Shown here: positions 1 to 64,000 of the stretch, one piece after another
How the letters are laid out: each line of letters opens with the position of its first letter
Position numbering within the stretch: the stretch's first letter is position 1
NCBI GenBank assembly: GCA_965248435.1
Contig: OZ252100.1
Location: 1,888,001 to 1,952,000 of the forward strand
Direction of reading: 5' to 3'
Source of the DNA: Candidatus Latescibacterota bacterium
Lineage (GTDB): Bacteria; Latescibacterota; UBA2968; GCA-2709665
DNA: 64,000 nt
Notes under the pieces: model-generated
The model's input: the letters and a program-made list of their open reading frames with translations, nothing else
The model's database searches: none
What the model was told of the DNA's origin: nothing
Translations under genes and position numbers: made by a program

Positions 1-1945
1 ACGTATTCCAGAGTGTCAGGAAACGGCGCTTGACTTCCGAGGCAGGACCAAAACCGAAGTTGAGGTTGAGAGATAGGTTCTGATCGGCGAAGAGCCACCG
101 CATCGGCTCCGCACCCATCTCCTCGACGGCCTCGTCGAACCAGATCGCGTTCCCGAGACTCTTGTGCATCGGTTTGCCGCTCTCATCGAGCATCTTTTCG
201 TAAGACATCACCGCCCGGTAGGGAGACCGTCCCTCGATCGTCACGCTCATAAAGAGCGTAGAATAGAACCAGAGCCGGATCTGTTCCCTCATCTCTGTTA
301 TAAAATCGGCCGGAAACCACTTCTCCCAATCTCTGCGATCCTCCCCAAGGTATCCCAGCGTCGAAAAAGGGACGATGCCTGCATCAAGCCAGCAGTCCCC
401 AACCTCCGGCACTCTGCGACCCGTTTTTCCAGACGAAGTCGCGATCTCCACACGGTCGATCCACGGTCTGTGAAGTTCCGGAAGTTCGTCTATGATCGAT
501 GGGTCTAAGGCCAGCTCCTTGAGTTCCTTGCGGGATCCGACGACGGTCAATTCTCCATCGTCGGTTTCGTAGAACGGCAGGGGCAATCCCCAGTACCGTT
601 TTCGGGAAATGCACCAGTCCCCCATGTTGTTCAGCCAGTCTTCCATACGCTTTCCGGAATGGTCAGGGATCCAGCGAACTGTTCGAGCGGCCTCAAGCAT
701 CTGAGGTCTGATCTTGTCGCAGGAGATGAACCACTCATCCACCAGGCGGAAAACCAGTTCCTCCTTGCATCGCCAGCATTTGGGGTAGCGGTGAGGGTAG
801 TCCTCTAGTTTATACACGTAGCCTTTCCGCTTGAGGCTCTCGAACACGAGCGGCGCTACGTCGGAGACGCTTTTGAACTCAAATTCACCAAACCCCTCGA
901 TGTAAACACCATCTTCGTCCAGTGGAGCGATGACCGACAGATCGTGCTTTCCTGCGAGTTCGTAATCCTCCGCCCCGCAACCTGGAGCGACGTGGACGAC
1001 CCCGGTACCTTCCTCTTCGTCCACTTGGTCCCATCCAATCACCTTGTGAATCACCCCTTGCTGCGCAGGAAGCTCATCGAAGGGGCCGAGGTATGAGAGC
1101 CCGATCAATTCCTTGCCCTTCACCGTGCCGAGAATCTCATACTCCCCCTCCAAACGATCGAGGACGCCCCGCGAAACGTAGAACACCTCATCGCCCTGCC
1201 TTACCCGGGTATAACACAGATCAGGATGCACCGCCAGCGCCGTATTCGAGGTCAGCGTCCAGGGTGTGGTCGTCCAGACCATAATCGACTCTCCCTTTCG
1301 CTCTTGGATCGGCAGCTTGAGCGTTACGGCCTTATGTGTGACCTCCTCGTAGTGATCTGCCAGCTCGTGTTGAGAGAGAGAGGTGCCACATCGTGCACAC
1401 CAGGGCATCACGCGATGACCCTTGTAGAGCCACCCCTTCTCGTGACACTTCTTCAGGAAGGTCCAGATGCTCTCGATGTTGTCGTCCGAATACGTGTAGT
1501 AAGATCTTTCCCAGTCCATCCATTGCCCCAGCCGCTTGCTCGTCTTGATAATGGCCTCTGCGGCTAAGTCCACCCGCTCTCTGCACTTGCGTGAGAAATG
1601 CTCCAGCCCATATTCCAGAATGTCTTGCTTGGCGTTCAGTCCCAAGTCCTTCTCTACCTCGACTTCCACCCAGAGTCCCTGGCAATCGAATCCGTTCTGG
1701 TAGCGTTGATCGTAGCCCCGCATTGCCTTGTAGCGTTGAAATATATCCTTGTATGTTCGCCCCCACGCGTGGTGCACGCCAATGCCACGCTGGTTGTTCG
1801 CGGTGATCGGCCCATCGATGAAAGAAAAGGGCTCCCTTCCGGCATTCTTCTTTCGGAGTTTGCCAAAAGCGTCCACTTCCTCCCAGAAGGTCAGAATCCT
1901 TCTTTCAAGCTCGGGAAAATCCAGACTTGGAACGTCCTTAAACAT
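1..1945 (-). CDS. ileS: Isoleucyl-tRNA synthetase, type 2 (3' end runs off the window)
   Basis: Absent from the ORF track because it is truncated. Translation from ATG at 1945: MFKDVPSLDFPELERRILTFWEE...DGPITANNQRGIGVHHAWGRTYKD...GFDCQGLWVE...VWTTTPWTL...GKPMHKSLGN, same frame throughout; class Ia aaRS motifs and CP1 editing TTTPWT. Confidence 0.96.
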   Translation of the reverse strand, partial: MFKDVPSLDFPELERRILTFWEEVDAFGKLRKKNAGREPFSFIDGPITANNQRGIGVHHAWGRTYKDIFQRYKAMRGYDQRYQNGFDCQGLWVEVEVEKDLGLNAKQDILEYGLEHFSRKCRERVDLAAEAIIKTSKRLGQWMDWERSYYTYSDDNIESIWTFLKKCHEKGWLYKGHRVMPWCARCGTSLSQHELADHYEEVTHKAVTLKLPIQERKGESIMVWTTTPWTLTSNTALAVHPDLCYTRVRQGDEVFYVSRGVLDRLEGEYEILGTVKGKELIGLSYLGPFDELPAQQGVIHKVIGWDQVDEEEGTGVVHVAPGCGAEDYELAGKHDLSVIAPLDEDGVYIEGFGEFEFKSVSDVAPLVFESLKRKGYVYKLEDYPHRYPKCWRCKEELVFRLVDEWFISCDKIRPQMLEAARTVRWIPDHSGKRMEDWLNNMGDWCISRKRYWGLPLPFYETDDGELTVVGSRKELKELALDPSIIDELPELHRPWIDRVEIATSSGKTGRRVPEVGDCWLDAGIVPFSTLGYLGEDRRDWEKWFPADFITEMREQIRLWFYSTLFMSVTIEGRSPYRAVMSYEKMLDESGKPMHKSLGNAIWFDEAVEEMGAEPMRWLFADQNLSLNLNFGFGPASEVKRRFLTLWNT

Positions 1946-1965
1946 CGCCCGCGATGCTCTCCGTG

Positions 1966-2382
1966 TTATGGGCTCGTTTGCCTTGGTCGCTTGGCCCAGG
2001 CATTTGCAAGATCGAAGATCCTGGTCCGCTTTTCAACAAGCAGCGACACCTGCTCGGGCCAAAAAAGAGGTGGCAGCCGATCCATCCGAAACCATTTGTG
2101 GCTTCCTGGCCTATTAGAAGCGTAGTGATCCTTATCCGCGGCAAACAGAAAATAAGTCGTCTTCTTCCACTCTGTTTTGTCGTAGTTGAACCGCTCCTTC
2201 ACGTCCAGCAACCCAAGGAAATCGAGGTCAGTGATTCCGGCCTCCTCTTCGATCTCTCTGCGAGCCGCCTGCTCGAGCGTCTCACCACGCTCCACGTGGC
2301 CCTTTGGCAAAACAAAGTCCTCGAAATCCGCCTCCTGGACCAGCCCCACCAACAAATCCTCACCTCTCCATCGAACAACCAC
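1966..2382 (-). CDS. NUDIX hydrolase (true start may be an upstream CTG at 2451)
   Basis: Nudix box GHVERGETLEQAARREIEEEAG; the frame stays open upstream (LTKVNESWYRRLEGVPEKETAGGVVV). Confidence 0.9.
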   Translation of the reverse strand: MVVRWRGEDLLVGLVQEADFEDFVLPKGHVERGETLEQAARREIEEEAGITDLDFLGLLDVKERFNYDKTEWKKTTYFLFAADKDHYASNRPGSHKWFRMDRLPPLFWPEQVSLLVEKRTRIFDLANAWAKRPRQTSP

Positions 2383-2471
2383 ACCGCCAGCAGTCTCCTT
2401 CTCGGGAACCCCTTCAAGCCGGCGGTACCAACTCTCGTTGACCTTGGTCAGTCCCCATCCCCCTGAACGCT

Positions 2472-3359
2472 TTAGTTTCGAAGATAATGACCATAAAGCA
2501 CGTTGAGTCTTTCCTTAACATCCTCACTGATCATCGCCGGATCCGTAATGATCGCGTTCCTGGCAGCGTGCAGGCACTCGCAATCGGACACCTCTGGCAG
2601 CAGTCCCGCCAGTTCCTTGATGATCGAGTTAGCCGCTTCTGCATTCGTTTTCAATACGGCGAGGACAGCTTCAATTTCAACATCGTCCTCCTCCTCGTGC
2701 CAGCAATCGTAGTCTGTTCCCATCGCGAGCATCGCATAGCACAGTTCAGCCTCCCGCGCGAGTTTCGCCTCCGGGATTCCCGTCATTCCGATGACCGCGG
2801 GATTTAGCGTCCGGCGGTAAAAGTGCGATTCAGCTCGGGTGGAGAACTGAGGTCCCTCCATACAAACGTAAGTCCCGCCTCGATGCACAGTCGTGCCACA
2901 CTTCTCCGCGGCATTGATCAAAACCTGTCGCAATTCCTCACAAAAGGGATCGGCAAACACCACGTGACCCACGATGCCGTCGCCGAAAAAAGTGGACGCC
3001 CGGATGCCCTTCGTACGGTCGAAGATCTGGTCGGGAACGACCATCTCTCCAGGCCGAATCTCCTCAGCCATGATGCCCGCGGCATTTACGGACAAAACGT
3101 GCGTGACGCCGGTCTCTTTAAGCGCGTGTATGTTCGCCCGGTAGTTTACTTCTGAGGGAAGAATCCGATGCCCGCGCCCGTGCCGGGGCAAAAAGGCGAC
3201 GGTTCGATCGCCGATTCTAGACTCTATGACCTTGTCAGAAGGTTTCCCGAATGGCGTTTCCATGCTGTGCTCAGCGACCACCTCAACGCCCTTCATCTCA
3301 TACACACCCGAGCCGCCGATGACACCCAGGCGAACCGGCAGGGGGCTTCTCTCTCCCAT
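2472..3359 (-). CDS. mtnP: S-methyl-5'-thioadenosine phosphorylase
   Basis: GVIGGSG, FLPRHG.GH, NYRANI, EGPQFSTRAES, EAKLAREAE and TDYDCW motifs. Confidence 0.93.
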   Translation of the reverse strand: MGERSPLPVRLGVIGGSGVYEMKGVEVVAEHSMETPFGKPSDKVIESRIGDRTVAFLPRHGRGHRILPSEVNYRANIHALKETGVTHVLSVNAAGIMAEEIRPGEMVVPDQIFDRTKGIRASTFFGDGIVGHVVFADPFCEELRQVLINAAEKCGTTVHRGGTYVCMEGPQFSTRAESHFYRRTLNPAVIGMTGIPEAKLAREAELCYAMLAMGTDYDCWHEEEDDVEIEAVLAVLKTNAEAANSIIKELAGLLPEVSDCECLHAARNAIITDPAMISEDVKERLNVLYGHYLRN

Positions 3360-3385
3360 TCGATCAAACCTCTAATCCGCTTCTC

Positions 3386-3679
3386 TTATTTTTCCGGTCC
3401 CGCTCCCCTCAGCTTCTCTGTAACGGCCTGCAGGGAGGACGCGCCCTCGACTTCCACGACCTTGTTTTTAGACCTTAAACCTGAAACAACCCTGATCTTC
3501 GACTTGCCGAGCCGCAGCCTTCGGGAAAATAGCTCGACCAGACTGCGATTGGCTGCACCCTCTACAGGCGCGCTCGTCACACGGACTCGAATCGGCTCCT
3601 CTTCATCGCAGAAAACGATTTCGTCTCGAGAGGCCCGAGGAATAACCTGAACACGGATCCGTACGCCTTCCGCGCTCAC
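3386..3679 (-). CDS. yggU: DUF167/YggU family protein
   Basis: V.VIPRAS...VRVTSAPVEGAAN..LVELF...SG..SKNK pattern; ylm/ygg cluster context. Confidence 0.9.
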   Translation of the reverse strand: MSAEGVRIRVQVIPRASRDEIVFCDEEEPIRVRVTSAPVEGAANRSLVELFSRRLRLGKSKIRVVSGLRSKNKVVEVEGASSLQAVTEKLRGAGPEK

Positions 3680-4245
3680 TCATTTACCCCAGGTTGCTTA
3701 CGCAAAGCTTCCTGCTCATCCTCATCCTCCATCTGACCGTTTCCACCCTCTGCTGCATCCGCCTCCTCATCCCCGGATTCTTTCGCACCGTCCCTCTCTC
3801 GGAATGACAGCTGGGAAATAAAATCCGAGTGGGCTTGCACAAGGGCCTTTAGTTTTGCCACAAAGAGATCTCGACGATTTTCCAGGTCCACCATCTCCGT
3901 GCGGATAAGATGCACCTGCGCTCTGGCCTTCTCGATCGCCCGGTTGCCCAGGATCTCAGCTTCCTTGACGATCAGTCGGCCCTCTTTCCTCGCGTTCTCT
4001 CTTACGTCTTCAGCTGTCTGCTGTGCGGTATGGAGGGTCTCCTGGAGCGTCCGCTCAATCGTTCGGAACCGATCCACCTCGGCCTGAAGTCCAGCCTCGC
4101 GTTCTCGGAGTTCAATGTTTTCGCGATTAAGTCGTTCGTACTCCTCTGCAATCATCTCCAGGAAGGCCTGCACCTCCTCCGGGTCACACCCACGAAACAC
4201 CTTACCGAATGTCTGCTTACGAATATCTAATGGAGTCAGCTTCAA
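3676..4245 (-). CDS. divIVA: DivIVA family cell division protein
   Basis: TTG start at 4245 after a GGAGGTGA SD; MKLTPLDIRKQTF.K.FRG.DPEEV.AFL signature followed by coiled coil. ORF track start (4278) is probably too far upstream. Confidence 0.92.
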   Translation of the reverse strand: MKLTPLDIRKQTFGKVFRGCDPEEVQAFLEMIAEEYERLNRENIELREREAGLQAEVDRFRTIERTLQETLHTAQQTAEDVRENARKEGRLIVKEAEILGNRAIEKARAQVHLIRTEMVDLENRRDLFVAKLKALVQAHSDFISQLSFRERDGAKESGDEEADAAEGGNGQMEDEDEQEALRKQPGVNE

Positions 4246-4316
4246 TGAAATCACCTCCCATGTATGAAGACTGGCCATCGGGAAGAGAATGGCGTCTCCG
4301 GATCAACGGGGAGCAT

Positions 4317-4910
4317 TCAGCGAATCAGGATGCCGTAGATAGCGCCCTGAACGAAGTGAAGAAGGAAGATCAGGATAATCGGAGACAGGTCGAACATACC
4401 CAGCGGCGGGATGATCTGTCGGAAAGGGGACATGATGGGCTCCGTCACCTTGTAGAAGAACCAGGCGATCTTGCCTTCGCGCGCGAATGGCAGCCACGAA
4501 ACTACGATTCGAGCCACAATCAGAGCCAGAATTACCGATACAGTGCCGTAGAGGATCCAGCCCAAGCTTTCCACAAAGGCTCCGGAGGACAGCCCGCCGA
4601 GCATGCCGAGAAGCGCCCGGAGCACATCTTCTACAACCCACTTGAGGAAGTAGGCTGAAAGGACAGCCACAAGGATCAGAAGCAGCGAAGCCATCCCCGT
4701 ACTGCCCGGGACAGGAAGAAGCTGTGCGAACGGCCAGAGAAGCGGATCCGTAACCTGCCGGATACGGTAAGCGGCCCATCCAAAGGGACTCCACTTAAGC
4801 AAGACCCATCGAAGCGCGATCAGGACGACGATGAAGACGATGAATGCCTTGATCAGCACATCCAGGGCGGCAAGCGTGATGAGGACGAACCCGCGGAATA
4901 GGTCTACCAC
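4317..4910 (-). CDS. yggT: YggT family membrane protein with two YggT repeats
   Basis: VTDPLL.PF and VTEPIM.PFRQIIPPLGMFDLSPII motifs; hydrophobic. Confidence 0.88.
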   Translation of the reverse strand: MVDLFRGFVLITLAALDVLIKAFIVFIVVLIALRWVLLKWSPFGWAAYRIRQVTDPLLWPFAQLLPVPGSTGMASLLLILVAVLSAYFLKWVVEDVLRALLGMLGGLSSGAFVESLGWILYGTVSVILALIVARIVVSWLPFAREGKIAWFFYKVTEPIMSPFRQIIPPLGMFDLSPIILIFLLHFVQGAIYGILIR

Positions 4911-4922
4911 AACGTCTTCGCC

Positions 4923-5615
4923 TCAGTTAGACCTTGGTCCAAAAATCGCGGTACCGATACGAATCATGGTGGACCCTTCCTCTATGGCGACCTCAAAATC
5001 GTTCGTCATGCCCATTGAAAGATGCCCCATGGAGACTCCGCGAAACCCCGCCTGCGCGATCCGATTCCGAGCTTTGCGCAGGCTGGCAAAAGACGGCCGA
5101 ACGTCCTCAGGATCGGAGGTGAACGCTCCCATCGTCATCAGGCCGCACACATCCAGCCCCTGAATCTCAGAAATCTGTTCTACCAGATCCATCACGCGAT
5201 CGGGCGTGACCCCGAACTTTGAAACTTCACCACTCGTATTGACCTGTACCAGGACGTTTGCCCGATGTCCAACTTGCGAAGCCTGTGTTCCAATCTCCTT
5301 CGCAAGCCTGACGCTATCCACAGAGTGGATCATGCCGAACAGCGAAACCGCTGTCTTGACTTTGTTTCGCTGCAAATGCCCGACCAGGTGCCAGGAGACA
5401 GGTGCCTGTATGAGGGCTGCCTTCTCGTTTGCTTCTTGAACTCGATTCTCACCCAGGATCCGGACTCCGAAGCTCAGGGCTTCTTGTATCTCTTGGGGCG
5501 TCCTCGTCTTCGAAACCGCCACCAGGGTGATCTCCTCCGAATCTCGCCCGGCGCGTGCCGAGGCCCGCTCGATCCGCTCCCTCACCCACTGCAAATTCTC
5601 AGAAATAGAGGACAT
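4923..5615 (-). CDS. yggS: YggS/PLPBP pyridoxal-phosphate homeostasis protein
   Basis: LVAVSKT, GENRVQE, WHLVGHLQRNK, LSMGMT.DFE.AIEEGST..RIGTAIFG. Start moved to 5615 because a promoter lies in the upstream ORF extension. Confidence 0.95.
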   Translation of the reverse strand: MSSISENLQWVRERIERASARAGRDSEEITLVAVSKTRTPQEIQEALSFGVRILGENRVQEANEKAALIQAPVSWHLVGHLQRNKVKTAVSLFGMIHSVDSVRLAKEIGTQASQVGHRANVLVQVNTSGEVSKFGVTPDRVMDLVEQISEIQGLDVCGLMTMGAFTSDPEDVRPSFASLRKARNRIAQAGFRGVSMGHLSMGMTNDFEVAIEEGSTMIRIGTAIFGPRSN

Positions 5616-5661
5616 CAGCACGAGGTCCCCGGCCTTTCCCGAAATCGGATCAAGATTTATA

Positions 5662-5690
5662 AATATATAAAAAAATAGATAGTTTGACAA
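5662..5690 (-). promoter_or_regulatory. Sigma70-type promoter of the yggS-ileS cluster
   Basis: Minus strand TTGTCA-N17-TATATT in an AT-rich intergenic stretch. Confidence 0.6.
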
Positions 5691-5724
5691 CATCAAACAG
5701 GTTGAAACGGACCCTTCACCACCC

Positions 5725-8700
5725 CTACCGGTAGACGATCAACCGCTCCTTGACGCGTACTGCATCCGAGCCCTCCTCCGCCATAACGGTGTAGAGGTAG
5801 ACTCCGTTCGCGAGCCTGTTTCCTTCCCCGTCCCTGCCGTTCCAGTGGACCTGATTGAAGCCGACCGCACCCCTAAGGTTATCCAGAACGCGGATCAGCC
5901 TTCCGGAAACCGTATAGATTCGGATCGTTACCTCGGAATCTCTGGACAGCAGATAAGTAAATTCCGTATCCTCGACCACCGGGTTGGGCACGTTCAGTAC
6001 GCGTTCGATTCGGAGTTCGGAGGAAACCCGAAAGAGGAGCGTTTTGCTCACTGGACCGTTCCCCAATCTGTCCGTTGCCGAGACCTCCAGCCTATATCGG
6101 TCATCTTCCAAACTTGGACTATAAACGAAACGAAGCGAAGACCTCTGCTCAACCAGGTCGCGCACCGCGACCGAAGAAAGTCCATCCGATACCTCTACGG
6201 TTTCTCCTCCCTTCAGGATGATCTCCACCGTTTCGGCGTCGATTCCGCTCGAATCTGTTATTGAAATCTGGAACCGGGGCTGCTGCGGGAGGAAATCTTC
6301 CGGTCGCACCTCTCCTCGTGCATCCAGGGCACTGATCTCAACCTCCGGGGCCTCCTGATCCCCGCTCGGAAGGACTTCGACTTCCTCCGTCGCACGAACG
6401 TCTTGTGCGTAGAAACTGGGCCTACCCAGTAGATCCTCGACCCGGGCGTGCACGATCTGTCGCCCGCCAAAGGTCGCCGTCTGCCAGATCACCGAAACAC
6501 GTTTCGACTCGCCGAGAGGGGTCTCCTCAGGCACCGCCACGCGGCCGATCAGTCGACCCTGGTCAGGAGGCCCACTGTAGAATGCCACGGCCCCCCCCAC
6601 GACCCGGTTCAAGGGACCTCTGTTCAGAACCTCTATGCTTAGCGTGATCGGACGGAGCTCCTCCACGGACTGAGGCACTATGTTGAGGTCGGAGAGATGT
6701 AGATTGGGAAGCGGTTGGAATCTTACGGACCACTCTGTCAACCCCGGCGAAGGTCCGATCCCCTCCGCAGACACCTCCAGCTGAAGACGAATGCGGCGGA
6801 AGGAAGGGTCCAGCCCTCCCAAGTCGATCGCGGAACCTGGCTGTATACCGGACCAACCCGGGATCGAAACGAACCGGCCGGCGGTGTCTTCACCCAGAAT
6901 GTCTACCTCGGCCAGGGCCCCGGTCGACGATGCCCCTTGGATGGAAAAGCTGAGGCTCCCCCACGACCCTGCCGGGCCGATCGGGTCTGACGTGAGCTTG
7001 CCGACATCAGGAGGCATCAGCCCCCCGTAGCGATAAATCGTCGGGCCGTTCAACTGTCCCAGCCAGACCTGGTTGTTTACCCAATCATACTGACCCCCGA
7101 GGATATCCGTCTCGGCCTGATCGCTATCGTACTCGGTCACAAACGCGCCATTCATCGCGTCCACGACCCTCACACGATGCGTCAATCCGGTTCCGAACTC
7201 GATCAGATAGAGAAATCGTCCATCGGCCAGGATTCCATCCGTGAAAAGGTAGGTAAATCCGGTGGATGTGGGCGCGACGACAAATTCCCTGACCAGGCGC
7301 CACGCTTCATCCGGATCGAACACCCGCACTTTCCATCCTGCCCGGGGAATCCCGTCCACGCCCCAAGAGACGTTAAACACAAGATTGCCATCCGACGTAA
7401 TGAGTGAATGTCCTCGAAATACAAGGCCGTTATCCTCTTTGAGCAATCCGTCGGGCACTTGCACTCTGTCCATCGCCCCCGTTTCCGGCGATATTCGGAC
7501 CAGTTCATCGCTTTCACCATCATCGGCGTATATAAACCCGTCACTGTGGTACGTCGCAGAAATACCCACAACAGGTTCCTCTGAAAGCCTGCCGTAGTTC
7601 TGGCCGGCGACCGTGCCCCCGAACCCCGTTCCGATTCGCTCGAATATGTCACTTCCCGGGTAGAGGGCTTGGGAGGCATTAAACCGTTTCAAGTAGAGGA
7701 ACCTCCCGTCCGTACAGAGTACGGCGGTGCTGCTAACACCGTCCCCAGGGAAAAAAACCTCCCGACTCTGCGCTTCTACGCGCATTGGCGGGGGCTGCAG
7801 GACACGGCCCACCGATCCATCTGAATAAAGCTCCACATCCTCCGGTAATCCCAAAACGAGCGCCTCAGGCCCTCGTTGTCGCCATACAAGCTCCCTCTGC
7901 AGGGGATCCCCCGCCATCACCGAGAAAGCCTGGGGGTCTGTCCACGCCCCCCGGTCTTGTCCGTCCGTCAACCGCGCCCGCCAGTAGTAGACGCCCTCAT
8001 GAAGTCCGACGGGCCGCCAGATCACCAGCGCACCTTCACCCTCTGACGCGACGAGCCCGGAACGGACCACGCCCGCATCATCGAACGTCGCTGTTGGGCT
8101 CACCTCGAACTCTCCAAGGACGTCACCTGATCCTGCTTCACCCTCCAGGCTTACAACAAGCTGGACGTTGGAGGCCGGAACTGTCTGATTCTCCAGAGGC
8201 GTGGAAGGCGTCCCCACGAGTCCGCCCAGGACCTCCAGATCGACTTCCAGACGGTTGTTCGTCTCGTCCAGCTCCTCGATTCGATCGCCCGGGTCCAGCT
8301 GCACCTCCAGCCGATGCGCGCCTGCCAGACCTCTGAGCCTCCAGATCGTTGTTACGCTGTCTTTCTGGCCGAACGGGGGGAGGGTTGCAGCGAACAAGGT
8401 GTCCGATTCCCCCCGTCCGAGATGTCGGTCCAGTATAAGCAGGTCCAGCCCCTCCTGCGAAGGGATGCCCCAATTTTCGATCCGCAGAGTAACGCGTGTT
8501 GAATCCCCGTCGATCAGCTCCTCTTCCCGCTCCACATTCACGGCCAGATCTGGAAACGTGTAGTCCGCCTTTGAGAGGAGGGCCAGACCCTGAGCAGGGT
8601 CCCCCATCAACTGCATTCCCTGTGCGGAGCTGACGAGCCCAGGAAAAGCAGTGAGCATATCGATCTTTGCGAGGGCCAGGCTCTGTCCGAACTGCGGGAT

Positions 8701-11508
8701 GTCCTCCTGAAAGATGTGTCTAAACATGGCCTGATTGAAAAATCGATTCGTGAAGAGAAAGGCGAGGGTCGAGGCCGACACGTAGGCGATCGCCCCTCCG
8801 TCTGCTTTGTTTACCATCTCCTCTGACAGGGATACGCGCCGCGGGTTTGCAAAGAGGCCATTCAGGCACGACATGGCGACGACCAGAGGCAGGCGCTCCT
8901 CGTTTCTGATCTGAATCATATAACTGTAGTTTCCCTGCTGGAAGGTACCTCTCAAGAAGAAAGCCATGATGGCGAAGCTTCCGTGTCCTGCGAAATTCAC
9001 GACCAGCCGCCCCTCGTTGAATTGCTCTATGACCCTCCTGGTGTCTTCATTTGGTTCAGGCGTTTCGTCTTTGTTATAGACCTTGAACGTCTCCAGGCCG
9101 AACGGCTCGGTAAAGTTTCTGGCCAGGGAGTCACTGGGACCGGTCGAAAAAATATCAGAGTTCGCCATGTAGAGAACGCGATCCCGCCACCGGGCCGCTA
9201 AGGTCTCGTCATACGCAGTCACCTTCCTCACGACGGTCTCCATATCGCGCTCATTGGATATCGAGAACCGGCCTACAAAGACATCCTGAAACTGATCTTC
9301 ACCGGCAACGGCGCCGTAGAAATGATCCGTGTATGCCACACCCCGTGTGGCGGTCTGGAACGGCAGCGCCGGTACATAATTTACGCGTCCAGATTCCGAC
9401 TCTCCAAACAGGTCCCGAAAATCGTAACTCGCTCTGCCAAGCAGGACCAGATAGACCGGACGCCTCGCCCAGGTATCGAACGCGTGTGCCACAAACAGGA
9501 GAATCGCTTCGGGGTCTATCTGTCCAAATGAGAACTCATCATAGATGTCCTCAACGTCCACGACCATCACCTCGAGTCCGTCCGTCTGTCGGTGGGCCGC
9601 CAGGGCCTCCGCACCCTCCTGGAAAAGGCTGTGAGTGACGACCACATAATCTGCACCTGACCCTTCTCCAAGAAGGTCTGAGGGGACGTCGAATCGAGCA
9701 GGATCCGGACGAAGGATGGCCGCCGAGTCTGCTGCGATGAACCGCCCACTCCTCTCACTGAGGTCGAAACGCACACGAAATCCCACACCATCCGGCTCCA
9801 CCTCTACCCCCTCCAGGACCCTGCCTCTATCCAGATCGTAAACAGACACCGAAGGTGCCCGAAAGCCTTCGATTGACAGCCCGATACCGGTCGATTCCTG
9901 CCCCAGGCTGAAAAGGAGCAAACCCCCGTCCGCCTGGAACTTTCTGGGATAGGAGATTTGGATCCAGTTCAGGAGCACATGATCCACATAGGTGTCAGGG
10001 AAGTCCGGGCTGCCCGGACCGGACAAGGTCACAAGGGTAGTCTCGGACAAGGCGATGGCCGGAATCTCTCCCGTTGCGATGAATTCCGTCTGGCCGTCCC
10101 AACGATCATCGGCGAGAACCAGACCTTCATTCACGTCGACAACGGTCCGGTGGTCAAAATCGAGCCCCTTTATCGACGTCAATCCGTGCATGCCCACCCG
10201 GACCTGACCGACAGCCCCCGCCTCCGAATTTAGCCCAGGAAGGAAAACAGGGACCGTCGTCGGAAACGCCTCAACATTTAACCCGGTAGAAGCCGACGCG
10301 GTCCGTCGCCAGTACCAGTGGTCTCGTTCCGCATCCGCGGCCAGCCCCAGAGGTTCGTAGATCGAATCGACCTCAGCGTGCTGGAGGGAGATAAACCAGG
10401 GCGATACTGTGAAACCATTTGCCGGGCTCGCGTCCATCGATTCCATTCGCCTTCCGGGCGCGCCGTCAAAGGTCAGCCAGTAAACATTTTCCCTTCCAAA
10501 ATCACTCTCGAAGTCCCGGTCGACCCTCCGTCTGAATTCTCCGTAAAAGAAAATTCCATCTCCCTCGTCCAGACCTCCGTCCTCGCCGCCCCTGACTTCC
10601 AGCGGGATCTCCTCACCGTTCAAATAGATCCGGAGCGTAGTCAGGTCGACAGCGGCAAGATCGATCTCCGAATCGGAGAACCAGTCGGCGTCCAGTCGAT
10701 AGATTCCGTCCTGTGTCACACTCAGCTTGTAATAGGCGGCCGCCGGGTCATACCAGCCGGTCTGTAGCTTGCGAAGCCCGACGGCCGAATCTGTTCGACT
10801 TCGCCAGTCCCTGGCCTCATTCGCATTCAGCAGTGCCTTCCGATAAATCGATTCGAAGGCGTCTTCGGCAACCCGAGCTCCAGGCCTGGATACCCCGAAT
10901 CTCCGCTCGGCCGAAAATCCGACCCGCACTCGAAGACGCTTCGCAACCCTCAGGATCCTACGCACAGGGTTGTAGTGCAGCGGTCGAAGGGATACCGCCG
11001 CCACACGCTGATCGCGGATGACGCCGGTCAAACCCATCTCCGCATCATCACCGGGATAGAATCGATCTTCGGCATAGAAGCGATCATCGGGCGCGTAGCG
11101 TTCCTGTATGCGCTGAAAATCCTCTCGTCCGACGAGCTGTGTTTCTGGTACCGGCATCAGGTTTACGTCAGGGACCTCCTCGTATTCCACATCAAGCACC
11201 TCCAGGGACAACTCGGTCCCGAAGGGCACACCGATCAGGACACCCCTAGCAGGGACAGCAGGACGCCCCGGCTCCGCCAACCAGACCGCCCCGGGCAGGT
11301 CGATCCGGTCAAATTCCTCTCCATCCACAACAAGGCGACTCGTCTGGTAGCCGGACCCACTGATCTCTATCACGACACCCCTCGCGTCGGAGGATAGGAC
11401 AACCGGCTCGCCACTTCCTGGACGAGCAACTGCCGCACGTGAAGATACGCCCAAGAAGAAAACAGCGAGTGATACGACCACCGGCGTGGTGCTGGAAGAG
11501 AATGTCAT
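5725..11508 (-). CDS. Large C25 (gingipain-family) cysteine peptidase, PorU-like, with propeptide, CARDB/Ig domains and C-terminal FlgD-like T9SS sorting domain
   Basis: Signal peptide; propeptide-like N-terminus (PGRPAVP..GVLIGVP); YYKLSV.QDGIYRL; DVEDIYDEFSFG; catalytic His (NFAGHGS) and Cys (AMSCLNG); LMGDP; CARDB-like (LDPGDRIEELDETNN); C-terminal NVPNP...IYTVSGRLIR...WNGRD..G..LANGVYLY. Confidence 0.88.
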   Translation of the reverse strand: MTFSSSTTPVVVSLAVFFLGVSSRAAVARPGSGEPVVLSSDARGVVIEISGSGYQTSRLVVDGEEFDRIDLPGAVWLAEPGRPAVPARGVLIGVPFGTELSLEVLDVEYEEVPDVNLMPVPETQLVGREDFQRIQERYAPDDRFYAEDRFYPGDDAEMGLTGVIRDQRVAAVSLRPLHYNPVRRILRVAKRLRVRVGFSAERRFGVSRPGARVAEDAFESIYRKALLNANEARDWRSRTDSAVGLRKLQTGWYDPAAAYYKLSVTQDGIYRLDADWFSDSEIDLAAVDLTTLRIYLNGEEIPLEVRGGEDGGLDEGDGIFFYGEFRRRVDRDFESDFGRENVYWLTFDGAPGRRMESMDASPANGFTVSPWFISLQHAEVDSIYEPLGLAADAERDHWYWRRTASASTGLNVEAFPTTVPVFLPGLNSEAGAVGQVRVGMHGLTSIKGLDFDHRTVVDVNEGLVLADDRWDGQTEFIATGEIPAIALSETTLVTLSGPGSPDFPDTYVDHVLLNWIQISYPRKFQADGGLLLFSLGQESTGIGLSIEGFRAPSVSVYDLDRGRVLEGVEVEPDGVGFRVRFDLSERSGRFIAADSAAILRPDPARFDVPSDLLGEGSGADYVVVTHSLFQEGAEALAAHRQTDGLEVMVVDVEDIYDEFSFGQIDPEAILLFVAHAFDTWARRPVYLVLLGRASYDFRDLFGESESGRVNYVPALPFQTATRGVAYTDHFYGAVAGEDQFQDVFVGRFSISNERDMETVVRKVTAYDETLAARWRDRVLYMANSDIFSTGPSDSLARNFTEPFGLETFKVYNKDETPEPNEDTRRVIEQFNEGRLVVNFAGHGSFAIMAFFLRGTFQQGNYSYMIQIRNEERLPLVVAMSCLNGLFANPRRVSLSEEMVNKADGGAIAYVSASTLAFLFTNRFFNQAMFRHIFQEDIPQFGQSLALAKIDMLTAFPGLVSSAQGMQLMGDPAQGLALLSKADYTFPDLAVNVEREEELIDGDSTRVTLRIENWGIPSQEGLDLLILDRHLGRGESDTLFAATLPPFGQKDSVTTIWRLRGLAGAHRLEVQLDPGDRIEELDETNNRLEVDLEVLGGLVGTPSTPLENQTVPASNVQLVVSLEGEAGSGDVLGEFEVSPTATFDDAGVVRSGLVASEGEGALVIWRPVGLHEGVYYWRARLTDGQDRGAWTDPQAFSVMAGDPLQRELVWRQRGPEALVLGLPEDVELYSDGSVGRVLQPPPMRVEAQSREVFFPGDGVSSTAVLCTDGRFLYLKRFNASQALYPGSDIFERIGTGFGGTVAGQNYGRLSEEPVVGISATYHSDGFIYADDGESDELVRISPETGAMDRVQVPDGLLKEDNGLVFRGHSLITSDGNLVFNVSWGVDGIPRAGWKVRVFDPDEAWRLVREFVVAPTSTGFTYLFTDGILADGRFLYLIEFGTGLTHRVRVVDAMNGAFVTEYDSDQAETDILGGQYDWVNNQVWLGQLNGPTIYRYGGLMPPDVGKLTSDPIGPAGSWGSLSFSIQGASSTGALAEVDILGEDTAGRFVSIPGWSGIQPGSAIDLGGLDPSFRRIRLQLEVSAEGIGPSPGLTEWSVRFQPLPNLHLSDLNIVPQSVEELRPITLSIEVLNRGPLNRVVGGAVAFYSGPPDQGRLIGRVAVPEETPLGESKRVSVIWQTATFGGRQIVHARVEDLLGRPSFYAQDVRATEEVEVLPSGDQEAPEVEISALDARGEVRPEDFLPQQPRFQISITDSSGIDAETVEIILKGGETVEVSDGLSSVAVRDLVEQRSSLRFVYSPSLEDDRYRLEVSATDRLGNGPVSKTLLFRVSSELRIERVLNVPNPVVEDTEFTYLLSRDSEVTIRIYTVSGRLIRVLDNLRGAVGFNQVHWNGRDGEGNRLANGVYLYTVMAEEGSDAVRVKERLIVYR

Positions 11509-11605
11509 TCTTGACCTGATCGGCCTTAAGGTGTGGGCGAAGGACCTCCTTCTCTCAAGAAGGAGACCTCGGATTCACGAGGGTCTGGAGCGAGGAGAAA
11601 AGAAA

Positions 11606-11655
11606 AGAGACAAACAAAAAACTGGCGAACAGCCATCCATCGACAGCGCGCCAGT
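11606..11655 (-). terminator. Intrinsic terminator after the epimerase gene
   Basis: Minus strand stem ACTGGCG...CGCCAGT followed by TTTTTGTTTGTCTCT. Confidence 0.55.
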
Positions 11656-11669
11656 CAGATTTCATCAAA

Positions 11670-11723
11670 CAGTCGCAGTTAGAACGAAGTTTCGGGCAGT
11701 CGCAGTTAGAACGAAGTTTCGGG
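11670..11723. repeat. Perfect 27-bp tandem duplication
   Basis: CAGTCGCAGTTAGAACGAAGTTTCGGG at 11670-11696 and again at 11697-11723. Confidence 0.95.
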
Positions 11724-11727
11724 ACTT

Positions 11728-12711
11728 TCAATTTACATTCTGTAAGGAATGCGCAATAATTCGCCTTAAGGTGGTATCAAGACTAACCTTCGGATCGTAA
11801 CCGACGGCGGATCGTATCTTTTCCAGATTCGGCACCCGGTAGTTGAGATCTTCATACCATCCTTTGGCGAAGGCTTTTTCATAGGGTACATAATCGATCA
11901 CGGAATCGCTTTCCGTAAGACCTTTGACTTTTTCCGCCAAATCCTTCACGCTGATCTCGTTTCCCTCGTTGTCCGACCCCAGATTGAAAATTTCCCCTGG
12001 TGAATCGGGGTGAGTGGCCAGGGAGATAAGCCCGTCTAACGCATCGTCGATGTCAGTAAAGCATCGCCGTTGCTCCCCATCGCCGTGTACGGAAATTGGA
12101 TGCCCCAAGAGCGACTGCTTGACGAACCGAGGCACCACGCTCCCGAAATGTCCTGTTTGCCTGGGCCCGATCACGTTGAAGAATCGCACGATCACGACCG
12201 GGAGTTTCTTCTCGCGCCAGTAAGCAAGTGCAAAATACTCGTCTACCGCCTTTGAAGTGGAATAACTCCAGCGAATGATCGTCGTTGGCCCCAGAACCCT
12301 GTCATCATCTTCCTTGAAGGGAACTCTCCCGTTCTTCTTCCCGTAAATCTCCGAAGTCGAGGCCAAAATCACCCTCGTCTTCCTCTGGTTCGCGAGCTCG
12401 AGCAAAACTTCGGTTCCTCGAATGTTGTTGATCAACGAATGCAACGGATTTTCGATGATATATTCAACGCCAACGGCAGCCGCCAGATGGTAGATAAGAT
12501 CGCATTTGTCCACGAACGGTTCCACCGTCTCACGGTCGAGCACAGTCCCGATCTTTAGATGAAAGCGCGAGTTGTCTTCCAGGTGCCTTATGTTATCGAG
12601 GCTGCCCGTCGAGAGATCGTCAATCGCGTAGATTTCATCACCATTCGCGAGGAGACGCTCGGACAGGTGCGACCCGATAAACCCTGCACCTCCGGTGATC
12701 AAAACGTTCAT
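11728..12711 (-). CDS. NAD-dependent nucleotide-sugar epimerase/dehydratase (extended SDR)
   Basis: TGGAGFIGSHL, HLAAAVGV, ASTSEIYG, YSTSK catalytic YxxxK, RFFNVIGPRQ. Confidence 0.93.
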   Translation of the reverse strand: MNVLITGGAGFIGSHLSERLLANGDEIYAIDDLSTGSLDNIRHLEDNSRFHLKIGTVLDRETVEPFVDKCDLIYHLAAAVGVEYIIENPLHSLINNIRGTEVLLELANQRKTRVILASTSEIYGKKNGRVPFKEDDDRVLGPTTIIRWSYSTSKAVDEYFALAYWREKKLPVVIVRFFNVIGPRQTGHFGSVVPRFVKQSLLGHPISVHGDGEQRRCFTDIDDALDGLISLATHPDSPGEIFNLGSDNEGNEISVKDLAEKVKGLTESDSVIDYVPYEKAFAKGWYEDLNYRVPNLEKIRSAVGYDPKVSLDTTLRRIIAHSLQNVN

Positions 12712-12738
12712 TCTTCCTTTCCCCTCCCTACAAACAGT

Positions 12739-13941
12739 CTAGATAGGTGCTCCGGCCTGTCTGCCTAGCTTGGAATGAAGGAGCTCCCGATACAAGTGAT
12801 CCAGATCGGTGACAAGACGGTTGGCTCCATAATGCTGACCGACCCGTCTGCGAACGGCATCGGGAATACGCCTTTCTTCTTTCAGGGAATCGACAATCGC
12901 CGAGGCCAAGACAACGGCGTCTCCAGGCACCACGATGAGTCCCGTTTCATCAGAATCCACCAGGTCTGTGGCCCCGCCTACGCGGCTTGACACAACATAA
13001 CAGCCCGAGGCAATGCCCTCAATCAGCGCGACAGGAAGCCCTTCGTTAAAAGAGGAAAGCACCAGCAGATCCAGCGCATCATAGATCCGCGGTGTATCCC
13101 GTCGAAATCCAGTAAAGACAACGATCTCTTCAATTCCCAACCGCCGCGCCAGTGTCTCGAGATCTGCCCGGAGCTCTCCATCCCCCACGACCACAAAGCG
13201 GACATCCTCCAGCTCGGTAGACACCCGCTTTGCCGCTTCCAGAAAGACTTCAATACCCTTGATCGGCACGAGGCGCCCGACTAAGCCGACCATTTTGCAC
13301 GATGCGTCGAACCCCAGTTCACCTCGCAGCCCACTGCCCGATCCGGTGCCGGACAGAAAGGGTTCGAGATATAGTCCTAGCGGAACGGCGTGCAGCCGAG
13401 TATGCGGTGCGATGCGATAGGCTAGCAGTTCTCTCCGCTGCTGTCCCGTGACGGTCACGACGGCGTCTGTCAAGTGCGCCAGCAGTCTCTCGACCGTGCG
13501 GATAAGCGCGCTCTTCCAGCTCGAAAAATATCGTTGAAACACGTTCCCGTGGAACGTATGCACCATCACTGGCGCGCCAGCAAGCACAGCCGCCAGTCTG
13601 CCGAGCACACCGGCTTTGGACTTATGAGTATGTACCAGGTGAGGCCGCACCTTACGAATCAGCCGATAGAGACCGACGAATGCCTTAAGATCCGCCAGGG
13701 GAGAGACCGCGCGTCCAAGTCCCGAGATCTCTTCGGCGCAGACGCCAGTCTTGGCGATCACATCCGCCATCTCCGCCTCCCCCGCCGATATGCTCCCCTT
13801 TGCCAGGACCGTCCGGTAACCCCGCTCAGACATCTCCTTGGTCAGAAGCAGTACGTGTTGGGCAGGCCCCCCGATGTTGAGCCGGTCGATCACGCGGACC
13901 ACACGAAGCGGCCCCGATTTACACTTTGGCAACGGATTCAA
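12739..13941 (-). CDS. Glycosyltransferase family 4 (GT-B)
   Basis: RLNIGGPA, HTHKSKAG.LGR, GRLVPIKG, EGLPVALIEG (EX7E). Confidence 0.92.
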   Translation of the reverse strand: MNPLPKCKSGPLRVVRVIDRLNIGGPAQHVLLLTKEMSERGYRTVLAKGSISAGEAEMADVIAKTGVCAEEISGLGRAVSPLADLKAFVGLYRLIRKVRPHLVHTHKSKAGVLGRLAAVLAGAPVMVHTFHGNVFQRYFSSWKSALIRTVERLLAHLTDAVVTVTGQQRRELLAYRIAPHTRLHAVPLGLYLEPFLSGTGSGSGLRGELGFDASCKMVGLVGRLVPIKGIEVFLEAAKRVSTELEDVRFVVVGDGELRADLETLARRLGIEEIVVFTGFRRDTPRIYDALDLLVLSSFNEGLPVALIEGIASGCYVVSSRVGGATDLVDSDETGLIVVPGDAVVLASAIVDSLKEERRIPDAVRRRVGQHYGANRLVTDLDHLYRELLHSKLGRQAGAPI

Positions 13942-14998
13942 GGATATGAAAGAACCGCGAGCGACTGGTCTTCAGAGAGTATTCCGCCTCCGTCTTCATA
14001 CGACCCGCATCCCCCATCCGCCTGCGCAGCGCAGAATCGTGGATCAGCCGCTCCAAGTGCTCCACCCACTCCGACGCTGTCGACGCAAGAAACCCGTTTA
14101 CACCCGGCTCTACAATCTCCCGATTGATTCCGACCGGACTCGCCACCACCGGGATGCCCAGGGCTTGGTACTGCAGTATCTTGTAGCCGCCCTTTCCGCG
14201 CGTCCAGGGGTCGTCCGGAAGAGGCATAAGGCCGACATCGAATTTGCTGAGGTCGACACCCTCGGTTTCGAGCGACCAATCGCGCCTGATCACCCGCAGC
14301 TCTTCGACCTCAAAAGCGTTCGCCCCGATGAGAAAAAGCCGGAGCTGCTTGTACCGGCGCCCCAATTCGACGAGAGGGCCCCGGATCAGTTCCAGATACG
14401 GTTCAGTGCTGCGACTCCCGATCCATCCCAATACTACCTCAGAACCGACATCCCGACGCGAGGGAAGATAGCGATCCGTGTCGATCGGGCCTGTGATGAC
14501 CGACACATGCTCGCAGAACTGCTTCGCATAACGCCCGGTGTATCCGTTCTCCACGATCGTGTGCTCGGCCGACCGAAGCATCTGAGACAACCCAAAGTCG
14601 CCTTGGTGGCGCCTGATCCGATCCAACCAGTTTTGTGCAGGAGCTTCGGTCGTAAAGATCGCGTCGTCAAAATCGAAGACGATCTTACCCCTGTGGCGAC
14701 GCAACAGCCACGCCAAGGGAAAAGGGAAGATAACCTTTTGAATAAAAATAACTTGATAATGTTTTGCCGCCGACAGGCATCTTAACCCGACCCGGAGGGC
14801 CCGCCAGAAACAGCATAAGAAATATGCGACGCGGACCCTCGTCACCCTGGAATGACCAAGGATCAAGAGCGCCTCGGGGACAACGACCTCCAGATCACAC
14901 ACAACCCCACGGGTCTCCAGGAACGGCAGAAACTGGAAAACCCGCGTGCGGCTGCTCGGCGCAGAAGGTCCGTAATGGGTGACGAACAGCACCCTCAC
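13919..14998 (-). CDS. Glycosyltransferase family 4
   Basis: SSRTRVFQF, FDFDDAIF, GWIGS, GKGGYKILQYQALGIPVVASPVG. Confidence 0.9.
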   Translation of the reverse strand: MRVLFVTHYGPSAPSSRTRVFQFLPFLETRGVVCDLEVVVPEALLILGHSRVTRVRVAYFLCCFWRALRVGLRCLSAAKHYQVIFIQKVIFPFPLAWLLRRHRGKIVFDFDDAIFTTEAPAQNWLDRIRRHQGDFGLSQMLRSAEHTIVENGYTGRYAKQFCEHVSVITGPIDTDRYLPSRRDVGSEVVLGWIGSRSTEPYLELIRGPLVELGRRYKQLRLFLIGANAFEVEELRVIRRDWSLETEGVDLSKFDVGLMPLPDDPWTRGKGGYKILQYQALGIPVVASPVGINREIVEPGVNGFLASTASEWVEHLERLIHDSALRRRMGDAGRMKTEAEYSLKTSRSRFFHILESVAKV

Positions 14999-15114
14999 TT
15001 CAATTCAAACCCCGTGAATATAATGAGTGACTCCTGGGAAATCAACAACAAACCCCAAGACTGTGTTAAGGTTAGGGTTACTCCACATCTTGTGTACCGG
15101 CGAAAATGATCCCG

Positions 15115-16968
15115 CTACTCCTCCGCTTCCCTTGCACAGCGAAACCCTACTGTATAATCTACCTTGGTATCTAACCAGTAGGCCTGTCGGTTAGCGGCCG
15201 TGTAAATCTTGGCCGCCTGGTCTGCCATGGAGCCGCTTCGTAACACCTTCATTCTGTCGGGATGGACTCGCGTGTTCAGGGGATTGACGTCCGGGCTGCT
15301 GCTGTAGTAGCGCCGGTCATACCAGTCTTCGACCCACTCCCACACATTGCCTGACATATCCATGATTCCGTAAGGGCTCGCACCGCTCACCTTGAGTCCA
15401 ACAGGCCACGTACTCTCCCGACCGCAGCCATCCCCGCCATCATCCATCACGATCCGCGAGCAGTCAGGATCTTCTTCTCCCCAGGGATAGCGCCTCCCAT
15501 CCGGACCGCGAGCTGCTTTTTCCCATTCGGCTTCTGTGGGAAGGCGCTTCCCTGCCCACGTGCAGTAATCGTTCGCATCGTTCCAACTCACGCAGTTGAT
15601 CGGATGGTCCCCTCGGTCGGATCGTCCCCAATTACAGTACGTGCCCTCGATGTCGTGCTGAAAGGCCTCAGTACCCTGATAAGCCTCTTCGCAGGCACCC
15701 GCATCCACGCACGCCCTGTATTGGTCGGCAGTCACCTCATACTTGTCCACGTAGAACGCATCCAGATAAACGTTGTGAATGGGGAACTCATCGCTGTCCC
15801 CTTGATTGGAGCCCATAATGAACTCGCCTTCGGGGATCTTGACCATTTCCCTTTCTACCGGGCTCGCTGCAAAGTCAGAATCCCCTTCCGCCGCCAGGGC
15901 TGCTCGGTTTTTGTCCATCCAATCCCTGAGATCACGGGTCCCATCGTCGATACCTGAGGTGCCGTCTAGCGACTCAAGAGGATTGTGACTTGATCTCACA
16001 CACCTGAATCCGATGTACGGATACCAACGTCGCGGTTTGAACCGGTATCGGTTTTTGACCTGTGAGGCAACCTGCGGGAGAGAATAGTACCAAGAATCGC
16101 CTCTAAGAACCTTATACTCTCCCGGAGTCACGTTCACAGGGTTCCGAGATGGGCTGGTGGCATAGTAGGCCCTATCGTGCCAGTCTGCAACCCATTCCCA
16201 GACATTTCCGGCCACATCCATCACGCCGTACGGGCTGGCACCGGGGGCCTTGGATCCCACCGGCCACGTGCCCTGGCGCCCACAGCCCAGGGAACCCCAC
16301 GCGAGTACGCCCACCTCACAATTTGGGCCGGTGTTGCCCCAGGGGTAGACCCTTCCATCCGTCCCTCCTGCGGCCTTTTCCCACTCCGCCTCCGTCGGCA
16401 AACGTTTTCCCCTCCAATCGCAGTACTGAAAGGCATCATCCCAGCTTACACAGTTTATCGGATGATCCCCACGGTCATCTTTGTTCCAGTTGCAGCGCTG
16501 TCCGACGGCCGGCTCCTCGCACGGTCCGGCTTCAACGCACGCCTCATAGTCTTGAACGGTCACCTCGAACTCGTCCACGTAGAATGCGTCCAGGTTGACG
16601 GAGTGTCTGGGCCCAACCTGCTGCTCGCCGTTGTCGGATCCCATCCAAAAACCTCCCTCTGGAATCAGGATCATCCGCTTCGAGATAGACCCCACTTCCG
16701 CGAACAGCCTCGTGAACATCACGAAATCGATGAAGTCCACAAGACCGCTGTTGTCCAAATCGAATCGCGATTCACTCGAACCAAACGCCAGGGCAAACAG
16801 AACGAAGTCATCAAACCCTACTTCCCCGTTGTCATCGAAGTCCACATCGGCCTGAACATTCGCCTTGAGTGCTCCGAAGCCAGACACGGTGATCAAAAGT
16901 AGGACGGCGCCCACGACAGCCGCGGAAACAGATCCCGCTCTGTTATTCCCGCTTGCCCCTCTTTTCAT
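15115..16968 (-). CDS. Exported protein with an EF-hand/dockerin-like module and two tandem FGE-sulfatase (SUMF1/CLec-fold) domains
   Basis: Signal/TM segment; DFDDNGEVGFDDF...DLDNSGLVDFIDF; two copies of F.MGS...EVT...HPINCVSW..A..YC.W.GKRLPTEAEWEKAA...GNVWEW...GFRC. Confidence 0.9.
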   Translation of the reverse strand: MKRGASGNNRAGSVSAAVVGAVLLLITVSGFGALKANVQADVDFDDNGEVGFDDFVLFALAFGSSESRFDLDNSGLVDFIDFVMFTRLFAEVGSISKRMILIPEGGFWMGSDNGEQQVGPRHSVNLDAFYVDEFEVTVQDYEACVEAGPCEEPAVGQRCNWNKDDRGDHPINCVSWDDAFQYCDWRGKRLPTEAEWEKAAGGTDGRVYPWGNTGPNCEVGVLAWGSLGCGRQGTWPVGSKAPGASPYGVMDVAGNVWEWVADWHDRAYYATSPSRNPVNVTPGEYKVLRGDSWYYSLPQVASQVKNRYRFKPRRWYPYIGFRCVRSSHNPLESLDGTSGIDDGTRDLRDWMDKNRAALAAEGDSDFAASPVEREMVKIPEGEFIMGSNQGDSDEFPIHNVYLDAFYVDKYEVTADQYRACVDAGACEEAYQGTEAFQHDIEGTYCNWGRSDRGDHPINCVSWNDANDYCTWAGKRLPTEAEWEKAARGPDGRRYPWGEEDPDCSRIVMDDGGDGCGRESTWPVGLKVSGASPYGIMDMSGNVWEWVEDWYDRRYYSSSPDVNPLNTRVHPDRMKVLRSGSMADQAAKIYTAANRQAYWLDTKVDYTVGFRCAREAEE

Positions 16969-16995
16969 CTTGCCCTCTCATCATTCAGCGCCCTT

Positions 16996-18741
16996 TCAAT
17001 TCTGCTGATAGGCGCGGTATCGTCCCTCGAAGACCTGCTGCAGCCAGATTTCGAACGTCAGGTATCGGCAAACAGCATCAGCGTGGTCGGCACCGCTTAG
17101 ATGGCTTTCCCAGTCGGCCTCAACACGCTCCCTTGGAATGTAATCGGGATAGATCGCCTCTGAATTCCGGAGCAGGTTGTTCGAAAAAGATCGGGCGGGA
17201 TCCTGACGAAGCCATATCGGATAGTCTGCAACACCGACACAACCCGGCGAGATGAAACGCGTTTTGACTTTTCTGGATTGAACTGCCGCCCAAGCCAAAC
17301 CACGAGGCCATCCGATCGGTACCCCGGTATCTCTCCACGGTATGGTCTTAAAATAGCTCGGAAACGTGTGCAACAGCATCTCGTTATACAGACAACTGCG
17401 GAACCTGAGAAAGCCAGGAAGGCTGAACAAGAATTCGATCAGTTCGTTATCGAAAAAAGGTTTCCGCTGTTCGATCGAAGTCGCGCACATACGTGTTCCG
17501 CCAGAAATGAATCGACGGCCCCGATTCTGAATCAGGTAGTACTCGGCGCTGTCCAAAGACTTGTAGTCTTCCCAATTCTCGATGTGATCGGGCTCGCAGG
17601 CCATCTGCTTCGCCACCAGTTCGGACGACTGAAGGCCTTCTAGATCCCCCCTCTCTTTCACATAACTCCCGCCCATGACCACATCCCCCAGAAATCCGTG
17701 CAGATTGATCTTGGGACGCTCGACACTGTCCAAAGCCTCGATCCCGTGCATGTGCATCAGATTAAGTTGTCCATCCGTCCACCAGACCCCTTTTGGCCTG
17801 TCCGAGAACCAGTTCTCGGCATCGATTGTCACAACGTGATGGGCTGACCCTTTAGTTTTTGCGGCTAACCGGGCGATTCGAATGTCGTCGCAGCCGGACT
17901 TTCCGAACGTCACCGCCTGGATCGGCTCTGCGCGGGCCGGAATCGCTGCCAGGATCGCCCGCGAGTCCAGGCCGCCGCTCAGCGTCACACCGATGCCTTC
18001 GTTCGAGTCACAGCGCCGTTCGACCGCATTTCGAAACAGCCTCCCCATCTCCTCTGCCGCATCCCGCAACGTCAAATCCTTCCGCTTACGGATCTCATCC
18101 CACCACCAATAACGCCTTGTTTGGAGGGACCCCTCCTTGATGTCCCACGTCAGAACCGTCCCTGATGAAAGCAGCTGTACCCCCTCGAACCAGGTTCGGT
18201 CCTCGAGGAGGTATCCGGGACCGAAGAACTGGTCAACGGCCCTTCGGTCAATCTTTACACGAAAGCCAGGCAGCGCGAGTACAGCTTTGACTTCGGAGGT
18301 CCAGAATAATCCGCCTTCGTGAACCGTCCAGTAGAGGTGCCGCAAGCCGAAACGATCCGTCACAAGATGGACAACATGCCTTCTGGAATCGTAGATGACG
18401 GCGGAAAAAATACCATCGATCCGTTTTAGGGCAGGCAAATCAGCCACCTCTTTGTAGAGCTCAGACAGGACTTGCGGATCTTCCCCCCCTTGTAAGCCCA
18501 GCTCGTCGCGGTTGAAGAATTCTCCATCCAGCCAGACATAAGTACCATCCTGGTGAAAGGGCTGGTGCGCCCGCTGAATCGCGTCAAGGTGAGTTCGGGA
18601 GGCGTAGACAGGTCCCCCGCAAAACAACTCATCCTGCTTATAAGAAGCCCGGTGCGTGATGAGGTCTCGCATCTGCTTCAAGGTCCTCTGACCCATCTCC
18701 CGGTCAATTTCCGGGTGGACAAACCCTACGAGTCCTGGCAC
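16996..18741 (-). CDS. Asparagine-synthase-like amide ligase (polysaccharide modification); N-terminal Cys absent
   Basis: Ntn-like N-domain (LDGEFFN, DRFGLR.LY, SEVKA), PP-loop LSGGLDSR, R.PFFDNEL; starts MPGLVG rather than MCGI. Confidence 0.85.
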   Translation of the reverse strand: MPGLVGFVHPEIDREMGQRTLKQMRDLITHRASYKQDELFCGGPVYASRTHLDAIQRAHQPFHQDGTYVWLDGEFFNRDELGLQGGEDPQVLSELYKEVADLPALKRIDGIFSAVIYDSRRHVVHLVTDRFGLRHLYWTVHEGGLFWTSEVKAVLALPGFRVKIDRRAVDQFFGPGYLLEDRTWFEGVQLLSSGTVLTWDIKEGSLQTRRYWWWDEIRKRKDLTLRDAAEEMGRLFRNAVERRCDSNEGIGVTLSGGLDSRAILAAIPARAEPIQAVTFGKSGCDDIRIARLAAKTKGSAHHVVTIDAENWFSDRPKGVWWTDGQLNLMHMHGIEALDSVERPKINLHGFLGDVVMGGSYVKERGDLEGLQSSELVAKQMACEPDHIENWEDYKSLDSAEYYLIQNRGRRFISGGTRMCATSIEQRKPFFDNELIEFLFSLPGFLRFRSCLYNEMLLHTFPSYFKTIPWRDTGVPIGWPRGLAWAAVQSRKVKTRFISPGCVGVADYPIWLRQDPARSFSNNLLRNSEAIYPDYIPRERVEADWESHLSGADHADAVCRYLTFEIWLQQVFEGRYRAYQQN

Positions 18742-20264
18742 GGCTTGACCTCAGGACTCCTGTTCACCACAAGATTCCATAACTCGAGCAGGAAGCGCTT
18801 ATCCATCAAGGCTCCCATCAGGAAATATACAGCTCCCCCCAGTATCCATACGGCCCCAAGCGTAGGGAGGGCACCCGAAAAGAGATCTCTCAAGAATACT
18901 AAAGCCGCAAGAGAAAGGGCCCCCGACCCGGCAGCCATCACACTCGGCCTCAGGAGTGTCTTTACAAACGCAGTCTGCCGGAGGCCAATAAGCGACCGCA
19001 AGATGAATACCCCGATGATGAGATACACGAAAGACAGGACTCCGTAACTTACGGAAATCACCAAAACACCACGCTCCACCAAGAACCAGAAAATGAGCGC
19101 GTTGACCAAAAGCACGAGGATGTTGAGTTTGAACCCGATGTCCACCCTCCCCTTTGCGAGTAAGATGGAGCCGATCGGATTTCCCAGGACCTTGAAGAGC
19201 CCGACGAAAACGAGGACCTGAATCAGGACGACGGTCTGTCCCCAACCTTCCCCGAGGGCAATCGGGACGAACAGTGGGGCCGTAATGCCCATACCGATCA
19301 GAATCGGTAGCAGGAAGACGGCCAGAATCTTGACCATCTCCAGATAGCCCCTCTGCAGTGCGGCATCGTCCCCCTGACGCCGGGTAAAGACCGGGAAGGC
19401 CACGCGCGTGACGATGGGATTCAACCTCTGAAGTGGAATCATCACAAAACGGTAGGCTATCGTATAAACGCCAAGGATCTGGGGTCCGAGAAACCTCCCG
19501 ATCATAACATAGTCCACGTTCGCGGAAAGCGAGTTGATACTCCTTTCTCCCATCTGATAGAGCCCAAACCCCAGGTAGCTCTTCAGATCACGCAGTTGAA
19601 AGCGCTGTACCGGGGGCCATCGCCTCCAGCCGAAACCTGCGTAGCAGAGCGACTTGAGCGCCGCCGACGCCAACTGCCCCCAAACCAGTGAGAAGACACC
19701 TTGACCTCTAAGGGCGGCCAGGACAGAGATCACGGCAGCCAATGTCACGGAAGCGATTTCTATTCCCGCGATCCGGTCAAACTGCAGCTCTCGCTGCATC
19801 AACATCTGAAACTGGTGTCCAATCGGCGTAATCGCAAGAGTCATTGCGACCCAAATCATCACGTCAATCAAACCGGGCTCGCCATACGCGCGGCCTATCA
19901 GCGGAGAGCACGCTACGACAAAGACAAAGACAACCAAGCCAGACGAGATGTTCAACCAGTAGAGGCCCGAAAGTTCACTCGGAGTCGCGTCGAGACGCTG
20001 AACCACCGCATTGCTGACGCCAACATCCGAAAAGGCCTGAGCCACGCCGATGACGACCATGGCCATGCTCATTATTCCGAAGTCCGCCGGGTTCAGCAAG
20101 TGAGCGAGTAGGGAGAGCTGGATCAATTGGAGGCCGCTCGTCACACCAGCGGATCCGCCCGTCCACCTCACACCTGCGACGGCAGAGCGCCTCAGGCCCT
20201 CAGCCTCAAATGTAGGGCCTGATGGGTCTCGATCGGACTCGGTGCCTTGCGAGTCGCCATTCAT
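18726..20264 (-). CDS. wzx: Wzx/MOP-family polysaccharide flippase (WzxC-like)
   Basis: Multi-TM; LAHLLNPADFGI, DVGVSNAVVQ, NVDYVMIGRFLG..LGVY..AY. Probable start at 20264 (ORF track gives 20324). Confidence 0.9.
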   Translation of the reverse strand: MNGDSQGTESDRDPSGPTFEAEGLRRSAVAGVRWTGGSAGVTSGLQLIQLSLLAHLLNPADFGIMSMAMVVIGVAQAFSDVGVSNAVVQRLDATPSELSGLYWLNISSGLVVFVFVVACSPLIGRAYGEPGLIDVMIWVAMTLAITPIGHQFQMLMQRELQFDRIAGIEIASVTLAAVISVLAALRGQGVFSLVWGQLASAALKSLCYAGFGWRRWPPVQRFQLRDLKSYLGFGLYQMGERSINSLSANVDYVMIGRFLGPQILGVYTIAYRFVMIPLQRLNPIVTRVAFPVFTRRQGDDAALQRGYLEMVKILAVFLLPILIGMGITAPLFVPIALGEGWGQTVVLIQVLVFVGLFKVLGNPIGSILLAKGRVDIGFKLNILVLLVNALIFWFLVERGVLVISVSYGVLSFVYLIIGVFILRSLIGLRQTAFVKTLLRPSVMAAGSGALSLAALVFLRDLFSGALPTLGAVWILGGAVYFLMGALMDKRFLLELWNLVVNRSPEVKPCQDS

Positions 20265-20787
20265 CAAACAGGAACCTGGTTTCGGCAAATGCCTAGGAGA
20301 AATATTGAAGCGCGTCAGCTCCACCCCAATATAGTGAATCCGCAGGGATGGAGAAATGGTTAGAATGGTTCGCCCTTCGCCTTTTCATGTTGTTTTGTCT
20401 AGCGTTGGGAACATTCTGTTCATGGACAAACCAGCGATCGAGTGTATATTGGGGAACATTGGACCCCTGCGGGTCTTAGACCAAGCACTTTCGATCGATC
20501 CGGCTCGGTTTTGCACAAGGTGCAGAAAATACTGACCCATAGTCAGGAATCCAAGGCAAGAAAACCACGGCTTGACACCCGTCGATCCCCGTCCGGGCAG
20601 ATCGATGAGGGCAATCCGCACGTGGCGATGAGGTGGGTGTCTGATGCACCCCCCTCAGCAAACTGGTTTTGTAGTCGATCTAGGCGAGTCGGTTTTCAGA
20701 ATCTGATCACGTTTTCCAAGCCTGACCTGTGCGCTTTTTTGGACCTCTTGAGACCTGCCCCGGGATGGCATTTGATGAAAGATCGGC

Positions 20788-22272
20788 TTGAGCAAAGGGA
20801 TGAGGCAGATGGCTGCGCTTGCTGAGAGAAGGTGGATAGAACCCGACAACAGACGGCTGCTCACCGTCGTCTGCGTCGTGCACGCGGCGTTGATCGTGTT
20901 GCCCTTTTTGAAGACCGAGCTTGGGCCGCTCATCGTCATGCTGGTCCTGCTTTCGATCGTCGCACTGCTTGCGTCCCCCACACTCTCCCTGCTCTATCTG
21001 TGCGTGATTTCTGCCGTGGTGCCCTCGCAGTTTTTCGACGACTATCTGTTGCTGCCCTTCAATTTCAAGTTCTATGAAGGGCTATTTGCTGTAGTGCTCT
21101 GTACGGGCCTGATCTCGTGGCTCCAGGAAGGGCAGCTCGCGTGGCGGCATCACAGTCGTCTCGACCGACCCGTCTTGATTTTTCTTTTTCTTTTGGTCTT
21201 CTCTGTGGGTTTAGGACAGTATTATGGCCAATCTACTTCGCAGATGCTCCGAGATGTCCGCTACCCGCTCTACTTTGCACTATTCTTTGTGGTCGCGGGT
21301 TACTTTGATACTCGGAAATGCCGAATCTTCCTCACGTTACTGACGATATCCTCTGCCGTTGTAGGACTTGAGTATCTCGCCGAGTTCTTGGACATCGTAG
21401 ATATTTCGATCTCAGGCTCCTTTTATCGGGTCGCCCGAATGGAGGGTCTGATGATGCCCATCGGCGTGCTCGTGATTGGCGCAACGTTACTGTTCGATCC
21501 TTCACTTCGCCTGCGGGTGTTGGCCACGATCGCGCTGATCCCGATCGGTCTGGCGCTTGTGCTGACCGTAGGCCGAGGGATGTGGATTGCCTTAGCGGCG
21601 GGGCTTTTCCTCCTGGGATTTCTGACCTTCCGCGATCGGCAGACAGCATTTAAGCGGAGTCTGAAGATTCTGATTCTGGTACTTCTGCCCTGCCTGGTTG
21701 TGGGGATGGGCTACCTCTTTCAAACGGTGACCCGCGCAGGTGTGGGAGAGATGGCCTTTGCGCGGCTGGCGCGCGTGGTGGACTACGAGCAGGACCATTC
21801 GATTGTGGGACGGCTGATGTCCTACGGGATTGCAATGGAAGAAATCTGGGAACGACCACTTCTGGGCGGCGGGCACGGGGCGACCGTGACCTATCTGGTG
21901 ACCGACCCTCTTCAGAGTTTTATGCTTACGACCGGTGAAGTGGACAACGTCTACCTGACCATTCTGCTACGCATGGGGGTCTTGGGTCTGTTGGCCTTCC
22001 TGTGGATCTTCCTGAAGGGCCTGCAGATGGCCTACAGGACCTTCCAGCGAACGGCAGACCCCAGCGTGCGTCTGTTCTGCGCCTCGTTTTTTGCAGTATA
22101 CGGAGCAATGCTGGTTTACGGTATGGCCGACAACACGATGATGGGCAACCGGTTGATCTTCTGGCACGCGGCATTTCTGGGCATTTTGGCGAGGCTGGAG
22201 CGAGAAACCGGGAACGACCTGCCCCATATCCGCCCGACCAAGCTCGAAGGGCCTCACGGCCCCGAGGCGTGA
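20788..22272 (+). CDS. O-antigen ligase/Wzy-family membrane protein
   Basis: About 12 TM segments; LT.GRG.W, S..GRL..Y..A...I.ERPLLG.G.G, DNVYL..L...G.LG (Wzy_C-type motifs). Confidence 0.85.
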   Translation: MSKGMRQMAALAERRWIEPDNRRLLTVVCVVHAALIVLPFLKTELGPLIVMLVLLSIVALLASPTLSLLYLCVISAVVPSQFFDDYLLLPFNFKFYEGLFAVVLCTGLISWLQEGQLAWRHHSRLDRPVLIFLFLLVFSVGLGQYYGQSTSQMLRDVRYPLYFALFFVVAGYFDTRKCRIFLTLLTISSAVVGLEYLAEFLDIVDISISGSFYRVARMEGLMMPIGVLVIGATLLFDPSLRLRVLATIALIPIGLALVLTVGRGMWIALAAGLFLLGFLTFRDRQTAFKRSLKILILVLLPCLVVGMGYLFQTVTRAGVGEMAFARLARVVDYEQDHSIVGRLMSYGIAMEEIWERPLLGGGHGATVTYLVTDPLQSFMLTTGEVDNVYLTILLRMGVLGLLAFLWIFLKGLQMAYRTFQRTADPSVRLFCASFFAVYGAMLVYGMADNTMMGNRLIFWHAAFLGILARLERETGNDLPHIRPTKLEGPHGPEA

Positions 22273-22286
22273 GAGCGCCACAAATT

Positions 22287-23954
22287 TTATATCCGCTTGC
22301 GAGCCAACATTAGGTAGTTCCAGGCGTCACTCTCGACCCGGTGAAGGCGATCCAGCAACAGTGCACTCACCTGCACGAGCAGATAACAAACCCGGACGGG
22401 AAGGATAAACGGTCCGCGCTCGAAGTGTTCCAGATAGTAGCAGAAGCGCGATCCCGCGGTCATCCAGTATCCGGCCATGGCGCGCACCTCGATCACGTCA
22501 AGTCCAGCCTTGTTGGCCAGGTATCGCAGGCCGTAACCCGTATAACGATAATAATCGTTCGGTTCTTCGTGAATGCCCCAGATGTGTGGAGCGGTCAGGA
22601 TGAGGAGACCGCCTGGCTTCAAGACTCGTGTGATCTCCGCCATCGCCCGATCGGGCTCGGGCAAATGTTCCAAGACCTGGCTGCAAATGACCGTCTCAAA
22701 GGCCTGCCCTCGAATGGGAAGGGCAAGGGCATCCCCACACGCATCAATCCCTCGCACGGGGGTGCGACTTCGATCCCGGTCCACACCCACGTAGCGGTTG
22801 ACCTTCGAGCCGAAAATCTCCTTGTAGGGCATCCCGCCGCATCCTATGTCCAGCAGCGCCCCAGAGGCCTCGTGCGTCAGTCCCTCCATCGTCCTGCGCA
22901 TCACGCGATGCACGGCCCAATTCTTTGAAAAGATACTCGCATCCACCTGGCTTGCGCTTCGCCTCCTCCCTCCGTCTACCCCCAAGAGATGCGTCCCGGA
23001 AACAACACCCGCAAGGATGGCCGCAAAGAAGATCCCTCCGCTGACCTCGGCCGAACCGAACGCCCCCAGCAGACCCAGCCCCCCAAGGATTCCGCAAGCC
23101 AGATAGATCCTTGTGACCGTTGCCCGGATGGAGCGCCCGGACTTCCTGAGCTGATCGGCGACGTGATCAGGACTTGCGGCAAGGATAGACTTCCCGCGCT
23201 TAAAGCGGGCCAGGGACACGAACCCAGCCTCGAAGCAGGGAATGCCGAGCACGAGGAGTGGGCCGAGCTGCCCCTGGGGCGAGGGGAACACACGTGTCAA
23301 CTCAGCTGCAAGACCCCCAAGGACAAACCCTGAGAAGAGACTCCCGGTATCCCCCATGTAGATCCTGGCCGGCTGATAATTGTAAACCAGAAATCCTGCG
23401 AGCCCTCCGGCCAACGATGCGCCCACCAGGCTCAGCTCCGGCTGGCCTGCAACCAGGGCCAGAACGGCCAGACAAAGCGAGGCAATCACCCCGACGCCGG
23501 CAGCCAGACCGTCCATCATGTCGAGGACGTTGAAGGCATTGCAGATCAACAGGAGCCATACGCCGGTGAGTAACGCGTCGGCCACATCGAACCCAAAGAC
23601 CCTCGCTCGCAATCCGAGGGAGAGTGCGACTGCGATCACTGTAGCCTGCAGGATGAGTTTGCGATAGGGGCTCAGGGCGCGGAGGTCGTCAAGAAAGCCG
23701 ACAAGCGCCATCCCAGCTGCGCCAACGATCAAACCTGTCGGAAGCGAGGAGGGAAAGAACAGAATCGCGGCGGTCAGAATCGCTAGGCCGCCGAAGGAGG
23801 GAATGGATGCGGCTCCAGCAGGGTGAGGCCGAAAGCGTGGGGTCCGAAGGACCAGCGTGCGTAGGATGGGAGTGAGACACAGGGCCACTGCACATGAAGC
23901 AACGAAGACCGGGAAGGGACCCGACCCGACCAGGTCTTCCAGGAGGACCTCCAT
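22287..23954 (-). CDS. WecA/MraY-family undecaprenyl-phosphate sugar-1-phosphate transferase fused to a class I SAM methyltransferase
   Basis: N-terminal GFLDDL, NAFNVLDMMDGLA, NYQPARIYMGDTGS; C-terminal LLDIGCG, VLEHLPEP..A..E..RVLKPGG, HEEPNDYYRYT. Confidence 0.85.
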   Translation of the reverse strand: MEVLLEDLVGSGPFPVFVASCAVALCLTPILRTLVLRTPRFRPHPAGAASIPSFGGLAILTAAILFFPSSLPTGLIVGAAGMALVGFLDDLRALSPYRKLILQATVIAVALSLGLRARVFGFDVADALLTGVWLLLICNAFNVLDMMDGLAAGVGVIASLCLAVLALVAGQPELSLVGASLAGGLAGFLVYNYQPARIYMGDTGSLFSGFVLGGLAAELTRVFPSPQGQLGPLLVLGIPCFEAGFVSLARFKRGKSILAASPDHVADQLRKSGRSIRATVTRIYLACGILGGLGLLGAFGSAEVSGGIFFAAILAGVVSGTHLLGVDGGRRRSASQVDASIFSKNWAVHRVMRRTMEGLTHEASGALLDIGCGGMPYKEIFGSKVNRYVGVDRDRSRTPVRGIDACGDALALPIRGQAFETVICSQVLEHLPEPDRAMAEITRVLKPGGLLILTAPHIWGIHEEPNDYYRYTGYGLRYLANKAGLDVIEVRAMAGYWMTAGSRFCYYLEHFERGPFILPVRVCYLLVQVSALLLDRLHRVESDAWNYLMLARKRI

Positions 23955-25093
23955 CAGATCCCCGAAGTCGTGTCTCTGCCGTTCGGGCTGAACCCCTCTA
24001 CCGCCTCTATCACCTGCCCGATTTCACCTTCGGACATGCTCGGAAAAAGAGGCAGTGTGACCAAGTTTGTCCAAACGGACTCTGTAATCGGCAGAGGACG
24101 CCGGAAAGGCGCGTAGATAGAGTAGAAGTGGTTGGGCTTGTAGTAGACGTTGGAAGCGATCCCACGGTCGGCCAGGTGTACGATCAGTCCGTCTCGATCC
24201 TCCGCCTTTCCGACATAGGCGTGGAAAGAACTCTTGACGTGAGGCCGCTCCACCGGTACCTGAAACCACGGAAGGTCAGAAAAGCCCTTCCCATACTGCA
24301 GGGCGATCTCCCGTCTCTGGGCGTTGCCCGATTCCAGCTTCGCAAGCTGCACGAGCCCGATGGCCGCATTTAGATCATTCATCTGGAATTTATAGCCGGC
24401 CTCCGACACGTCATAGTCCCAGGGGCGGCTGCTTCGCTTCCTTTCATACCGTTCCCAGGTATCCTGACCGATTCCCATCCAGCGCAGCTGTCTGAGTCGT
24501 TCCGCCACAGCGGGGTCGTTCGTCGTAAGCATACCGCCATCGCCTGTCGACAGGTTCTTGATCGCGTGGAAACTGAAGCAGCCGATCGTCCCGATACTCC
24601 CTGCCATCCGTCCTTTGTAACTCGCCCCACACGCGTGTGCTGCGTCCTCGATCACCGGGATGCCGTGTTTGCCGGCGGCCCCCAGGATGGTATCCATCTC
24701 ACACGGGTGACCACCGTAATGCATCACGAGAATCGCGGCGGTCTGTTCGGAAATCAGATCCGCCACCGACTCAGCATCGATGTTTAGTGTCTCCGGGTCG
24801 ATGTCGCAGAACACCGGTTTGGCGCCGTTTTGAAGGATCGCATGATTGGTCGAAACGAACGTCAGCGGGGTCGTAACCACTTCCCTGCCGGCTACGTTCA
24901 GGACCTTCAACGCGAGAAAGAGGGCTGCAGAACAGGAGTTCACGGCGATGGCGTGCTTCGTGCCCACGTATTTAGCGAACCGGCGCTCGAATTCTTCCGC
25001 CTTGGGTCCCGGGCCGACCCATCCTGACAGAAGCACCTCCCGGACGGCCTCGACCTCCTCTTCGCCAAACCACGGCCGGAAAATGGGAATCAT
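23954..25093 (-). CDS. DegT/DnrJ/EryC1/StrS sugar aminotransferase
   Basis: VNSCSAAL, IEDAAHA.G, FSFHAIKNLSTGDGG (PLP lysine), G.KFQMNDLNAAIG. Confidence 0.93.
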   Translation of the reverse strand: MIPIFRPWFGEEEVEAVREVLLSGWVGPGPKAEEFERRFAKYVGTKHAIAVNSCSAALFLALKVLNVAGREVVTTPLTFVSTNHAILQNGAKPVFCDIDPETLNIDAESVADLISEQTAAILVMHYGGHPCEMDTILGAAGKHGIPVIEDAAHACGASYKGRMAGSIGTIGCFSFHAIKNLSTGDGGMLTTNDPAVAERLRQLRWMGIGQDTWERYERKRSSRPWDYDVSEAGYKFQMNDLNAAIGLVQLAKLESGNAQRREIALQYGKGFSDLPWFQVPVERPHVKSSFHAYVGKAEDRDGLIVHLADRGIASNVYYKPNHFYSIYAPFRRPLPITESVWTNLVTLPLFPSMSEGEIGQVIEAVEGFSPNGRDTTSGI

Positions 25094-26733
25094 CTTACAT
25101 TCTCCACAGCGGACGAAATCCGCCGTCCACCCTGGGCCAGCATCCGGCGATATGCACGCAGCCTTGCTCCGGCCTCATCGCGTCGTTCATCAGACAGGAG
25201 ATAGACCACACTCCAAAGGCCCAACCTGAGCACCATCTCCATCGGCCTCAGTCCGGCAAGTAGAGTTGCCGCTCCGTTGCCCAGATGTTTCTCTACGAAA
25301 TAGTCGTAGCTCGCTTCGCTCGCCATCAGCATCTCTTCAAAGACCTGTCTTGAGCTCCATCCACCTGTGTGTACCCCTGCTGCTTCCGGTTGGTAGAACA
25401 CTCCCCACCCGGCCTCCTTCATCCGAAGACAGAGATCCACGTCCTCATAGTACATGAAGAATCGATCATCCATCCCGTTTACGTTCTCGAGTGCGGTGCG
25501 CCTGGAAACGAAACACGCCCCAGTTACCCATCCAGTTTCGTCTAGGCTTTTGGGGCGCCGGCGCGTGAATTTAAACAAAGGAAAAACAGTATGCAACAAG
25601 AATTTACGGCAAATCTCACCAACAAGATTCGGACGCGATCCGCACGACCTTCTGACTCGGCCACGACCGTCGTAGAGCGTGGGTCCGACCGTCCCAGCCG
25701 TCGCTTCCGACGCCAGAAACCTGACCATCGCATAGAGGGCACCCGGTTTCAAGATCACGTCCGGGTTCAGAACGGCAACAAAGGGTCCCGCTGATGCTTC
25801 AAGGCCCCGGTTGACGCCCGCTCCGAAGCCAAGGTTTTCTCCTGCACGAATCACTTGAACCTCTTTCGGAAGGGGATCCAGCCTCTCCACACTCCCGTCC
25901 TCCGACCCGTTGTCCACGACCACGACGTTCATCTCGAGTTTCCCGCGATCGGCCAAAAGGGCCCGAACACATCTCTGAAGCATCTCACCGGAATTCCAGT
26001 TAACCACGATCGCCGTTACATCGAGCCGGTCGGGTCTATGATCGACTCCTGAATTCCGGCCCCAATCCGCTATCCTGGGCTGCTGGCTCTCAACCTGATA
26101 CATACGATCTTCCTCTAACGCGTAAGCCGTCAATTGCCTGCCATACACGCACCCGGTATCCAGACCGATCAAGTAGGGCCGACCATCGTCGTGTCGTTTG
26201 ATCACAAGGCCGCGAGGGGCATCGTGACCGAAGATCAAGACCTTTTCTCCAGGTCGGTAAGCATCATGCCATCTCGGGCCGGTTATGTCTCCAGTGGGGG
26301 GCCAGGTTCGGATCGCCAGGAATTCCTCTCTTTCAGTTCTCTTGATGCCCTTATCGGGATTCACGCCCGCGTGTACCAGATCAAACGCTCTTCCTTCGAT
26401 CCAGAGGGGGAGGTTTTCAAGCCACGCCAGGACCTCCTCAGCCACCTCACGCAGTTGCGACAGGATCGATTCTTCTCCAGATCCAATGCTTTGAGGCGAT
26501 TGGCTCGAAACCGACGCTCTCAACCGTTCTATCAGCCGAGCGTCGTGGTTGCCCAAAACCATCTCAGCGCCCGTTCGCTTCAGAAGCCTCCAGACACCCA
26601 GAGGATCCGGACCTTTCGTAAAGGCATCACCCGTGAGGAGAAGGCGGTCTCTCCCCTCCGAAAATTCACATTTCGCCAGCAGTGCCTCCATTTCGGCGCA
26701 GCACCCGTGTAGATCTCCGATGAAAATGGTCAA
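25090..26733 (-). CDS. ApaH/PrpE-like metallophosphoesterase fused to a GT2 glycosyltransferase
   Basis: N-terminal GDLHGC, GDAFTKG, GNHD, VHAG, FGH, LDTGCVYG; C-terminal IVVNWNS, VVDNGS.DGS, LNPD, GMDDRFFMYYEDVDLC. Confidence 0.85.
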   Translation of the reverse strand: MTIFIGDLHGCCAEMEALLAKCEFSEGRDRLLLTGDAFTKGPDPLGVWRLLKRTGAEMVLGNHDARLIERLRASVSSQSPQSIGSGEESILSQLREVAEEVLAWLENLPLWIEGRAFDLVHAGVNPDKGIKRTEREEFLAIRTWPPTGDITGPRWHDAYRPGEKVLIFGHDAPRGLVIKRHDDGRPYLIGLDTGCVYGRQLTAYALEEDRMYQVESQQPRIADWGRNSGVDHRPDRLDVTAIVVNWNSGEMLQRCVRALLADRGKLEMNVVVVDNGSEDGSVERLDPLPKEVQVIRAGENLGFGAGVNRGLEASAGPFVAVLNPDVILKPGALYAMVRFLASEATAGTVGPTLYDGRGRVRRSCGSRPNLVGEICRKFLLHTVFPLFKFTRRRPKSLDETGWVTGACFVSRRTALENVNGMDDRFFMYYEDVDLCLRMKEAGWGVFYQPEAAGVHTGGWSSRQVFEEMLMASEASYDYFVEKHLGNGAATLLAGLRPMEMVLRLGLWSVVYLLSDERRDEAGARLRAYRRMLAQGGRRISSAVENVR

Positions 26734-26744
26734 GGGTCATACCT

Positions 26745-27395
26745 TCAAGCGATCAGGTCGGCAAGTTTCTCGCCCGACTGCTCTGGAGAGAGGTTAAACG
26801 CGTGCAGACGAAACGAGTCTCCTGCGCCCTTGACGATAGATAGATGACCACGACCCATATGGCCGTGCTCGAATGTCGGTCCACGGTTTTCGCAGAACAG
26901 CCAGATCGCAGCCATGAAGAGCATGCAATGTCCAACCACGAGCACGGTCTGTGCCGCTTCTCGCCTTTCGAGCGATTCAAGAAATCCTCGAAGTCGGCCT
27001 TCGATTACCTCCAGCGACTCGCCTTCCGGAAATGAAGCATGATGTTCGCCCTGTTCCCACTTCTGAACAACGCGGTCGTGCCGCGTCCTGAACGTCGATT
27101 CATCCTGGTCCGTCCCTTCCAGAAGGCCCACATCGACCTCTCGCAGGGCCGAATTGAATGCGGGTTCAATACCGATGCGGCCGCTGACCGTCTCGGCCGT
27201 CTCCCTGGCCCTGCGCAGTGGACTCGAAACGATCGTGTCGACCCGAATTCCCTGCAGTGCGCTCGCCTGGAGTCTGGCCTGCTGGATCCCGGCCTCGGTC
27301 AACGGTAGGTCTACTCTGGAGCCCGCGTAGATGCGGCCCACATTCGACTCGCTCTCACCGTGCCTCAGCAGAAGCAGTGTCATCGATCGATCCAA
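26745..27395 (-). CDS. Histidine phosphatase family protein
   Basis: LLRHGES, SSPL.RA.ETA, LRE.D.G, PEGES, LVVGH. Confidence 0.9.
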   Translation of the reverse strand: MDRSMTLLLLRHGESESNVGRIYAGSRVDLPLTEAGIQQARLQASALQGIRVDTIVSSPLRRARETAETVSGRIGIEPAFNSALREVDVGLLEGTDQDESTFRTRHDRVVQKWEQGEHHASFPEGESLEVIEGRLRGFLESLERREAAQTVLVVGHCMLFMAAIWLFCENRGPTFEHGHMGRGHLSIVKGAGDSFRLHAFNLSPEQSGEKLADLIA

Positions 27396-27408
27396 GAAGT
27401 GTGGCTAT

Positions 27409-27440
27409 AAAAAAAGGGCCGGAAAATTCCGGCACCTTTT
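27409..27440 (-). terminator. Intrinsic terminator after sod
   Basis: Minus strand AAAAGGTGCCGGAATTTTCCGGCCC followed by a T run. Confidence 0.7.
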
Positions 27441-27461
27441 CTCATCATCAATGGGAAGATT

Positions 27462-28190
27462 TCAAACCTTGACGGAATGGGCGTGTTCGTACCTCTCGGT
27501 GACATCCTTCCAGTTAACGACGTTCCACCAAGCCTTCACATAATCCCCCCGCCTGTTCTGGTACTGGATGTAATAGGCGTGTTCCCAAACGTCCAACATC
27601 AAGAGAGGAATGACGCCTGTACCGATCAGGTCCTGTTGATTCATCATCGTCACCACAAGAAGCCGACCCAGGTAAGGATTCCAACCCAGCACACCCCATC
27701 CACCCCCTTCCACCTTCGTCGCAGCCATGCTGAAGTGCTTTGCGAACGGTGCGAATCCTCCAAAATCACGCGCAATGGCCTTCGCCAGGTCACCCGACGG
27801 CTTTCCCCCACCCCCGCCTCCAGGGGGCGCCATGTTCTTCCAGAATATGGAATGGTTGATGTAGCCCCCCATATGAAAGGCGAGCGCACGACTCAGCTGC
27901 TGAATGTTACCAAATTCGCCGGACGTTCGGGCGGCGTCTAGCGCGCTGAGGGTTTTATTCAGCCCACGAGTGTACCCCGCGTGATGTTTGTCGTGGTGAA
28001 TCGTCATCGTCTTCTTGTCGATATGCGGTTCAAGCGCATCGTAAGCGTAGGGCAACGGAGGCAACTCGTAGGATGCGGGAGCAGCTTGTTCACCCTCTTT
28101 GGCGGCAGCCATAGGGACAGGTCCAAATCCGCCTGTCACGATGCTGCCCGCCGCCAAAGCACTTGCTGACAGGAAATCCCTTCGGTCCAT
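27462..28190 (-). CDS. sodA: Fe/Mn superoxide dismutase (probably Mn-type) with a Tat signal peptide
   Basis: MDRRDFL twin-arginine leader; LPPLPYAYDALEP, HH.KHH..Y, NH..FW, DVWEHAYY. Confidence 0.93.
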   Translation of the reverse strand: MDRRDFLSASALAAGSIVTGGFGPVPMAAAKEGEQAAPASYELPPLPYAYDALEPHIDKKTMTIHHDKHHAGYTRGLNKTLSALDAARTSGEFGNIQQLSRALAFHMGGYINHSIFWKNMAPPGGGGGGKPSGDLAKAIARDFGGFAPFAKHFSMAATKVEGGGWGVLGWNPYLGRLLVVTMMNQQDLIGTGVIPLLMLDVWEHAYYIQYQNRRGDYVKAWWNVVNWKDVTERYEHAHSVKV

Positions 28191-28249
28191 ACGCCACCTC
28201 CTTAAGCATAAATTGTGATCACGTTCGATCCACTGATCCGGTTCAAGCT

Positions 28250-28277
28250 AATATATCAGCGCACTTCCAGCAGGCAA
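28250..28277 (-). promoter_or_regulatory. Possible sigma70 promoter of sod
   Basis: Minus strand TTGCCT-N16-TATATT with a TGn extended -10. Confidence 0.4.
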
Positions 28278-28346
28278 GTCATATTTCATGTATGGAAGTT
28301 TTCTTCCTTCAGTCAGGGTCCCTTCATTATCGATTAGAGTCTTCGC

Positions 28347-28880
28347 CTATGGATTTGAATCCCGTTTCAACTTCGACGTATAGGCGGCGGTCGCTTCATC
28401 GGCCAGTTGCTCTGGAGGGAGCGTCGCATCCAGGATGAGGTCGGCAAACGCCTTGTAGACGGGCTCTCGCTTGCCGAGCATCTCGATCACTTCCTCAATC
28501 CCCCCTTGCGAAAGATTTGGACGCGTATCCGAACTCCCGGGGTCGGCCTCTATCCGTCGCCACAATTCCTCTACAGGTGCCCGCAGATACACGATAAGTG
28601 AATCCGTCCACGCGGTCGTCTGATTCTCTTCCCGCATCAGAGAACCCGCTCCAAATGCGATCACGCACTCATCTTCGTTACACATTTCCCGCACGATCTG
28701 ACTCTCTACATCCCTGTAATGAGCGTCCCCCTTCTCCTGGAATAGCTCCGTGATTGTCTTCCCGCTCCTTTTCTCGATTCCACGATCCACATCCAGGTAG
28801 GGCCACCCCAATCGCTGGGACAGAAGCTTGCCCAGGGTCGTCTTTCCGGCCGCTCGGTATCCAATCAATATGATTTTCAT
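28347..28880 (-). CDS. aroK: Shikimate kinase
   Basis: P-loop GYRAAGKTT, D.D..IE, F...G...YRD.E, RP.L, R.P.Y. Confidence 0.92.
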   Translation of the reverse strand: MKIILIGYRAAGKTTLGKLLSQRLGWPYLDVDRGIEKRSGKTITELFQEKGDAHYRDVESQIVREMCNEDECVIAFGAGSLMREENQTTAWTDSLIVYLRAPVEELWRRIEADPGSSDTRPNLSQGGIEEVIEMLGKREPVYKAFADLILDATLPPEQLADEATAAYTSKLKRDSNP

Positions 28881-28905
28881 GACTCGTTCAGAGAATACCC
28901 ATAGC

Positions 28906-29757
28906 CTACATTTTTTTCACCAACGATCTCAATAGCTTCAAGTTTTCCTGGTCCTCTGCCAGGTCCTCCTCCTTCGGTGTTTCGATGACCATCGGGACGT
29001 TCTTCAGTTTGGAGTCGTTCACTACATTTCTGAACGCCTCGATGCCGATTTCGCCTTTGCCGATATGTTCGTGCCGATCCTTGCGGGACCCGAACGGCCG
29101 TTTGCTGTCATTCAGGTGCATCACCTTGAGCCTGTCCAACCCAACCGTCTGATCGAACTGCTTCATCGTCTTTTTGTAATCCGCCGAATCGGTAATCGGA
29201 TATCCCGCCGCGAAGATATGGCAGGTGTCTATACATACGCCGATCTGTGAATCGTTTTCCACCCGGTCGATCATGTATGCCAACTGTTCGAAGGTATTGC
29301 CCAGCACGCTCCCCTGACCTGCTGTAGCTTCCAGGCAGAGCGTGACAGAGTTGTCCGAAAGTTCCTCGAACATGGCGTTGATGTTCGAGACGATTCGATC
29401 CATCCCGGCTTCCTCCCCTGAGCCGACGTGTGCCCCGGGATGGAACACCAGGTTTGGAATTTTCAGGAGATTGCAGCGCTCCATTTCTTCCTTCAGCGAT
29501 CCGCGGGACTTCTTGTTCAGCGCTTCGTCAGGAGATGCGATGTTGATCAGATAGCTCGCGTGCGAACAGGCAACACCGATTCCGGTCTCTTCAATCGTGG
29601 CGAAAAATCGCTCGACGTCTTCGCTCGCGAGTTTTTTGGCCCGCCACTGGTTGTTCGACTTGTTGAACATCTGAATCATATCGCAGGTGGCAGTCTGCCC
29701 CCGAGTGATGGCGTTGTATACGCCTCCCGCGATCGACTCGTGTGCGCCGAATTTCAT
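28906..29757 (-). CDS. nfo: Endonuclease IV (AP endonuclease)
   Basis: GAHESIAGG, HASYLIN, HPG, LE.TAGQG, DTCH.FAAGY, HLNDS...GSRKDRH.HIG.G, ETP. Confidence 0.96.
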   Translation of the reverse strand: MKFGAHESIAGGVYNAITRGQTATCDMIQMFNKSNNQWRAKKLASEDVERFFATIEETGIGVACSHASYLINIASPDEALNKKSRGSLKEEMERCNLLKIPNLVFHPGAHVGSGEEAGMDRIVSNINAMFEELSDNSVTLCLEATAGQGSVLGNTFEQLAYMIDRVENDSQIGVCIDTCHIFAAGYPITDSADYKKTMKQFDQTVGLDRLKVMHLNDSKRPFGSRKDRHEHIGKGEIGIEAFRNVVNDSKLKNVPMVIETPKEEDLAEDQENLKLLRSLVKKM

Positions 29758-29810
29758 CTTTCTCCCCTAGTTGTATTGAGACGAATCGATCTCTGAAGCA
29801 GCATCGATTG

Positions 29811-31157
29811 TCAATACCCCAAATCGGCCGAAACTTCTGAAATCGTTTTCTGTAAGATATCGACAACCCTGTCGACTTCGGTCTCGGTAATCGTAAACGG
29901 CGGACTGATCGCGATGTGGTCTCCGCGAACACCATCAACCAGACCCGGGGCACCTGGCATGACCAGAACCCCTTGTTCGAACGCTCGATCCACGACCATC
30001 GAGGTCACGCCTTTAGCAGGATCAAACGGCGTCCTTGTGTCTTTGTCTGCAACGAACTCGATCCCAATGAGTAGCCCCTTTCCGCGAACCTCTCCTACAA
30101 TCGGCAGTGCCTTTAACGGCAGCAATTTTTCGAGCATCAGTTCGCCCACTGCCGCGCACCGAGAAACCAGATCGTGTCTCTCCACATAGTCTTGTACGGC
30201 GAGCGCGATCGCGCACGAAAGGGGGTTCCCACCATACGTATGGCCGTGCGTGAACCCGGTTGGACTCCTAGAAACCGCTTCATAGATCTTCTCGTTCGTG
30301 ATCGTTGCCGCGATCGGCGTATACCCGCTGCTCAGTCCCTTTCCGGTCGCAACGATATCCGGCGCGATGTCCCAATGATCTATCCCGAAGTTCAGGCCGG
30401 TCCTCCCGAAACCGGTCACCACCTCGTCTGCGATCATCAGAACGTTGTACCGATCACAGATCTCTCGAATCTTGGGGTAATAGTCTGGTGGAGGGGTCAC
30501 CCCGGCGGCGGACGTGCCCAGAATCGGCTCGCAGATAAAGGCCGAAACGGTCTCAGGTCCTTCCTGATGGATCACCCGCTCGAGCTCTTCGGCGCAGGCG
30601 AGATGGCAATCGGGATAGTCCTGTCCATACGGACATCGATAACAATAAGGCGCTGGAATATGGGGAAAATCCAACAGGTAGGGGGAATAGTCCTTCCGCC
30701 ACGCCGTGCGACCGGACATGGAGAGCGCACCGATCGTGTTTCCGTGCCAGCCCTGCCAGCGAGAAATCACCCTGTATTTTCCGGGATTACCTGTTTCCAG
30801 ATGATACTTGCGCGCGATCTTCATCGCGGCCTCTGTCGCCTCGGATCCTCCGGAGACGAAGAACGCCCGGGTCAGGCCATCCGGGGCCAGGTCAGACACC
30901 TTCTCTGCCAGGTCGATCTGAGGCTGGTTCAGGAAGCGCGTGTAGGTAAAGCTGACCTTACTGGCCTGGTCTCGCATCACATCTGCAATCTCTTTTACGC
31001 CGTGTCCGATACTCACAACGTGAACGCCCGCACAAGCATCCAGGTAGCGTCTTCCTTCCGTGTCAAACAGATAGACACCTTCCCCGTGAGAAATCTTTCT
31101 CCAGTTCTCCTTAAACGTCCTGTGGAAGATGTGGTCCATTGTCGTACGATCGTTCAT
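29811..31157 (-). CDS. Class III PLP-dependent aminotransferase
   Basis: SGGSEATE, WHG.T.GALS, IADEV.TGFGRTG, GKGLSSGY, HGHTY.GNP. Start placed at ATG 31157 after GGAGG. Confidence 0.92.
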   Translation of the reverse strand: MNDRTTMDHIFHRTFKENWRKISHGEGVYLFDTEGRRYLDACAGVHVVSIGHGVKEIADVMRDQASKVSFTYTRFLNQPQIDLAEKVSDLAPDGLTRAFFVSGGSEATEAAMKIARKYHLETGNPGKYRVISRWQGWHGNTIGALSMSGRTAWRKDYSPYLLDFPHIPAPYCYRCPYGQDYPDCHLACAEELERVIHQEGPETVSAFICEPILGTSAAGVTPPPDYYPKIREICDRYNVLMIADEVVTGFGRTGLNFGIDHWDIAPDIVATGKGLSSGYTPIAATITNEKIYEAVSRSPTGFTHGHTYGGNPLSCAIALAVQDYVERHDLVSRCAAVGELMLEKLLPLKALPIVGEVRGKGLLIGIEFVADKDTRTPFDPAKGVTSMVVDRAFEQGVLVMPGAPGLVDGVRGDHIAISPPFTITETEVDRVVDILQKTISEVSADLGY

Positions 31158-31207
31158 CGTTTCCTCCGTGTCGAGGGCAAGACACCTCATTGTCAACGAG
31201 AATCGCT

Positions 31208-32110
31208 TCAGCTGCCACCCTGCCGCGATTCAAGCTCCTCGATCGTTCGCGGCCAATCACCCCTCAGAAGCCGTGAAAGGCGTCGATCCGCCAGGAGCTT
31301 TCCACCCGTCTGACAGTCCGGACAGTAATTCGTTTCGTGCCCCGCGAAGGCAATCCGTTGGATCGACCCCTTGCACGTTGGGCAGGGCTCGCCAAAACGA
31401 CCGTGAGCGGCCATACCTTCTCGAAAAGCCGTCACCTTTTCCGGGAAGGAGGTTTCGCTCTCAGTGCGCAGACGATCGATCCAAAAAAGGAGTGTCGATC
31501 GCGTAGACTCGTAGAGCCTCGTGATCTCATCCTCGCTAAGTCGGCTCGTCCACTTTACGGGCGAGAGTCTGGCTGCGTGCAGGATTTCATCTGAATAGGC
31601 GTTTCCGATCCCACTGAACAGTCGGGGGTCTGTAAGCGCGCGCTTTACGGTGTGATTCTCGCGCAACAATGCCTCCCGAAACGCGGCAAGGTCGCAATCC
31701 AGCACCTCTAATCCCCCAGGATCGTGGACCGCAAGGTCTTCCTCGCCCCGCACCAGGTACAGGGAGGCCCGCTTCTTGGAGCCGGCCTCAGTCAACATCA
31801 GCGTGCCATCCGGGAAGTGGAACGCGCCGAGGTCAGATTTGCTTTTCGGCCGGACCCCGACTTTTCTCCAGTGGAAACGCCCTGCAATCATGAGATGAAA
31901 GATAAAAAAAATGTCATTCTCTATCTGCCATACGATCCGCTTTCCAAACCTCCGGAAACTCAGCACGTTTTTGCCCCGGGCTTCCTCCAATCCAGGGTCC
32001 ACTGAGCGAAGGAGAAACGGGCTCCGTATTTCGATGCCCTCGATGACACTGCCCTGGACCTTTCGCTTCAAAGCCTCGAGATATGCAGTGATATCAGGCA
32101 ATTCCGGCAT
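31208..32110 (-). CDS. mutM: Fpg/Nei family DNA glycosylase
   Basis: Catalytic N-terminus MPELPD at 32110; HLMIAG; H2TH motif SGIGNAYSDEIL; C4 zinc finger CPTC...CPDC. Confidence 0.9.
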   Translation of the reverse strand: MPELPDITAYLEALKRKVQGSVIEGIEIRSPFLLRSVDPGLEEARGKNVLSFRRFGKRIVWQIENDIFFIFHLMIAGRFHWRKVGVRPKSKSDLGAFHFPDGTLMLTEAGSKKRASLYLVRGEEDLAVHDPGGLEVLDCDLAAFREALLRENHTVKRALTDPRLFSGIGNAYSDEILHAARLSPVKWTSRLSEDEITRLYESTRSTLLFWIDRLRTESETSFPEKVTAFREGMAAHGRFGEPCPTCKGSIQRIAFAGHETNYCPDCQTGGKLLADRRLSRLLRGDWPRTIEELESRQGGS

Positions 32111-32357
32111 GGGCCCCTTCTCCGACCGCAGACCACGGACCACTCAAAAAGACCACCCGATTCATCTGGCCGTCCGCCGTAAAGATATGGCAAATTCTGC
32201 CGTCATTCGAAATCAAAACGAGGTGGTCAGAACCCTTTTCGCGGTCCGACGAGGGCACGCCCGAAACAGGTGTCCTGGATCGGGCGCTACTTCGACCCTT
32301 CCATCAGGTCGCTTGTTACTAAGTTATTGATTTATCTATGACATGGATAGAAAGTTG

Positions 32358-32386
32358 TTGACAAAAAGATTCTTGTGCCTTAAAAT
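32358..32386 (+). promoter_or_regulatory. Sigma70 promoter of the SPOR-mltD-mreD-mrdA-rodA cluster
   Basis: TTGACA-N17-TAAAAT. Confidence 0.75.
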
Positions 32387-32462
32387 ATACGCCCTGTCCA
32401 TTTCTTCTTTAATATACAGACGCTTACGGAGATTTACACCGTTGTCCCAGCTCGGTCGCGGA

Positions 32463-33212
32463 ATGAGGTCGCGAGGCGTTTGGGCGCTCTTGCTGGTTTG
32501 GCTTTTCTCTTTTCCGGCTGGGTGTTCGGGTACACGCCGGGAAGTCATCTCACCGCTGACTTCCGCAAGGGAAGAATTCGACCCCATAACGCTCGATGAT
32601 GATGACTTCCTGCTGCAGCCGACAACACCGTCCGGCAAGGCTCCTTTGCCAGGACGAACGCCCCCTCTCTCTCTGTCCAGGGAGATGGCATCGGGATACC
32701 GAGTTCAGATTGCGGCAGTCCTTGACGGCGTGAGGGCCGAGGGAGTCCGAAAGGAAGCCGAACGAAAGTTCAAAACTTCGGCCTACACCAATTATGACGA
32801 AGACACGCTACTCTACAAGATCCACCTGGGAGATTGCCGGAATGCCCCCGACGCCAAAAAGATCCGTGAGCAGGCCAAGAACGGAGGATTTCCGGAGGCG
32901 TTCATCGTTCGAGCACAGATCGAAGTGGCCGCGCGTTCACCTGTCGTGCGACGACCCGAAACGGCCCTGGGTTTTCGCGTGCAGATCTTTTCTGCCAAAA
33001 GCCAGCTTGCCGCGGAAGGGGTTCAAACCGAAGCCAGAGAACAGTTGGGAAGAGACGACGTATACCTTGTACTCGAGGCTCCATATTTCAAAGTTCGGGT
33101 CGGAAATCTCCGTACGCGTAAAGAAGCCGAAGCACTCGTAAAGAAAGTCAAAGAAAAAGGATACGACGCGGCCTTTTCTGCAAGGACGCAGATCTTGGTT
33201 TCCCCGGAATAA
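32463..33212 (+). CDS. Tandem SPOR-domain (lipo)protein
   Basis: Signal ending PAGC; two repeats G(Y/F)RVQI...Y(K)(I/V).(L/V)G...A......GF..AF. Start placed downstream of the promoter. Confidence 0.85.
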   Translation: MRSRGVWALLLVWLFSFPAGCSGTRREVISPLTSAREEFDPITLDDDDFLLQPTTPSGKAPLPGRTPPLSLSREMASGYRVQIAAVLDGVRAEGVRKEAERKFKTSAYTNYDEDTLLYKIHLGDCRNAPDAKKIREQAKNGGFPEAFIVRAQIEVAARSPVVRRPETALGFRVQIFSAKSQLAAEGVQTEAREQLGRDDVYLVLEAPYFKVRVGNLRTRKEAEALVKKVKEKGYDAAFSARTQILVSPE

Positions 33213-33260
33213 CCGTCTCCCAGGAAAGTAAATCTCCTCTCCCACGCGGAGAAGCTTTCT

Positions 33261-35192
33261 ATGGAGACGTGTTCTCCCCTGAACGACCGGGTGAAGATTA
33301 TGAGAACTCCCCCATTCCGTATTGTCTGTCTGCTTTGGGTCATGAGCCTCGCCGGCTGTGCGACGTTCGGTTCCAAAGCACCTCGACCGAAAACCGCGGT
33401 GCCGGCGTCTGCCAAATCCGCGACCGATGCTCCGGCCGATAGTGCTTCCGAAGGCCCCGATGCACCTTTCCATCCTCTGGGACAGATCGATCATCTCCTC
33501 AGGCAGTCATTCACCAGTCTACAGGAAGGCCGACGGCTCGATGCGAGGGCCTCGCTCGATAGCGCCGCTACCCTCCTGACCGAAGTCGTTTCCGACGCGG
33601 AAGAAGCCGAGACTTCATCGCATCGCCTGGGGGGCGTGCTGCGCGTCGCACTGGAACTCTACCACGACCTGATCCCCCAGACCCTGCCCGTAGAGCCGGA
33701 TTCGCCCCTCGCCCATCTTCTGCTCGCCCTGCCATCATCGCTTTCCTCACAACTCGACCAACATCCCTTCTTCGAAGAGTTCATCATTCGGAGGCTAGCA
33801 GGCACCTCCGACGTCCCGATCGACTATGTACCTGAGGTTGTCGAAAGCATCCACTACTTCAGGACCATCGGGCGAAAGGTCTTTGCACGCTGGCTGTCTC
33901 GCTCCAGCGCTTACCTTCCCATGATCCGACAGATCTTCTGGGAAGAGGGCCTCCCCCTGGATCTCGCCTACAAGGCGATGGTCGAAAGCGGCTTCAATCC
34001 TCGGGCTTATTCCAGGGCCAGGGCGGCAGGCGTCTGGCAGTTTGTTCCCCGCACAGCGGTCCTCTATGGCCTTCGTCGCAACACCTGGGTAGACGAGCGC
34101 CGCGACCCGGAGAAGTCCACGCGTGCGGCAGCGCGCCATCTGCAAAACCTTCGCGGCCTTTTCGGAGACTGGCGGCTGGTGGTCGCAGCGTACAATTGCG
34201 GACAGGGACGGCTGCAGCGAATCCTCGAAAAATCTGGAACCCGTGATTTCTGGAAATTGAAAGGGCTGCCAAAAGAGACAGAAATGCACGTGCCTCGCTT
34301 CATGGCGGCCATGATCATCTCCCAGGACCCGGAATGGTTCGGCTTTGTGGACATAGACTACGAGACTCCAGTAACATACGATGTGGTCCCCGTATCCGAA
34401 TGTGTAGACCTGAAAGTCGCCTCGGAGTGTGCGCTGACGACCCACAAAGAAATGAGCCGCTTGAACCCCGAACTTCGGTGGGGCTACACGCCTCCACTCG
34501 GTCGCAGGGGCACCTATTCGCTGAGGGTCCCCAAAGGTGCGACCGAAACCTTTATGCAAAACTATGCGAAGGTCCCCTCGAGCCAAAAGGTACAGATGGT
34601 AGATTACCTCGTTCGCCACGGGGACACGGCTTCCGGGATTGCAACGCGCTTGAGGGTCAGCACAAGGGCCCTCCTTGAAGCGAACAGGATCCGCAACCCC
34701 CGACGGCTCCGGGCCGGCAGTAGGCTCAAGATCCCCATCCGACCTGAGCGCTACTCGCGCGCTCAAGAAATCGCGAATACAGGTAGCGAGGTGGGGGACC
34801 CTCCGAGTCAGGCCAGTCACTTCAATGTCACATACGAGATTCAGGAAGGGGACACACTCTGGGAAATCGCTCGCGATCGTGGCGTTACAATGGAACAGCT
34901 TCAAGCCTGGAACGGGCTTGTGCGCACTCACACGATTCATCCTGGAAAGAAACTGACCATTTGGCGCCCCCGATACGCCTTTGCGATGGCGAACCGCCAT
35001 TCGAAGGACGAAGGTGAACATCTCTATACAGTGAGGCGCGGAGACACGCTCTGGGAGATTGCCCGAGCGTTCGGGACGAGTGTCAAAGACCTCAAGAAGT
35101 GGAATGAGATCCGGGATCCATCCAGGCTCCGGGCAGGAGCAAGTATTAGAAGTATACGGGCAGCGGGAACCGAAAATCGACTGAGCAAATGA
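33261..35192 (+). CDS. mltD: Membrane-bound lytic murein transglycosylase D with three LysM domains
   Basis: Lipobox LAGC (likely start 33300); MVESGF, A.G.WQF, VDERRDPEKST.AAA, AAYNCG; three Y.V..GDT LysM repeats. Confidence 0.92.
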   Translation: METCSPLNDRVKIMRTPPFRIVCLLWVMSLAGCATFGSKAPRPKTAVPASAKSATDAPADSASEGPDAPFHPLGQIDHLLRQSFTSLQEGRRLDARASLDSAATLLTEVVSDAEEAETSSHRLGGVLRVALELYHDLIPQTLPVEPDSPLAHLLLALPSSLSSQLDQHPFFEEFIIRRLAGTSDVPIDYVPEVVESIHYFRTIGRKVFARWLSRSSAYLPMIRQIFWEEGLPLDLAYKAMVESGFNPRAYSRARAAGVWQFVPRTAVLYGLRRNTWVDERRDPEKSTRAAARHLQNLRGLFGDWRLVVAAYNCGQGRLQRILEKSGTRDFWKLKGLPKETEMHVPRFMAAMIISQDPEWFGFVDIDYETPVTYDVVPVSECVDLKVASECALTTHKEMSRLNPELRWGYTPPLGRRGTYSLRVPKGATETFMQNYAKVPSSQKVQMVDYLVRHGDTASGIATRLRVSTRALLEANRIRNPRRLRAGSRLKIPIRPERYSRAQEIANTGSEVGDPPSQASHFNVTYEIQEGDTLWEIARDRGVTMEQLQAWNGLVRTHTIHPGKKLTIWRPRYAFAMANRHSKDEGEHLYTVRRGDTLWEIARAFGTSVKDLKKWNEIRDPSRLRAGASIRSIRAAGTENRLSK

Positions 35193-35695
35193 GAATCATC
35201 CGAAATGCTCTCTTGATCTTGCTGGCGCTGTTGCTGCAAACGACCTGGGTGGATAAGATTGCCGTCGCCGGCATCAAACCCGATATCGTCCTCCTGGTTC
35301 TCGTCTACATAGGGATCACCGAGGGTCAAATCGAAGGGACGATCTTCGGCTTTGCCTCGGGATTCCTGCTCGACGTCTATGACCCCGGGGCGATGGGCAT
35401 CAATTCGCTATGCAACAGCCTCGTCGGTTTTCTCGTTGGATATAGCCATATTGGCGTCGTGGCAGAAGATTTCCGGGTGCAGACGCTGTTGTTCTTTGTT
35501 GCTACACTTTTTCACGATCTGATCTACTTTGCACTCTACACATTTCCCAAGACGCAGGGGTTTATCCATCTCTTTCTTGTTTCGGGAATCGGCACCGCCT
35601 TCTACACGGCCATAGCAGGCCTCTGCCTTTCCTTGTTGCTCTCGATTCGGTTCGAGGAAGGAATCTACTTAGATGCTCGAAGGCTTTATGGCTAA
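35189..35695 (+). CDS. mreD: Rod shape-determining protein MreD
   Basis: LLQTT, KPDI.L, G.IFGF..G.L.D; directly upstream of mrdA. Confidence 0.88.
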   Translation: MRIIRNALLILLALLLQTTWVDKIAVAGIKPDIVLLVLVYIGITEGQIEGTIFGFASGFLLDVYDPGAMGINSLCNSLVGFLVGYSHIGVVAEDFRVQTLLFFVATLFHDLIYFALYTFPKTQGFIHLFLVSGIGTAFYTAIAGLCLSLLLSIRFEEGIYLDARRLYG

Positions 35696-37589
35696 CGGCG
35701 CGCGCGAGTCCCGCTCGCGCTGCCTCCTCGGAGCATTACTGATCCTCTTCGGAGTCCTCTGTATAAGGCTCTACTTGCTGCAGATTGCAGACTGGGAGCA
35801 CTATCGTATCCAGTCTGAGAAGAACACTATGCGGCCGGTCCCCATAGAGGCCAGCCGTGGGATGGTAAGGGACCGTAACGGAATCATCCTTGTTGACAAT
35901 CGCCCATCATACACGATTTCCATCATCCCTCCTCGACTTCTGCGAAACACCGAACCTTCCATCCGTGACCGAGTCGTTTCTCGGCTCGGCGAAGCGATCG
36001 ACCTGCCCGAGTCCCTCATCCGAAAGAGGCTCTATTCCAAGAAGCGGCATTTCTACGAGCCCGTAAAACTGAAACGAGATGTCGGCTTTGTAACGGTCTC
36101 GCTCATTGAAGAGGACCTCTACGATCTTCCCGGCGTGGCCATTCAAGTCGAATCCAGAAGGGGTTACCCTTCGTTCAACGGCCGGTTCCCCCTGGCCCCT
36201 CACATCCTCGGTTACGTGGGTTTGATCGATCCTGACGAATATCGGCAGGTGGCGCCGCTCGGCTACAGCTATGACGATCAGATGGGAAAACGAGGAGTAG
36301 AACGTCTCTGTGAAGCCATGCTGAGGGGTCAGGATGGCATAAAGTACATAGAAGTCAATGCCTGGGGTCGCGAGGTGGGGAGCTTTCCGGACAAGACGGG
36401 CGCCCCGGTTCCCGGAAAGGACATTACGCTCACGATAGACTGGCGCCTCCAGCTGGCTGCCGAACAGGCGTTGCACGACAGCCTCGGCGGAAGCATCGTG
36501 GCGATGGACCCCCGAAACGGCCAACTCCTTGCGCTCGTCAGCAAACCTGGATTCCACCCCCGTTCGATTCGAGACCCTGAGGAATGGGCAGCGCTCCAGT
36601 CCGACCCCAACAAACCCCTTCTCAACCGGAGTCTCCAGGGCGAGTATCCACCTGGTTCGATCCTCAAGATGGTCCCCGCCATCGCCGCCCTGGAGATGGG
36701 GCTGCTTCATCCGGACGAGCCCAAGTACGCCCCGTGTGAAGGCGAACTGACCTATGGAGACCGCGTCATCAGGTGTCATCAGGCCTCAGGTCACGGAAAG
36801 CTTACACTGCGGCAGGCGCTCGTGCAGTCGTGTGATACCTTCTTTTATCACCTGGGGCTGGAGGTGGGTATCACCAACTGGAGCCGGTATGCCAGGGCGT
36901 TCGGATTCGGGCGGCCGACCGGGTTGGACATTGCTGCGGGCGGAGATGGAGAGGCCGCGGGCCTCGTCCCGACAGATCGAAAATACTACGAAAAACGATT
37001 TGGCCAATGGGTCGAAGGATTCATGCTGAACCTTGCGATCGGACAAGGAGAAATGCTGGCAACTCCCGTTCAGCTCGCAAGATACGCGGGCGCGCTGGCC
37101 GTAGGCACGCTTCAACGCCCGCACACTCTCATGGCGGAGACAGGAAAGCATCCCCCCGAACCTGTTCAGGTTTCGGAAAATACACTGAAGCAGATCAGAA
37201 GTATGCTCTACGATGTGGTGCATCACCACATGGGTACAGGCAGGCTGGCCCGCGTCGAGCATTCGGACGTGGCTGGAAAGACCGGTACGGCGCAAAACTC
37301 GCACGGAGAGGATCATGCCTGGTTTTTGGCCTTGGCCCCCGTCGACGATCCGCAGATCGTGATTGTCGTTCTGGTGGAGAATGGGGGGCAGGGAGGTGAA
37401 GTGGCGGCACCCATCACACGGAAGATTCTGGAACTCTATTTTCGATCAGTCGCCCCGGACCTGGATTCCGAGATTACCGTCGCACAGAGATGGGATGATG
37501 ACGCGCAGGATGGGATCCAACAGGCCGGGGCGCCGAGTCTCTCAGTAAACACCGCGCAACCCGCCGAACAAAAACCCATTTCGAGATAG
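35688..37589 (+). CDS. mrdA: Penicillin-binding protein 2
   Basis: RG...DRNG..LV.NRP, PGS..K (SxxK), S.D, KTGTA. Probable start at 35688. Confidence 0.95.
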   Translation: MANGARESRSRCLLGALLILFGVLCIRLYLLQIADWEHYRIQSEKNTMRPVPIEASRGMVRDRNGIILVDNRPSYTISIIPPRLLRNTEPSIRDRVVSRLGEAIDLPESLIRKRLYSKKRHFYEPVKLKRDVGFVTVSLIEEDLYDLPGVAIQVESRRGYPSFNGRFPLAPHILGYVGLIDPDEYRQVAPLGYSYDDQMGKRGVERLCEAMLRGQDGIKYIEVNAWGREVGSFPDKTGAPVPGKDITLTIDWRLQLAAEQALHDSLGGSIVAMDPRNGQLLALVSKPGFHPRSIRDPEEWAALQSDPNKPLLNRSLQGEYPPGSILKMVPAIAALEMGLLHPDEPKYAPCEGELTYGDRVIRCHQASGHGKLTLRQALVQSCDTFFYHLGLEVGITNWSRYARAFGFGRPTGLDIAAGGDGEAAGLVPTDRKYYEKRFGQWVEGFMLNLAIGQGEMLATPVQLARYAGALAVGTLQRPHTLMAETGKHPPEPVQVSENTLKQIRSMLYDVVHHHMGTGRLARVEHSDVAGKTGTAQNSHGEDHAWFLALAPVDDPQIVIVVLVENGGQGGEVAAPITRKILELYFRSVAPDLDSEITVAQRWDDDAQDGIQQAGAPSLSVNTAQPAEQKPISR

Positions 37590-37596
37590 TCCTGAC

Positions 37597-38817
37597 ATGA
37601 ATCTACCCCGCTACATCCAACGCGATCTCGATCTCCTCCTCCTGCTACCCGTGCTGACAGCGGTCACCCTTGGAATCGTGACGATCTACAGCGCGACTTA
37701 CGACTGGGACCTCGGAACCGCAGGAAGGGTCTACCAGAAGCAGATCGCCTGGGCGATGATTGCCCTCTTCGCCCTCGTTCTTACGGTAACCATCCCACTC
37801 AAGTTCTATTACGCATTCGCTTACATCATTTACGGCATCGCGATCCTCCTCCTGGTCCTCGTCCTGGAATTCGGCGACCGTCGATGGTTCGATCTCGGTC
37901 CCGTCTATGTCCAACCATCGGAGCTGGCAAAGATCGCAACGGTTCTTGCGCTTGCGCGATACCTGTCTCGGCGCAACCTGAATCTGACGCGAGTGCGTTC
38001 TTTTCTCGCGCCGCTCGGGCTCGTCCTCCTGCCGGCGATCCTCGTCTACAAACAGCCCGATCTCGGTACCTCGTTGGTCTTCTGCGCGATCCTTTTGCCG
38101 ATGTTCTACTGGGCGGGATTGTCTCCGGTAAACCTTTTCTTCATCATCTCCCCGGCCCTCAGCCTGATCTGCGCCTTTCATTCTCTTGCGCTCGGAATCC
38201 TGATCATTCTTATCGCTTTGATCTTATTTCTTGTACGCCCGCACCTCTGGGCCACAGTCACTCTGCTCGTCGTCAATCTCACCGTGGCTGTAGGCGCACC
38301 CTATATCTGGGACAACAAGCTGCACGATTACCAGCAGCGGCGCATCCTTACGTTCCTGAACCCCGGCATGGATAAACTCGGTGCCGGTTATCAGGTGATC
38401 CAGTCTCGCGTTGCCATCGGGTCCGGCGGCCTCAGCGGGAAGGGATTCCTTCAGGGAACCCAGACCAAACTTGCCTTCTTGCCCGAACAGCATACTGACT
38501 TCATCTTCTCCGTCGTCGGCGAGGAATTCGGGTTTATCGGTGCGATATCGCTTCTGGCCCTCTTCTTTTTCGTCATCTGGAGGGCCATAAAGATCGCAAC
38601 GCTCACGAAAAGCCGTTTCTCGAGCCTCGTTTCAGTCGGCCTGGCTTCGATCCTCGTCTTCCACGTCTTCGTAAACATCGGGATGACAATCGGGGTAATG
38701 CCGGTAACCGGGTTGCCTCTACCCTTCCTGAGTTACGGAGGGTCTCCACTGGTTACGAACATGACCTTGGTTGGGTTTCTTCTGAACATCTACGCCCGCC
38801 GTCACGAGTACTACTAA
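37597..38817 (+). CDS. rodA: Rod shape-determining protein RodA (SEDS family)
   Basis: QPSELAK, QPDLGT, GYQ..QS..AIGSGG..GKG, PEQHTDFIF, P.TG..LPF.SYGGS. Confidence 0.95.
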   Translation: MNLPRYIQRDLDLLLLLPVLTAVTLGIVTIYSATYDWDLGTAGRVYQKQIAWAMIALFALVLTVTIPLKFYYAFAYIIYGIAILLLVLVLEFGDRRWFDLGPVYVQPSELAKIATVLALARYLSRRNLNLTRVRSFLAPLGLVLLPAILVYKQPDLGTSLVFCAILLPMFYWAGLSPVNLFFIISPALSLICAFHSLALGILIILIALILFLVRPHLWATVTLLVVNLTVAVGAPYIWDNKLHDYQQRRILTFLNPGMDKLGAGYQVIQSRVAIGSGGLSGKGFLQGTQTKLAFLPEQHTDFIFSVVGEEFGFIGAISLLALFFFVIWRAIKIATLTKSRFSSLVSVGLASILVFHVFVNIGMTIGVMPVTGLPLPFLSYGGSPLVTNMTLVGFLLNIYARRHEYY

Positions 38818-38821
38818 AGAA

Positions 38822-38844
38822 GCCCGACTGCGATGCAGTCAGGC
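38822..38844. terminator. Hairpin between the convergent rodA and dnaE genes
   Basis: GCC-C-GACTGC-GAT-GCAGTC-A-GGC; no strong adjacent U-tract. Confidence 0.4.
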
Positions 38845-38879
38845 CCCTGCGAAAAACGCTCTTCTTTCCTTCCAGCCCC

Positions 38880-41800
38880 TCAGGCCGCCTCCACTCTCCT
38901 GGTTTTTCTACTCTTTCCGTTTTCAGCCGAAACCCAGACCTGCCCCCCGGTCAACTCCACGATCTCAGAAATCAAGCGCTCAGAAGGCACGACAGACATC
39001 TGACGCGGCCGGATGATCGTCCTTCGATCTTTTCTCAGATTCAGGTGTAGATAGAAGGAACCCGACCCTTGATGCTGCCTCAGAAGGTGCTTCAACGCCT
39101 CGAGGCGCTCTTCTGAGAGGTCTTCCCGGCCAACCATCAAGTTGACCGAACCGGAAAACGTTTCCCGGGCATGTTCAATCGACATCGCGTCTTCCAGCTG
39201 GATGGAAGTTCTTCCATTGCGGATGGAAATCCTCCCGTCACACACAACGACTTCATCCGTAACAAGCTTGTCTGCGAGCCGCGAGTAGACATCCGGAAAG
39301 ACCACGACGTCGATCGAGTCTTCCAGATCTTCTACGGTGACAAAAGCCATGGGCCTTCCGTTCCGGTCGATATGGGACTTCACTTCTACTATTATGCCAC
39401 CCAGCCTGACTTTCGCCCCATCGGAAAGCCCTTCCAACTCCTTTAAGGGTTTGGTGCCGAGGTAGAGTAGATCCTTCTCGTAGCGCTCCATCGGATGCCC
39501 GGAAAGGTAAAACCCGATCATCTCCTTTTCCCGCGCCAGCTGTTCTTTTACGCTCCACTCTGCTACTTCCGGTAAGATCTGATTGTTCACGATCTCGGCC
39601 TGGGCCTGCATCCCCTCCGTCTCGAAAAGTGTGATTTGACGCCGGTGCCGGTCGACCTGGGCGGCCAGGGCCACCTCCAGTGCACGATCAAGTCCCGCCA
39701 GCAGACGCGCCCGGTTACCCTCCAGGGTCTCGAAGGCACCCGCACAGATCAAGCCTTCAATCGCGCGGCGGTTCACACTGCGCATGTCGATCCGCTCACA
39801 AAAATCAAAGAGGGACTCAAAGGGCTCGCCCTCCTCTCGCGCCGCAACGATGCTGTCTACAGCACTCCTTCCGACGTTGCGCAAGGCGGCCATGCCCATC
39901 CGAAGCCCTGAACCCGAGGCCACAAAGTTGGCATAACTCTCGTTCACGTCCGGCGGCAGCACCTCCATCCCCATCCGACGACACGCCTCGATCACGGTCA
40001 CGATTCTATCGATGTTTCCGATTTCCCCATTCAGACTCGCCGCCATGTATTCCTTCGGGTAATGGGCCTTTAGGTACGCGTTTTGATAGGCCACGACGGC
40101 GTAGGCTGCTGCGTGTGATTTATTGAACGCATATCCGGAAAAGACATCGATATCAGCGAAGATCTTCTCAGCCATCTTCCTGTCGTGCCCATTGGACAGA
40201 CACCCCTGAATAAAGCCATCCCGATGTTCCTTCATCTCCTCAGGCTTCTTCTTTGCCATGGCGACGCGGATGACGTCGGCCCGAGCTAGTGTAAACCCGG
40301 CAAGGGCCTGCAGGATCTCCATAACTTGCTCTTGGTAGACCATGACTCCGTAGGTTTCTGAAAGGAGTGGTTCCAGACTTGGATGGTCGTAAGCGACTTC
40401 CTCCTTGCCTTGTTTCCGCGCGATGAACTTTGGAATGTATTCCATGGGTCCGGGACGATACAGAGCGTTCATCGCCATCAGGTCTTCGATCGTGTCGGGC
40501 TTGAGCTGTTTGAGGTACTCCCTCATTCCCGGGCTTTCGAACTGGAATACGCCTACCGTGTCGCCGCGGCTGAACAGGTCAAACGTCTCCCGATCGTCCT
40601 CGGGGATTTTTCTAAGATCGAAGCCCGGAGTATGTTTGCAGATTTGTTCGACCGCTTCGTCAGCCAGACTCAGCTCCTTCAGCCCCAGAAAATCCATTTT
40701 TAACAACCCAAGATCCGAACAGGTGGGTCCGTCATATTGGGAGGTCACCTTGCCATCCTTCGGTGCCCGATAGAGAGGGACATAGTCCGTGAGCTCGCTC
40801 GGCGCGACGATCACAGCCGCCGCGTGAACCGATGCGTGCCGGGCCAGGCCCTCGAGGTTGCGAGCGTGCCTCAGGAGATTCCCCTTCTCATCCGGGGATT
40901 CGGCCATTTCCTTCAGCTCGGGAACCTGGTCGATGGCCTTGTCAAGCGTGATCTTCAATTCGTTCGGGACGAGCTTCGCGATGCGGTCCACCTCCGGAAA
41001 AGGCATGTCCAGCACGCGGCCGACGTCTCGGATGGCGGCCTTGGCCCCCATCGTCCCGAAAGTAATGACCTGGCAGACGTTCTTCTCACCGTACTTCTGG
41101 CTAACATACCTGATTACCCGGTCCCGATCTTTATCTGAGAAGTCGATGTCGAAGTCAGGTCGATCGATCCGCTCCGGATGCAGCATGCGTTCGAACAGAA
41201 GGTTGTATCTAATCGGGTCGACGTCGGTAATCTCTAAAACGTAAGCAACTAAACTGCCCGCACCAGAGCCACGACCCGGCCCCACCGAAATACCACTCTC
41301 TTTTGCAAAACGAACGTAATCCCAGACAATGAGAAAGTAGTCTGAATAACCCATGTTCTTGATGACATCTAATTCATAGTCGATCCGCTTCTTAAGTCTA
41401 TCATCGATCCGTTCATATCGCCTTTCGAGCCCTTCCCAGGCGAGAACGCTGAGGTATTCACCCGGATCCGAACGCCCCTCGGGCAACGGAAATACGGGCA
41501 TGTGGGCCTTCCCGAACTCAAGCTCCAGATCGCATTTTTCTGCTATCTCGAGAGTGGTCTCCAGGGCGTTCGGCAGATCCTCGAAAAGCGTTTGCATTTC
41601 ATTCGCGGACTTGAAGTAGATCTCCTTCGGGTAGCACATGAGATCCGGATCATTTAGCGTCTTCCCGGTTTGAATGGCCACGAGAATGGCGTGCGAGTCA
41701 TGTCCATCGGCCTTCAGGAAGTGTGAATCGTTCGTGGCGACCAGAGGGACGGACATCTCCTTGTGAAGTTGCTGGAGGCCTGCGTTGACTTTCTCCTCTC

Positions 41801-42347
41801 GATCGATCCCGTGCCGCTGGATCTCCAGATAGTAGTCCGTTCCGAAGCATTCCTGATACCACTCCACGGCCTTCCGGGCGACCTTGATCCCTTCCCGCTC
41901 GATCAAATGCGGGATCTCGCCGCTCAGGCAGGCCGAGAGACAGATCAGCCCATCGGCATGCTCCTTCAACAAGCTCTTGTCCAGCCTAGGCGAATAATAA
42001 AACCCTTCTAAATAGCCCGAGGAGACCAGTCTGACGAGGTTCTTGAAGCCGGTCGCGTTCTTGGCAAGCAGCACGAGGTGGTTCGCGCCGCTCTGGATGC
42101 CGCGGGCCGCCTGCCGGGAAAATCGGCCCTCGATCGCGCAGTAGACCTCGCAGCCGATAATCGGCTTCACGCCGACCCGCCGCATTTGATTGTAGAACTC
42201 TATCGCCCCGAAAAGATTGCCGTGATCCGTGATCGCGACAGCCGGCATACCCTCCTCTGCGGCCAGATCGGCGATGTCGTGGATTCGACAACCGCCGTCA
42301 AGCAGGCTATACATCGTATGGCTGTGGAGATGGACGAACTCTGCCAT
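38880..42347 (-). CDS. dnaE: DNA polymerase III alpha subunit
   Basis: PHP domain HLHSH.YSLLDG, GPGRGSGAGS, PDFDIDF, KMDFLGL, YAFNKSHA, C-terminal OB fold. Confidence 0.97.
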   Translation of the reverse strand: MAEFVHLHSHTMYSLLDGGCRIHDIADLAAEEGMPAVAITDHGNLFGAIEFYNQMRRVGVKPIIGCEVYCAIEGRFSRQAARGIQSGANHLVLLAKNATGFKNLVRLVSSGYLEGFYYSPRLDKSLLKEHADGLICLSACLSGEIPHLIEREGIKVARKAVEWYQECFGTDYYLEIQRHGIDREEKVNAGLQQLHKEMSVPLVATNDSHFLKADGHDSHAILVAIQTGKTLNDPDLMCYPKEIYFKSANEMQTLFEDLPNALETTLEIAEKCDLELEFGKAHMPVFPLPEGRSDPGEYLSVLAWEGLERRYERIDDRLKKRIDYELDVIKNMGYSDYFLIVWDYVRFAKESGISVGPGRGSGAGSLVAYVLEITDVDPIRYNLLFERMLHPERIDRPDFDIDFSDKDRDRVIRYVSQKYGEKNVCQVITFGTMGAKAAIRDVGRVLDMPFPEVDRIAKLVPNELKITLDKAIDQVPELKEMAESPDEKGNLLRHARNLEGLARHASVHAAAVIVAPSELTDYVPLYRAPKDGKVTSQYDGPTCSDLGLLKMDFLGLKELSLADEAVEQICKHTPGFDLRKIPEDDRETFDLFSRGDTVGVFQFESPGMREYLKQLKPDTIEDLMAMNALYRPGPMEYIPKFIARKQGKEEVAYDHPSLEPLLSETYGVMVYQEQVMEILQALAGFTLARADVIRVAMAKKKPEEMKEHRDGFIQGCLSNGHDRKMAEKIFADIDVFSGYAFNKSHAAAYAVVAYQNAYLKAHYPKEYMAASLNGEIGNIDRIVTVIEACRRMGMEVLPPDVNESYANFVASGSGLRMGMAALRNVGRSAVDSIVAAREEGEPFESLFDFCERIDMRSVNRRAIEGLICAGAFETLEGNRARLLAGLDRALEVALAAQVDRHRRQITLFETEGMQAQAEIVNNQILPEVAEWSVKEQLAREKEMIGFYLSGHPMERYEKDLLYLGTKPLKELEGLSDGAKVRLGGIIVEVKSHIDRNGRPMAFVTVEDLEDSIDVVVFPDVYSRLADKLVTDEVVVCDGRISIRNGRTSIQLEDAMSIEHARETFSGSVNLMVGREDLSEERLEALKHLLRQHQGSGSFYLHLNLRKDRRTIIRPRQMSVVPSERLISEIVELTGGQVWVSAENGKSRKTRRVEAA

Positions 42348-42832
42348 CAGAAAGACCCTCTTGGTGGATCAGGCGGTCCATTGAGCCCGAAGGCGAATCG
42401 GGCGGAAGGTTACAATTCAGGAGAGATCTGGGGAATTTGATAAGGAGGGAGAGCGGCGAAGCCCAAGATGAAGGCACAACCGGAGATTTTCTAATTTAAT
42501 CTGTTGTGTTCCCCGAAGTCAAGCGACAGATTGGCAGCGAAAGATAAGGCTCGAAATAACCAACGGTTCGGAAAATATTTTTTCATCGGTTGCTGCCACA
42601 ACTGCTGGAGCGTTCATTGACGGAGGTACCCAATATCCTGCGACAGACCTCAAACCCAGTGCGGAGAGCTGTCCAATGGCGAGAAAAACTTTCCGTTTTC
42701 TTCGCGCTTGCCCCCCCAGCCCCTCTATGCCACTCAAGCCTCACAAAAACAAGCTTCTACATCCAATCGGAAAGGTTGGTACGGCGGTTGCTAAAATTCC
42801 ACCCGACTCTGAGTGGTACCGATTGGTCGAGC

Positions 42833-42888
42833 CCCCTCCGGTCTGTAGGAACCCATGAGGTGACCGACGCCGGAGGGGTCTTTTTATT
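42833..42888 (+). terminator. Intrinsic terminator-like hairpin in the dnaE-aroA intergenic region
   Basis: CCCCTCCGG (42833-42841) pairs with CCGGAGGGG (42870-42878), followed by TCTTTTTATT. Confidence 0.6.
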
Positions 42889-43146
42889 GCCCCTTCTGGA
42901 CCGCTTTTGACTCTCCGATTCTGGAGTGTTGGAGCGGTGGACGACTCGGCAGAAGCCCGGCAATGTCTTGGCTTCTGTTTCTATTCCTCCAGCTCTCCAT
43001 TACTCCGATCCCCCAGCCCTCGCGCTTCTTCTCCTCATTCCTCCAACTTCGCAGCAACTCAGCTGTCTTTCCCTACAACTCCGGATTATAAGTCCTCCTG
43101 CTGAATTGCCTTGAACTCCCCTACCCTTTGGTTTACCTTTGAAACG

Positions 43147-44424
43147 ATGTCAGACAGACTCGAGATTCAGCCTCTTCGAGGCCCCGCAGACGCCGATGTC
43201 GCCGTCCCCGGCTCAAAGAGTTACACGAATCGTGCACTCATCGTCGCGGCGCTCGCCGACGGAAAATCCCAAATCTCCGGGGCGCTTCAAAGTGAAGACA
43301 CGCACTTCATGGCCGAGGCCCTGAGAGCCCTGAACATCGACGTCCAGTCCGAAGGCCCGACATTCTCGGTTGAAGGGACCGGCGGACGCATTCCGGCTTC
43401 ACGGGGCGATCTCTTCATCGGAAACTCGGGGACAGCCGCGCGTTTTCTCACTGCAGCCCTCGGCCTTGGCCGGGGCACCTACACGTTGGATGGGGTTCCG
43501 AGGATGAGGCAGCGACCGATCCAGGACCTGATCGATGCTTTACGACCCCTCGGTGTTGAAGTCCACAGCAAAGCCGGAAACGGCTGCCCCCCCGTCGTCA
43601 TACACGCTTCAGGAATAAAGGGAGGCCAAACTTCCATCGTCGGCTCTTGGAGCAGCCAGTACCTATCCGCAATCCTCCTCGCCGCACCCTATGCCCAAAA
43701 CGATGTGGAGATTCAAGTCGAGGGAAATCTCACCTCTCGACCCTACATAGACATCACCCTGGACACCATGCAGGAATTCGGTGTCCAGGTTCGCAACGAC
43801 AGCTACGAGCAGTTCAAGGTCGTTTCCGGGCAGCATTATGCTCCAACGAGCTACGTCGTCGAACCGGATGCCTCGAACGCGTCTTACTTCTTCGCCGCTG
43901 CCGCGCTCACGGGAGGCCGCGTCAAGGTACTCGGCCTGACGGAAAGCTCTGCACAGGGCGACGTCGGATTCGTCGGTATCCTGGAGAAGATGGGATGCAC
44001 GGTTTCCCAAACCTCAGATGGCACCGAAGTCCGCGGACCTCGGGAACTTTCAGGAATAGATATCGATCTGAACCTCATGCCCGACACGGTCCCGACCCTT
44101 TGCGCAATCGCTCCCTTCGCATCAAGTCCCGTCTGCGTACGCAACGTGGCCAACCTGCGAATCAAAGAAACAGACAGGATTGCAGCCCTGTCGACTGAAT
44201 TGCAGAAACTGGGTGCACGAGTGGACGTACGACCCGATGGCCTCACCGTCCACCCTGTGGACCGAATCACCCCCACAGAGTTGGCAACTTACGACGACCA
44301 CCGGATGGCCATGAGCCTGGCGCTGGTTGGACTTGTCGCGCCTGGCATCGTGATTCGGGACCCAAGCTGTGTAGAGAAGACGTTTCCAAGCTACTTTCAG
44401 GTCCTGGGGTCCCTCCAGAATTGA
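43147..44424 (+). CDS. aroA: 3-phosphoshikimate 1-carboxyvinyltransferase (EPSP synthase)
   Basis: PGSKS.TNRAL, GNSGT..RF, RM..RP, SSQYLS, R.KETDR, DDHRMAM, KTFP. Probable start at ATG 43147. Confidence 0.96.
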   Translation: MSDRLEIQPLRGPADADVAVPGSKSYTNRALIVAALADGKSQISGALQSEDTHFMAEALRALNIDVQSEGPTFSVEGTGGRIPASRGDLFIGNSGTAARFLTAALGLGRGTYTLDGVPRMRQRPIQDLIDALRPLGVEVHSKAGNGCPPVVIHASGIKGGQTSIVGSWSSQYLSAILLAAPYAQNDVEIQVEGNLTSRPYIDITLDTMQEFGVQVRNDSYEQFKVVSGQHYAPTSYVVEPDASNASYFFAAAALTGGRVKVLGLTESSAQGDVGFVGILEKMGCTVSQTSDGTEVRGPRELSGIDIDLNLMPDTVPTLCAIAPFASSPVCVRNVANLRIKETDRIAALSTELQKLGARVDVRPDGLTVHPVDRITPTELATYDDHRMAMSLALVGLVAPGIVIRDPSCVEKTFPSYFQVLGSLQN

Positions 44425-44482
44425 TTCCCATCTCTGAGCACAACTTTGTTCCGCCCAGATCAACCCCTATCACCGAAGGCCC

Positions 44483-45661
44483 GTGATGCCCACCGAAGTC
44501 CTCCTCGTAGATGACGAAACGAATATCCTCATGACCCTGGGAGAGACGCTGAGGGCCGCTGGATTCGAAATTTTCCAGGAGGAGAGTGGCGAGGCTGCCT
44601 TGGGCCGGCTCGCGATTCATAAGCCGGACCTTATGGTCGTGGACCTCCGAATGCCGGGGATGAGCGGACTGGAATTGATCAAAGCGGCCAGGAACACTGC
44701 TCCCGACACGGTTGTCATTATCTTGACGGGATACGGAGATTTGAACAGCGCCGTGGAGGCGCTTCGGCTCGATGCTTACGACTACCTGACCAAGCCGGTC
44801 GACGCGGATAGGCTGATTCAGACGCTCCGGAAGGGGGCCGAACACCGCAAGCTTACCCTTGAAAATCGTGCGCTCATTCGGAGCCTGGAAGAGGCGAACC
44901 GGATCAAATCGGAGTTCATCAGTGCCATGTCACACGAATTCCGAACTCCGCTGGGGCACATCCTGGGGTTCGTACAAATCCTCCAGGATACACTCGAAGG
45001 CCTTACTGAGAAACAGGATCGCTACCTTCAGAATATTCAGTCGGCAGCAACGAGACTCCTCACCATGTTTGAAGACATCCTCCAATTCTCTATACTCAAG
45101 AGCGGCCACGACCGGATCAGTCCGATCCGCTTCGCGCTTTCGGAGTTCCTGGAAAGGAGCCTCGAGGCCTTCAAAGGTGCGATGGAGACGAGAAACCTCA
45201 CGGTCCAACTCGCCTCACCAAAGCCGGATCGTACCATAACCGCTGACCCGGAAACCTGTCGAAAAATTCTTTCCCTGCTGATCGACAATGCGGTCAAGTT
45301 CACCCAGGAAGTGGGGCAGATTCAGATAAAGACGGAGATCCTCCCCGAACCCGCGCTGCCTGCCGGTGTGTTGGAACCTGAAATGGCCGATACGATCGCA
45401 GACGGCTGGCTCCACATCACAGTCGGCGACACCGGCCCAGGAATCTCACAGGCCGACCGCGAGCGTATCTTCAACCTGTTCGAACAGGGGCGGACAGCCA
45501 TCGGTCGATCGGAAGAGGGCACAGGCCTGGGGCTTCCCCTGGCACGCAGCCTCGCCCGCATGCACGGCGGGACGATCACGCTGGACAGCCGTCCAGGAGA
45601 GGGAAGCAACTTCACCATGATCATTCCGCTCGGGGAATCCCTGGACCCTTCCCCAACCTGA
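44483..45661 (+). CDS. Cytoplasmic hybrid REC-HisKA-HATPase histidine kinase
   Basis: LLVDD...DLRMP..G...LTG...KP receiver domain; SHEFRTPL, DNAVKFT, D.G.G, G.GLGL. Confidence 0.93.
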   Translation: MMPTEVLLVDDETNILMTLGETLRAAGFEIFQEESGEAALGRLAIHKPDLMVVDLRMPGMSGLELIKAARNTAPDTVVIILTGYGDLNSAVEALRLDAYDYLTKPVDADRLIQTLRKGAEHRKLTLENRALIRSLEEANRIKSEFISAMSHEFRTPLGHILGFVQILQDTLEGLTEKQDRYLQNIQSAATRLLTMFEDILQFSILKSGHDRISPIRFALSEFLERSLEAFKGAMETRNLTVQLASPKPDRTITADPETCRKILSLLIDNAVKFTQEVGQIQIKTEILPEPALPAGVLEPEMADTIADGWLHITVGDTGPGISQADRERIFNLFEQGRTAIGRSEEGTGLGLPLARSLARMHGGTITLDSRPGEGSNFTMIIPLGESLDPSPT

Positions 45662-45675
45662 ACACCCCTCCACGA

Positions 45676-46737
45676 TCATCCACCTCTTGGTCTCAATACG
45701 ATCTTCGGATCACTGCTAGATCCCGTAATCTGGACGCTCACCGGAATCACCTCGGTCCCGAACAAGGCCCCGAACGTGCGTCCGAGACTCAAGCCCCCGA
45801 TGTTCACTTCGGAAATCGGAATTTCCGCATCTAAGACATAGTCTAGATCCCCCTGGACCCCGGTCGATCCTCTCAACCGGCACGGGATGCCCGCCGCGCG
45901 TACGTGCAGGTCATCCAGAACCATTTTCTCGCCTGTCAGTCTGAAGGAAGCGCGCAAGTCGTGTAGTGGAATCCCTCTGAAATCCACAAAACCCGCCTGC
46001 GGCACCTCCGATGCCAGCGTTTCCAGGATGTGCCAATTTGTGATCTCCCCCTCGCGCATTCGTAGCTGACCACGTACTTCCAGTCCGGTTGAGTCCGGCG
46101 ACCCGGATACGGACACAAGAACCTCCATCCGCCCAAAAATCGGCACGGCCCAATCCAGACCCTCTTCTACCACGCAGTTGACGTCCAGACTGTCGCCCTG
46201 AAATGTAGCCTGGATCGGCACGCGGCCGTTCTGATCCCCCCTGCGCCGACCGACCTCGATCTCGCCCGACAGGGCCCCACCACAAACTTCGGCCATCAAA
46301 TCCTTGACCACGATGCGCTTTTCTGTCAGCCTCGCCTTCCCCAGAACGTGGCGATAGGTCACTCCGCCAATGACCAACGCATCTACTCGCGCCGATGCAT
46401 CACCAGGCTCTCCCCGAATCATCTCCCAGGTCCCCATCGATATCTCGGCCTGCTCTGCCAGAAGGAAGGGAGCTGAACCAGGGATTTCGTCTTCCATAAT
46501 CTTGAGCTCTTGAATCGAGACCTTTACATTTGTATATACCCGAACCTGTAGCCCTGTGATTTCCACAGGTCTCTCAAAGGCCTCCTGCAACCCTCCCACA
46601 ATCCGGCCACGAGCCCAATCCAACCCGAACAGGGTCCAGAACCCGGCCAGCCCGGCGCCGAGCAAACCCACGAACACCACGAGCAGCAAGGCAGTTCTGA
46701 CGCCCTTCTGCCGAAACATCCTCCGGTTCAAGACCAA
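45676..46737 (-). CDS. AsmA-like protein
   Basis: N-terminal TM anchor, then beta-rich repeats ending IPV..QI.GS..DPKI. Confidence 0.65.
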   Translation of the reverse strand: MVLNRRMFRQKGVRTALLLVVFVGLLGAGLAGFWTLFGLDWARGRIVGGLQEAFERPVEITGLQVRVYTNVKVSIQELKIMEDEIPGSAPFLLAEQAEISMGTWEMIRGEPGDASARVDALVIGGVTYRHVLGKARLTEKRIVVKDLMAEVCGGALSGEIEVGRRRGDQNGRVPIQATFQGDSLDVNCVVEEGLDWAVPIFGRMEVLVSVSGSPDSTGLEVRGQLRMREGEITNWHILETLASEVPQAGFVDFRGIPLHDLRASFRLTGEKMVLDDLHVRAAGIPCRLRGSTGVQGDLDYVLDAEIPISEVNIGGLSLGRTFGALFGTEVIPVSVQITGSSSDPKIVLRPRGG

Positions 46738-46749
46738 GGAGATCTCCCC

Positions 46750-46779
46750 AAAAAAAAGAGCCCACCGGGCGGCGGACTC
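46750..46779 (-). terminator. Intrinsic terminator after the M48 peptidase gene
   Basis: Minus strand GAGTCCGCC-GCCC-GGTGGGCTC followed by T8. Confidence 0.65.
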
Positions 46780-46782
46780 GAA

Positions 46783-47640
46783 TCAATTGCCCCGGCGTGG
46801 GGTCCGCCGCTTTCGGCCCGCTTCTCGCTTCGCAATACGGGCCTTGATGAACTGAAATCGATCAGAATCCATCTTCAAGCCGGGCTTGGCGGGCAGCTTT
46901 GCGATCCCGGCGCGGACCTTGGCGATCCGCTCCTGCGTGGCAGGATGCGTGGAGAACCAGACGCCTGCATCCTCCTGCTCCGACTCCTGTTCTGCGAGTA
47001 ATTTCTCGAAGAACGTCGCCATCCCCTCCGGATCCACCCCCGCCGAATACGTCTCCTCCACGGCAAACCGATCCGCCTCGAGCTCCGCATCGCGCCCGTA
47101 TTTCAGCAGCGTGAGTCCGGCACCCAGCTGCGCGAACTGCCCGGCCACGTCGCGCGCCACCGTCCGATCCCCGCTTCCGCCGACCGCCAGTTCGATCAGC
47201 ACCCCCAGCCCGAACCGCTTCGTAATCTGACGGGCCCCGTGTCGACCCACAACGTGACCGATCTCGTGGCCCATCACCCCCGCGAGCTCTGACTCGTTTT
47301 CCGCCGTCGTGATCAACCCCAGATTCACGTAGAGCCATCCACCCGGCACGGCGAAGGCGTTCACCTCGTCCGTATCCACCACCTTGATATGATAGGTAAT
47401 GTCCGTTCGCCGGGAGTGGCGCGCCAGCGCCTGCCCCAGGCTGTCCACGTAGCCCTGGACGATCGGATCTCGGTAGATGGGGAGAGAGCGCTCGATCTCG
47501 CGGGCGGCCTGCTCGCCGATCTCTACCTCTTGCTGGGTCGAAAGCAGGTTGAGCTGACCGAGGGCAGTGCAGGACACCCCGCCCAGGCCGGCCGCTGCGA
47601 TCAACATCGACGCGCGAAACAGCCTTGAGAATCCGTTCAT
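46783..47640 (-). CDS. M48 family zinc metallopeptidase (BepA/YfgC-like lipoprotein)
   Basis: NAFA.PGG, ELAGV.GHEIGH (HExxH), E.EAD, STHP; lipobox GVSC. Start at 47640 overlaps the ldcA stop. Confidence 0.9.
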   Translation of the reverse strand: MNGFSRLFRASMLIAAAGLGGVSCTALGQLNLLSTQQEVEIGEQAAREIERSLPIYRDPIVQGYVDSLGQALARHSRRTDITYHIKVVDTDEVNAFAVPGGWLYVNLGLITTAENESELAGVMGHEIGHVVGRHGARQITKRFGLGVLIELAVGGSGDRTVARDVAGQFAQLGAGLTLLKYGRDAELEADRFAVEETYSAGVDPEGMATFFEKLLAEQESEQEDAGVWFSTHPATQERIAKVRAGIAKLPAKPGLKMDSDRFQFIKARIAKREAGRKRRTPRRGN

Positions 47641-48545
47641 GACGGCCTGTTCACCTTGAAGGTCATTCGACCCGCCTCCTCGACGATCACCGGAAGCCCG
47701 ACGGGCAACACGGTGCGACCCCGACCGTGACCGTATGGAAGCCCGCTGTAGACGGGGCACGGGACCGATTCGGCGAAGGCCGTGAAGACCTCCAACGGAG
47801 ATCCATCTTCCTTCGCCTCTGCATCGCATTCCTCGAACTGCCCGAAAACAACCCCCCCGACGCGATCGAATATGCCCGCCATGCGGAGCTGGAACAACAT
47901 GCGGTCCAGCCTGTAAGGGGGTTCGTTCACGTCCTCAAGGAAAAGCACAGACCCATCCAGATCCGGCAGGTAAGGCGTCCCCACCAGGGAGACCATGAGC
48001 GAAAGGCAGCCCCCTAGCAAAGGTCCTTCCACCCTTCCTGTCCTCAGCGCCCGCAGCCCCCCTACGGTAGAGTGCTGGCCTTCTGTGAGGCCATTCCAGA
48101 GGGCAGCCTCGGTCGGCTCGGCCAGTCCGTCGGAGTCCACATCCTTGCAAAGCACAACGCCTGAATAGCTCACGAGTCCCGTCCGGGCGTAGAGTCCGAG
48201 CTGAAGGGCGGTCGTGTCGCTAAATCCTACAAAAATCTTCGGATCTTCCCGGACCAGATCGTAGTCCACCAGATCGAGAAGGCGGGCAGATCCGTAGCCA
48301 CCGCGGGCGGTGAAGATGGCCCGCACCTCCCGGTCGCCCAGCATCTGATTCAGGTCCGCGGCGCGGTCTGCGTCGCTCCCGGCGAGATACCGCGTTCTCG
48401 CATATAGCGAAGCCCCCTCTCGCACCCCATAACCCCTCCGTTGGAGGTAAGAAATCCCATCCAGAAGCCGCTCACGATCGACTGGACCGGAAGGGGCAAT
48501 CACTCCCACAGTATCTCCGGGGCGCAAGAGAGGCGGAAGAATCAC
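47637..48545 (-). CDS. ldcA: LD-carboxypeptidase (S66)
   Basis: APSG, RGGYG, GFSD.T (Ser), LED..E..Y..DR.L, GH (His). Confidence 0.92.
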   Translation of the reverse strand: MILPPLLRPGDTVGVIAPSGPVDRERLLDGISYLQRRGYGVREGASLYARTRYLAGSDADRAADLNQMLGDREVRAIFTARGGYGSARLLDLVDYDLVREDPKIFVGFSDTTALQLGLYARTGLVSYSGVVLCKDVDSDGLAEPTEAALWNGLTEGQHSTVGGLRALRTGRVEGPLLGGCLSLMVSLVGTPYLPDLDGSVLFLEDVNEPPYRLDRMLFQLRMAGIFDRVGGVVFGQFEECDAEAKEDGSPLEVFTAFAESVPCPVYSGLPYGHGRGRTVLPVGLPVIVEEAGRMTFKVNRPS

Positions 48546-49957
48546 GAATCCTCCCCCGCTTCAACATGCTTTGCAGAGCGCTCTTTAAAGCGAGTTAACA
48601 GCCCGTACGCAAAAGCGGTCAATGTATCGTCTCTCGCCCCCATCACAACCACACGATCTCCGGACCGCACGATCGCTTCGAGTCTTTCCGCAATCGCTTC
48701 CCGCTCGGGAATGAATTCTGAAAAGCATCCCTGACCGGCGATCGCATCCACCAGGTCGCTGGACGAAATGTTGCGCTCTGCGGTCCCTCCGGCATAAAAG
48801 ATCTCCGGCATTATGAGCAGGTCGCCCTCGTCCAAGCCCCCCACGAACGCTTCGACCAATCCATCCCTCAGAAAAAGCGTAGGAGCGAACCCGTGGGGTT
48901 GAAAGAGGACGATCAATCTGCCCGGAACCGCCTTCAATGTGTTCAATGATGCTGCGATCTTGTCCGGATTGTGGGCAAAGTCGTCGATCACAGACACGCC
49001 GCCCGCCTACCCCAGGAACTGGAGCCGCCTTCGGATACCGCGAAATCCTGCCAGCTCGTCCGCAGCCGCGTCCAGAGAAACGCCAAGCTGGTTGGCGGCA
49101 GCAATCGCGGCCAGAGCGTTCGAAACGTTGTGTCTTCCAGCTACCTGTAGCCGACAGGACGCCCCATTCACCCGAAATCGAATTCCATTGGCCAGGGCCT
49201 CCAGTTTCGTTGCCCTCACGTCCGACCTCTCCAAACCGAACGTAACGACGTTCGGGTTCACGTCCAGCATCGTTGCCGATTCCCCGCAATCGGCGTTGAT
49301 CACCGACGCCTCCCGTGCCCGCTCGCAAAACGCACCGAAGAGGACCTTGAGCTCATTCACCGGTTTGTGATCCAGGGCAATGTTCGTCACGACGGCAACA
49401 GCGGGATCGTAGAGCTCGATCGTGCCGTCGCTTTCATCCGCCTCGATGATCACGAGGTCGGGATCTCCGCAGACTGCGTTCCCCAGGTATGGAAATGTCT
49501 GCGCGTCCAACATCATCCCCCCGTTGATCACCGTCGGATCTCTCCCCGCGCCCTTCAGTATGTGTCCTATCATCCCCGTGACCGTCGACTTCCCGCTCGT
49601 CCCACCCACCGCGACGCCATCCCTTCCGTTGAAGAGCGAAGAAAGCAGCTCTGCTCGCCTTCGGATCGTGATCCGCTTCGCAAGGGCCGACCGGACATCC
49701 AGGTTCGAATCCTCCACCGCCGTGGAGGTGACGACCTCCTCCACCTGTTCGTCCACTCCCGATCCATCCTGGGAGTACAGCCGGATCCCCTGGGCAGTCA
49801 GACGATCGTAGAGGTCCCGATTCTCACCCCGGTCTCGACTTCGGTCTGACCCCCTCACGGTATGGCCACGATGCCGCAACACTTGTGCGAGGGCGCTCAT
49901 ACCGCTCCCCCCGATTCCGCACAGAAAGAACGTTTTCCCTTTGTTTATCGTTGACAA
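48542..49957 (-). pseudogene. MurC/Mpl-like Mur ligase interrupted by an in-frame TAG at 49007-49009
   Basis: GIGGSGMS, G..GKST, EADESDG, DH, G.HN..N, G..RR. One frame reads ...RRRLQFLG*AGGVSVIDDFAHNP... and continues into the C-terminal domain (ORFs 49007-49957 and 48542-48997). Confidence 0.8.
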
Positions 49958-49997
49958 GGCAATTTACTCTATAAGGTGTAGATAGCAGATCGTCACA

Positions 49998-50026
49998 AGT
50001 CTAAATGCTCACCCGGGGTTTGTCAA
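49998..50026 (-). promoter_or_regulatory. Sigma70 promoter of the Mur ligase-ldcA-M48 operon
   Basis: Minus strand TTGACA-N17-TAGACT. Confidence 0.7.
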
Positions 50027-50064
50027 GCACCGGACCTTCTCAGGATCGCATCACCGGAATGCAC

Positions 50065-50091
50065 AAAAAAAACAGGACCAGAATGGTCCTG
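50065..50091 (-). terminator. Intrinsic terminator of the DUF5610 operon
   Basis: Minus strand CAGGACCA-TTC-TGGTCCTG followed by T8. Confidence 0.8.
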
Positions 50092-50122
50092 CCTCAAGAA
50101 AGGTCTTCAAACTGAAATGTGA

Positions 50123-50314
50123 TTAACCTACAAGATCCACCTCGCCCCCAAGTCCGCTCATATCAGCTGTGCCGGGCGGTGCTTGCAGCTTCATCGACAT
50201 CGCAACGCCCACCATCTTCGTCGCGAGGTCCATCTGGGCCTGGAGGGATTGTCCGAGCACCGCCTCGATCAACCCCGCCGCCATCTGATTCTGTATGGAG
50301 GCCGCATGCATCAT
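50123..50314 (-). CDS. Small YjfB-like (putative motility) protein
   Basis: 63 aa, rich in Ala/Met/Gln, ending LGGEVDLVG like the YjfB G..(I/V)D tail; ATGA overlap with the upstream gene; followed by a terminator. Confidence 0.6.
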   Translation of the reverse strand: MMHAASIQNQMAAGLIEAVLGQSLQAQMDLATKMVGVAMSMKLQAPPGTADMSGLGGEVDLVG

Positions 50315-50925
50315 GAAACGAGTCCTCCCGGGGATTCCCCAGCTTCATCATTCCGTCGTGCACGGATCATGTCGAGCTGAGTCTGGTGGAAATGATCCAG
50401 GAGTTCATTTACCTGAATAAAGGTCCGCTCGATGCTTTCGTCGATCGTCTCGCTTACCTCGGCGATCCCTTCCAGGAATTCCCGAGCCTTCTGAAACCCT
50501 GCATCGATCGCTCCTCGTACAACCGACAGAAGACCGCCGATCTGCTCCTCACCAAGTCCGCCTGCTTGATTTCCTCCAAAGGCCCCGAGGAAACCGGTCG
50601 CAAACGCCACGATACGGCGGGCAGCTGCCTCAGGAGATGTGTCGTTTTTCGAACCCCCTGCCTCGTCCACGCTCGCGTCGATATTTGTGTCAGAAAATGC
50701 CACCTTTAGCTGCTCCATTACCGAGTCTTTCAGAATTCCGTTCACGGCCTCGACGTTCAGCCGCCCTGACAGAGATATTTCCACGCTGTCATTCGCAGCC
50801 TGCACGCGAGTCGGCGACTCCTGTGACTTCGCCTGAGCCTTCTTTTCTTCCGCGCGGACAGCTTCGCGTTGTGCTCGGAACTGGGCAAGTAGCGCCTCGG
50901 TCCTGATGTCGTTTCGGATCGGCAT
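50311..50925 (-). CDS. DUF5610-like protein
   Basis: SPEAAARRIVAFATGF...VRGAIDAGFQKAREFLEG resembles the DUF5610 core; N-terminal DSVEISLSG is FlgM-like. Confidence 0.7.
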   Translation of the reverse strand: MPIRNDIRTEALLAQFRAQREAVRAEEKKAQAKSQESPTRVQAANDSVEISLSGRLNVEAVNGILKDSVMEQLKVAFSDTNIDASVDEAGGSKNDTSPEAAARRIVAFATGFLGAFGGNQAGGLGEEQIGGLLSVVRGAIDAGFQKAREFLEGIAEVSETIDESIERTFIQVNELLDHFHQTQLDMIRARRNDEAGESPGGLVS

Positions 50926-50968
50926 AGGCCGTACCCAAGGTTTGAAATCCTTCCCCCCCTATCTAATA

Positions 50969-50995
50969 TTATCGACAGATCTTGCGGAAACTTGA
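50969..50995 (-). promoter_or_regulatory. Sigma28 (FliA)-type promoter
   Basis: Minus strand TCAAG-N14-GTCGATAA, against consensus T(A/C)AAG-N14/15-GCCGATAA. Confidence 0.7.
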
Positions 50996-51038
50996 GCCGA
51001 AATGCCTGCCAACACGCCGTTTTCACAAACAGCCTCTG

Positions 51039-51067
51039 TTGACACCGGATACGGGCAGTCGTATATT
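51039..51067 (+). promoter_or_regulatory. Sigma70 promoter of glyQS
   Basis: TTGACA-N17-TATATT. Confidence 0.75.
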
Positions 51068-51072
51068 CTGCC

Positions 51073-51176
51073 CGTCGGGAATGTCGACCAATGGCTGACG
51101 CAACCCCTCAAAACACAAAGGGTTCCAAGATTCAAGGTGGAACCGTGGGACGCAATCTCTTTTCCTGGACTTTCAG
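51073..51176 (+). promoter_or_regulatory. Possible minimal T-box-like leader (Gly)
   Basis: AAGG-TGGAACC-GTG at 51134-51147; short stem 51073-51100 with GGC at the 3' edge of its loop. No canonical Stem I and no terminator. Confidence 0.35.
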
Positions 51177-54176
51177 TTGACTGAGTCTCCCAATCTTCAA
51201 AACCTGATACTTGATCTCGAGCGGTTCTGGGCCTCCAAGGGCTGTCTTATCTGGCAGCCCTACAGCGAAAAATTGGGGGCCGGCACGATGAACCCCGCCA
51301 CTTTTCTGAGGGTGATTGGACCTGAGCCCTGGTCCGTGGCCTACGTCGAACCCTCCTTCCGTCCAGACGACGGACGATTCGCGGAAAATCCAAACCGGAT
51401 GCAGATGTTTCTCCAATACCAGGTCATTCTGAAGCCTGACCCGGGTAACCCCCTGGAGCTCTACCTGAAAAGCCTGGAGGCCGTGGGTATCGACACCAGC
51501 CGCCACGATATCCGATTCGTTGAGGACAACTGGGAGTCCCCAGTACTTGGGGCGTGGGGTCTGGGATGGGAGGTCTGGCTCGACGGGATGGAAATCACCC
51601 AATTCACCTACTTCCAGCAAGCCGGTGGCATGGCACTCGACCCGGTCGCCGTAGAGATCACCTACGGCCTGGAGCGAATCGCGATGTATCGGCAGGAGGT
51701 CCGCGACGTCTGGGAACTCAGGTGGAACGACCGGGTGACCTACGGAGAGATGCTCAAACAGCAGGAGATAGAATACTGTCACTACGCCTTCAACACAGCC
51801 AGCGTGGAACGCCTCCAGAGTATGTATTCCCTCTTTGCCGAGGAGGCCAGGGAAGCGTTGGGTCGAGGTCAGATCTTGCCCGCCTACGACTATGTGGTGC
51901 GCTGTTCGCACGCCTTTAACCTGCTCGATACCCGAGGCGCAGTCGGCGTGACCGAACGCGCACGCTTCTTCGGAGAGATGCGGGAGCTCGCCCGCCAGGC
52001 GGCGGAAATGTTCGGCGAGCAGCGGAAGGAGAAAGAGTTCCCCCTGCTTTGCAAGAAACCCGACGCCGAAAAGGCCAAATCGCGGAGCGAAGATCTTCCC
52101 GATCTGGATGCCGCCGACCTTCTTCTGGAAATCGGCTCTGAAGAACTCCCGGCCTTTGACGTTCGCAGCGGCACAGACCAGCTTAGAACCCTTTTGGCCC
52201 GGCGCTTAGATGAGGAACGACTGGCATACGAGAAGATACAGATCGGGGGTACGCCGAGAAGGCTCTCGGCACTCGTCACCGGTTTGGCCGGCCGACAGCC
52301 GGACGAGGAACGCTGGGTGAGGGGACCCACCGTCAACGTTGCGTATGATGAATCGGGTGCGCCTACGCGCGCACTGGAAGGCTTCTGCCGTGGTCAGGGC
52401 GTCCGACCGGAAGAGGTCGAGAGACGCAAAGACGAAAAGGGAGTGGAATGCGTCTACGCTCTGCGGAAGGGCGAGGGTCGCAGAACACAAGAGATCCTAT
52501 CCACCCTTCTGCCCGAGCTCATCGGTGACCTCAAGTTTGGCAAGACGATGCGTTGGGATTCGGACGGCGTCTCCTACCCGAGGCCGATTCGATGGCTTGT
52601 GGCGCTTTTTGGAAGCCAGGTCATCCCGATCACCTACGCTCGCGCGGACGCCGGTCGAGCGAGTTTCGGCCTTCGAAGTGAAGGCACACCCGCAATCGAA
52701 TTCAGATCTGCAGATGAATACCAGTCCGTGACCGAGAAACAGGGTATCCTGGTCGACCGTGACCTCCGTCGAAGAAAAATCCAAGCGCAGGTGCGTAGGC
52801 TCGCTGAGGAAGTCGGTGGTGTTGTCGCTGAGGATCCAGACCTCCTCGAGGAGGTCACCGACCTGGTCGAGGCGCCGTTCGGGCTAAGGGGGAGCTTCGA
52901 CGCGTCCCACCTCGAACTCCCTCAAGAAGTTCTGACTACGGTCATGTCCAAACATCAGCGGTACTTTCCGATCCTCGATTCAAAAACGAGTCGGCTCCTG
53001 CCTCACTTCATCACGATCGCCAACGGCCGTTCGATCGACCCGGAAACCGTCCTGCGCGGAAACGAGGGCGTGATTCGGGCACGCTACGCCGACGCGGCGT
53101 TTTTCTACCGTGAGGATAGTCGCAAACCCCTGGAGGACTACCTTCCGAGCCTGGATGCGCTCACCTTCCAGGAAAATCTGGGATCGGTACTCGATAAGAC
53201 ACACCGCGTCGAAAAACTCGTGCCCGCCTTGTCATCCGATCTGGGCCTCGCGGAAAAGGAACAGGAGATGGCCCTGCGCGCTGCCAGGCTCTGCAAGGCC
53301 GATCTGGCCACCAGCATGGTGATCGAACTCACCTCTCTTCAGGGCGTTATGGGACGCTATTACGCCCTGGCCTCGGGCGAGCCGGAACCGGTCGCCGAAG
53401 CCATACAAGGCCACTACCACCCGCGCTTTCCCGGGGATGTGCTTCCCTCCTCACTTCCCGGGTTTGCGCTGTCCGTGGCCGACCGTCTCGACAGCCTCGC
53501 CGGGCTCTTCTCCGTTGGCATAAAGCCCAGGGCGACCGCCGATCCTTACGGACTCAGGCGAGACGCGCTCGGGTTGCTGGCTAACCTGATCGGACACCGC
53601 TGCCGCTTTTCCCTCAAAAAGGGTCTCGAGGCCGCGGCTGATCTGCTTCCGGTAGAGAAGGATCGGGATCGGCTCCAGGATGCCCTCGATTTTATCCTCA
53701 GACGGCTCGCCGTTCAGTTGCGAGACGAGGGGTTCAAGCACGACGTCGTCGAAGCGACGATTGAAGGCGGCTGTGACGATCCGTTCGAACTTCGACAGAT
53801 TGTCGAAGGCCTCACGAAAATGGTCGAGTCCGAGGACTGGCTGGAGACGCTCCACGCCTACTCCCGCTGCAAACGGATCGTGAAAGATCTGCCTGAGCAA
53901 CTCGATCTGGATCCAAGCGCCGACAAGGAAGAGGCAACACAGAACCTGGGGAAGGCTTTTCACTCCGCAAAGGAGCGAATGGATCGCGCAGAGGACCGAA
54001 TCGAGACACTCGGTCAAATCCTTGAAGACCTTCGAAATCCGATCAACACCTTCTTCGACGACGTCCTCGTGATGTCCGAGGACGAAACCCTTCGCAACGC
54101 ACGCCTCGCCCTCGTCCAGCGCATCGCTGCCCTGCCTGACGGTACTGCCGACCTGAGCCTTTTGGAAGGCTTTTAA
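51177..54176 (+). CDS. glyQS: Fused glycyl-tRNA synthetase alpha+beta subunits
   Basis: Alpha: [51 protein letters not shown]. Beta: [33 protein letters not shown]. One continuous 999-aa ORF. Confidence 0.96.
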
Positions 54177-54230
54177 GCGCTTCTTCTCGAAGGACAACGT
54201 CCGATCGCCTCACGCCATCTCCCAAACGAA

Positions 54231-56297
54231 TTGGAAACTCAGGACTCAATATTGGACCTCAGGGAGAATCTTTCATCCTGGTGCCTCTATGCAGTCCTCC
54301 TGGGCATACTCACCTTCGCCGCATTCGGCAATCTATCCACCCATCTGTTTCATACCCACGACCAGGAATATCTGCAGGACGCCGCTGTTTCTCAGGGAGA
54401 CTTCTGGTTCTTCGTTTCGCCAGAGAGGATCTATCCAGGGAGGCCTACCTTCAACCTCTATCTCTGGGCCGCTTACAAATTCTTCAAGGAAGACCCCGCC
54501 GGTTATCACCAGCTTCAAGTCTGGCTCCACTTTCTGGCCAGCCTGCTCGTCGCCTTTACTTTCAGAAGGCTAGGGGCAACTTTCGAGCTGAGCCTTATCG
54601 GTGGTCTCCTATTTCTGATGAATGTGGCCCACTTCGACCCCGTGCACTGGATTTCAGCAACCCATTACATCTTGGCACTCATCTTCGGGTTAGTCGCAGT
54701 GCTGCTATACTCCCGGTGCCTGGAAACAAGCCGCTACCGTTGGTCCTTTGCCGCAGCCTCAGCACTGGCAGTGGCCATATTCGCGCATGCCTCCACATCG
54801 GCAGTAACCTTGTTCTTCCTGATTTTGACTTTGTACAAGAAACAGCCGCGATTGAAAGCGATCTATATGCTGCTTCCCCAATTCACTGTCGCAGGGCTAT
54901 GCGGTATGGTCCTCATCCTTGTCTATCCCAAAGAACCCCAGATGAGTGTAGTTCTCAATGTCTCTCAACCTGTGGATGTCATTCGTAACCTGTTCTGGTT
55001 TTCTGGAAGGCTAGTCACAACCGCTCATTGGCTTCCGGAATCTTTGGATCTGGCGGAATACACGGCCTGGGAACTCGCAATCGGATTCATTCTCCTGTCT
55101 CTGTCTATTTTCCTTTCAATGCGTAACCGCGGTTTACTATTGCTTTGGACGGCATGGTTGATCGCATTGACTTTGCCATTCATAAGTATAGAGATAAGGC
55201 CAAATTTAACTGGACCATCCAGATATATCTATCTCTCTTCTCTGGGTTCTTCATTCATTCTTGGCTGGATAGTTCACACGCTTGTATGTTGGGTAGGGAA
55301 GCGATGGATCAACCTCACGCGACCCCTCTTTCTAGGCTGTCTAGGAGTATTGGTAGGGACAAGTTTGCTGGGACTACGAAGAGCCGAAGCCATTTCACTA
55401 GAAATTTCGGCCGGAACCTATATATATAAAAGAAAGCAAATTGAAGTAGGCCTTCAGCTGCTGAAGCGTGCAATCGCTCGAAATCCACGCGTCTTGCCTG
55501 CTGATGCATATTTTACACTCGCAGCGAATAGCTTTTTCATTGGAAAATCCACTGAGCCAATCCTGCAAAAGGCTCTCCGAGAAGATCCTGCATCTCCGGA
55601 ACTCAACATGCTTCTTGGAGTCTCCGCCTTCCTTCACGATGATCCTCAGATTCGCCTAGCCGGAGATAAGAGAGTTGAGGAAGCGCTAAACGCATCTGAT
55701 CAGGACATATTGCTTATTACTAAAACTGGGGTCGCCTATAACAATCTGGGAGGATTCTTTTATGGTACAGGAGATATGGCCACCGCGGCAAAACTGTTTA
55801 TGCGAGCTATTCAGCATGATCCAGGGCATATTTCCTCCACATTGAACCTGGGGAGGGCACTTTACAAAAGTGGCGAAAAGCAGAAGGCGGCTACGATCTT
55901 CAAGCGTCTTTTGGAGCTTCCGCTATCTGACGACTTCATCATACAATGGATGGGAAGGGTAAGCGACATTTTGGCCGAGCAGGACTACGGACAGGAAGCG
56001 ATCGATTCCTACAAGAAAGTTATCTCAGTTAATCCACAGGACACGCTCTCTCACTATAATCTAGCCATTACGTTAGAAAAAGTAGACAGATTGGAGGAGG
56101 CTGTTGAGACTTACGAGACATACTTACAGTTTCAACCCAAGGATTTGAACGCCCTTCTTGGCCTTGCTCGTTCCTACGCTGAAATAGGTCGGAGCGAAAA
56201 AGCGATCGAAGAGTATCGGCGAACTCTGTCTATCAGTCCAGACAACCAGGAAGCCAGATCCAGACTCGAGGCGTTACTGGAGCGCAAACGACAATGA
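54231..56297 (+). CDS. TMTC-like protein (multi-TM GT-C-like domain plus C-terminal TPRs), array copy 1
   Basis: HTHDQEYL, YPGRP, PAGYH.LQ..LH, AHF..VHWIS and SRYIYLSS parallel the TMTC DD / YRP / GYH..N..LH / H.EAV / ERxLYxPS motifs; TPR repeats follow. Confidence 0.75.
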   Translation: METQDSILDLRENLSSWCLYAVLLGILTFAAFGNLSTHLFHTHDQEYLQDAAVSQGDFWFFVSPERIYPGRPTFNLYLWAAYKFFKEDPAGYHQLQVWLHFLASLLVAFTFRRLGATFELSLIGGLLFLMNVAHFDPVHWISATHYILALIFGLVAVLLYSRCLETSRYRWSFAAASALAVAIFAHASTSAVTLFFLILTLYKKQPRLKAIYMLLPQFTVAGLCGMVLILVYPKEPQMSVVLNVSQPVDVIRNLFWFSGRLVTTAHWLPESLDLAEYTAWELAIGFILLSLSIFLSMRNRGLLLLWTAWLIALTLPFISIEIRPNLTGPSRYIYLSSLGSSFILGWIVHTLVCWVGKRWINLTRPLFLGCLGVLVGTSLLGLRRAEAISLEISAGTYIYKRKQIEVGLQLLKRAIARNPRVLPADAYFTLAANSFFIGKSTEPILQKALREDPASPELNMLLGVSAFLHDDPQIRLAGDKRVEEALNASDQDILLITKTGVAYNNLGGFFYGTGDMATAAKLFMRAIQHDPGHISSTLNLGRALYKSGEKQKAATIFKRLLELPLSDDFIIQWMGRVSDILAEQDYGQEAIDSYKKVISVNPQDTLSHYNLAITLEKVDRLEEAVETYETYLQFQPKDLNALLGLARSYAEIGRSEKAIEEYRRTLSISPDNQEARSRLEALLERKRQ
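54275..54610 (+). repeat. Near-identical segment shared by array copies 1 and 3 (second copy about 58442-58777)
   Basis: Long identical runs, e.g. TTCGGCAATCTATCCACCCATCTGTTTCATACCCACGACCAGG..., at a constant offset of 4167 bp. Confidence 0.9.
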
Positions 56298-56304
56298 TAT
56301 GTAG

Positions 56305-58368
56305 GTGGAGAACGTGACGATCCAAGGCTCAATACTCGGCCTCCGAGAGAATATTTCAACTTGGTGTATCTATTCACTCCTGATGGGGCTGCTCACCTTT
56401 GCTGCATTCGGAAATCTCTCTACCCATCTGTTTTCAACGCACGACCAGGAATTTCTGCGGGACGCTGCTGCTTCGCAGGGGCCCTTTTCCTTTATTGTTT
56501 CGCCAGAAAGGAGCTATCCACACCTGTATCTCTGGGCCGCCTACAAACTCTTTAGGCAAGATCCCGCCGGTTACCATCACCTTCAGGTCTGGCTCCACTT
56601 TCTGGCCAGCCTGCTCGTTGCGCTTACTTTCAGGAGACTTGGCGCAACCTTTGAGCTGAGCCTCGTCGGCGGCCTCCTGTTTCTGATGAATGTGGCCCAC
56701 TTCGACGCCGTTCACTGGATATCTGCAACGCATTACATCTTTGCACTCATCTTCGGGTTAGTCGCGGTGCTGCTATACTTCCGGTGCCTGGAAACAAGCC
56801 ACTACCGCTGGTCCTTTGCCGCAGCCTCGGCCCTGGCAGTGGCCATGTTCGCGCATGCCTCCACAGGGGCTGTCACATTATTCTTTCTGATTTTGAGTTT
56901 GCAGAAGAAGCTGCCGCGATTGAAGGCGATCTATATGCTACTTCCCCAATTCGCTGTAGCAGGGCTATGCGGTGTGGTACTAAACCTTGTCTTTGCCAAA
57001 GAACACCAGATGAGTACAGTTCCCATTGTCTCTCAACCTGTGGATGTCATTCGTAACCTGTTCTGGTTCTCTGGAAGGCTGGTCACAACCGCTCATTGGT
57101 TTCCGGAGTTCTTGGCTCTGGCCGAACACACCAACTGGGAACTCGCAATCGGATTCATCTTCCTGGCTCTGTCTATTTTTCTTTCTATACGTAATCGGGG
57201 TTCGTTATTGCTTTGGACGGTCTGGTTGATCTCATTGACGTTGCCATTCATGAAACTAGGGGCAATGCCACATATTACTGGGCCATCCAGATATGTCTAT
57301 CTCTCTTCCCTTGGTTCTTCATTCATTCTCGCATGGACAGTTCATACGTTTGTCGGTTGGGTGGGGAAGCGGCAGCACGACCTCGCGAGACCCCTTTTAC
57401 TAGGCTGTGTAGGAATACTGCTGGTGTTTAGTCTACTGGGGTTACAAAGAACCGAAGCCATCTCACTACATCTTTCGTCTGGAATCTATATATACAAAAA
57501 AAACCAGCCTGAAATAGGCCTGCAACTTTCGAGGCGTGCAATCGCTCGTAATCCACGTGTTTTGCCTGCTGATGCATATTTTAGACTCGCAACGGGTAGC
57601 TTTGCCACCGGAAAATCCATTGAGCGCATCCTCAGAAAGGCTCTCGAAGAAGACCCTGCGTCTCCGGATCTCAACATGCTTCTGGGCGTTTCTGCCTTCC
57701 TGTCTAAGGATCCTCAGGTTCGACACGCGGGTGAAAAAAGGGTCGAGGAGGCACTAAATGCCTCTAGGGATAGCAAGTCCCTCCGTTTGAATACTGCAGT
57801 AGCATTCAACAATCTTGCAGCATTCTATCTTAACGCAAAAGACTATCACCGTGGGATAGAAATCTACAAGAAAGCCCTGAGCTATGACCCTACAAGCCCG
57901 AAGGCGCTCTTCAACCTAGGGAATGCTTTTTACCACATTGGTGAACCACAAAAAGCGATCGAAATCCTTAAGAATCTCCTAAAAGCTCAGCCTCCAGACG
58001 GCATCGCCTGGATGTCAGCGAGAAACCTGAGCACCATTCTAGTTGAGCAGGGATTGGACGAGGAAGCGATTCCTTTCTACACGCGGGCCATCGATGCAAA
58101 TCCTCAAGACAGTCTTTCTCATCATTCCCTCGCAATCGCACTAAAACAAACGGGTAGATTCGAGGAGGCTGTTCAGGCCTACAAAACCTACTTGATGTTT
58201 CAACCCGACAACTGGCAAGCTCGATTGAGTCTAGCTCAGGCCTACGAGAACCTCGGAAGGATTGAGGAGGCTATCGCTGAATATCGAGATGCGCTTACCC
58301 TAGGGCCCGACAATGGTGAAGCCAGAGCAAATTTAGAAACCCTCCTAGAGTTTAAAAACGCCAAGTAG
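56305..58368 (+). CDS. TMTC-like GT-C/TPR protein, array copy 2 (5-aa deletion of GRPTF)
   Basis: Paralog of copy 1; ERSYP-----HLYLW versus ERIYPGRPTFNLYLW. Confidence 0.75.
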   Translation: MENVTIQGSILGLRENISTWCIYSLLMGLLTFAAFGNLSTHLFSTHDQEFLRDAAASQGPFSFIVSPERSYPHLYLWAAYKLFRQDPAGYHHLQVWLHFLASLLVALTFRRLGATFELSLVGGLLFLMNVAHFDAVHWISATHYIFALIFGLVAVLLYFRCLETSHYRWSFAAASALAVAMFAHASTGAVTLFFLILSLQKKLPRLKAIYMLLPQFAVAGLCGVVLNLVFAKEHQMSTVPIVSQPVDVIRNLFWFSGRLVTTAHWFPEFLALAEHTNWELAIGFIFLALSIFLSIRNRGSLLLWTVWLISLTLPFMKLGAMPHITGPSRYVYLSSLGSSFILAWTVHTFVGWVGKRQHDLARPLLLGCVGILLVFSLLGLQRTEAISLHLSSGIYIYKKNQPEIGLQLSRRAIARNPRVLPADAYFRLATGSFATGKSIERILRKALEEDPASPDLNMLLGVSAFLSKDPQVRHAGEKRVEEALNASRDSKSLRLNTAVAFNNLAAFYLNAKDYHRGIEIYKKALSYDPTSPKALFNLGNAFYHIGEPQKAIEILKNLLKAQPPDGIAWMSARNLSTILVEQGLDEEAIPFYTRAIDANPQDSLSHHSLAIALKQTGRFEEAVQAYKTYLMFQPDNWQARLSLAQAYENLGRIEEAIAEYRDALTLGPDNGEARANLETLLEFKNAK

Positions 58369-58397
58369 AAATGAATCTTCCCTAGGTCCAAGAGAAC

Positions 58398-60446
58398 GTG
58401 ATTTCCCAACACGACGTGTTTGCGATCCGCGAGACTGCTTTATCCTGGTGCCTCTATGTGGTCCTCCTGGGCATACTCACCTTCGCCACGTTCGGCAATC
58501 TATCCACCCATCTGTTTCATACCCACGACCAGGAATATCTGCAGGACGCCGCTGTTTCTCAGGGAGACTTCTGGTTCGTCGTTTCGCCAGAGAGGATCTA
58601 TCCAGGGAGGCCTACCTTCAACCTCTATCTCTGGGCCGCTTACAAATTCTTCAAGGAAGACCCCGCCGGTTATCATCACCTTCAAGTCTGGCTCCACTTT
58701 CTGGCCAGCCTGCTCGTCGCCTTTACTTTCAGGAGACTTGGTGCGAATTTCGAGCTGAGCCTTATCGGTGGTCTCCTCTTTCTAATGAACGTGGCGCACT
58801 TCCGCGCGGTTCACTGGATATCTGCGACGAGCTACGTCCTGGCACTCATCCTCGGCCTCGGGACGGTCCTGCTCTTCTTCCGCCGATTGGAGACGGGTCG
58901 CCGTGAGTGGACGCCGGCTGCCGCGCTCGTGTTGGCGGCCGCAATATGCGCCCACCCCTCGGCTGCGATTGTTGCCCTGCTGTGCCTGTTTCTGGCTCTA
59001 CAAAGAAGGCTGGCGATATGGCGTGCTGCCTATGCGTGCCTTCCTCTCTTCGCCGCCACGTTCATTTCCGGAGTTGTGCTGACGGTCGTCTATTCGGGCG
59101 CCCCTCAGGTCGAGGCGACCCTCCGAGCCCCTGAACTCCTGGCTGTCATCCGCAACCTGCTCTGGATGGGAGGAAGGCTCTTCACGAACGCTTTTTGGCT
59201 CCCCGAATTCGTTCTCCTCGAAGAGTACACCTATTGGGAACTGGCAGCAGGTTTTCTTGTTCTATCTGGTTCTCTATTCCTGGCTGTCCGTAATGGCTCC
59301 TCGCTCTTGTTTTGGACAGTCTGGTCAGTTGCGTTTATTCTGCCATTCATCACATCTCAAATCCTCGGCAACGCGTCTGGACCATCTCGATATCTTTATC
59401 TCTCGTCCGTAGGCGCCTGCTTCATTTTCGCCTGGGCAATTCAGACGCTGACAATTCGTGCAAAGAGGAGAAGCAAGAACGCGTCACGGGTGCTTCTCGC
59501 AGGCATTGTGTCAATCATACTGGTTTCCAGTTTCTTTGGACTGGGTAAAACCGAGGCTGTCTCTCTTTATCATTCCGGAAGGACCTATTTTGCCCGAGAA
59601 GACAAGCAGCTTGCGTTAACGCAGTTTGAAAGGGCGATTACACAAGCTCCTGCCGTTTTACCATCTGACGCATACACACGCCTGGCGCACACCGCCTTTA
59701 CTCTGGGAAAATCTGTCGAGCCTATTCTTCGGACTGCCCTGGCAAGAGACCCTGAATCTCGCGAGCTCAATATGCTTCTAGGTGTCTCCGCCTACCTTAG
59801 CGACGACCCTCAGAATCGTGAGGCCGGTGACAAAAGGGTTCAGGAAGCGCTACAGTCCTCACAGGATCACGAGCTTGGCCACGATACGGCGGTGGCATTT
59901 AGTAATCTGGCGGCGTTTTATGTAGAGACGACAGATTATCAAACAGCAATCCATCTATGTAACAGGGCTTTGGATTATCGCTCCCATCATCCTCCGGCTC
60001 TTCTTAATTTGGGGAGTGCGCTATACCAAATTGAGGAAACGGACAAAGCCCTGAAGATCTTCCAAATGCTACTGAGGGTTCAACCTGACAACTGGAAAGC
60101 CACGGTGGGCTTGGCTCGGTCATATCAGAGGCTGGGCAAAGTCGACGAAGCGGTCATCGCATTCCGACGTGTTCTATCTCTGAATCCGAGTTTTCCGGAG
60201 GCCCATTTTGACCTGGGTGCTCACCACTTTAATCGCGGAGAATTTAGCGAAGCAGCCGAAAACTTTCGGGAAACTCTACAGCTCTCGCCTGATTTTTTGC
60301 CTGCCCGTCTGGCCCTGGCTCGGTCTTACGCCAGGATAGGCCAATATCACCTGGCCATTCAGGAGTATCGACACGCGCTGTCTCTCCATCCTGACAACGA
60401 CGAAGCCAGGTCACGTCTCAAGAGCTTGCTGGAGCTCAAACGCTAA
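58398..60446 (+). CDS. TMTC-like GT-C/TPR protein, array copy 3
   Basis: Same motifs and TPR tail; 5' part nearly identical to copy 1 at the DNA level. Confidence 0.75.
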   Translation: MISQHDVFAIRETALSWCLYVVLLGILTFATFGNLSTHLFHTHDQEYLQDAAVSQGDFWFVVSPERIYPGRPTFNLYLWAAYKFFKEDPAGYHHLQVWLHFLASLLVAFTFRRLGANFELSLIGGLLFLMNVAHFRAVHWISATSYVLALILGLGTVLLFFRRLETGRREWTPAAALVLAAAICAHPSAAIVALLCLFLALQRRLAIWRAAYACLPLFAATFISGVVLTVVYSGAPQVEATLRAPELLAVIRNLLWMGGRLFTNAFWLPEFVLLEEYTYWELAAGFLVLSGSLFLAVRNGSSLLFWTVWSVAFILPFITSQILGNASGPSRYLYLSSVGACFIFAWAIQTLTIRAKRRSKNASRVLLAGIVSIILVSSFFGLGKTEAVSLYHSGRTYFAREDKQLALTQFERAITQAPAVLPSDAYTRLAHTAFTLGKSVEPILRTALARDPESRELNMLLGVSAYLSDDPQNREAGDKRVQEALQSSQDHELGHDTAVAFSNLAAFYVETTDYQTAIHLCNRALDYRSHHPPALLNLGSALYQIEETDKALKIFQMLLRVQPDNWKATVGLARSYQRLGKVDEAVIAFRRVLSLNPSFPEAHFDLGAHHFNRGEFSEAAENFRETLQLSPDFLPARLALARSYARIGQYHLAIQEYRHALSLHPDNDEARSRLKSLLELKR

Positions 60447-60523
60447 GTGAATTGCGTTGAGTCTACCCGAAACGATTCTGCGTATTTTGATCCTCAAACC
60501 GTTGTCGTGAGATCCTATGGAAT

Positions 60524-62988
60524 ATGACCAACCAAGGCTCAATACTCGGCCTCCGAGAGAATGTTTCATCCTGGTGCCTCTATGCAGTCCTCATGGGGCT
60601 GCTCACCTATGCCTCTTTCGGAGACCTCTCCACGCACCTGCTGTTCAGCCACGACGCTGAATATCTGCAGGACGCTGCAGTTTCTCAGGATGACTTTTCC
60701 TTCGTCGTCTCACCGGAGAGGATCTATCCGGGCAGGCCCACCTTCAACCTCTACCTTTGGGCCGCTTACAGGCTCTTCGAGAACGTCCCCGCCGGCTACC
60801 ATCTGCTCCAGGCCTGGATCCACGCCATCGCGAGTCTGCTCGCCGCTTTTACGTTCAGGAGACTAGGCGCAAGCCTCGAGATCTGCCTGGCTGCAGGCCT
60901 CCTGTTCTTGATGAACGTGGCCCACTTCAGAGCCATTCACTGGATATCGTGCTCGAGTTACATCCTGGCCCTCATTCTGGGTCTTTGCGCTGTCCTGCTC
61001 TTTTGGGAAGGGCTGGAGAGGGGTCGTCGCGGCTGGATCCTAGGGTCCAGTCTTCTGCTGGCGGCAGCCGTCTTCGCCCACGCCTCGACGGTTGCGATCC
61101 CACTGTTCTGCTTCTTTCTGGCGGTGCGCAGAACGTCGTCGATTCAGAAAGCAATCTACATCGCCCTTCCCCAACTGGCCACCGTGGCGGTGTGCAGCAT
61201 TGTGGTCTTGGCCGCATACCCAAACACGTTTCAGGCCGCAGCCATCGTAAGAGCGCCTCAGCCTTTCGACATGGTCCGCAACCTGATCTGGTTCTGGAGC
61301 AGGCTTGCTTCGACCGCCCATTGGCTCCCCGGCTTCCTGGACCTGGAAGGCGTGACCCATTGGGAACTGGGCGCTGGATTTCTGTTCTTGATCGGTTCTC
61401 TCTATCTGTCAGTGCGCAGAGGCCCAGACCCTTGCCTCTTGACCTGGACGGTCTGGTCGATCCTGTTTTGTCTTCCATTCATAAATTCTGCGAGTCTGAC
61501 GGGAAACATACCCGGGCCATCACGGTATCTCTATTTCGCGTCCCTGGGTACTTCCTTCATTCTGGCCTGGATCCTTCATGCAATCGTGTTTCGATTGCTG
61601 AATCTTTCTCGAGCGGGAGAACGTGCTGCTTTCCTAGGCGTCCTGAGTCTGATCGTCGTTCTCAGTCATTTCGGTCTCGCAAGGGCAGAGGCAATTTCCC
61701 TTTACCACGCAGGCCGAAGATATATTGCCCGGGGAGACCATGCCCCAGGCGTCAACCAGCTGAAGGCGGCGATTGCTCGAAGCACGAATATACTACCCAT
61801 CGACGTCTATAGTCGGCTTGCAATGAGTTCATTCGTCCTGGGCAAATCTTCTGAATCGATACTTCGCAGTGCTTTATTGAAGCATCCCGATTTACACGAA
61901 CTCAACATGCTCCTGGGAATGTCCGAGTTGTTGCACAGCGACCCTCAAGTTCGAGAGGCCGGTGAAAGGCAAGTTCGAGACGCGGTAGAAAGCTCTGTCG
62001 ATAAGGAATTGCTTCGCTGGTACGCCGCTATCGCCTACAACAATCTTGCGACATTCTACTCCGGATCAGGCCATAAACGGACTGCGATAGAACTCTACTT
62101 CAACGCCATTAGGTCTTATCCAGACTATCCGACTGCAATTTGTAACCTGGGAAGGGTTCTCTACGACAGCGGCGACAGAAAAAGGGCCGCAGACGTCGTC
62201 CATTCTCTATTGCAGCTGCAGTTGCCTGATGGATTCATAATGCGACGTGGCTCGGAGACTTCATGTCCTCGGAAGGTCGAAAAGAAGATGCAGCAGCATT
62301 CTACAAACTGTCCGCCAGCGTGAGCCCCGAAGATGGCTCGGCACATCATACCCTGGCGATCACGCTGGCCGAACTGGAAAGATTCGAAGAGGCGATTGAA
62401 GCCTACCATTCATGTCTGAGGTATCAACCCGACAACCTTAAAGCCCGTCTTGGCCTGGCGGCGTCCTACGAGAGGCTCAACAGGATTGGCGAGTTGATTG
62501 CGACCTACCGACACGCTGCATCGCTGAAACAGGACAGTTCATCCTTTCATAATCTGGCTATCACGTTAAAGCAGTCTGGCAGATTGAAGGAGGCTATCCA
62601 AGCCTACAACGCATACTTAAAGTTCCAACCCGACAACTGGAGGGCCCAACTCAGCCTGGCTCAGGCCCATGAAAGTCTGGATGAGATCGATGAAGCTATT
62701 TTGGCATATCAAAAGGGTTTGTCACTGAATCCCCATTTTGTGGAGGCTCACTTCAATCTAGGGGTGCACTACTTCAAACGCGGGGAATTCGACGAAGCTG
62801 CCGAAAGCTTTAGCCAGGCTGTCCGGCTCTCCCCCGACTTCTTGAATGCTCGCATTGGTCTCGCGCAGTCTTTCGAAAAAATGGGTCAACGTGAAGAAGC
62901 AGTTCGAGAGTATCGAAACGCACTCTTGCTCAATCCGAACGATCGTAAACTGATGGCCAGTCTTCAGGCCCTTTTGGCACACGAATAG
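60524..62988 (+). pseudogene. TMTC-like GT-C/TPR protein, array copy 4, frameshifted near 62245
   Basis: ORF 60524-62323 matches the paralogs up to LQLPDGFIMR; homology continues in another frame (WLGDFMSSEGRKEDAAAFYK..., ORF 62263-62988, all TPR). Confidence 0.75.
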
Positions 62989-62993
62989 CGTGG

Positions 62994-64000
62994 ATGATAC
63001 AAAATAGTTCTGGCAAAGCTCCTATACTCGCGATACGCGAGAATATTTTGACCTGGTTCCTGTATGCACTGCTCATGGCGGGACTGACTTTTGTAGCCTT
63101 CGGGAACCTCTCCACACATTTGTTGCACGACAATGATCCGGAGTACCTGGAAGATGCCGCCGTTTCCCAGCGAGACTTTTCCTTTGTTACTTCCCCAGGA
63201 TCTATCCAGGCAGGCCGACCTTTAATCTTTATCTTTGGGTCGCATACAATCTGTTCGGGGACGATCCTGCCGGGTATCATAACCTTCAAGTCTGTCTACA
63301 CCTGGCCGTCAGTCTGCTCCTCGCGTTTACATTCAGGAGGCTCGGATCGAACTTTGAGTTGAGTCTCATTGGGGGCCTCCTCTTCCTGTTGAATGTGGCC
63401 CATTTTCGGGCCGTTCACTGGATCTCCTGTACGAGTTACCTGCTTGCGCTTTTTCTGGGGCTAACGGCGCTTCTTCTCTATTCCCACGGTCTGAGGACGA
63501 GAAACTCCCGCTGGTCCTACGCGGCGGCCGCAGTCCTGGCGGTCGCCATCTTTGCTCACGCCTCAACGGTGGCGATCACGTTGCCCTTGCTGATTTTGAC
63601 TCTGACGGCAAAGCTTCCAAAACTTAAAGTTATCCACATGCTGATTCCCCAATTCGCCATCGCGGGAATCTGTGGAATCCTACTCATCTCTGTCTATCCA
63701 AAAGCGCCCCAGCTCGTAATGGCTTCCAGGGCCTCTCAGCCTGTGGATCTCGTGCTCAATCTGTTCTGGTTCTGGGGAAGACTGATTACGACCGCTCACT
63801 GGCTTCCAGAGTTCCTGGATCTGGCAGAAACCACCGTTTGGGAACGTACGGCGGGATTCTTTTTCTTCGGTCTATCCGCTTTTCTTTCGGTGAGACGCGG
63901 GTTGTCCGTACTTTGGACGGTCTGGCTGATCGCATTTTCGCTTCCGTTTGTTGGCTCAGATTTGTGGCCGAATGTCCCTGGACCGTCTCGATACCTCTAT
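62994..64000 (+). pseudogene. TMTC-like GT-C/TPR protein, array copy 5, frameshifted near 63197 and truncated by the window end
   Basis: CCA GG ATC TAT CCA versus CCA GAG AGG ATC TAT CCA in copies 1 and 3 (4-nt loss). The shifted frame reads IYPGRPTFNLYLWVAY...GPSRYLY and stays open to 64000. Confidence 0.75.

Follow-up and report, generated by a model that had tools for sequence, protein, structure and literature searches.

The window, that is, the whole stretch of 64,000 nt analysed here (positions 1,888,001 to 1,952,000 of contig OZ252100.1, assembly GCA_965248435.1 of a Candidatus Latescibacterota bacterium), ends in a tandem array of paralogous genes, each coding for a membrane domain followed by a TPR tail (Table 1). 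A sequence-only reading of this DNA had described at least five head-to-tail copies continuing past the window end. The open reading frames (ORFs) confirm this arrangement and set the number at exactly five, all on the same strand and separated by 7, 29, 77 and 5 nt if mechanical ORF starts are used. Public gene calls give 681 aa for copy 1 and 684 aa for copy 2, and the true starts of these two copies may lie a few codons inside the mechanical ones. Copy 5 does run on beyond the window, but it ends 852 nt later and no sixth copy follows it. Mapping of the array across the whole genome found these five copies, two distant paralogues elsewhere and no more. The greater AT-richness reported for the array is real (GC content of 51.9% vs 56.6% for the genome, 4.7 points lower) but modest, as 7% of the genome windows of the same size are as low or lower; at the 7th percentile, the array is not an outlier and falls inside the normal spread of the genome.

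Table 1. Coordinates of the array genes, of features within them and of the related PF08409 genes of the same genome (window positions unless preceded by C1)
Feature	Position	Strand	Description
Copy 1	54231..56297	+	688 aa, ORF intact; membrane domain aa 1-~400, then TPR tail
Copy 2	56305..58368	+	687 aa, ORF intact; lacks five residues, GRPTF, including near-invariant R71-P72
Copy 3	58398..60446	+	682 aa, ORF intact, conserved residues kept
Copy 4	60524..62988	+	~821 aa on read-through; frameshift near 62238 within TPR tail
Copy 5	62994..64000, on to window-equivalent 64852	+	~619 aa on read-through; frameshift near 63195 (codon ~68)
H43-D44-Q45-E46 codons, copy 1	54357..54368	+	first periplasmic loop motif; counterpart of GT-C 'DD' motif
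Tract common to copies 1 and 3	54264..54688 (copy 1) = 58431-58855 (copy 3)	+	425 nt, 91.5% identical, gap-free
Two PF08409 (TMTC-like) genes	C1:~181,000-183,000; C1:~1,639,000-1,641,100		elsewhere in the genome

In the AlphaFold models, the membrane part consists of 11 helices (DSSP elements), in agreement with the 10–11 transmembrane segments counted previously, and is followed by a C-terminal TPR array. TPR models of Pfam match the C-terminal part of all copies (aa 445-686 in copy 1), and the lengths of the copies bear out the observation that the tails are unequal. The claim of four complete TPR-tailed copies holds for the TPR matches but not for copy 4, whose ORF is incomplete. With the full-length model, Foldseek retrieved only TPR proteins (for example OGT, SPY and APC/C), the TPR arm resembling the superhelices of OGT and SPY; NCBIfam gave weak matches of the BcsC, PgaA and PilW types in the TPR region. 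No soluble domain other than TPR, such as a luminal MIR domain, was seen in the full-length model. According to the models, the chain starts on the cytoplasmic side, crosses the membrane with 11 helices and ends in a TPR superhelix; the sidedness is deduced from the helix order and from the short Lys/Arg-containing turns, which would be cytoplasmic. The same order would place the invariant polar residues on the periplasmic face or at periplasmic helix ends and the TPR arm in the periplasm.

The membrane domain has no Pfam match at E<=10 in the four copies searched and corresponds to no NCBIfam family, and a profile of the membrane-only alignment retrieved 0 PDB chains at E<=10 in a sequence search. 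Structure prediction and structural search, proposed by the sequence-only reading as the way to recognize a GT-C fold, gave a clear answer. The model of aa 1-400 of copy 1 (pLDDT 95.2, pTM 0.94) had 18 Foldseek matches at E<=0.001, all 18 of them GT-C enzymes (STT3, AglB, Pmt4, ArnT and PglB). In a VIA-align comparison with 48,161 chains, the best 20 entries were all of the GT-C fold (Z 22.2-11.3), and the score then fell to 6.9 at rank 21. AglB scored 22.2 (322 aligned residues, rmsd 4.0), STT3B 20.7, ArnT and Pmt2 20.6 each and PglB 19.4; PIG-U chains also matched, with Z of 12.1-13.9. The nearest ESM Atlas clusters bear the names GT family 39 and PMT_2 (score 0.95). We thus predict with high confidence that the membrane domain adopts the GT-C fold.

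The parallel previously drawn with the eukaryotic TMTC proteins stands in part. Alignment by hhalign of the membrane-only family with 26 bacterial PF08409-type proteins reached a probability of 99.5% (E 4.7e-23, 339 columns), the family profile finds both PF08409 genes of the genome itself (E 4e-15 and 3e-12, profile positions 12-202), and His or Asn occupies the position of the first DD Asp. On the other side, the array fails the Pfam TMTC model: a PF08409 scan of the genome at E<=10 hit a pair of genes elsewhere and, weakly, one unrelated site, leaving the array unmatched, and PF08409 was listed for none of 29 homologues (0/29). Several TMTC motifs are also absent. The PMT and PMT_2 models (PF02366, PF13231) likewise matched no array copy. 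By the profile alignment, the array family shares descent with the bacterial PF08409 (TMTC_DUF1736) proteins. Its clade comprises 156 representative clusters at E<=1e-30, and a scan of the genome collection with a narrower family alignment gave eight loci; the PF08409 family itself is very large, with 946 proteins at E<=0.001 among 8000 candidates scored.

The first loop reads H-D-x-E in copies 1-4 and N-D-P-E in copy 5, as previously noticed in the form of an acidic DD replaced by HD.E or ND.E, and the hhalign columns agree, pairing H43/D44 with the invariant D59/D60 of the PF08409-type proteins. This profile alignment pairs D44 with the second, not the first, DD residue. Of 72 members outside the array, 47 have D and 25 have H at position 43, whereas at position 44 D is found in 67, E in four and G in one. 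The polar residues invariant in the family are D44, R71, H93, H100, H134, H186, R260, W267, E281, S330, R331 and Y334; counted over 76 family rows, D44 is conserved in 71, R71 in 74, H93 in 73, H100 in 74, H134 in 75, H186 in 73, R260 in 73, E281 in 70, R331 in 73 and Y334 in 75. All five copies keep them, save R71 in copy 2. Eisenhaber et al. (PMC7801869, Table 4) list as TMTC motifs a strictly conserved DD in loop 1, the motifs RxD in M3, KE.. in M4 and D-W in M5, with residues assigned to metal and sugar binding, and the phosphate-binding Arg/Tyr of ERxxY; the first Asp of DD is said to be common to all GT-C enzymes compared in that work. In the array family, hhalign shows M3 RxD/E as x-x-Y146 and M4 K-E as H186-x, and the M5 Asp, part of the DUF1736 loop, falls in an eight-column gap; the R-P of M2 and the R..Y of M7 are kept. 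The DUF1736 (TM7-TM8) loop is absent, the loop found at this place being shorter and rebuilt. Asp145 was considered as an acid compensating for His43 and rejected: 15 of 29 His-type rows have it, the copies of the array do not, and it is probably a phylogenetic signal. We note that copy 2, counted as intact, lacks R71-P72; together with the two broken copies, this is a point against the explanation favoured below.

Two copies are disrupted. When read in three frames, copy 4 is split into ORFs 60524-62323 and 62263-62988, and copy 5 into ORFs 62994-63362 and 63359 onward. At the break of copy 4, the contigs of runs X1 and X3 are the same as the window, and the X5 contig has seven extra letters behind 62238; in copy 5, four extra letters behind 63195 in the X5 contig bring both parts into one frame. 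The 23 sequencing runs listed for this DNA include no RNA run. A near-identical public contig reads straight across both breaks, public protein P0015 (98.3% identical to copy 4 over aa 130-821) reads through the break of copy 4, and in the contig of a related strain the same two copies carry different breaks. Another public protein, P0153, is 82% identical to copy 3 over 680 aa, and the repertoire of the array varies among related assemblies. The 5' ~450 nt of the copies are far more similar to one another than the remainder, which upholds the view of a conserved first loop and diverging later parts. The tract shared by copies 1 and 3 is the only blastn match between copies at >=88% identity; within it, identity reaches 98% in one 150-column window, as against about 50-65% further 3', and dS is 0.21 vs 1.9 for the remainder of that domain's membrane part. 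By these comparisons it is probably a gene-conversion tract. Synonymous divergence between copies is for the most part at saturation, and dN/dS, where dS could be estimated, lies at 0.08-0.37; the copies are therefore old and have been under purifying selection. The expansion by birth and death suggested for the array is consistent with the frameshifts, the displaced breaks of relatives, the conversion-like tract and the differing repertoires, but agrees less well with this age and constraint.

Upstream of the array lies a fused glycyl-tRNA synthetase gene (glyQS); downstream of copy 5 come a SAM methyltransferase gene and then a different PMT-like GT-C+TPR gene of 803 aa, which matches the PMT and PMT_2 models at E 1.3e-8 and 1.6e-7. 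In one contig of depth 4, copy 5 appears to be joined to this 803-aa gene. Two related genomes have a syntenic glyQS-adjacent cassette with a small GT2 gene next to a PMT-like GT-C+TPR gene, and a genome of the same genus (G001) has neither a family member nor the cassette at the syntenic site. The array would sit in an operon-like block with the methyltransferase and PMT-like genes, in a variable slot downstream of glyQS. A conserved array-specific operon was also considered and dropped: in the loci of 14 relatives, tblastn (E<=1e-5) recovered no counterpart of the methyltransferase or of the 803-aa protein, and four relatives' loci with ~10 kb flanks shared no common neighbour family. When the array and the block behind it were scanned for promoters and terminators, about as many hits were obtained as in shuffled sequence, and no terminator lay between genes. 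The genes flanking the array include no donor synthase, no pilin and no other candidate acceptor. A genome-wide search for polyprenol-phosphate-sugar synthases, in contrast, found two full-length ArnC/PgfS-like GT2 genes, at C1:1724537-1725565 and C1:3415376-3416308, which could supply a donor. The polysaccharide cluster of the window (11728-26733) is at least 28 kb from the array, with housekeeping genes between. The sequence-only reading had further supposed a shared lipid-linked donor, protein targets and a part in the evasion of phages, hosts or predators, and our analysis found nothing in support of these three ideas. The C25/CARDB protein (5725-11508), which it named as a plausible target, is likewise unsupported, as it lies ~43 kb away behind housekeeping genes.

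Our best explanation, to which as a whole we give a probability of roughly 0.6, is that the array belongs to a divergent, Pfam-invisible clade of bacterial GT-C membrane glycosyltransferases akin to the TMTC/PMT/ArnT group, the transferase role being predicted. Most likely, these proteins would be periplasm-facing enzymes that depend on polyprenyl-phosphate sugars and whose acceptors are chosen by the TPR arms. Together with the fold, R331/Y334, which align with the Arg/Tyr pair that binds phosphate in the TMTC ERxxY motif, suggest that the enzymes draw their sugar, on the periplasmic side, from a donor linked to polyprenyl phosphate. D44 would lie in the GT-C acidic loop as a candidate catalytic position. 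The TPR arm could then hold the acceptor to which the sugar is passed; this would most likely be a protein of the periplasm or the surface, possibly a different one for each paralogue. The array would be turning over through conversion and decay. A locus of this kind is unsurprising to a specialist, and its function is one that we infer. In the literature searched, no activity, donor or acceptor has been reported for any member of the clade or any bacterial PF08409 protein.

A first alternative concerns the acceptor. The enzymes could be active GT-C transferases that modify lipopolysaccharide core or lipid A, capsule or another cell-wall polymer, with the TPR arm docking them to an envelope assembly machine. 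The lipid A enzyme ArnT ranks near the top of the structural matches (Z 20.6), polysaccharide-export proteins also have TPR, as the weak BcsC, PgaA and PilW-type matches recall, the next genes code for a methyltransferase and another GT-C enzyme, and there is no adjacent candidate protein substrate. We nevertheless consider such acceptors unlikely, if worth keeping in mind: the characterized enzymes of identical architecture, TMTC1-4 and TfpW, modify proteins, the polysaccharide cluster of the window is distant and separated by housekeeping genes, and the relatives searched lie in unrelated neighbourhoods. A bolder and distinctly improbable proposal sees in the clade GT-C enzymes with a mechanism of their own, including another catalytic arrangement and perhaps another donor, because the acidic metal ligands of TMTC/ArnT are absent, the invariant histidines H93, H100, H134 and H186 (often with H266) form a ring and His replaces the supposedly universal first-loop Asp in a third of members, this array included. 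On this view the tandem copies would be a quickly changing set of protein glycosyltransferases, each specified by its TPR, and conversion and independent frameshifts would make the cell surface differ from strain to strain.

Loss of both predicted TMTC metal ligands and of the first DD Asp could also mean that the GT-C fold was kept and sugar transfer lost, the proteins serving as membrane scaffolds or chaperones for lipid-linked or protein clients, as PIG-U does in the GPI transamidase; PIG-U is indeed among the structural matches. This appears very unlikely, since polar residues of the periplasmic face, including the phosphate-binding Arg/Tyr pair and D44, are near-invariant throughout the clade, the full DD is present in 47 of the 72 outside members and the top structural matches are enzymes with Z far above that of PIG-U. 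Least probable of all, in our view, is that the array is mainly a decaying remnant, a horizontally acquired block in the course of being lost and without a current role in this strain. The two frameshifted copies, the different breaks of the same copies in the related strain, the empty syntenic site of G001 and the lower GC content would fit such decay, but three copies are intact, at ~685 codons each, with all conserved residues (R71 of copy 2 apart), dN/dS is well below 1 and the GC shift is within the normal spread of the genome.

The GT-C+TPR arrangement itself is known, but the present branch is wholly missed by current Pfam and NCBIfam models. Its conserved residues depart from the TMTC set where metal and sugar are proposed to bind, and it is therefore well suited to testing which residues a GT-C enzyme truly needs. 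The differing breaks between strains and the conversion tract suggest that any one copy can be spared, which fits an accessory modification of the surface. Enzymes of the bacterial GT-C+TPR type are very numerous, and the literature searched gives a single bacterial substrate for them, the pilin of TfpW.

Animal TMTC1-4, which combine PF08409 with TPR and belong to CAZy family GT105, act on proteins. They resemble the array in having the GT-C fold, ArnT being one of the nearest structures, and are linked to it by profile comparison via the bacterial PF08409 proteins (99.5%). By the motifs described in PMC7801869, the first-loop Arg-Pro and the ERxxY Arg/Tyr before TM10 are also common to both. 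The array differs in having no PF08409 match at E<=10, a shorter, rebuilt TM7-TM8 loop, His/Asn at the first DD Asp, and M3, M4 and M5 replaced or absent; it would, moreover, act in a bacterial periplasm, and a dolichol-linked donor is unlikely because of this location. The bacterial PF08409-type GT-C+TPR proteins have the architecture, length and candidate phyla of the array, but identity is about 17% in the aligned profile columns and the array does not share their invariant DD, HPxHTE, GRAE, KE and SADYS-type motifs. TfpW of Pseudomonas aeruginosa, a GT-C enzyme and pilin D-arabinofuranosyl transferase, is described (bioRxiv 10.1101/2020.04.19.049825) as a protein of 646 aa whose membrane part is predicted to have 11 helices and whose C-terminal TPR domain is periplasmic; it glycosylates pilin, requires a first-loop acidic motif (DDX) for activity, has ArnT as its best structural template and is encoded directly downstream of pilA. 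By comparison with that description rather than with its sequence, the array has no flanking pilin gene and H/N-D instead of DDX, and shares with TfpW the 11 helices, the C-terminal TPR, the GT-C class and the likeness to ArnT. Finally, AglB/STT3/PglB, ArnT and Pmt1-Pmt2/Pmt4 match the predicted membrane fold of the array (Z 19.4-22.2 over 322-349 aligned residues), but these solved enzymes are only 8-13% identical to it, with no sequence-level PDB match, and in place of their MIR or STT3/PglB C-terminal domain the array proteins carry a TPR array.

The sequence-only reading of this array was largely right in what it observed, and the spacers of 7, 29, 77 and 5 nt that it gave for the five head-to-tail GT-C and TPR paralogues (copies 1–5) are those of the ORF listing, but it overlooked both frameshifts and did not see where the array stops. 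Where it counted four complete copies, three-frame reading places one frame change each in copy 4 (near 62238) and copy 5 (near 63195); where it let the array run on past the window end, copy 5 is the last member, with its stop 852 nt beyond. The window is C1:1888001-1952000 of a genome of 5.67 Mb in two contigs (97.5% complete, 7.0% contamination). Searched in full with the membrane domain of copy 1, this genome yielded the five copies and no others save two distant paralogues at other places (E 4.8e-8 and 2.4e-5). As copy 5 is followed by a methyltransferase gene and a gene for an 803-aa PMT-like protein, and glyQS, the fused glycyl-tRNA synthetase gene, lies upstream, the array has exactly five members. 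The long alternative-frame ORFs are probably by-products of composition; those of copies 1 and 3 owe their near-identity to that of the underlying DNA.

Coordinates of the array, its flanks and other loci of the same genome (window positions unless prefixed C1, the contig; copies 1–5 from the mechanical ORF listing)
Feature	Position	Strand	Size	Remarks
C25 protein	5725-11508		1927 aa	exported; Peptidase_C25, CARDB, C-terminal FlgD_ig; adjoins the next entry (together 5725-26733, -/+)
Surface-polysaccharide cluster	11728-26733			epimerase, two GT4, FGE-sulfatase-domain protein, Asn-synthase-like gene, Wzx-type flippase, Wzy_C protein, WecA-like GT4-methyltransferase fusion, DegT, metallophosphoesterase-GT2 fusion
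DUF5610 protein	50311-50925	-	204 aa	all other genes within 3 kb upstream of glyQS are housekeeping genes
Fused alpha-beta glycyl-tRNA synthetase	51177-54176	+	999 aa	Pfam tRNA-synt_2e, tRNA_synt_2f, DALR_1
Copy 1	54231-56297	+	688 aa	
Copy 2	56305-58368	+	687 aa	
Copy 3	58398-60446	+	682 aa	
Copy 4	60524-62323 + 62263-62988	+		split
Copy 5	62994-63362 + 63359 onward	+		split
Alternative-frame ORF	54281-54988	+	235 aa	overlaps 5' part of copy 1
Alternative-frame ORF	58448-58906	+	152 aa	overlaps 5' part of copy 3
Alternative-frame ORF	60757-61812	+	351 aa	overlaps 5' part of copy 4
Methyltransferase and 803-aa gene	C1:1952857-1955996 (locus L009, 2857-5996)			just past the window
Class-I SAM methyltransferase			242 aa	starts 4 nt after copy 5; stop overlaps start of 803-aa gene by 1 nt
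803-aa protein			803 aa	directly behind the methyltransferase; Pfam PMT and PMT_2 matches, TPR tail
Further GT-C/TPR-related locus	C1:2690525-2694516			
Further GT-C/TPR-related locus	C1:4287961-4289680			

The C-terminal 250–400 residues of the copies are TPR repeats. The first ~430 residues have no match among PDB sequences and none in Pfam or NCBIfam save that copy 2 gives one local match, well short of the cut-off, to Agl23 (E 2e-5). HMMER against 1.84 billion representatives yielded 2030 proteins at E<=0.001, 156 of them at E<=1e-30. The 29 proteins found by a word-indexed search include none for which PF08409 (TMTC_DUF1736) is listed, and the one name given, ‘tetratricopeptide repeat protein’, belongs to an entry from a Candidatus Latescibacterota MAG. 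Names of this kind on the closest homologues make it probable that the array organism belongs to Latescibacterota. Eight loci came out of a scan of species-representative genomes (three in Latescibacterota, one each in Eisenbacteria and Handelsmanbacteria, three in further MAGs). The AlphaFold2 model of residues 1–400, built on a 76-row alignment, has a pLDDT of 95.2 and a pTM of 0.94, and the full-length model likewise reaches pLDDT 95.2. All 18 Foldseek matches at E<=0.001 are GT-C enzymes. In a VIA-align 2 comparison with 48,161 chains, the first 20 entries are exclusively GT-C-fold proteins, with Z scores running from AglB (22.2), STT3B (20.7), ArnT and Pmt2 (both 20.6), PglB (19.4), ALG12 (19.1), Pmt4 (18.6) and AftA (17.5) down to EmbA at rank 20 (11.3); rank 21, an unrelated fold, scores 6.9. 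Since the top structural matches are all GT-C proteins, the predicted membrane domain has the fold that had been proposed for it.

The TMTC-like character of the proteins is also supported at the profile level. PF08409 itself does not match the array proteins even at E<=10; the two distant paralogues carry it (hmmscan bit scores 33.7 and 25.4, genome-scan bit scores 38.1 and 29.1; cut-off 27). The PF08409-type family is very large, with 946 proteins at E<=0.001 among 8000 candidates scored, and PF08409 is present in nearly all of the 120 family matches listed. Aligned by hhalign with 26 PF08409-type proteins, the membrane domains of the array proteins and their relatives (the clade) match over 339 columns with a probability of 99.5% (E 4.7e-23).

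We compared the hhalign columns with the TMTC motifs tabulated by Eisenhaber et al. 2021 (PMC7801869). The DD of TMTC motif M1 corresponds to H43-D44 in copies 1–4 (numbering of copy 1) and to N-D in copy 5. The Arg-Pro of M2 (..YRP) is retained as R71-P72 except in copy 2, M3 (RxD/E) reads x-x-Y146, M4 (K-E) reads H186-x, the M5 Asp of the DUF1736 loop falls within an 8-column gap, and M7 (ERxxY) appears as S330-R331-x-x-Y334. Of 72 clade members that lie outside the window, 47 have D and 25 have H at position 43; at position 44, 67 have D, four have E and one has G. HD is thus a recurrent variant inside the clade. DD, also found in the close relatives P0002 and P0156, looks like the ancestral loop-1 state as judged from these sequences. 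The HD segment falls within the conversion-prone 5' region. H93, H100, H134, H186, R260, E281, R331 and Y334 are each present in 66–71 of the 72 members. Copy 2 has an intact ORF but lacks five residues, GRPTF, among them the Arg-Pro pair; this Arg is present in 74 and this Pro in 68 of 76 family rows, and copy 2 may be catalytically impaired.

Topology was read from the DSSP helices of the model and from short Lys/Arg-containing turns at ~114-117, 203-206, 299-301 and 359-362 of the aligned sequences. TM1 (14–37) leads into a long first loop, which contains two short helices, and TM2–TM11 then follow, the last membrane helix ending at about residue 383 and running into the TPR array. On this model the invariant polar residues would all lie in periplasmic loops or at periplasmic helix ends, and the TPR arm would be periplasmic, in agreement with the topologies reported for TMTCs (PMC7801869) and TfpW (bioRxiv 10.1101/2020.04.19.049825).

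The array is indeed richer in AT than the genome, but ordinarily so (GC 51.9% against 56.6%; 7% of same-size genome windows have a GC content no higher). At the nucleotide level the copies share 59–98% identity over the first ~450 alignment columns and mostly 45–65% beyond, copies 1 and 2 maintaining 73–90% across ~1500 nt. The sole tract of at least 88% identity joins copies 1 and 3 (54264-54688 and 58431-58855; 425 nt, 91.5%, gap-free). By the Nei–Gojobori method synonymous sites are mostly saturated (dS >1), except in this tract (0.21) and in the membrane domains of copies 1 and 2 (0.34, against 1.38 in their TPR tails), and dN/dS is 0.08–0.37 wherever computable. The copies are therefore old, with a history of purifying selection and of segment exchange.

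One sample gave contigs from run X1 (depth 40.7) and run X3 (depth 13.8) that equal the window over 60533-64000, both breaks included; these runs may be the assembly's own source. The contig X5, 10,761 nt long and taken from a different study, has a depth of only 4.1; across 2810 nt it departs from the window at 62 letters and 15 gap positions, and it carries seven extra letters behind 62238 and four behind 63195; each insertion joins the halves of its copy in one frame, and the second restores the conserved loop-1 sequence of the family. Independently of X5, the public protein P0015 (encoded in a 49,931-nt assembly) matches residues 130–821 of copy 4 at 98.3% identity and crosses the break in frame. 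The breaks are thus real differences rather than homopolymer noise. The relative has breaks of its own. The X5 contig lacks four letters at 60871-60874, in keeping with a P0015 that begins only at residue 130; it leaves copy 5 at 63433 and continues identical to C1:1955078, in the middle of the 803-aa gene, which reflects either a ~3.6 kb deletion in a related strain or a misjoin at low depth. P0003, from the same 49,931-nt contig as P0015, keeps 90% identity to copy 3 over 314 residues before its frame is lost; P0153, from a different contig, is an intact counterpart of copy 3 (82% identical), and none of the five copies is more than 55% identical to P0156 (776 aa). Close relatives therefore carry different repertoires, and the breaks in the copies arise independently.

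The glyQS site is itself variable. In two genomes of the same family, the gene is followed by a methyltransferase, a 245-aa GT2 and a PMT-like GT-C and TPR gene (G002), or by a 975-aa PMT_2 and TPR gene, a methyltransferase, a 256-aa GT2 and a PMT-like GT-C and TPR gene (G008), the product of the last being 49% identical to the 803-aa protein. Their methyltransferases are only 25% identical to that beside the array. A genome of the same genus (G001) lacks such a cassette at this site and has neither a clade member nor any match for the 803-aa protein. The five-copy array therefore sits in a glycosylation block next to glyQS, at a slot whose content varies. The small GT2 is missing from the site in the array organism, and the fused synthetase is kept in four related genomes (63–78% identity). 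Six of 40 relatives have full-length clade members (E<1e-40), alone, paired or in a cluster of three, and second adjacent copies are also present at loci L014 and L015 and at three of four long-flank loci; the four long-flank neighbourhoods have nothing in common. One of the two further GT-C/TPR-related loci is a tandem pair, 46–47% identical to the membrane domain of the 975-aa protein, and the other is a GT2 and methyltransferase pair resembling the glyQS-adjacent cassette of the relatives. With the array, the two PF08409 genes, the 803-aa gene and these loci, the genome holds at least ten GT-C and TPR-type genes.

No donor synthase or candidate acceptor gene lies beside the array. PF00535 has 29 matches in the genome and none in the array locus; two of these proteins give full-length alignments, to PgfS (E 2.7e-85) or to ArnC (E 1e-54), that stay under the equivalog cut-offs, and they are candidate polyprenyl-phosphate sugar makers. 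The suggestion that the array modifies surface proteins, such as the C25 protein, for evasion of phages, hosts or predators found no support. The C25 gene and the polysaccharide cluster lie 28–48 kb away, with genes for SOD, PBP2, RodA, DnaE, AroA and others between.

The array belongs to an already known, common kind of genes. What is new is the branch itself, invisible to current family models, with a TM7–TM8 loop that is rebuilt, invariant residues rich in histidine and evidence of strain-level turnover. Our literature search, mostly at the level of abstracts, yielded no experiments on the clade or on bacterial PF08409-type proteins; within it, TfpW is the sole bacterial GT-C and TPR enzyme with a shown substrate (bioRxiv 10.1101/2020.04.19.049825). 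The predicted fold and the conservation suggest an enzyme function for the array proteins, whose architecture and predicted fold are those of TMTC1-4 and of Pseudomonas aeruginosa TfpW.
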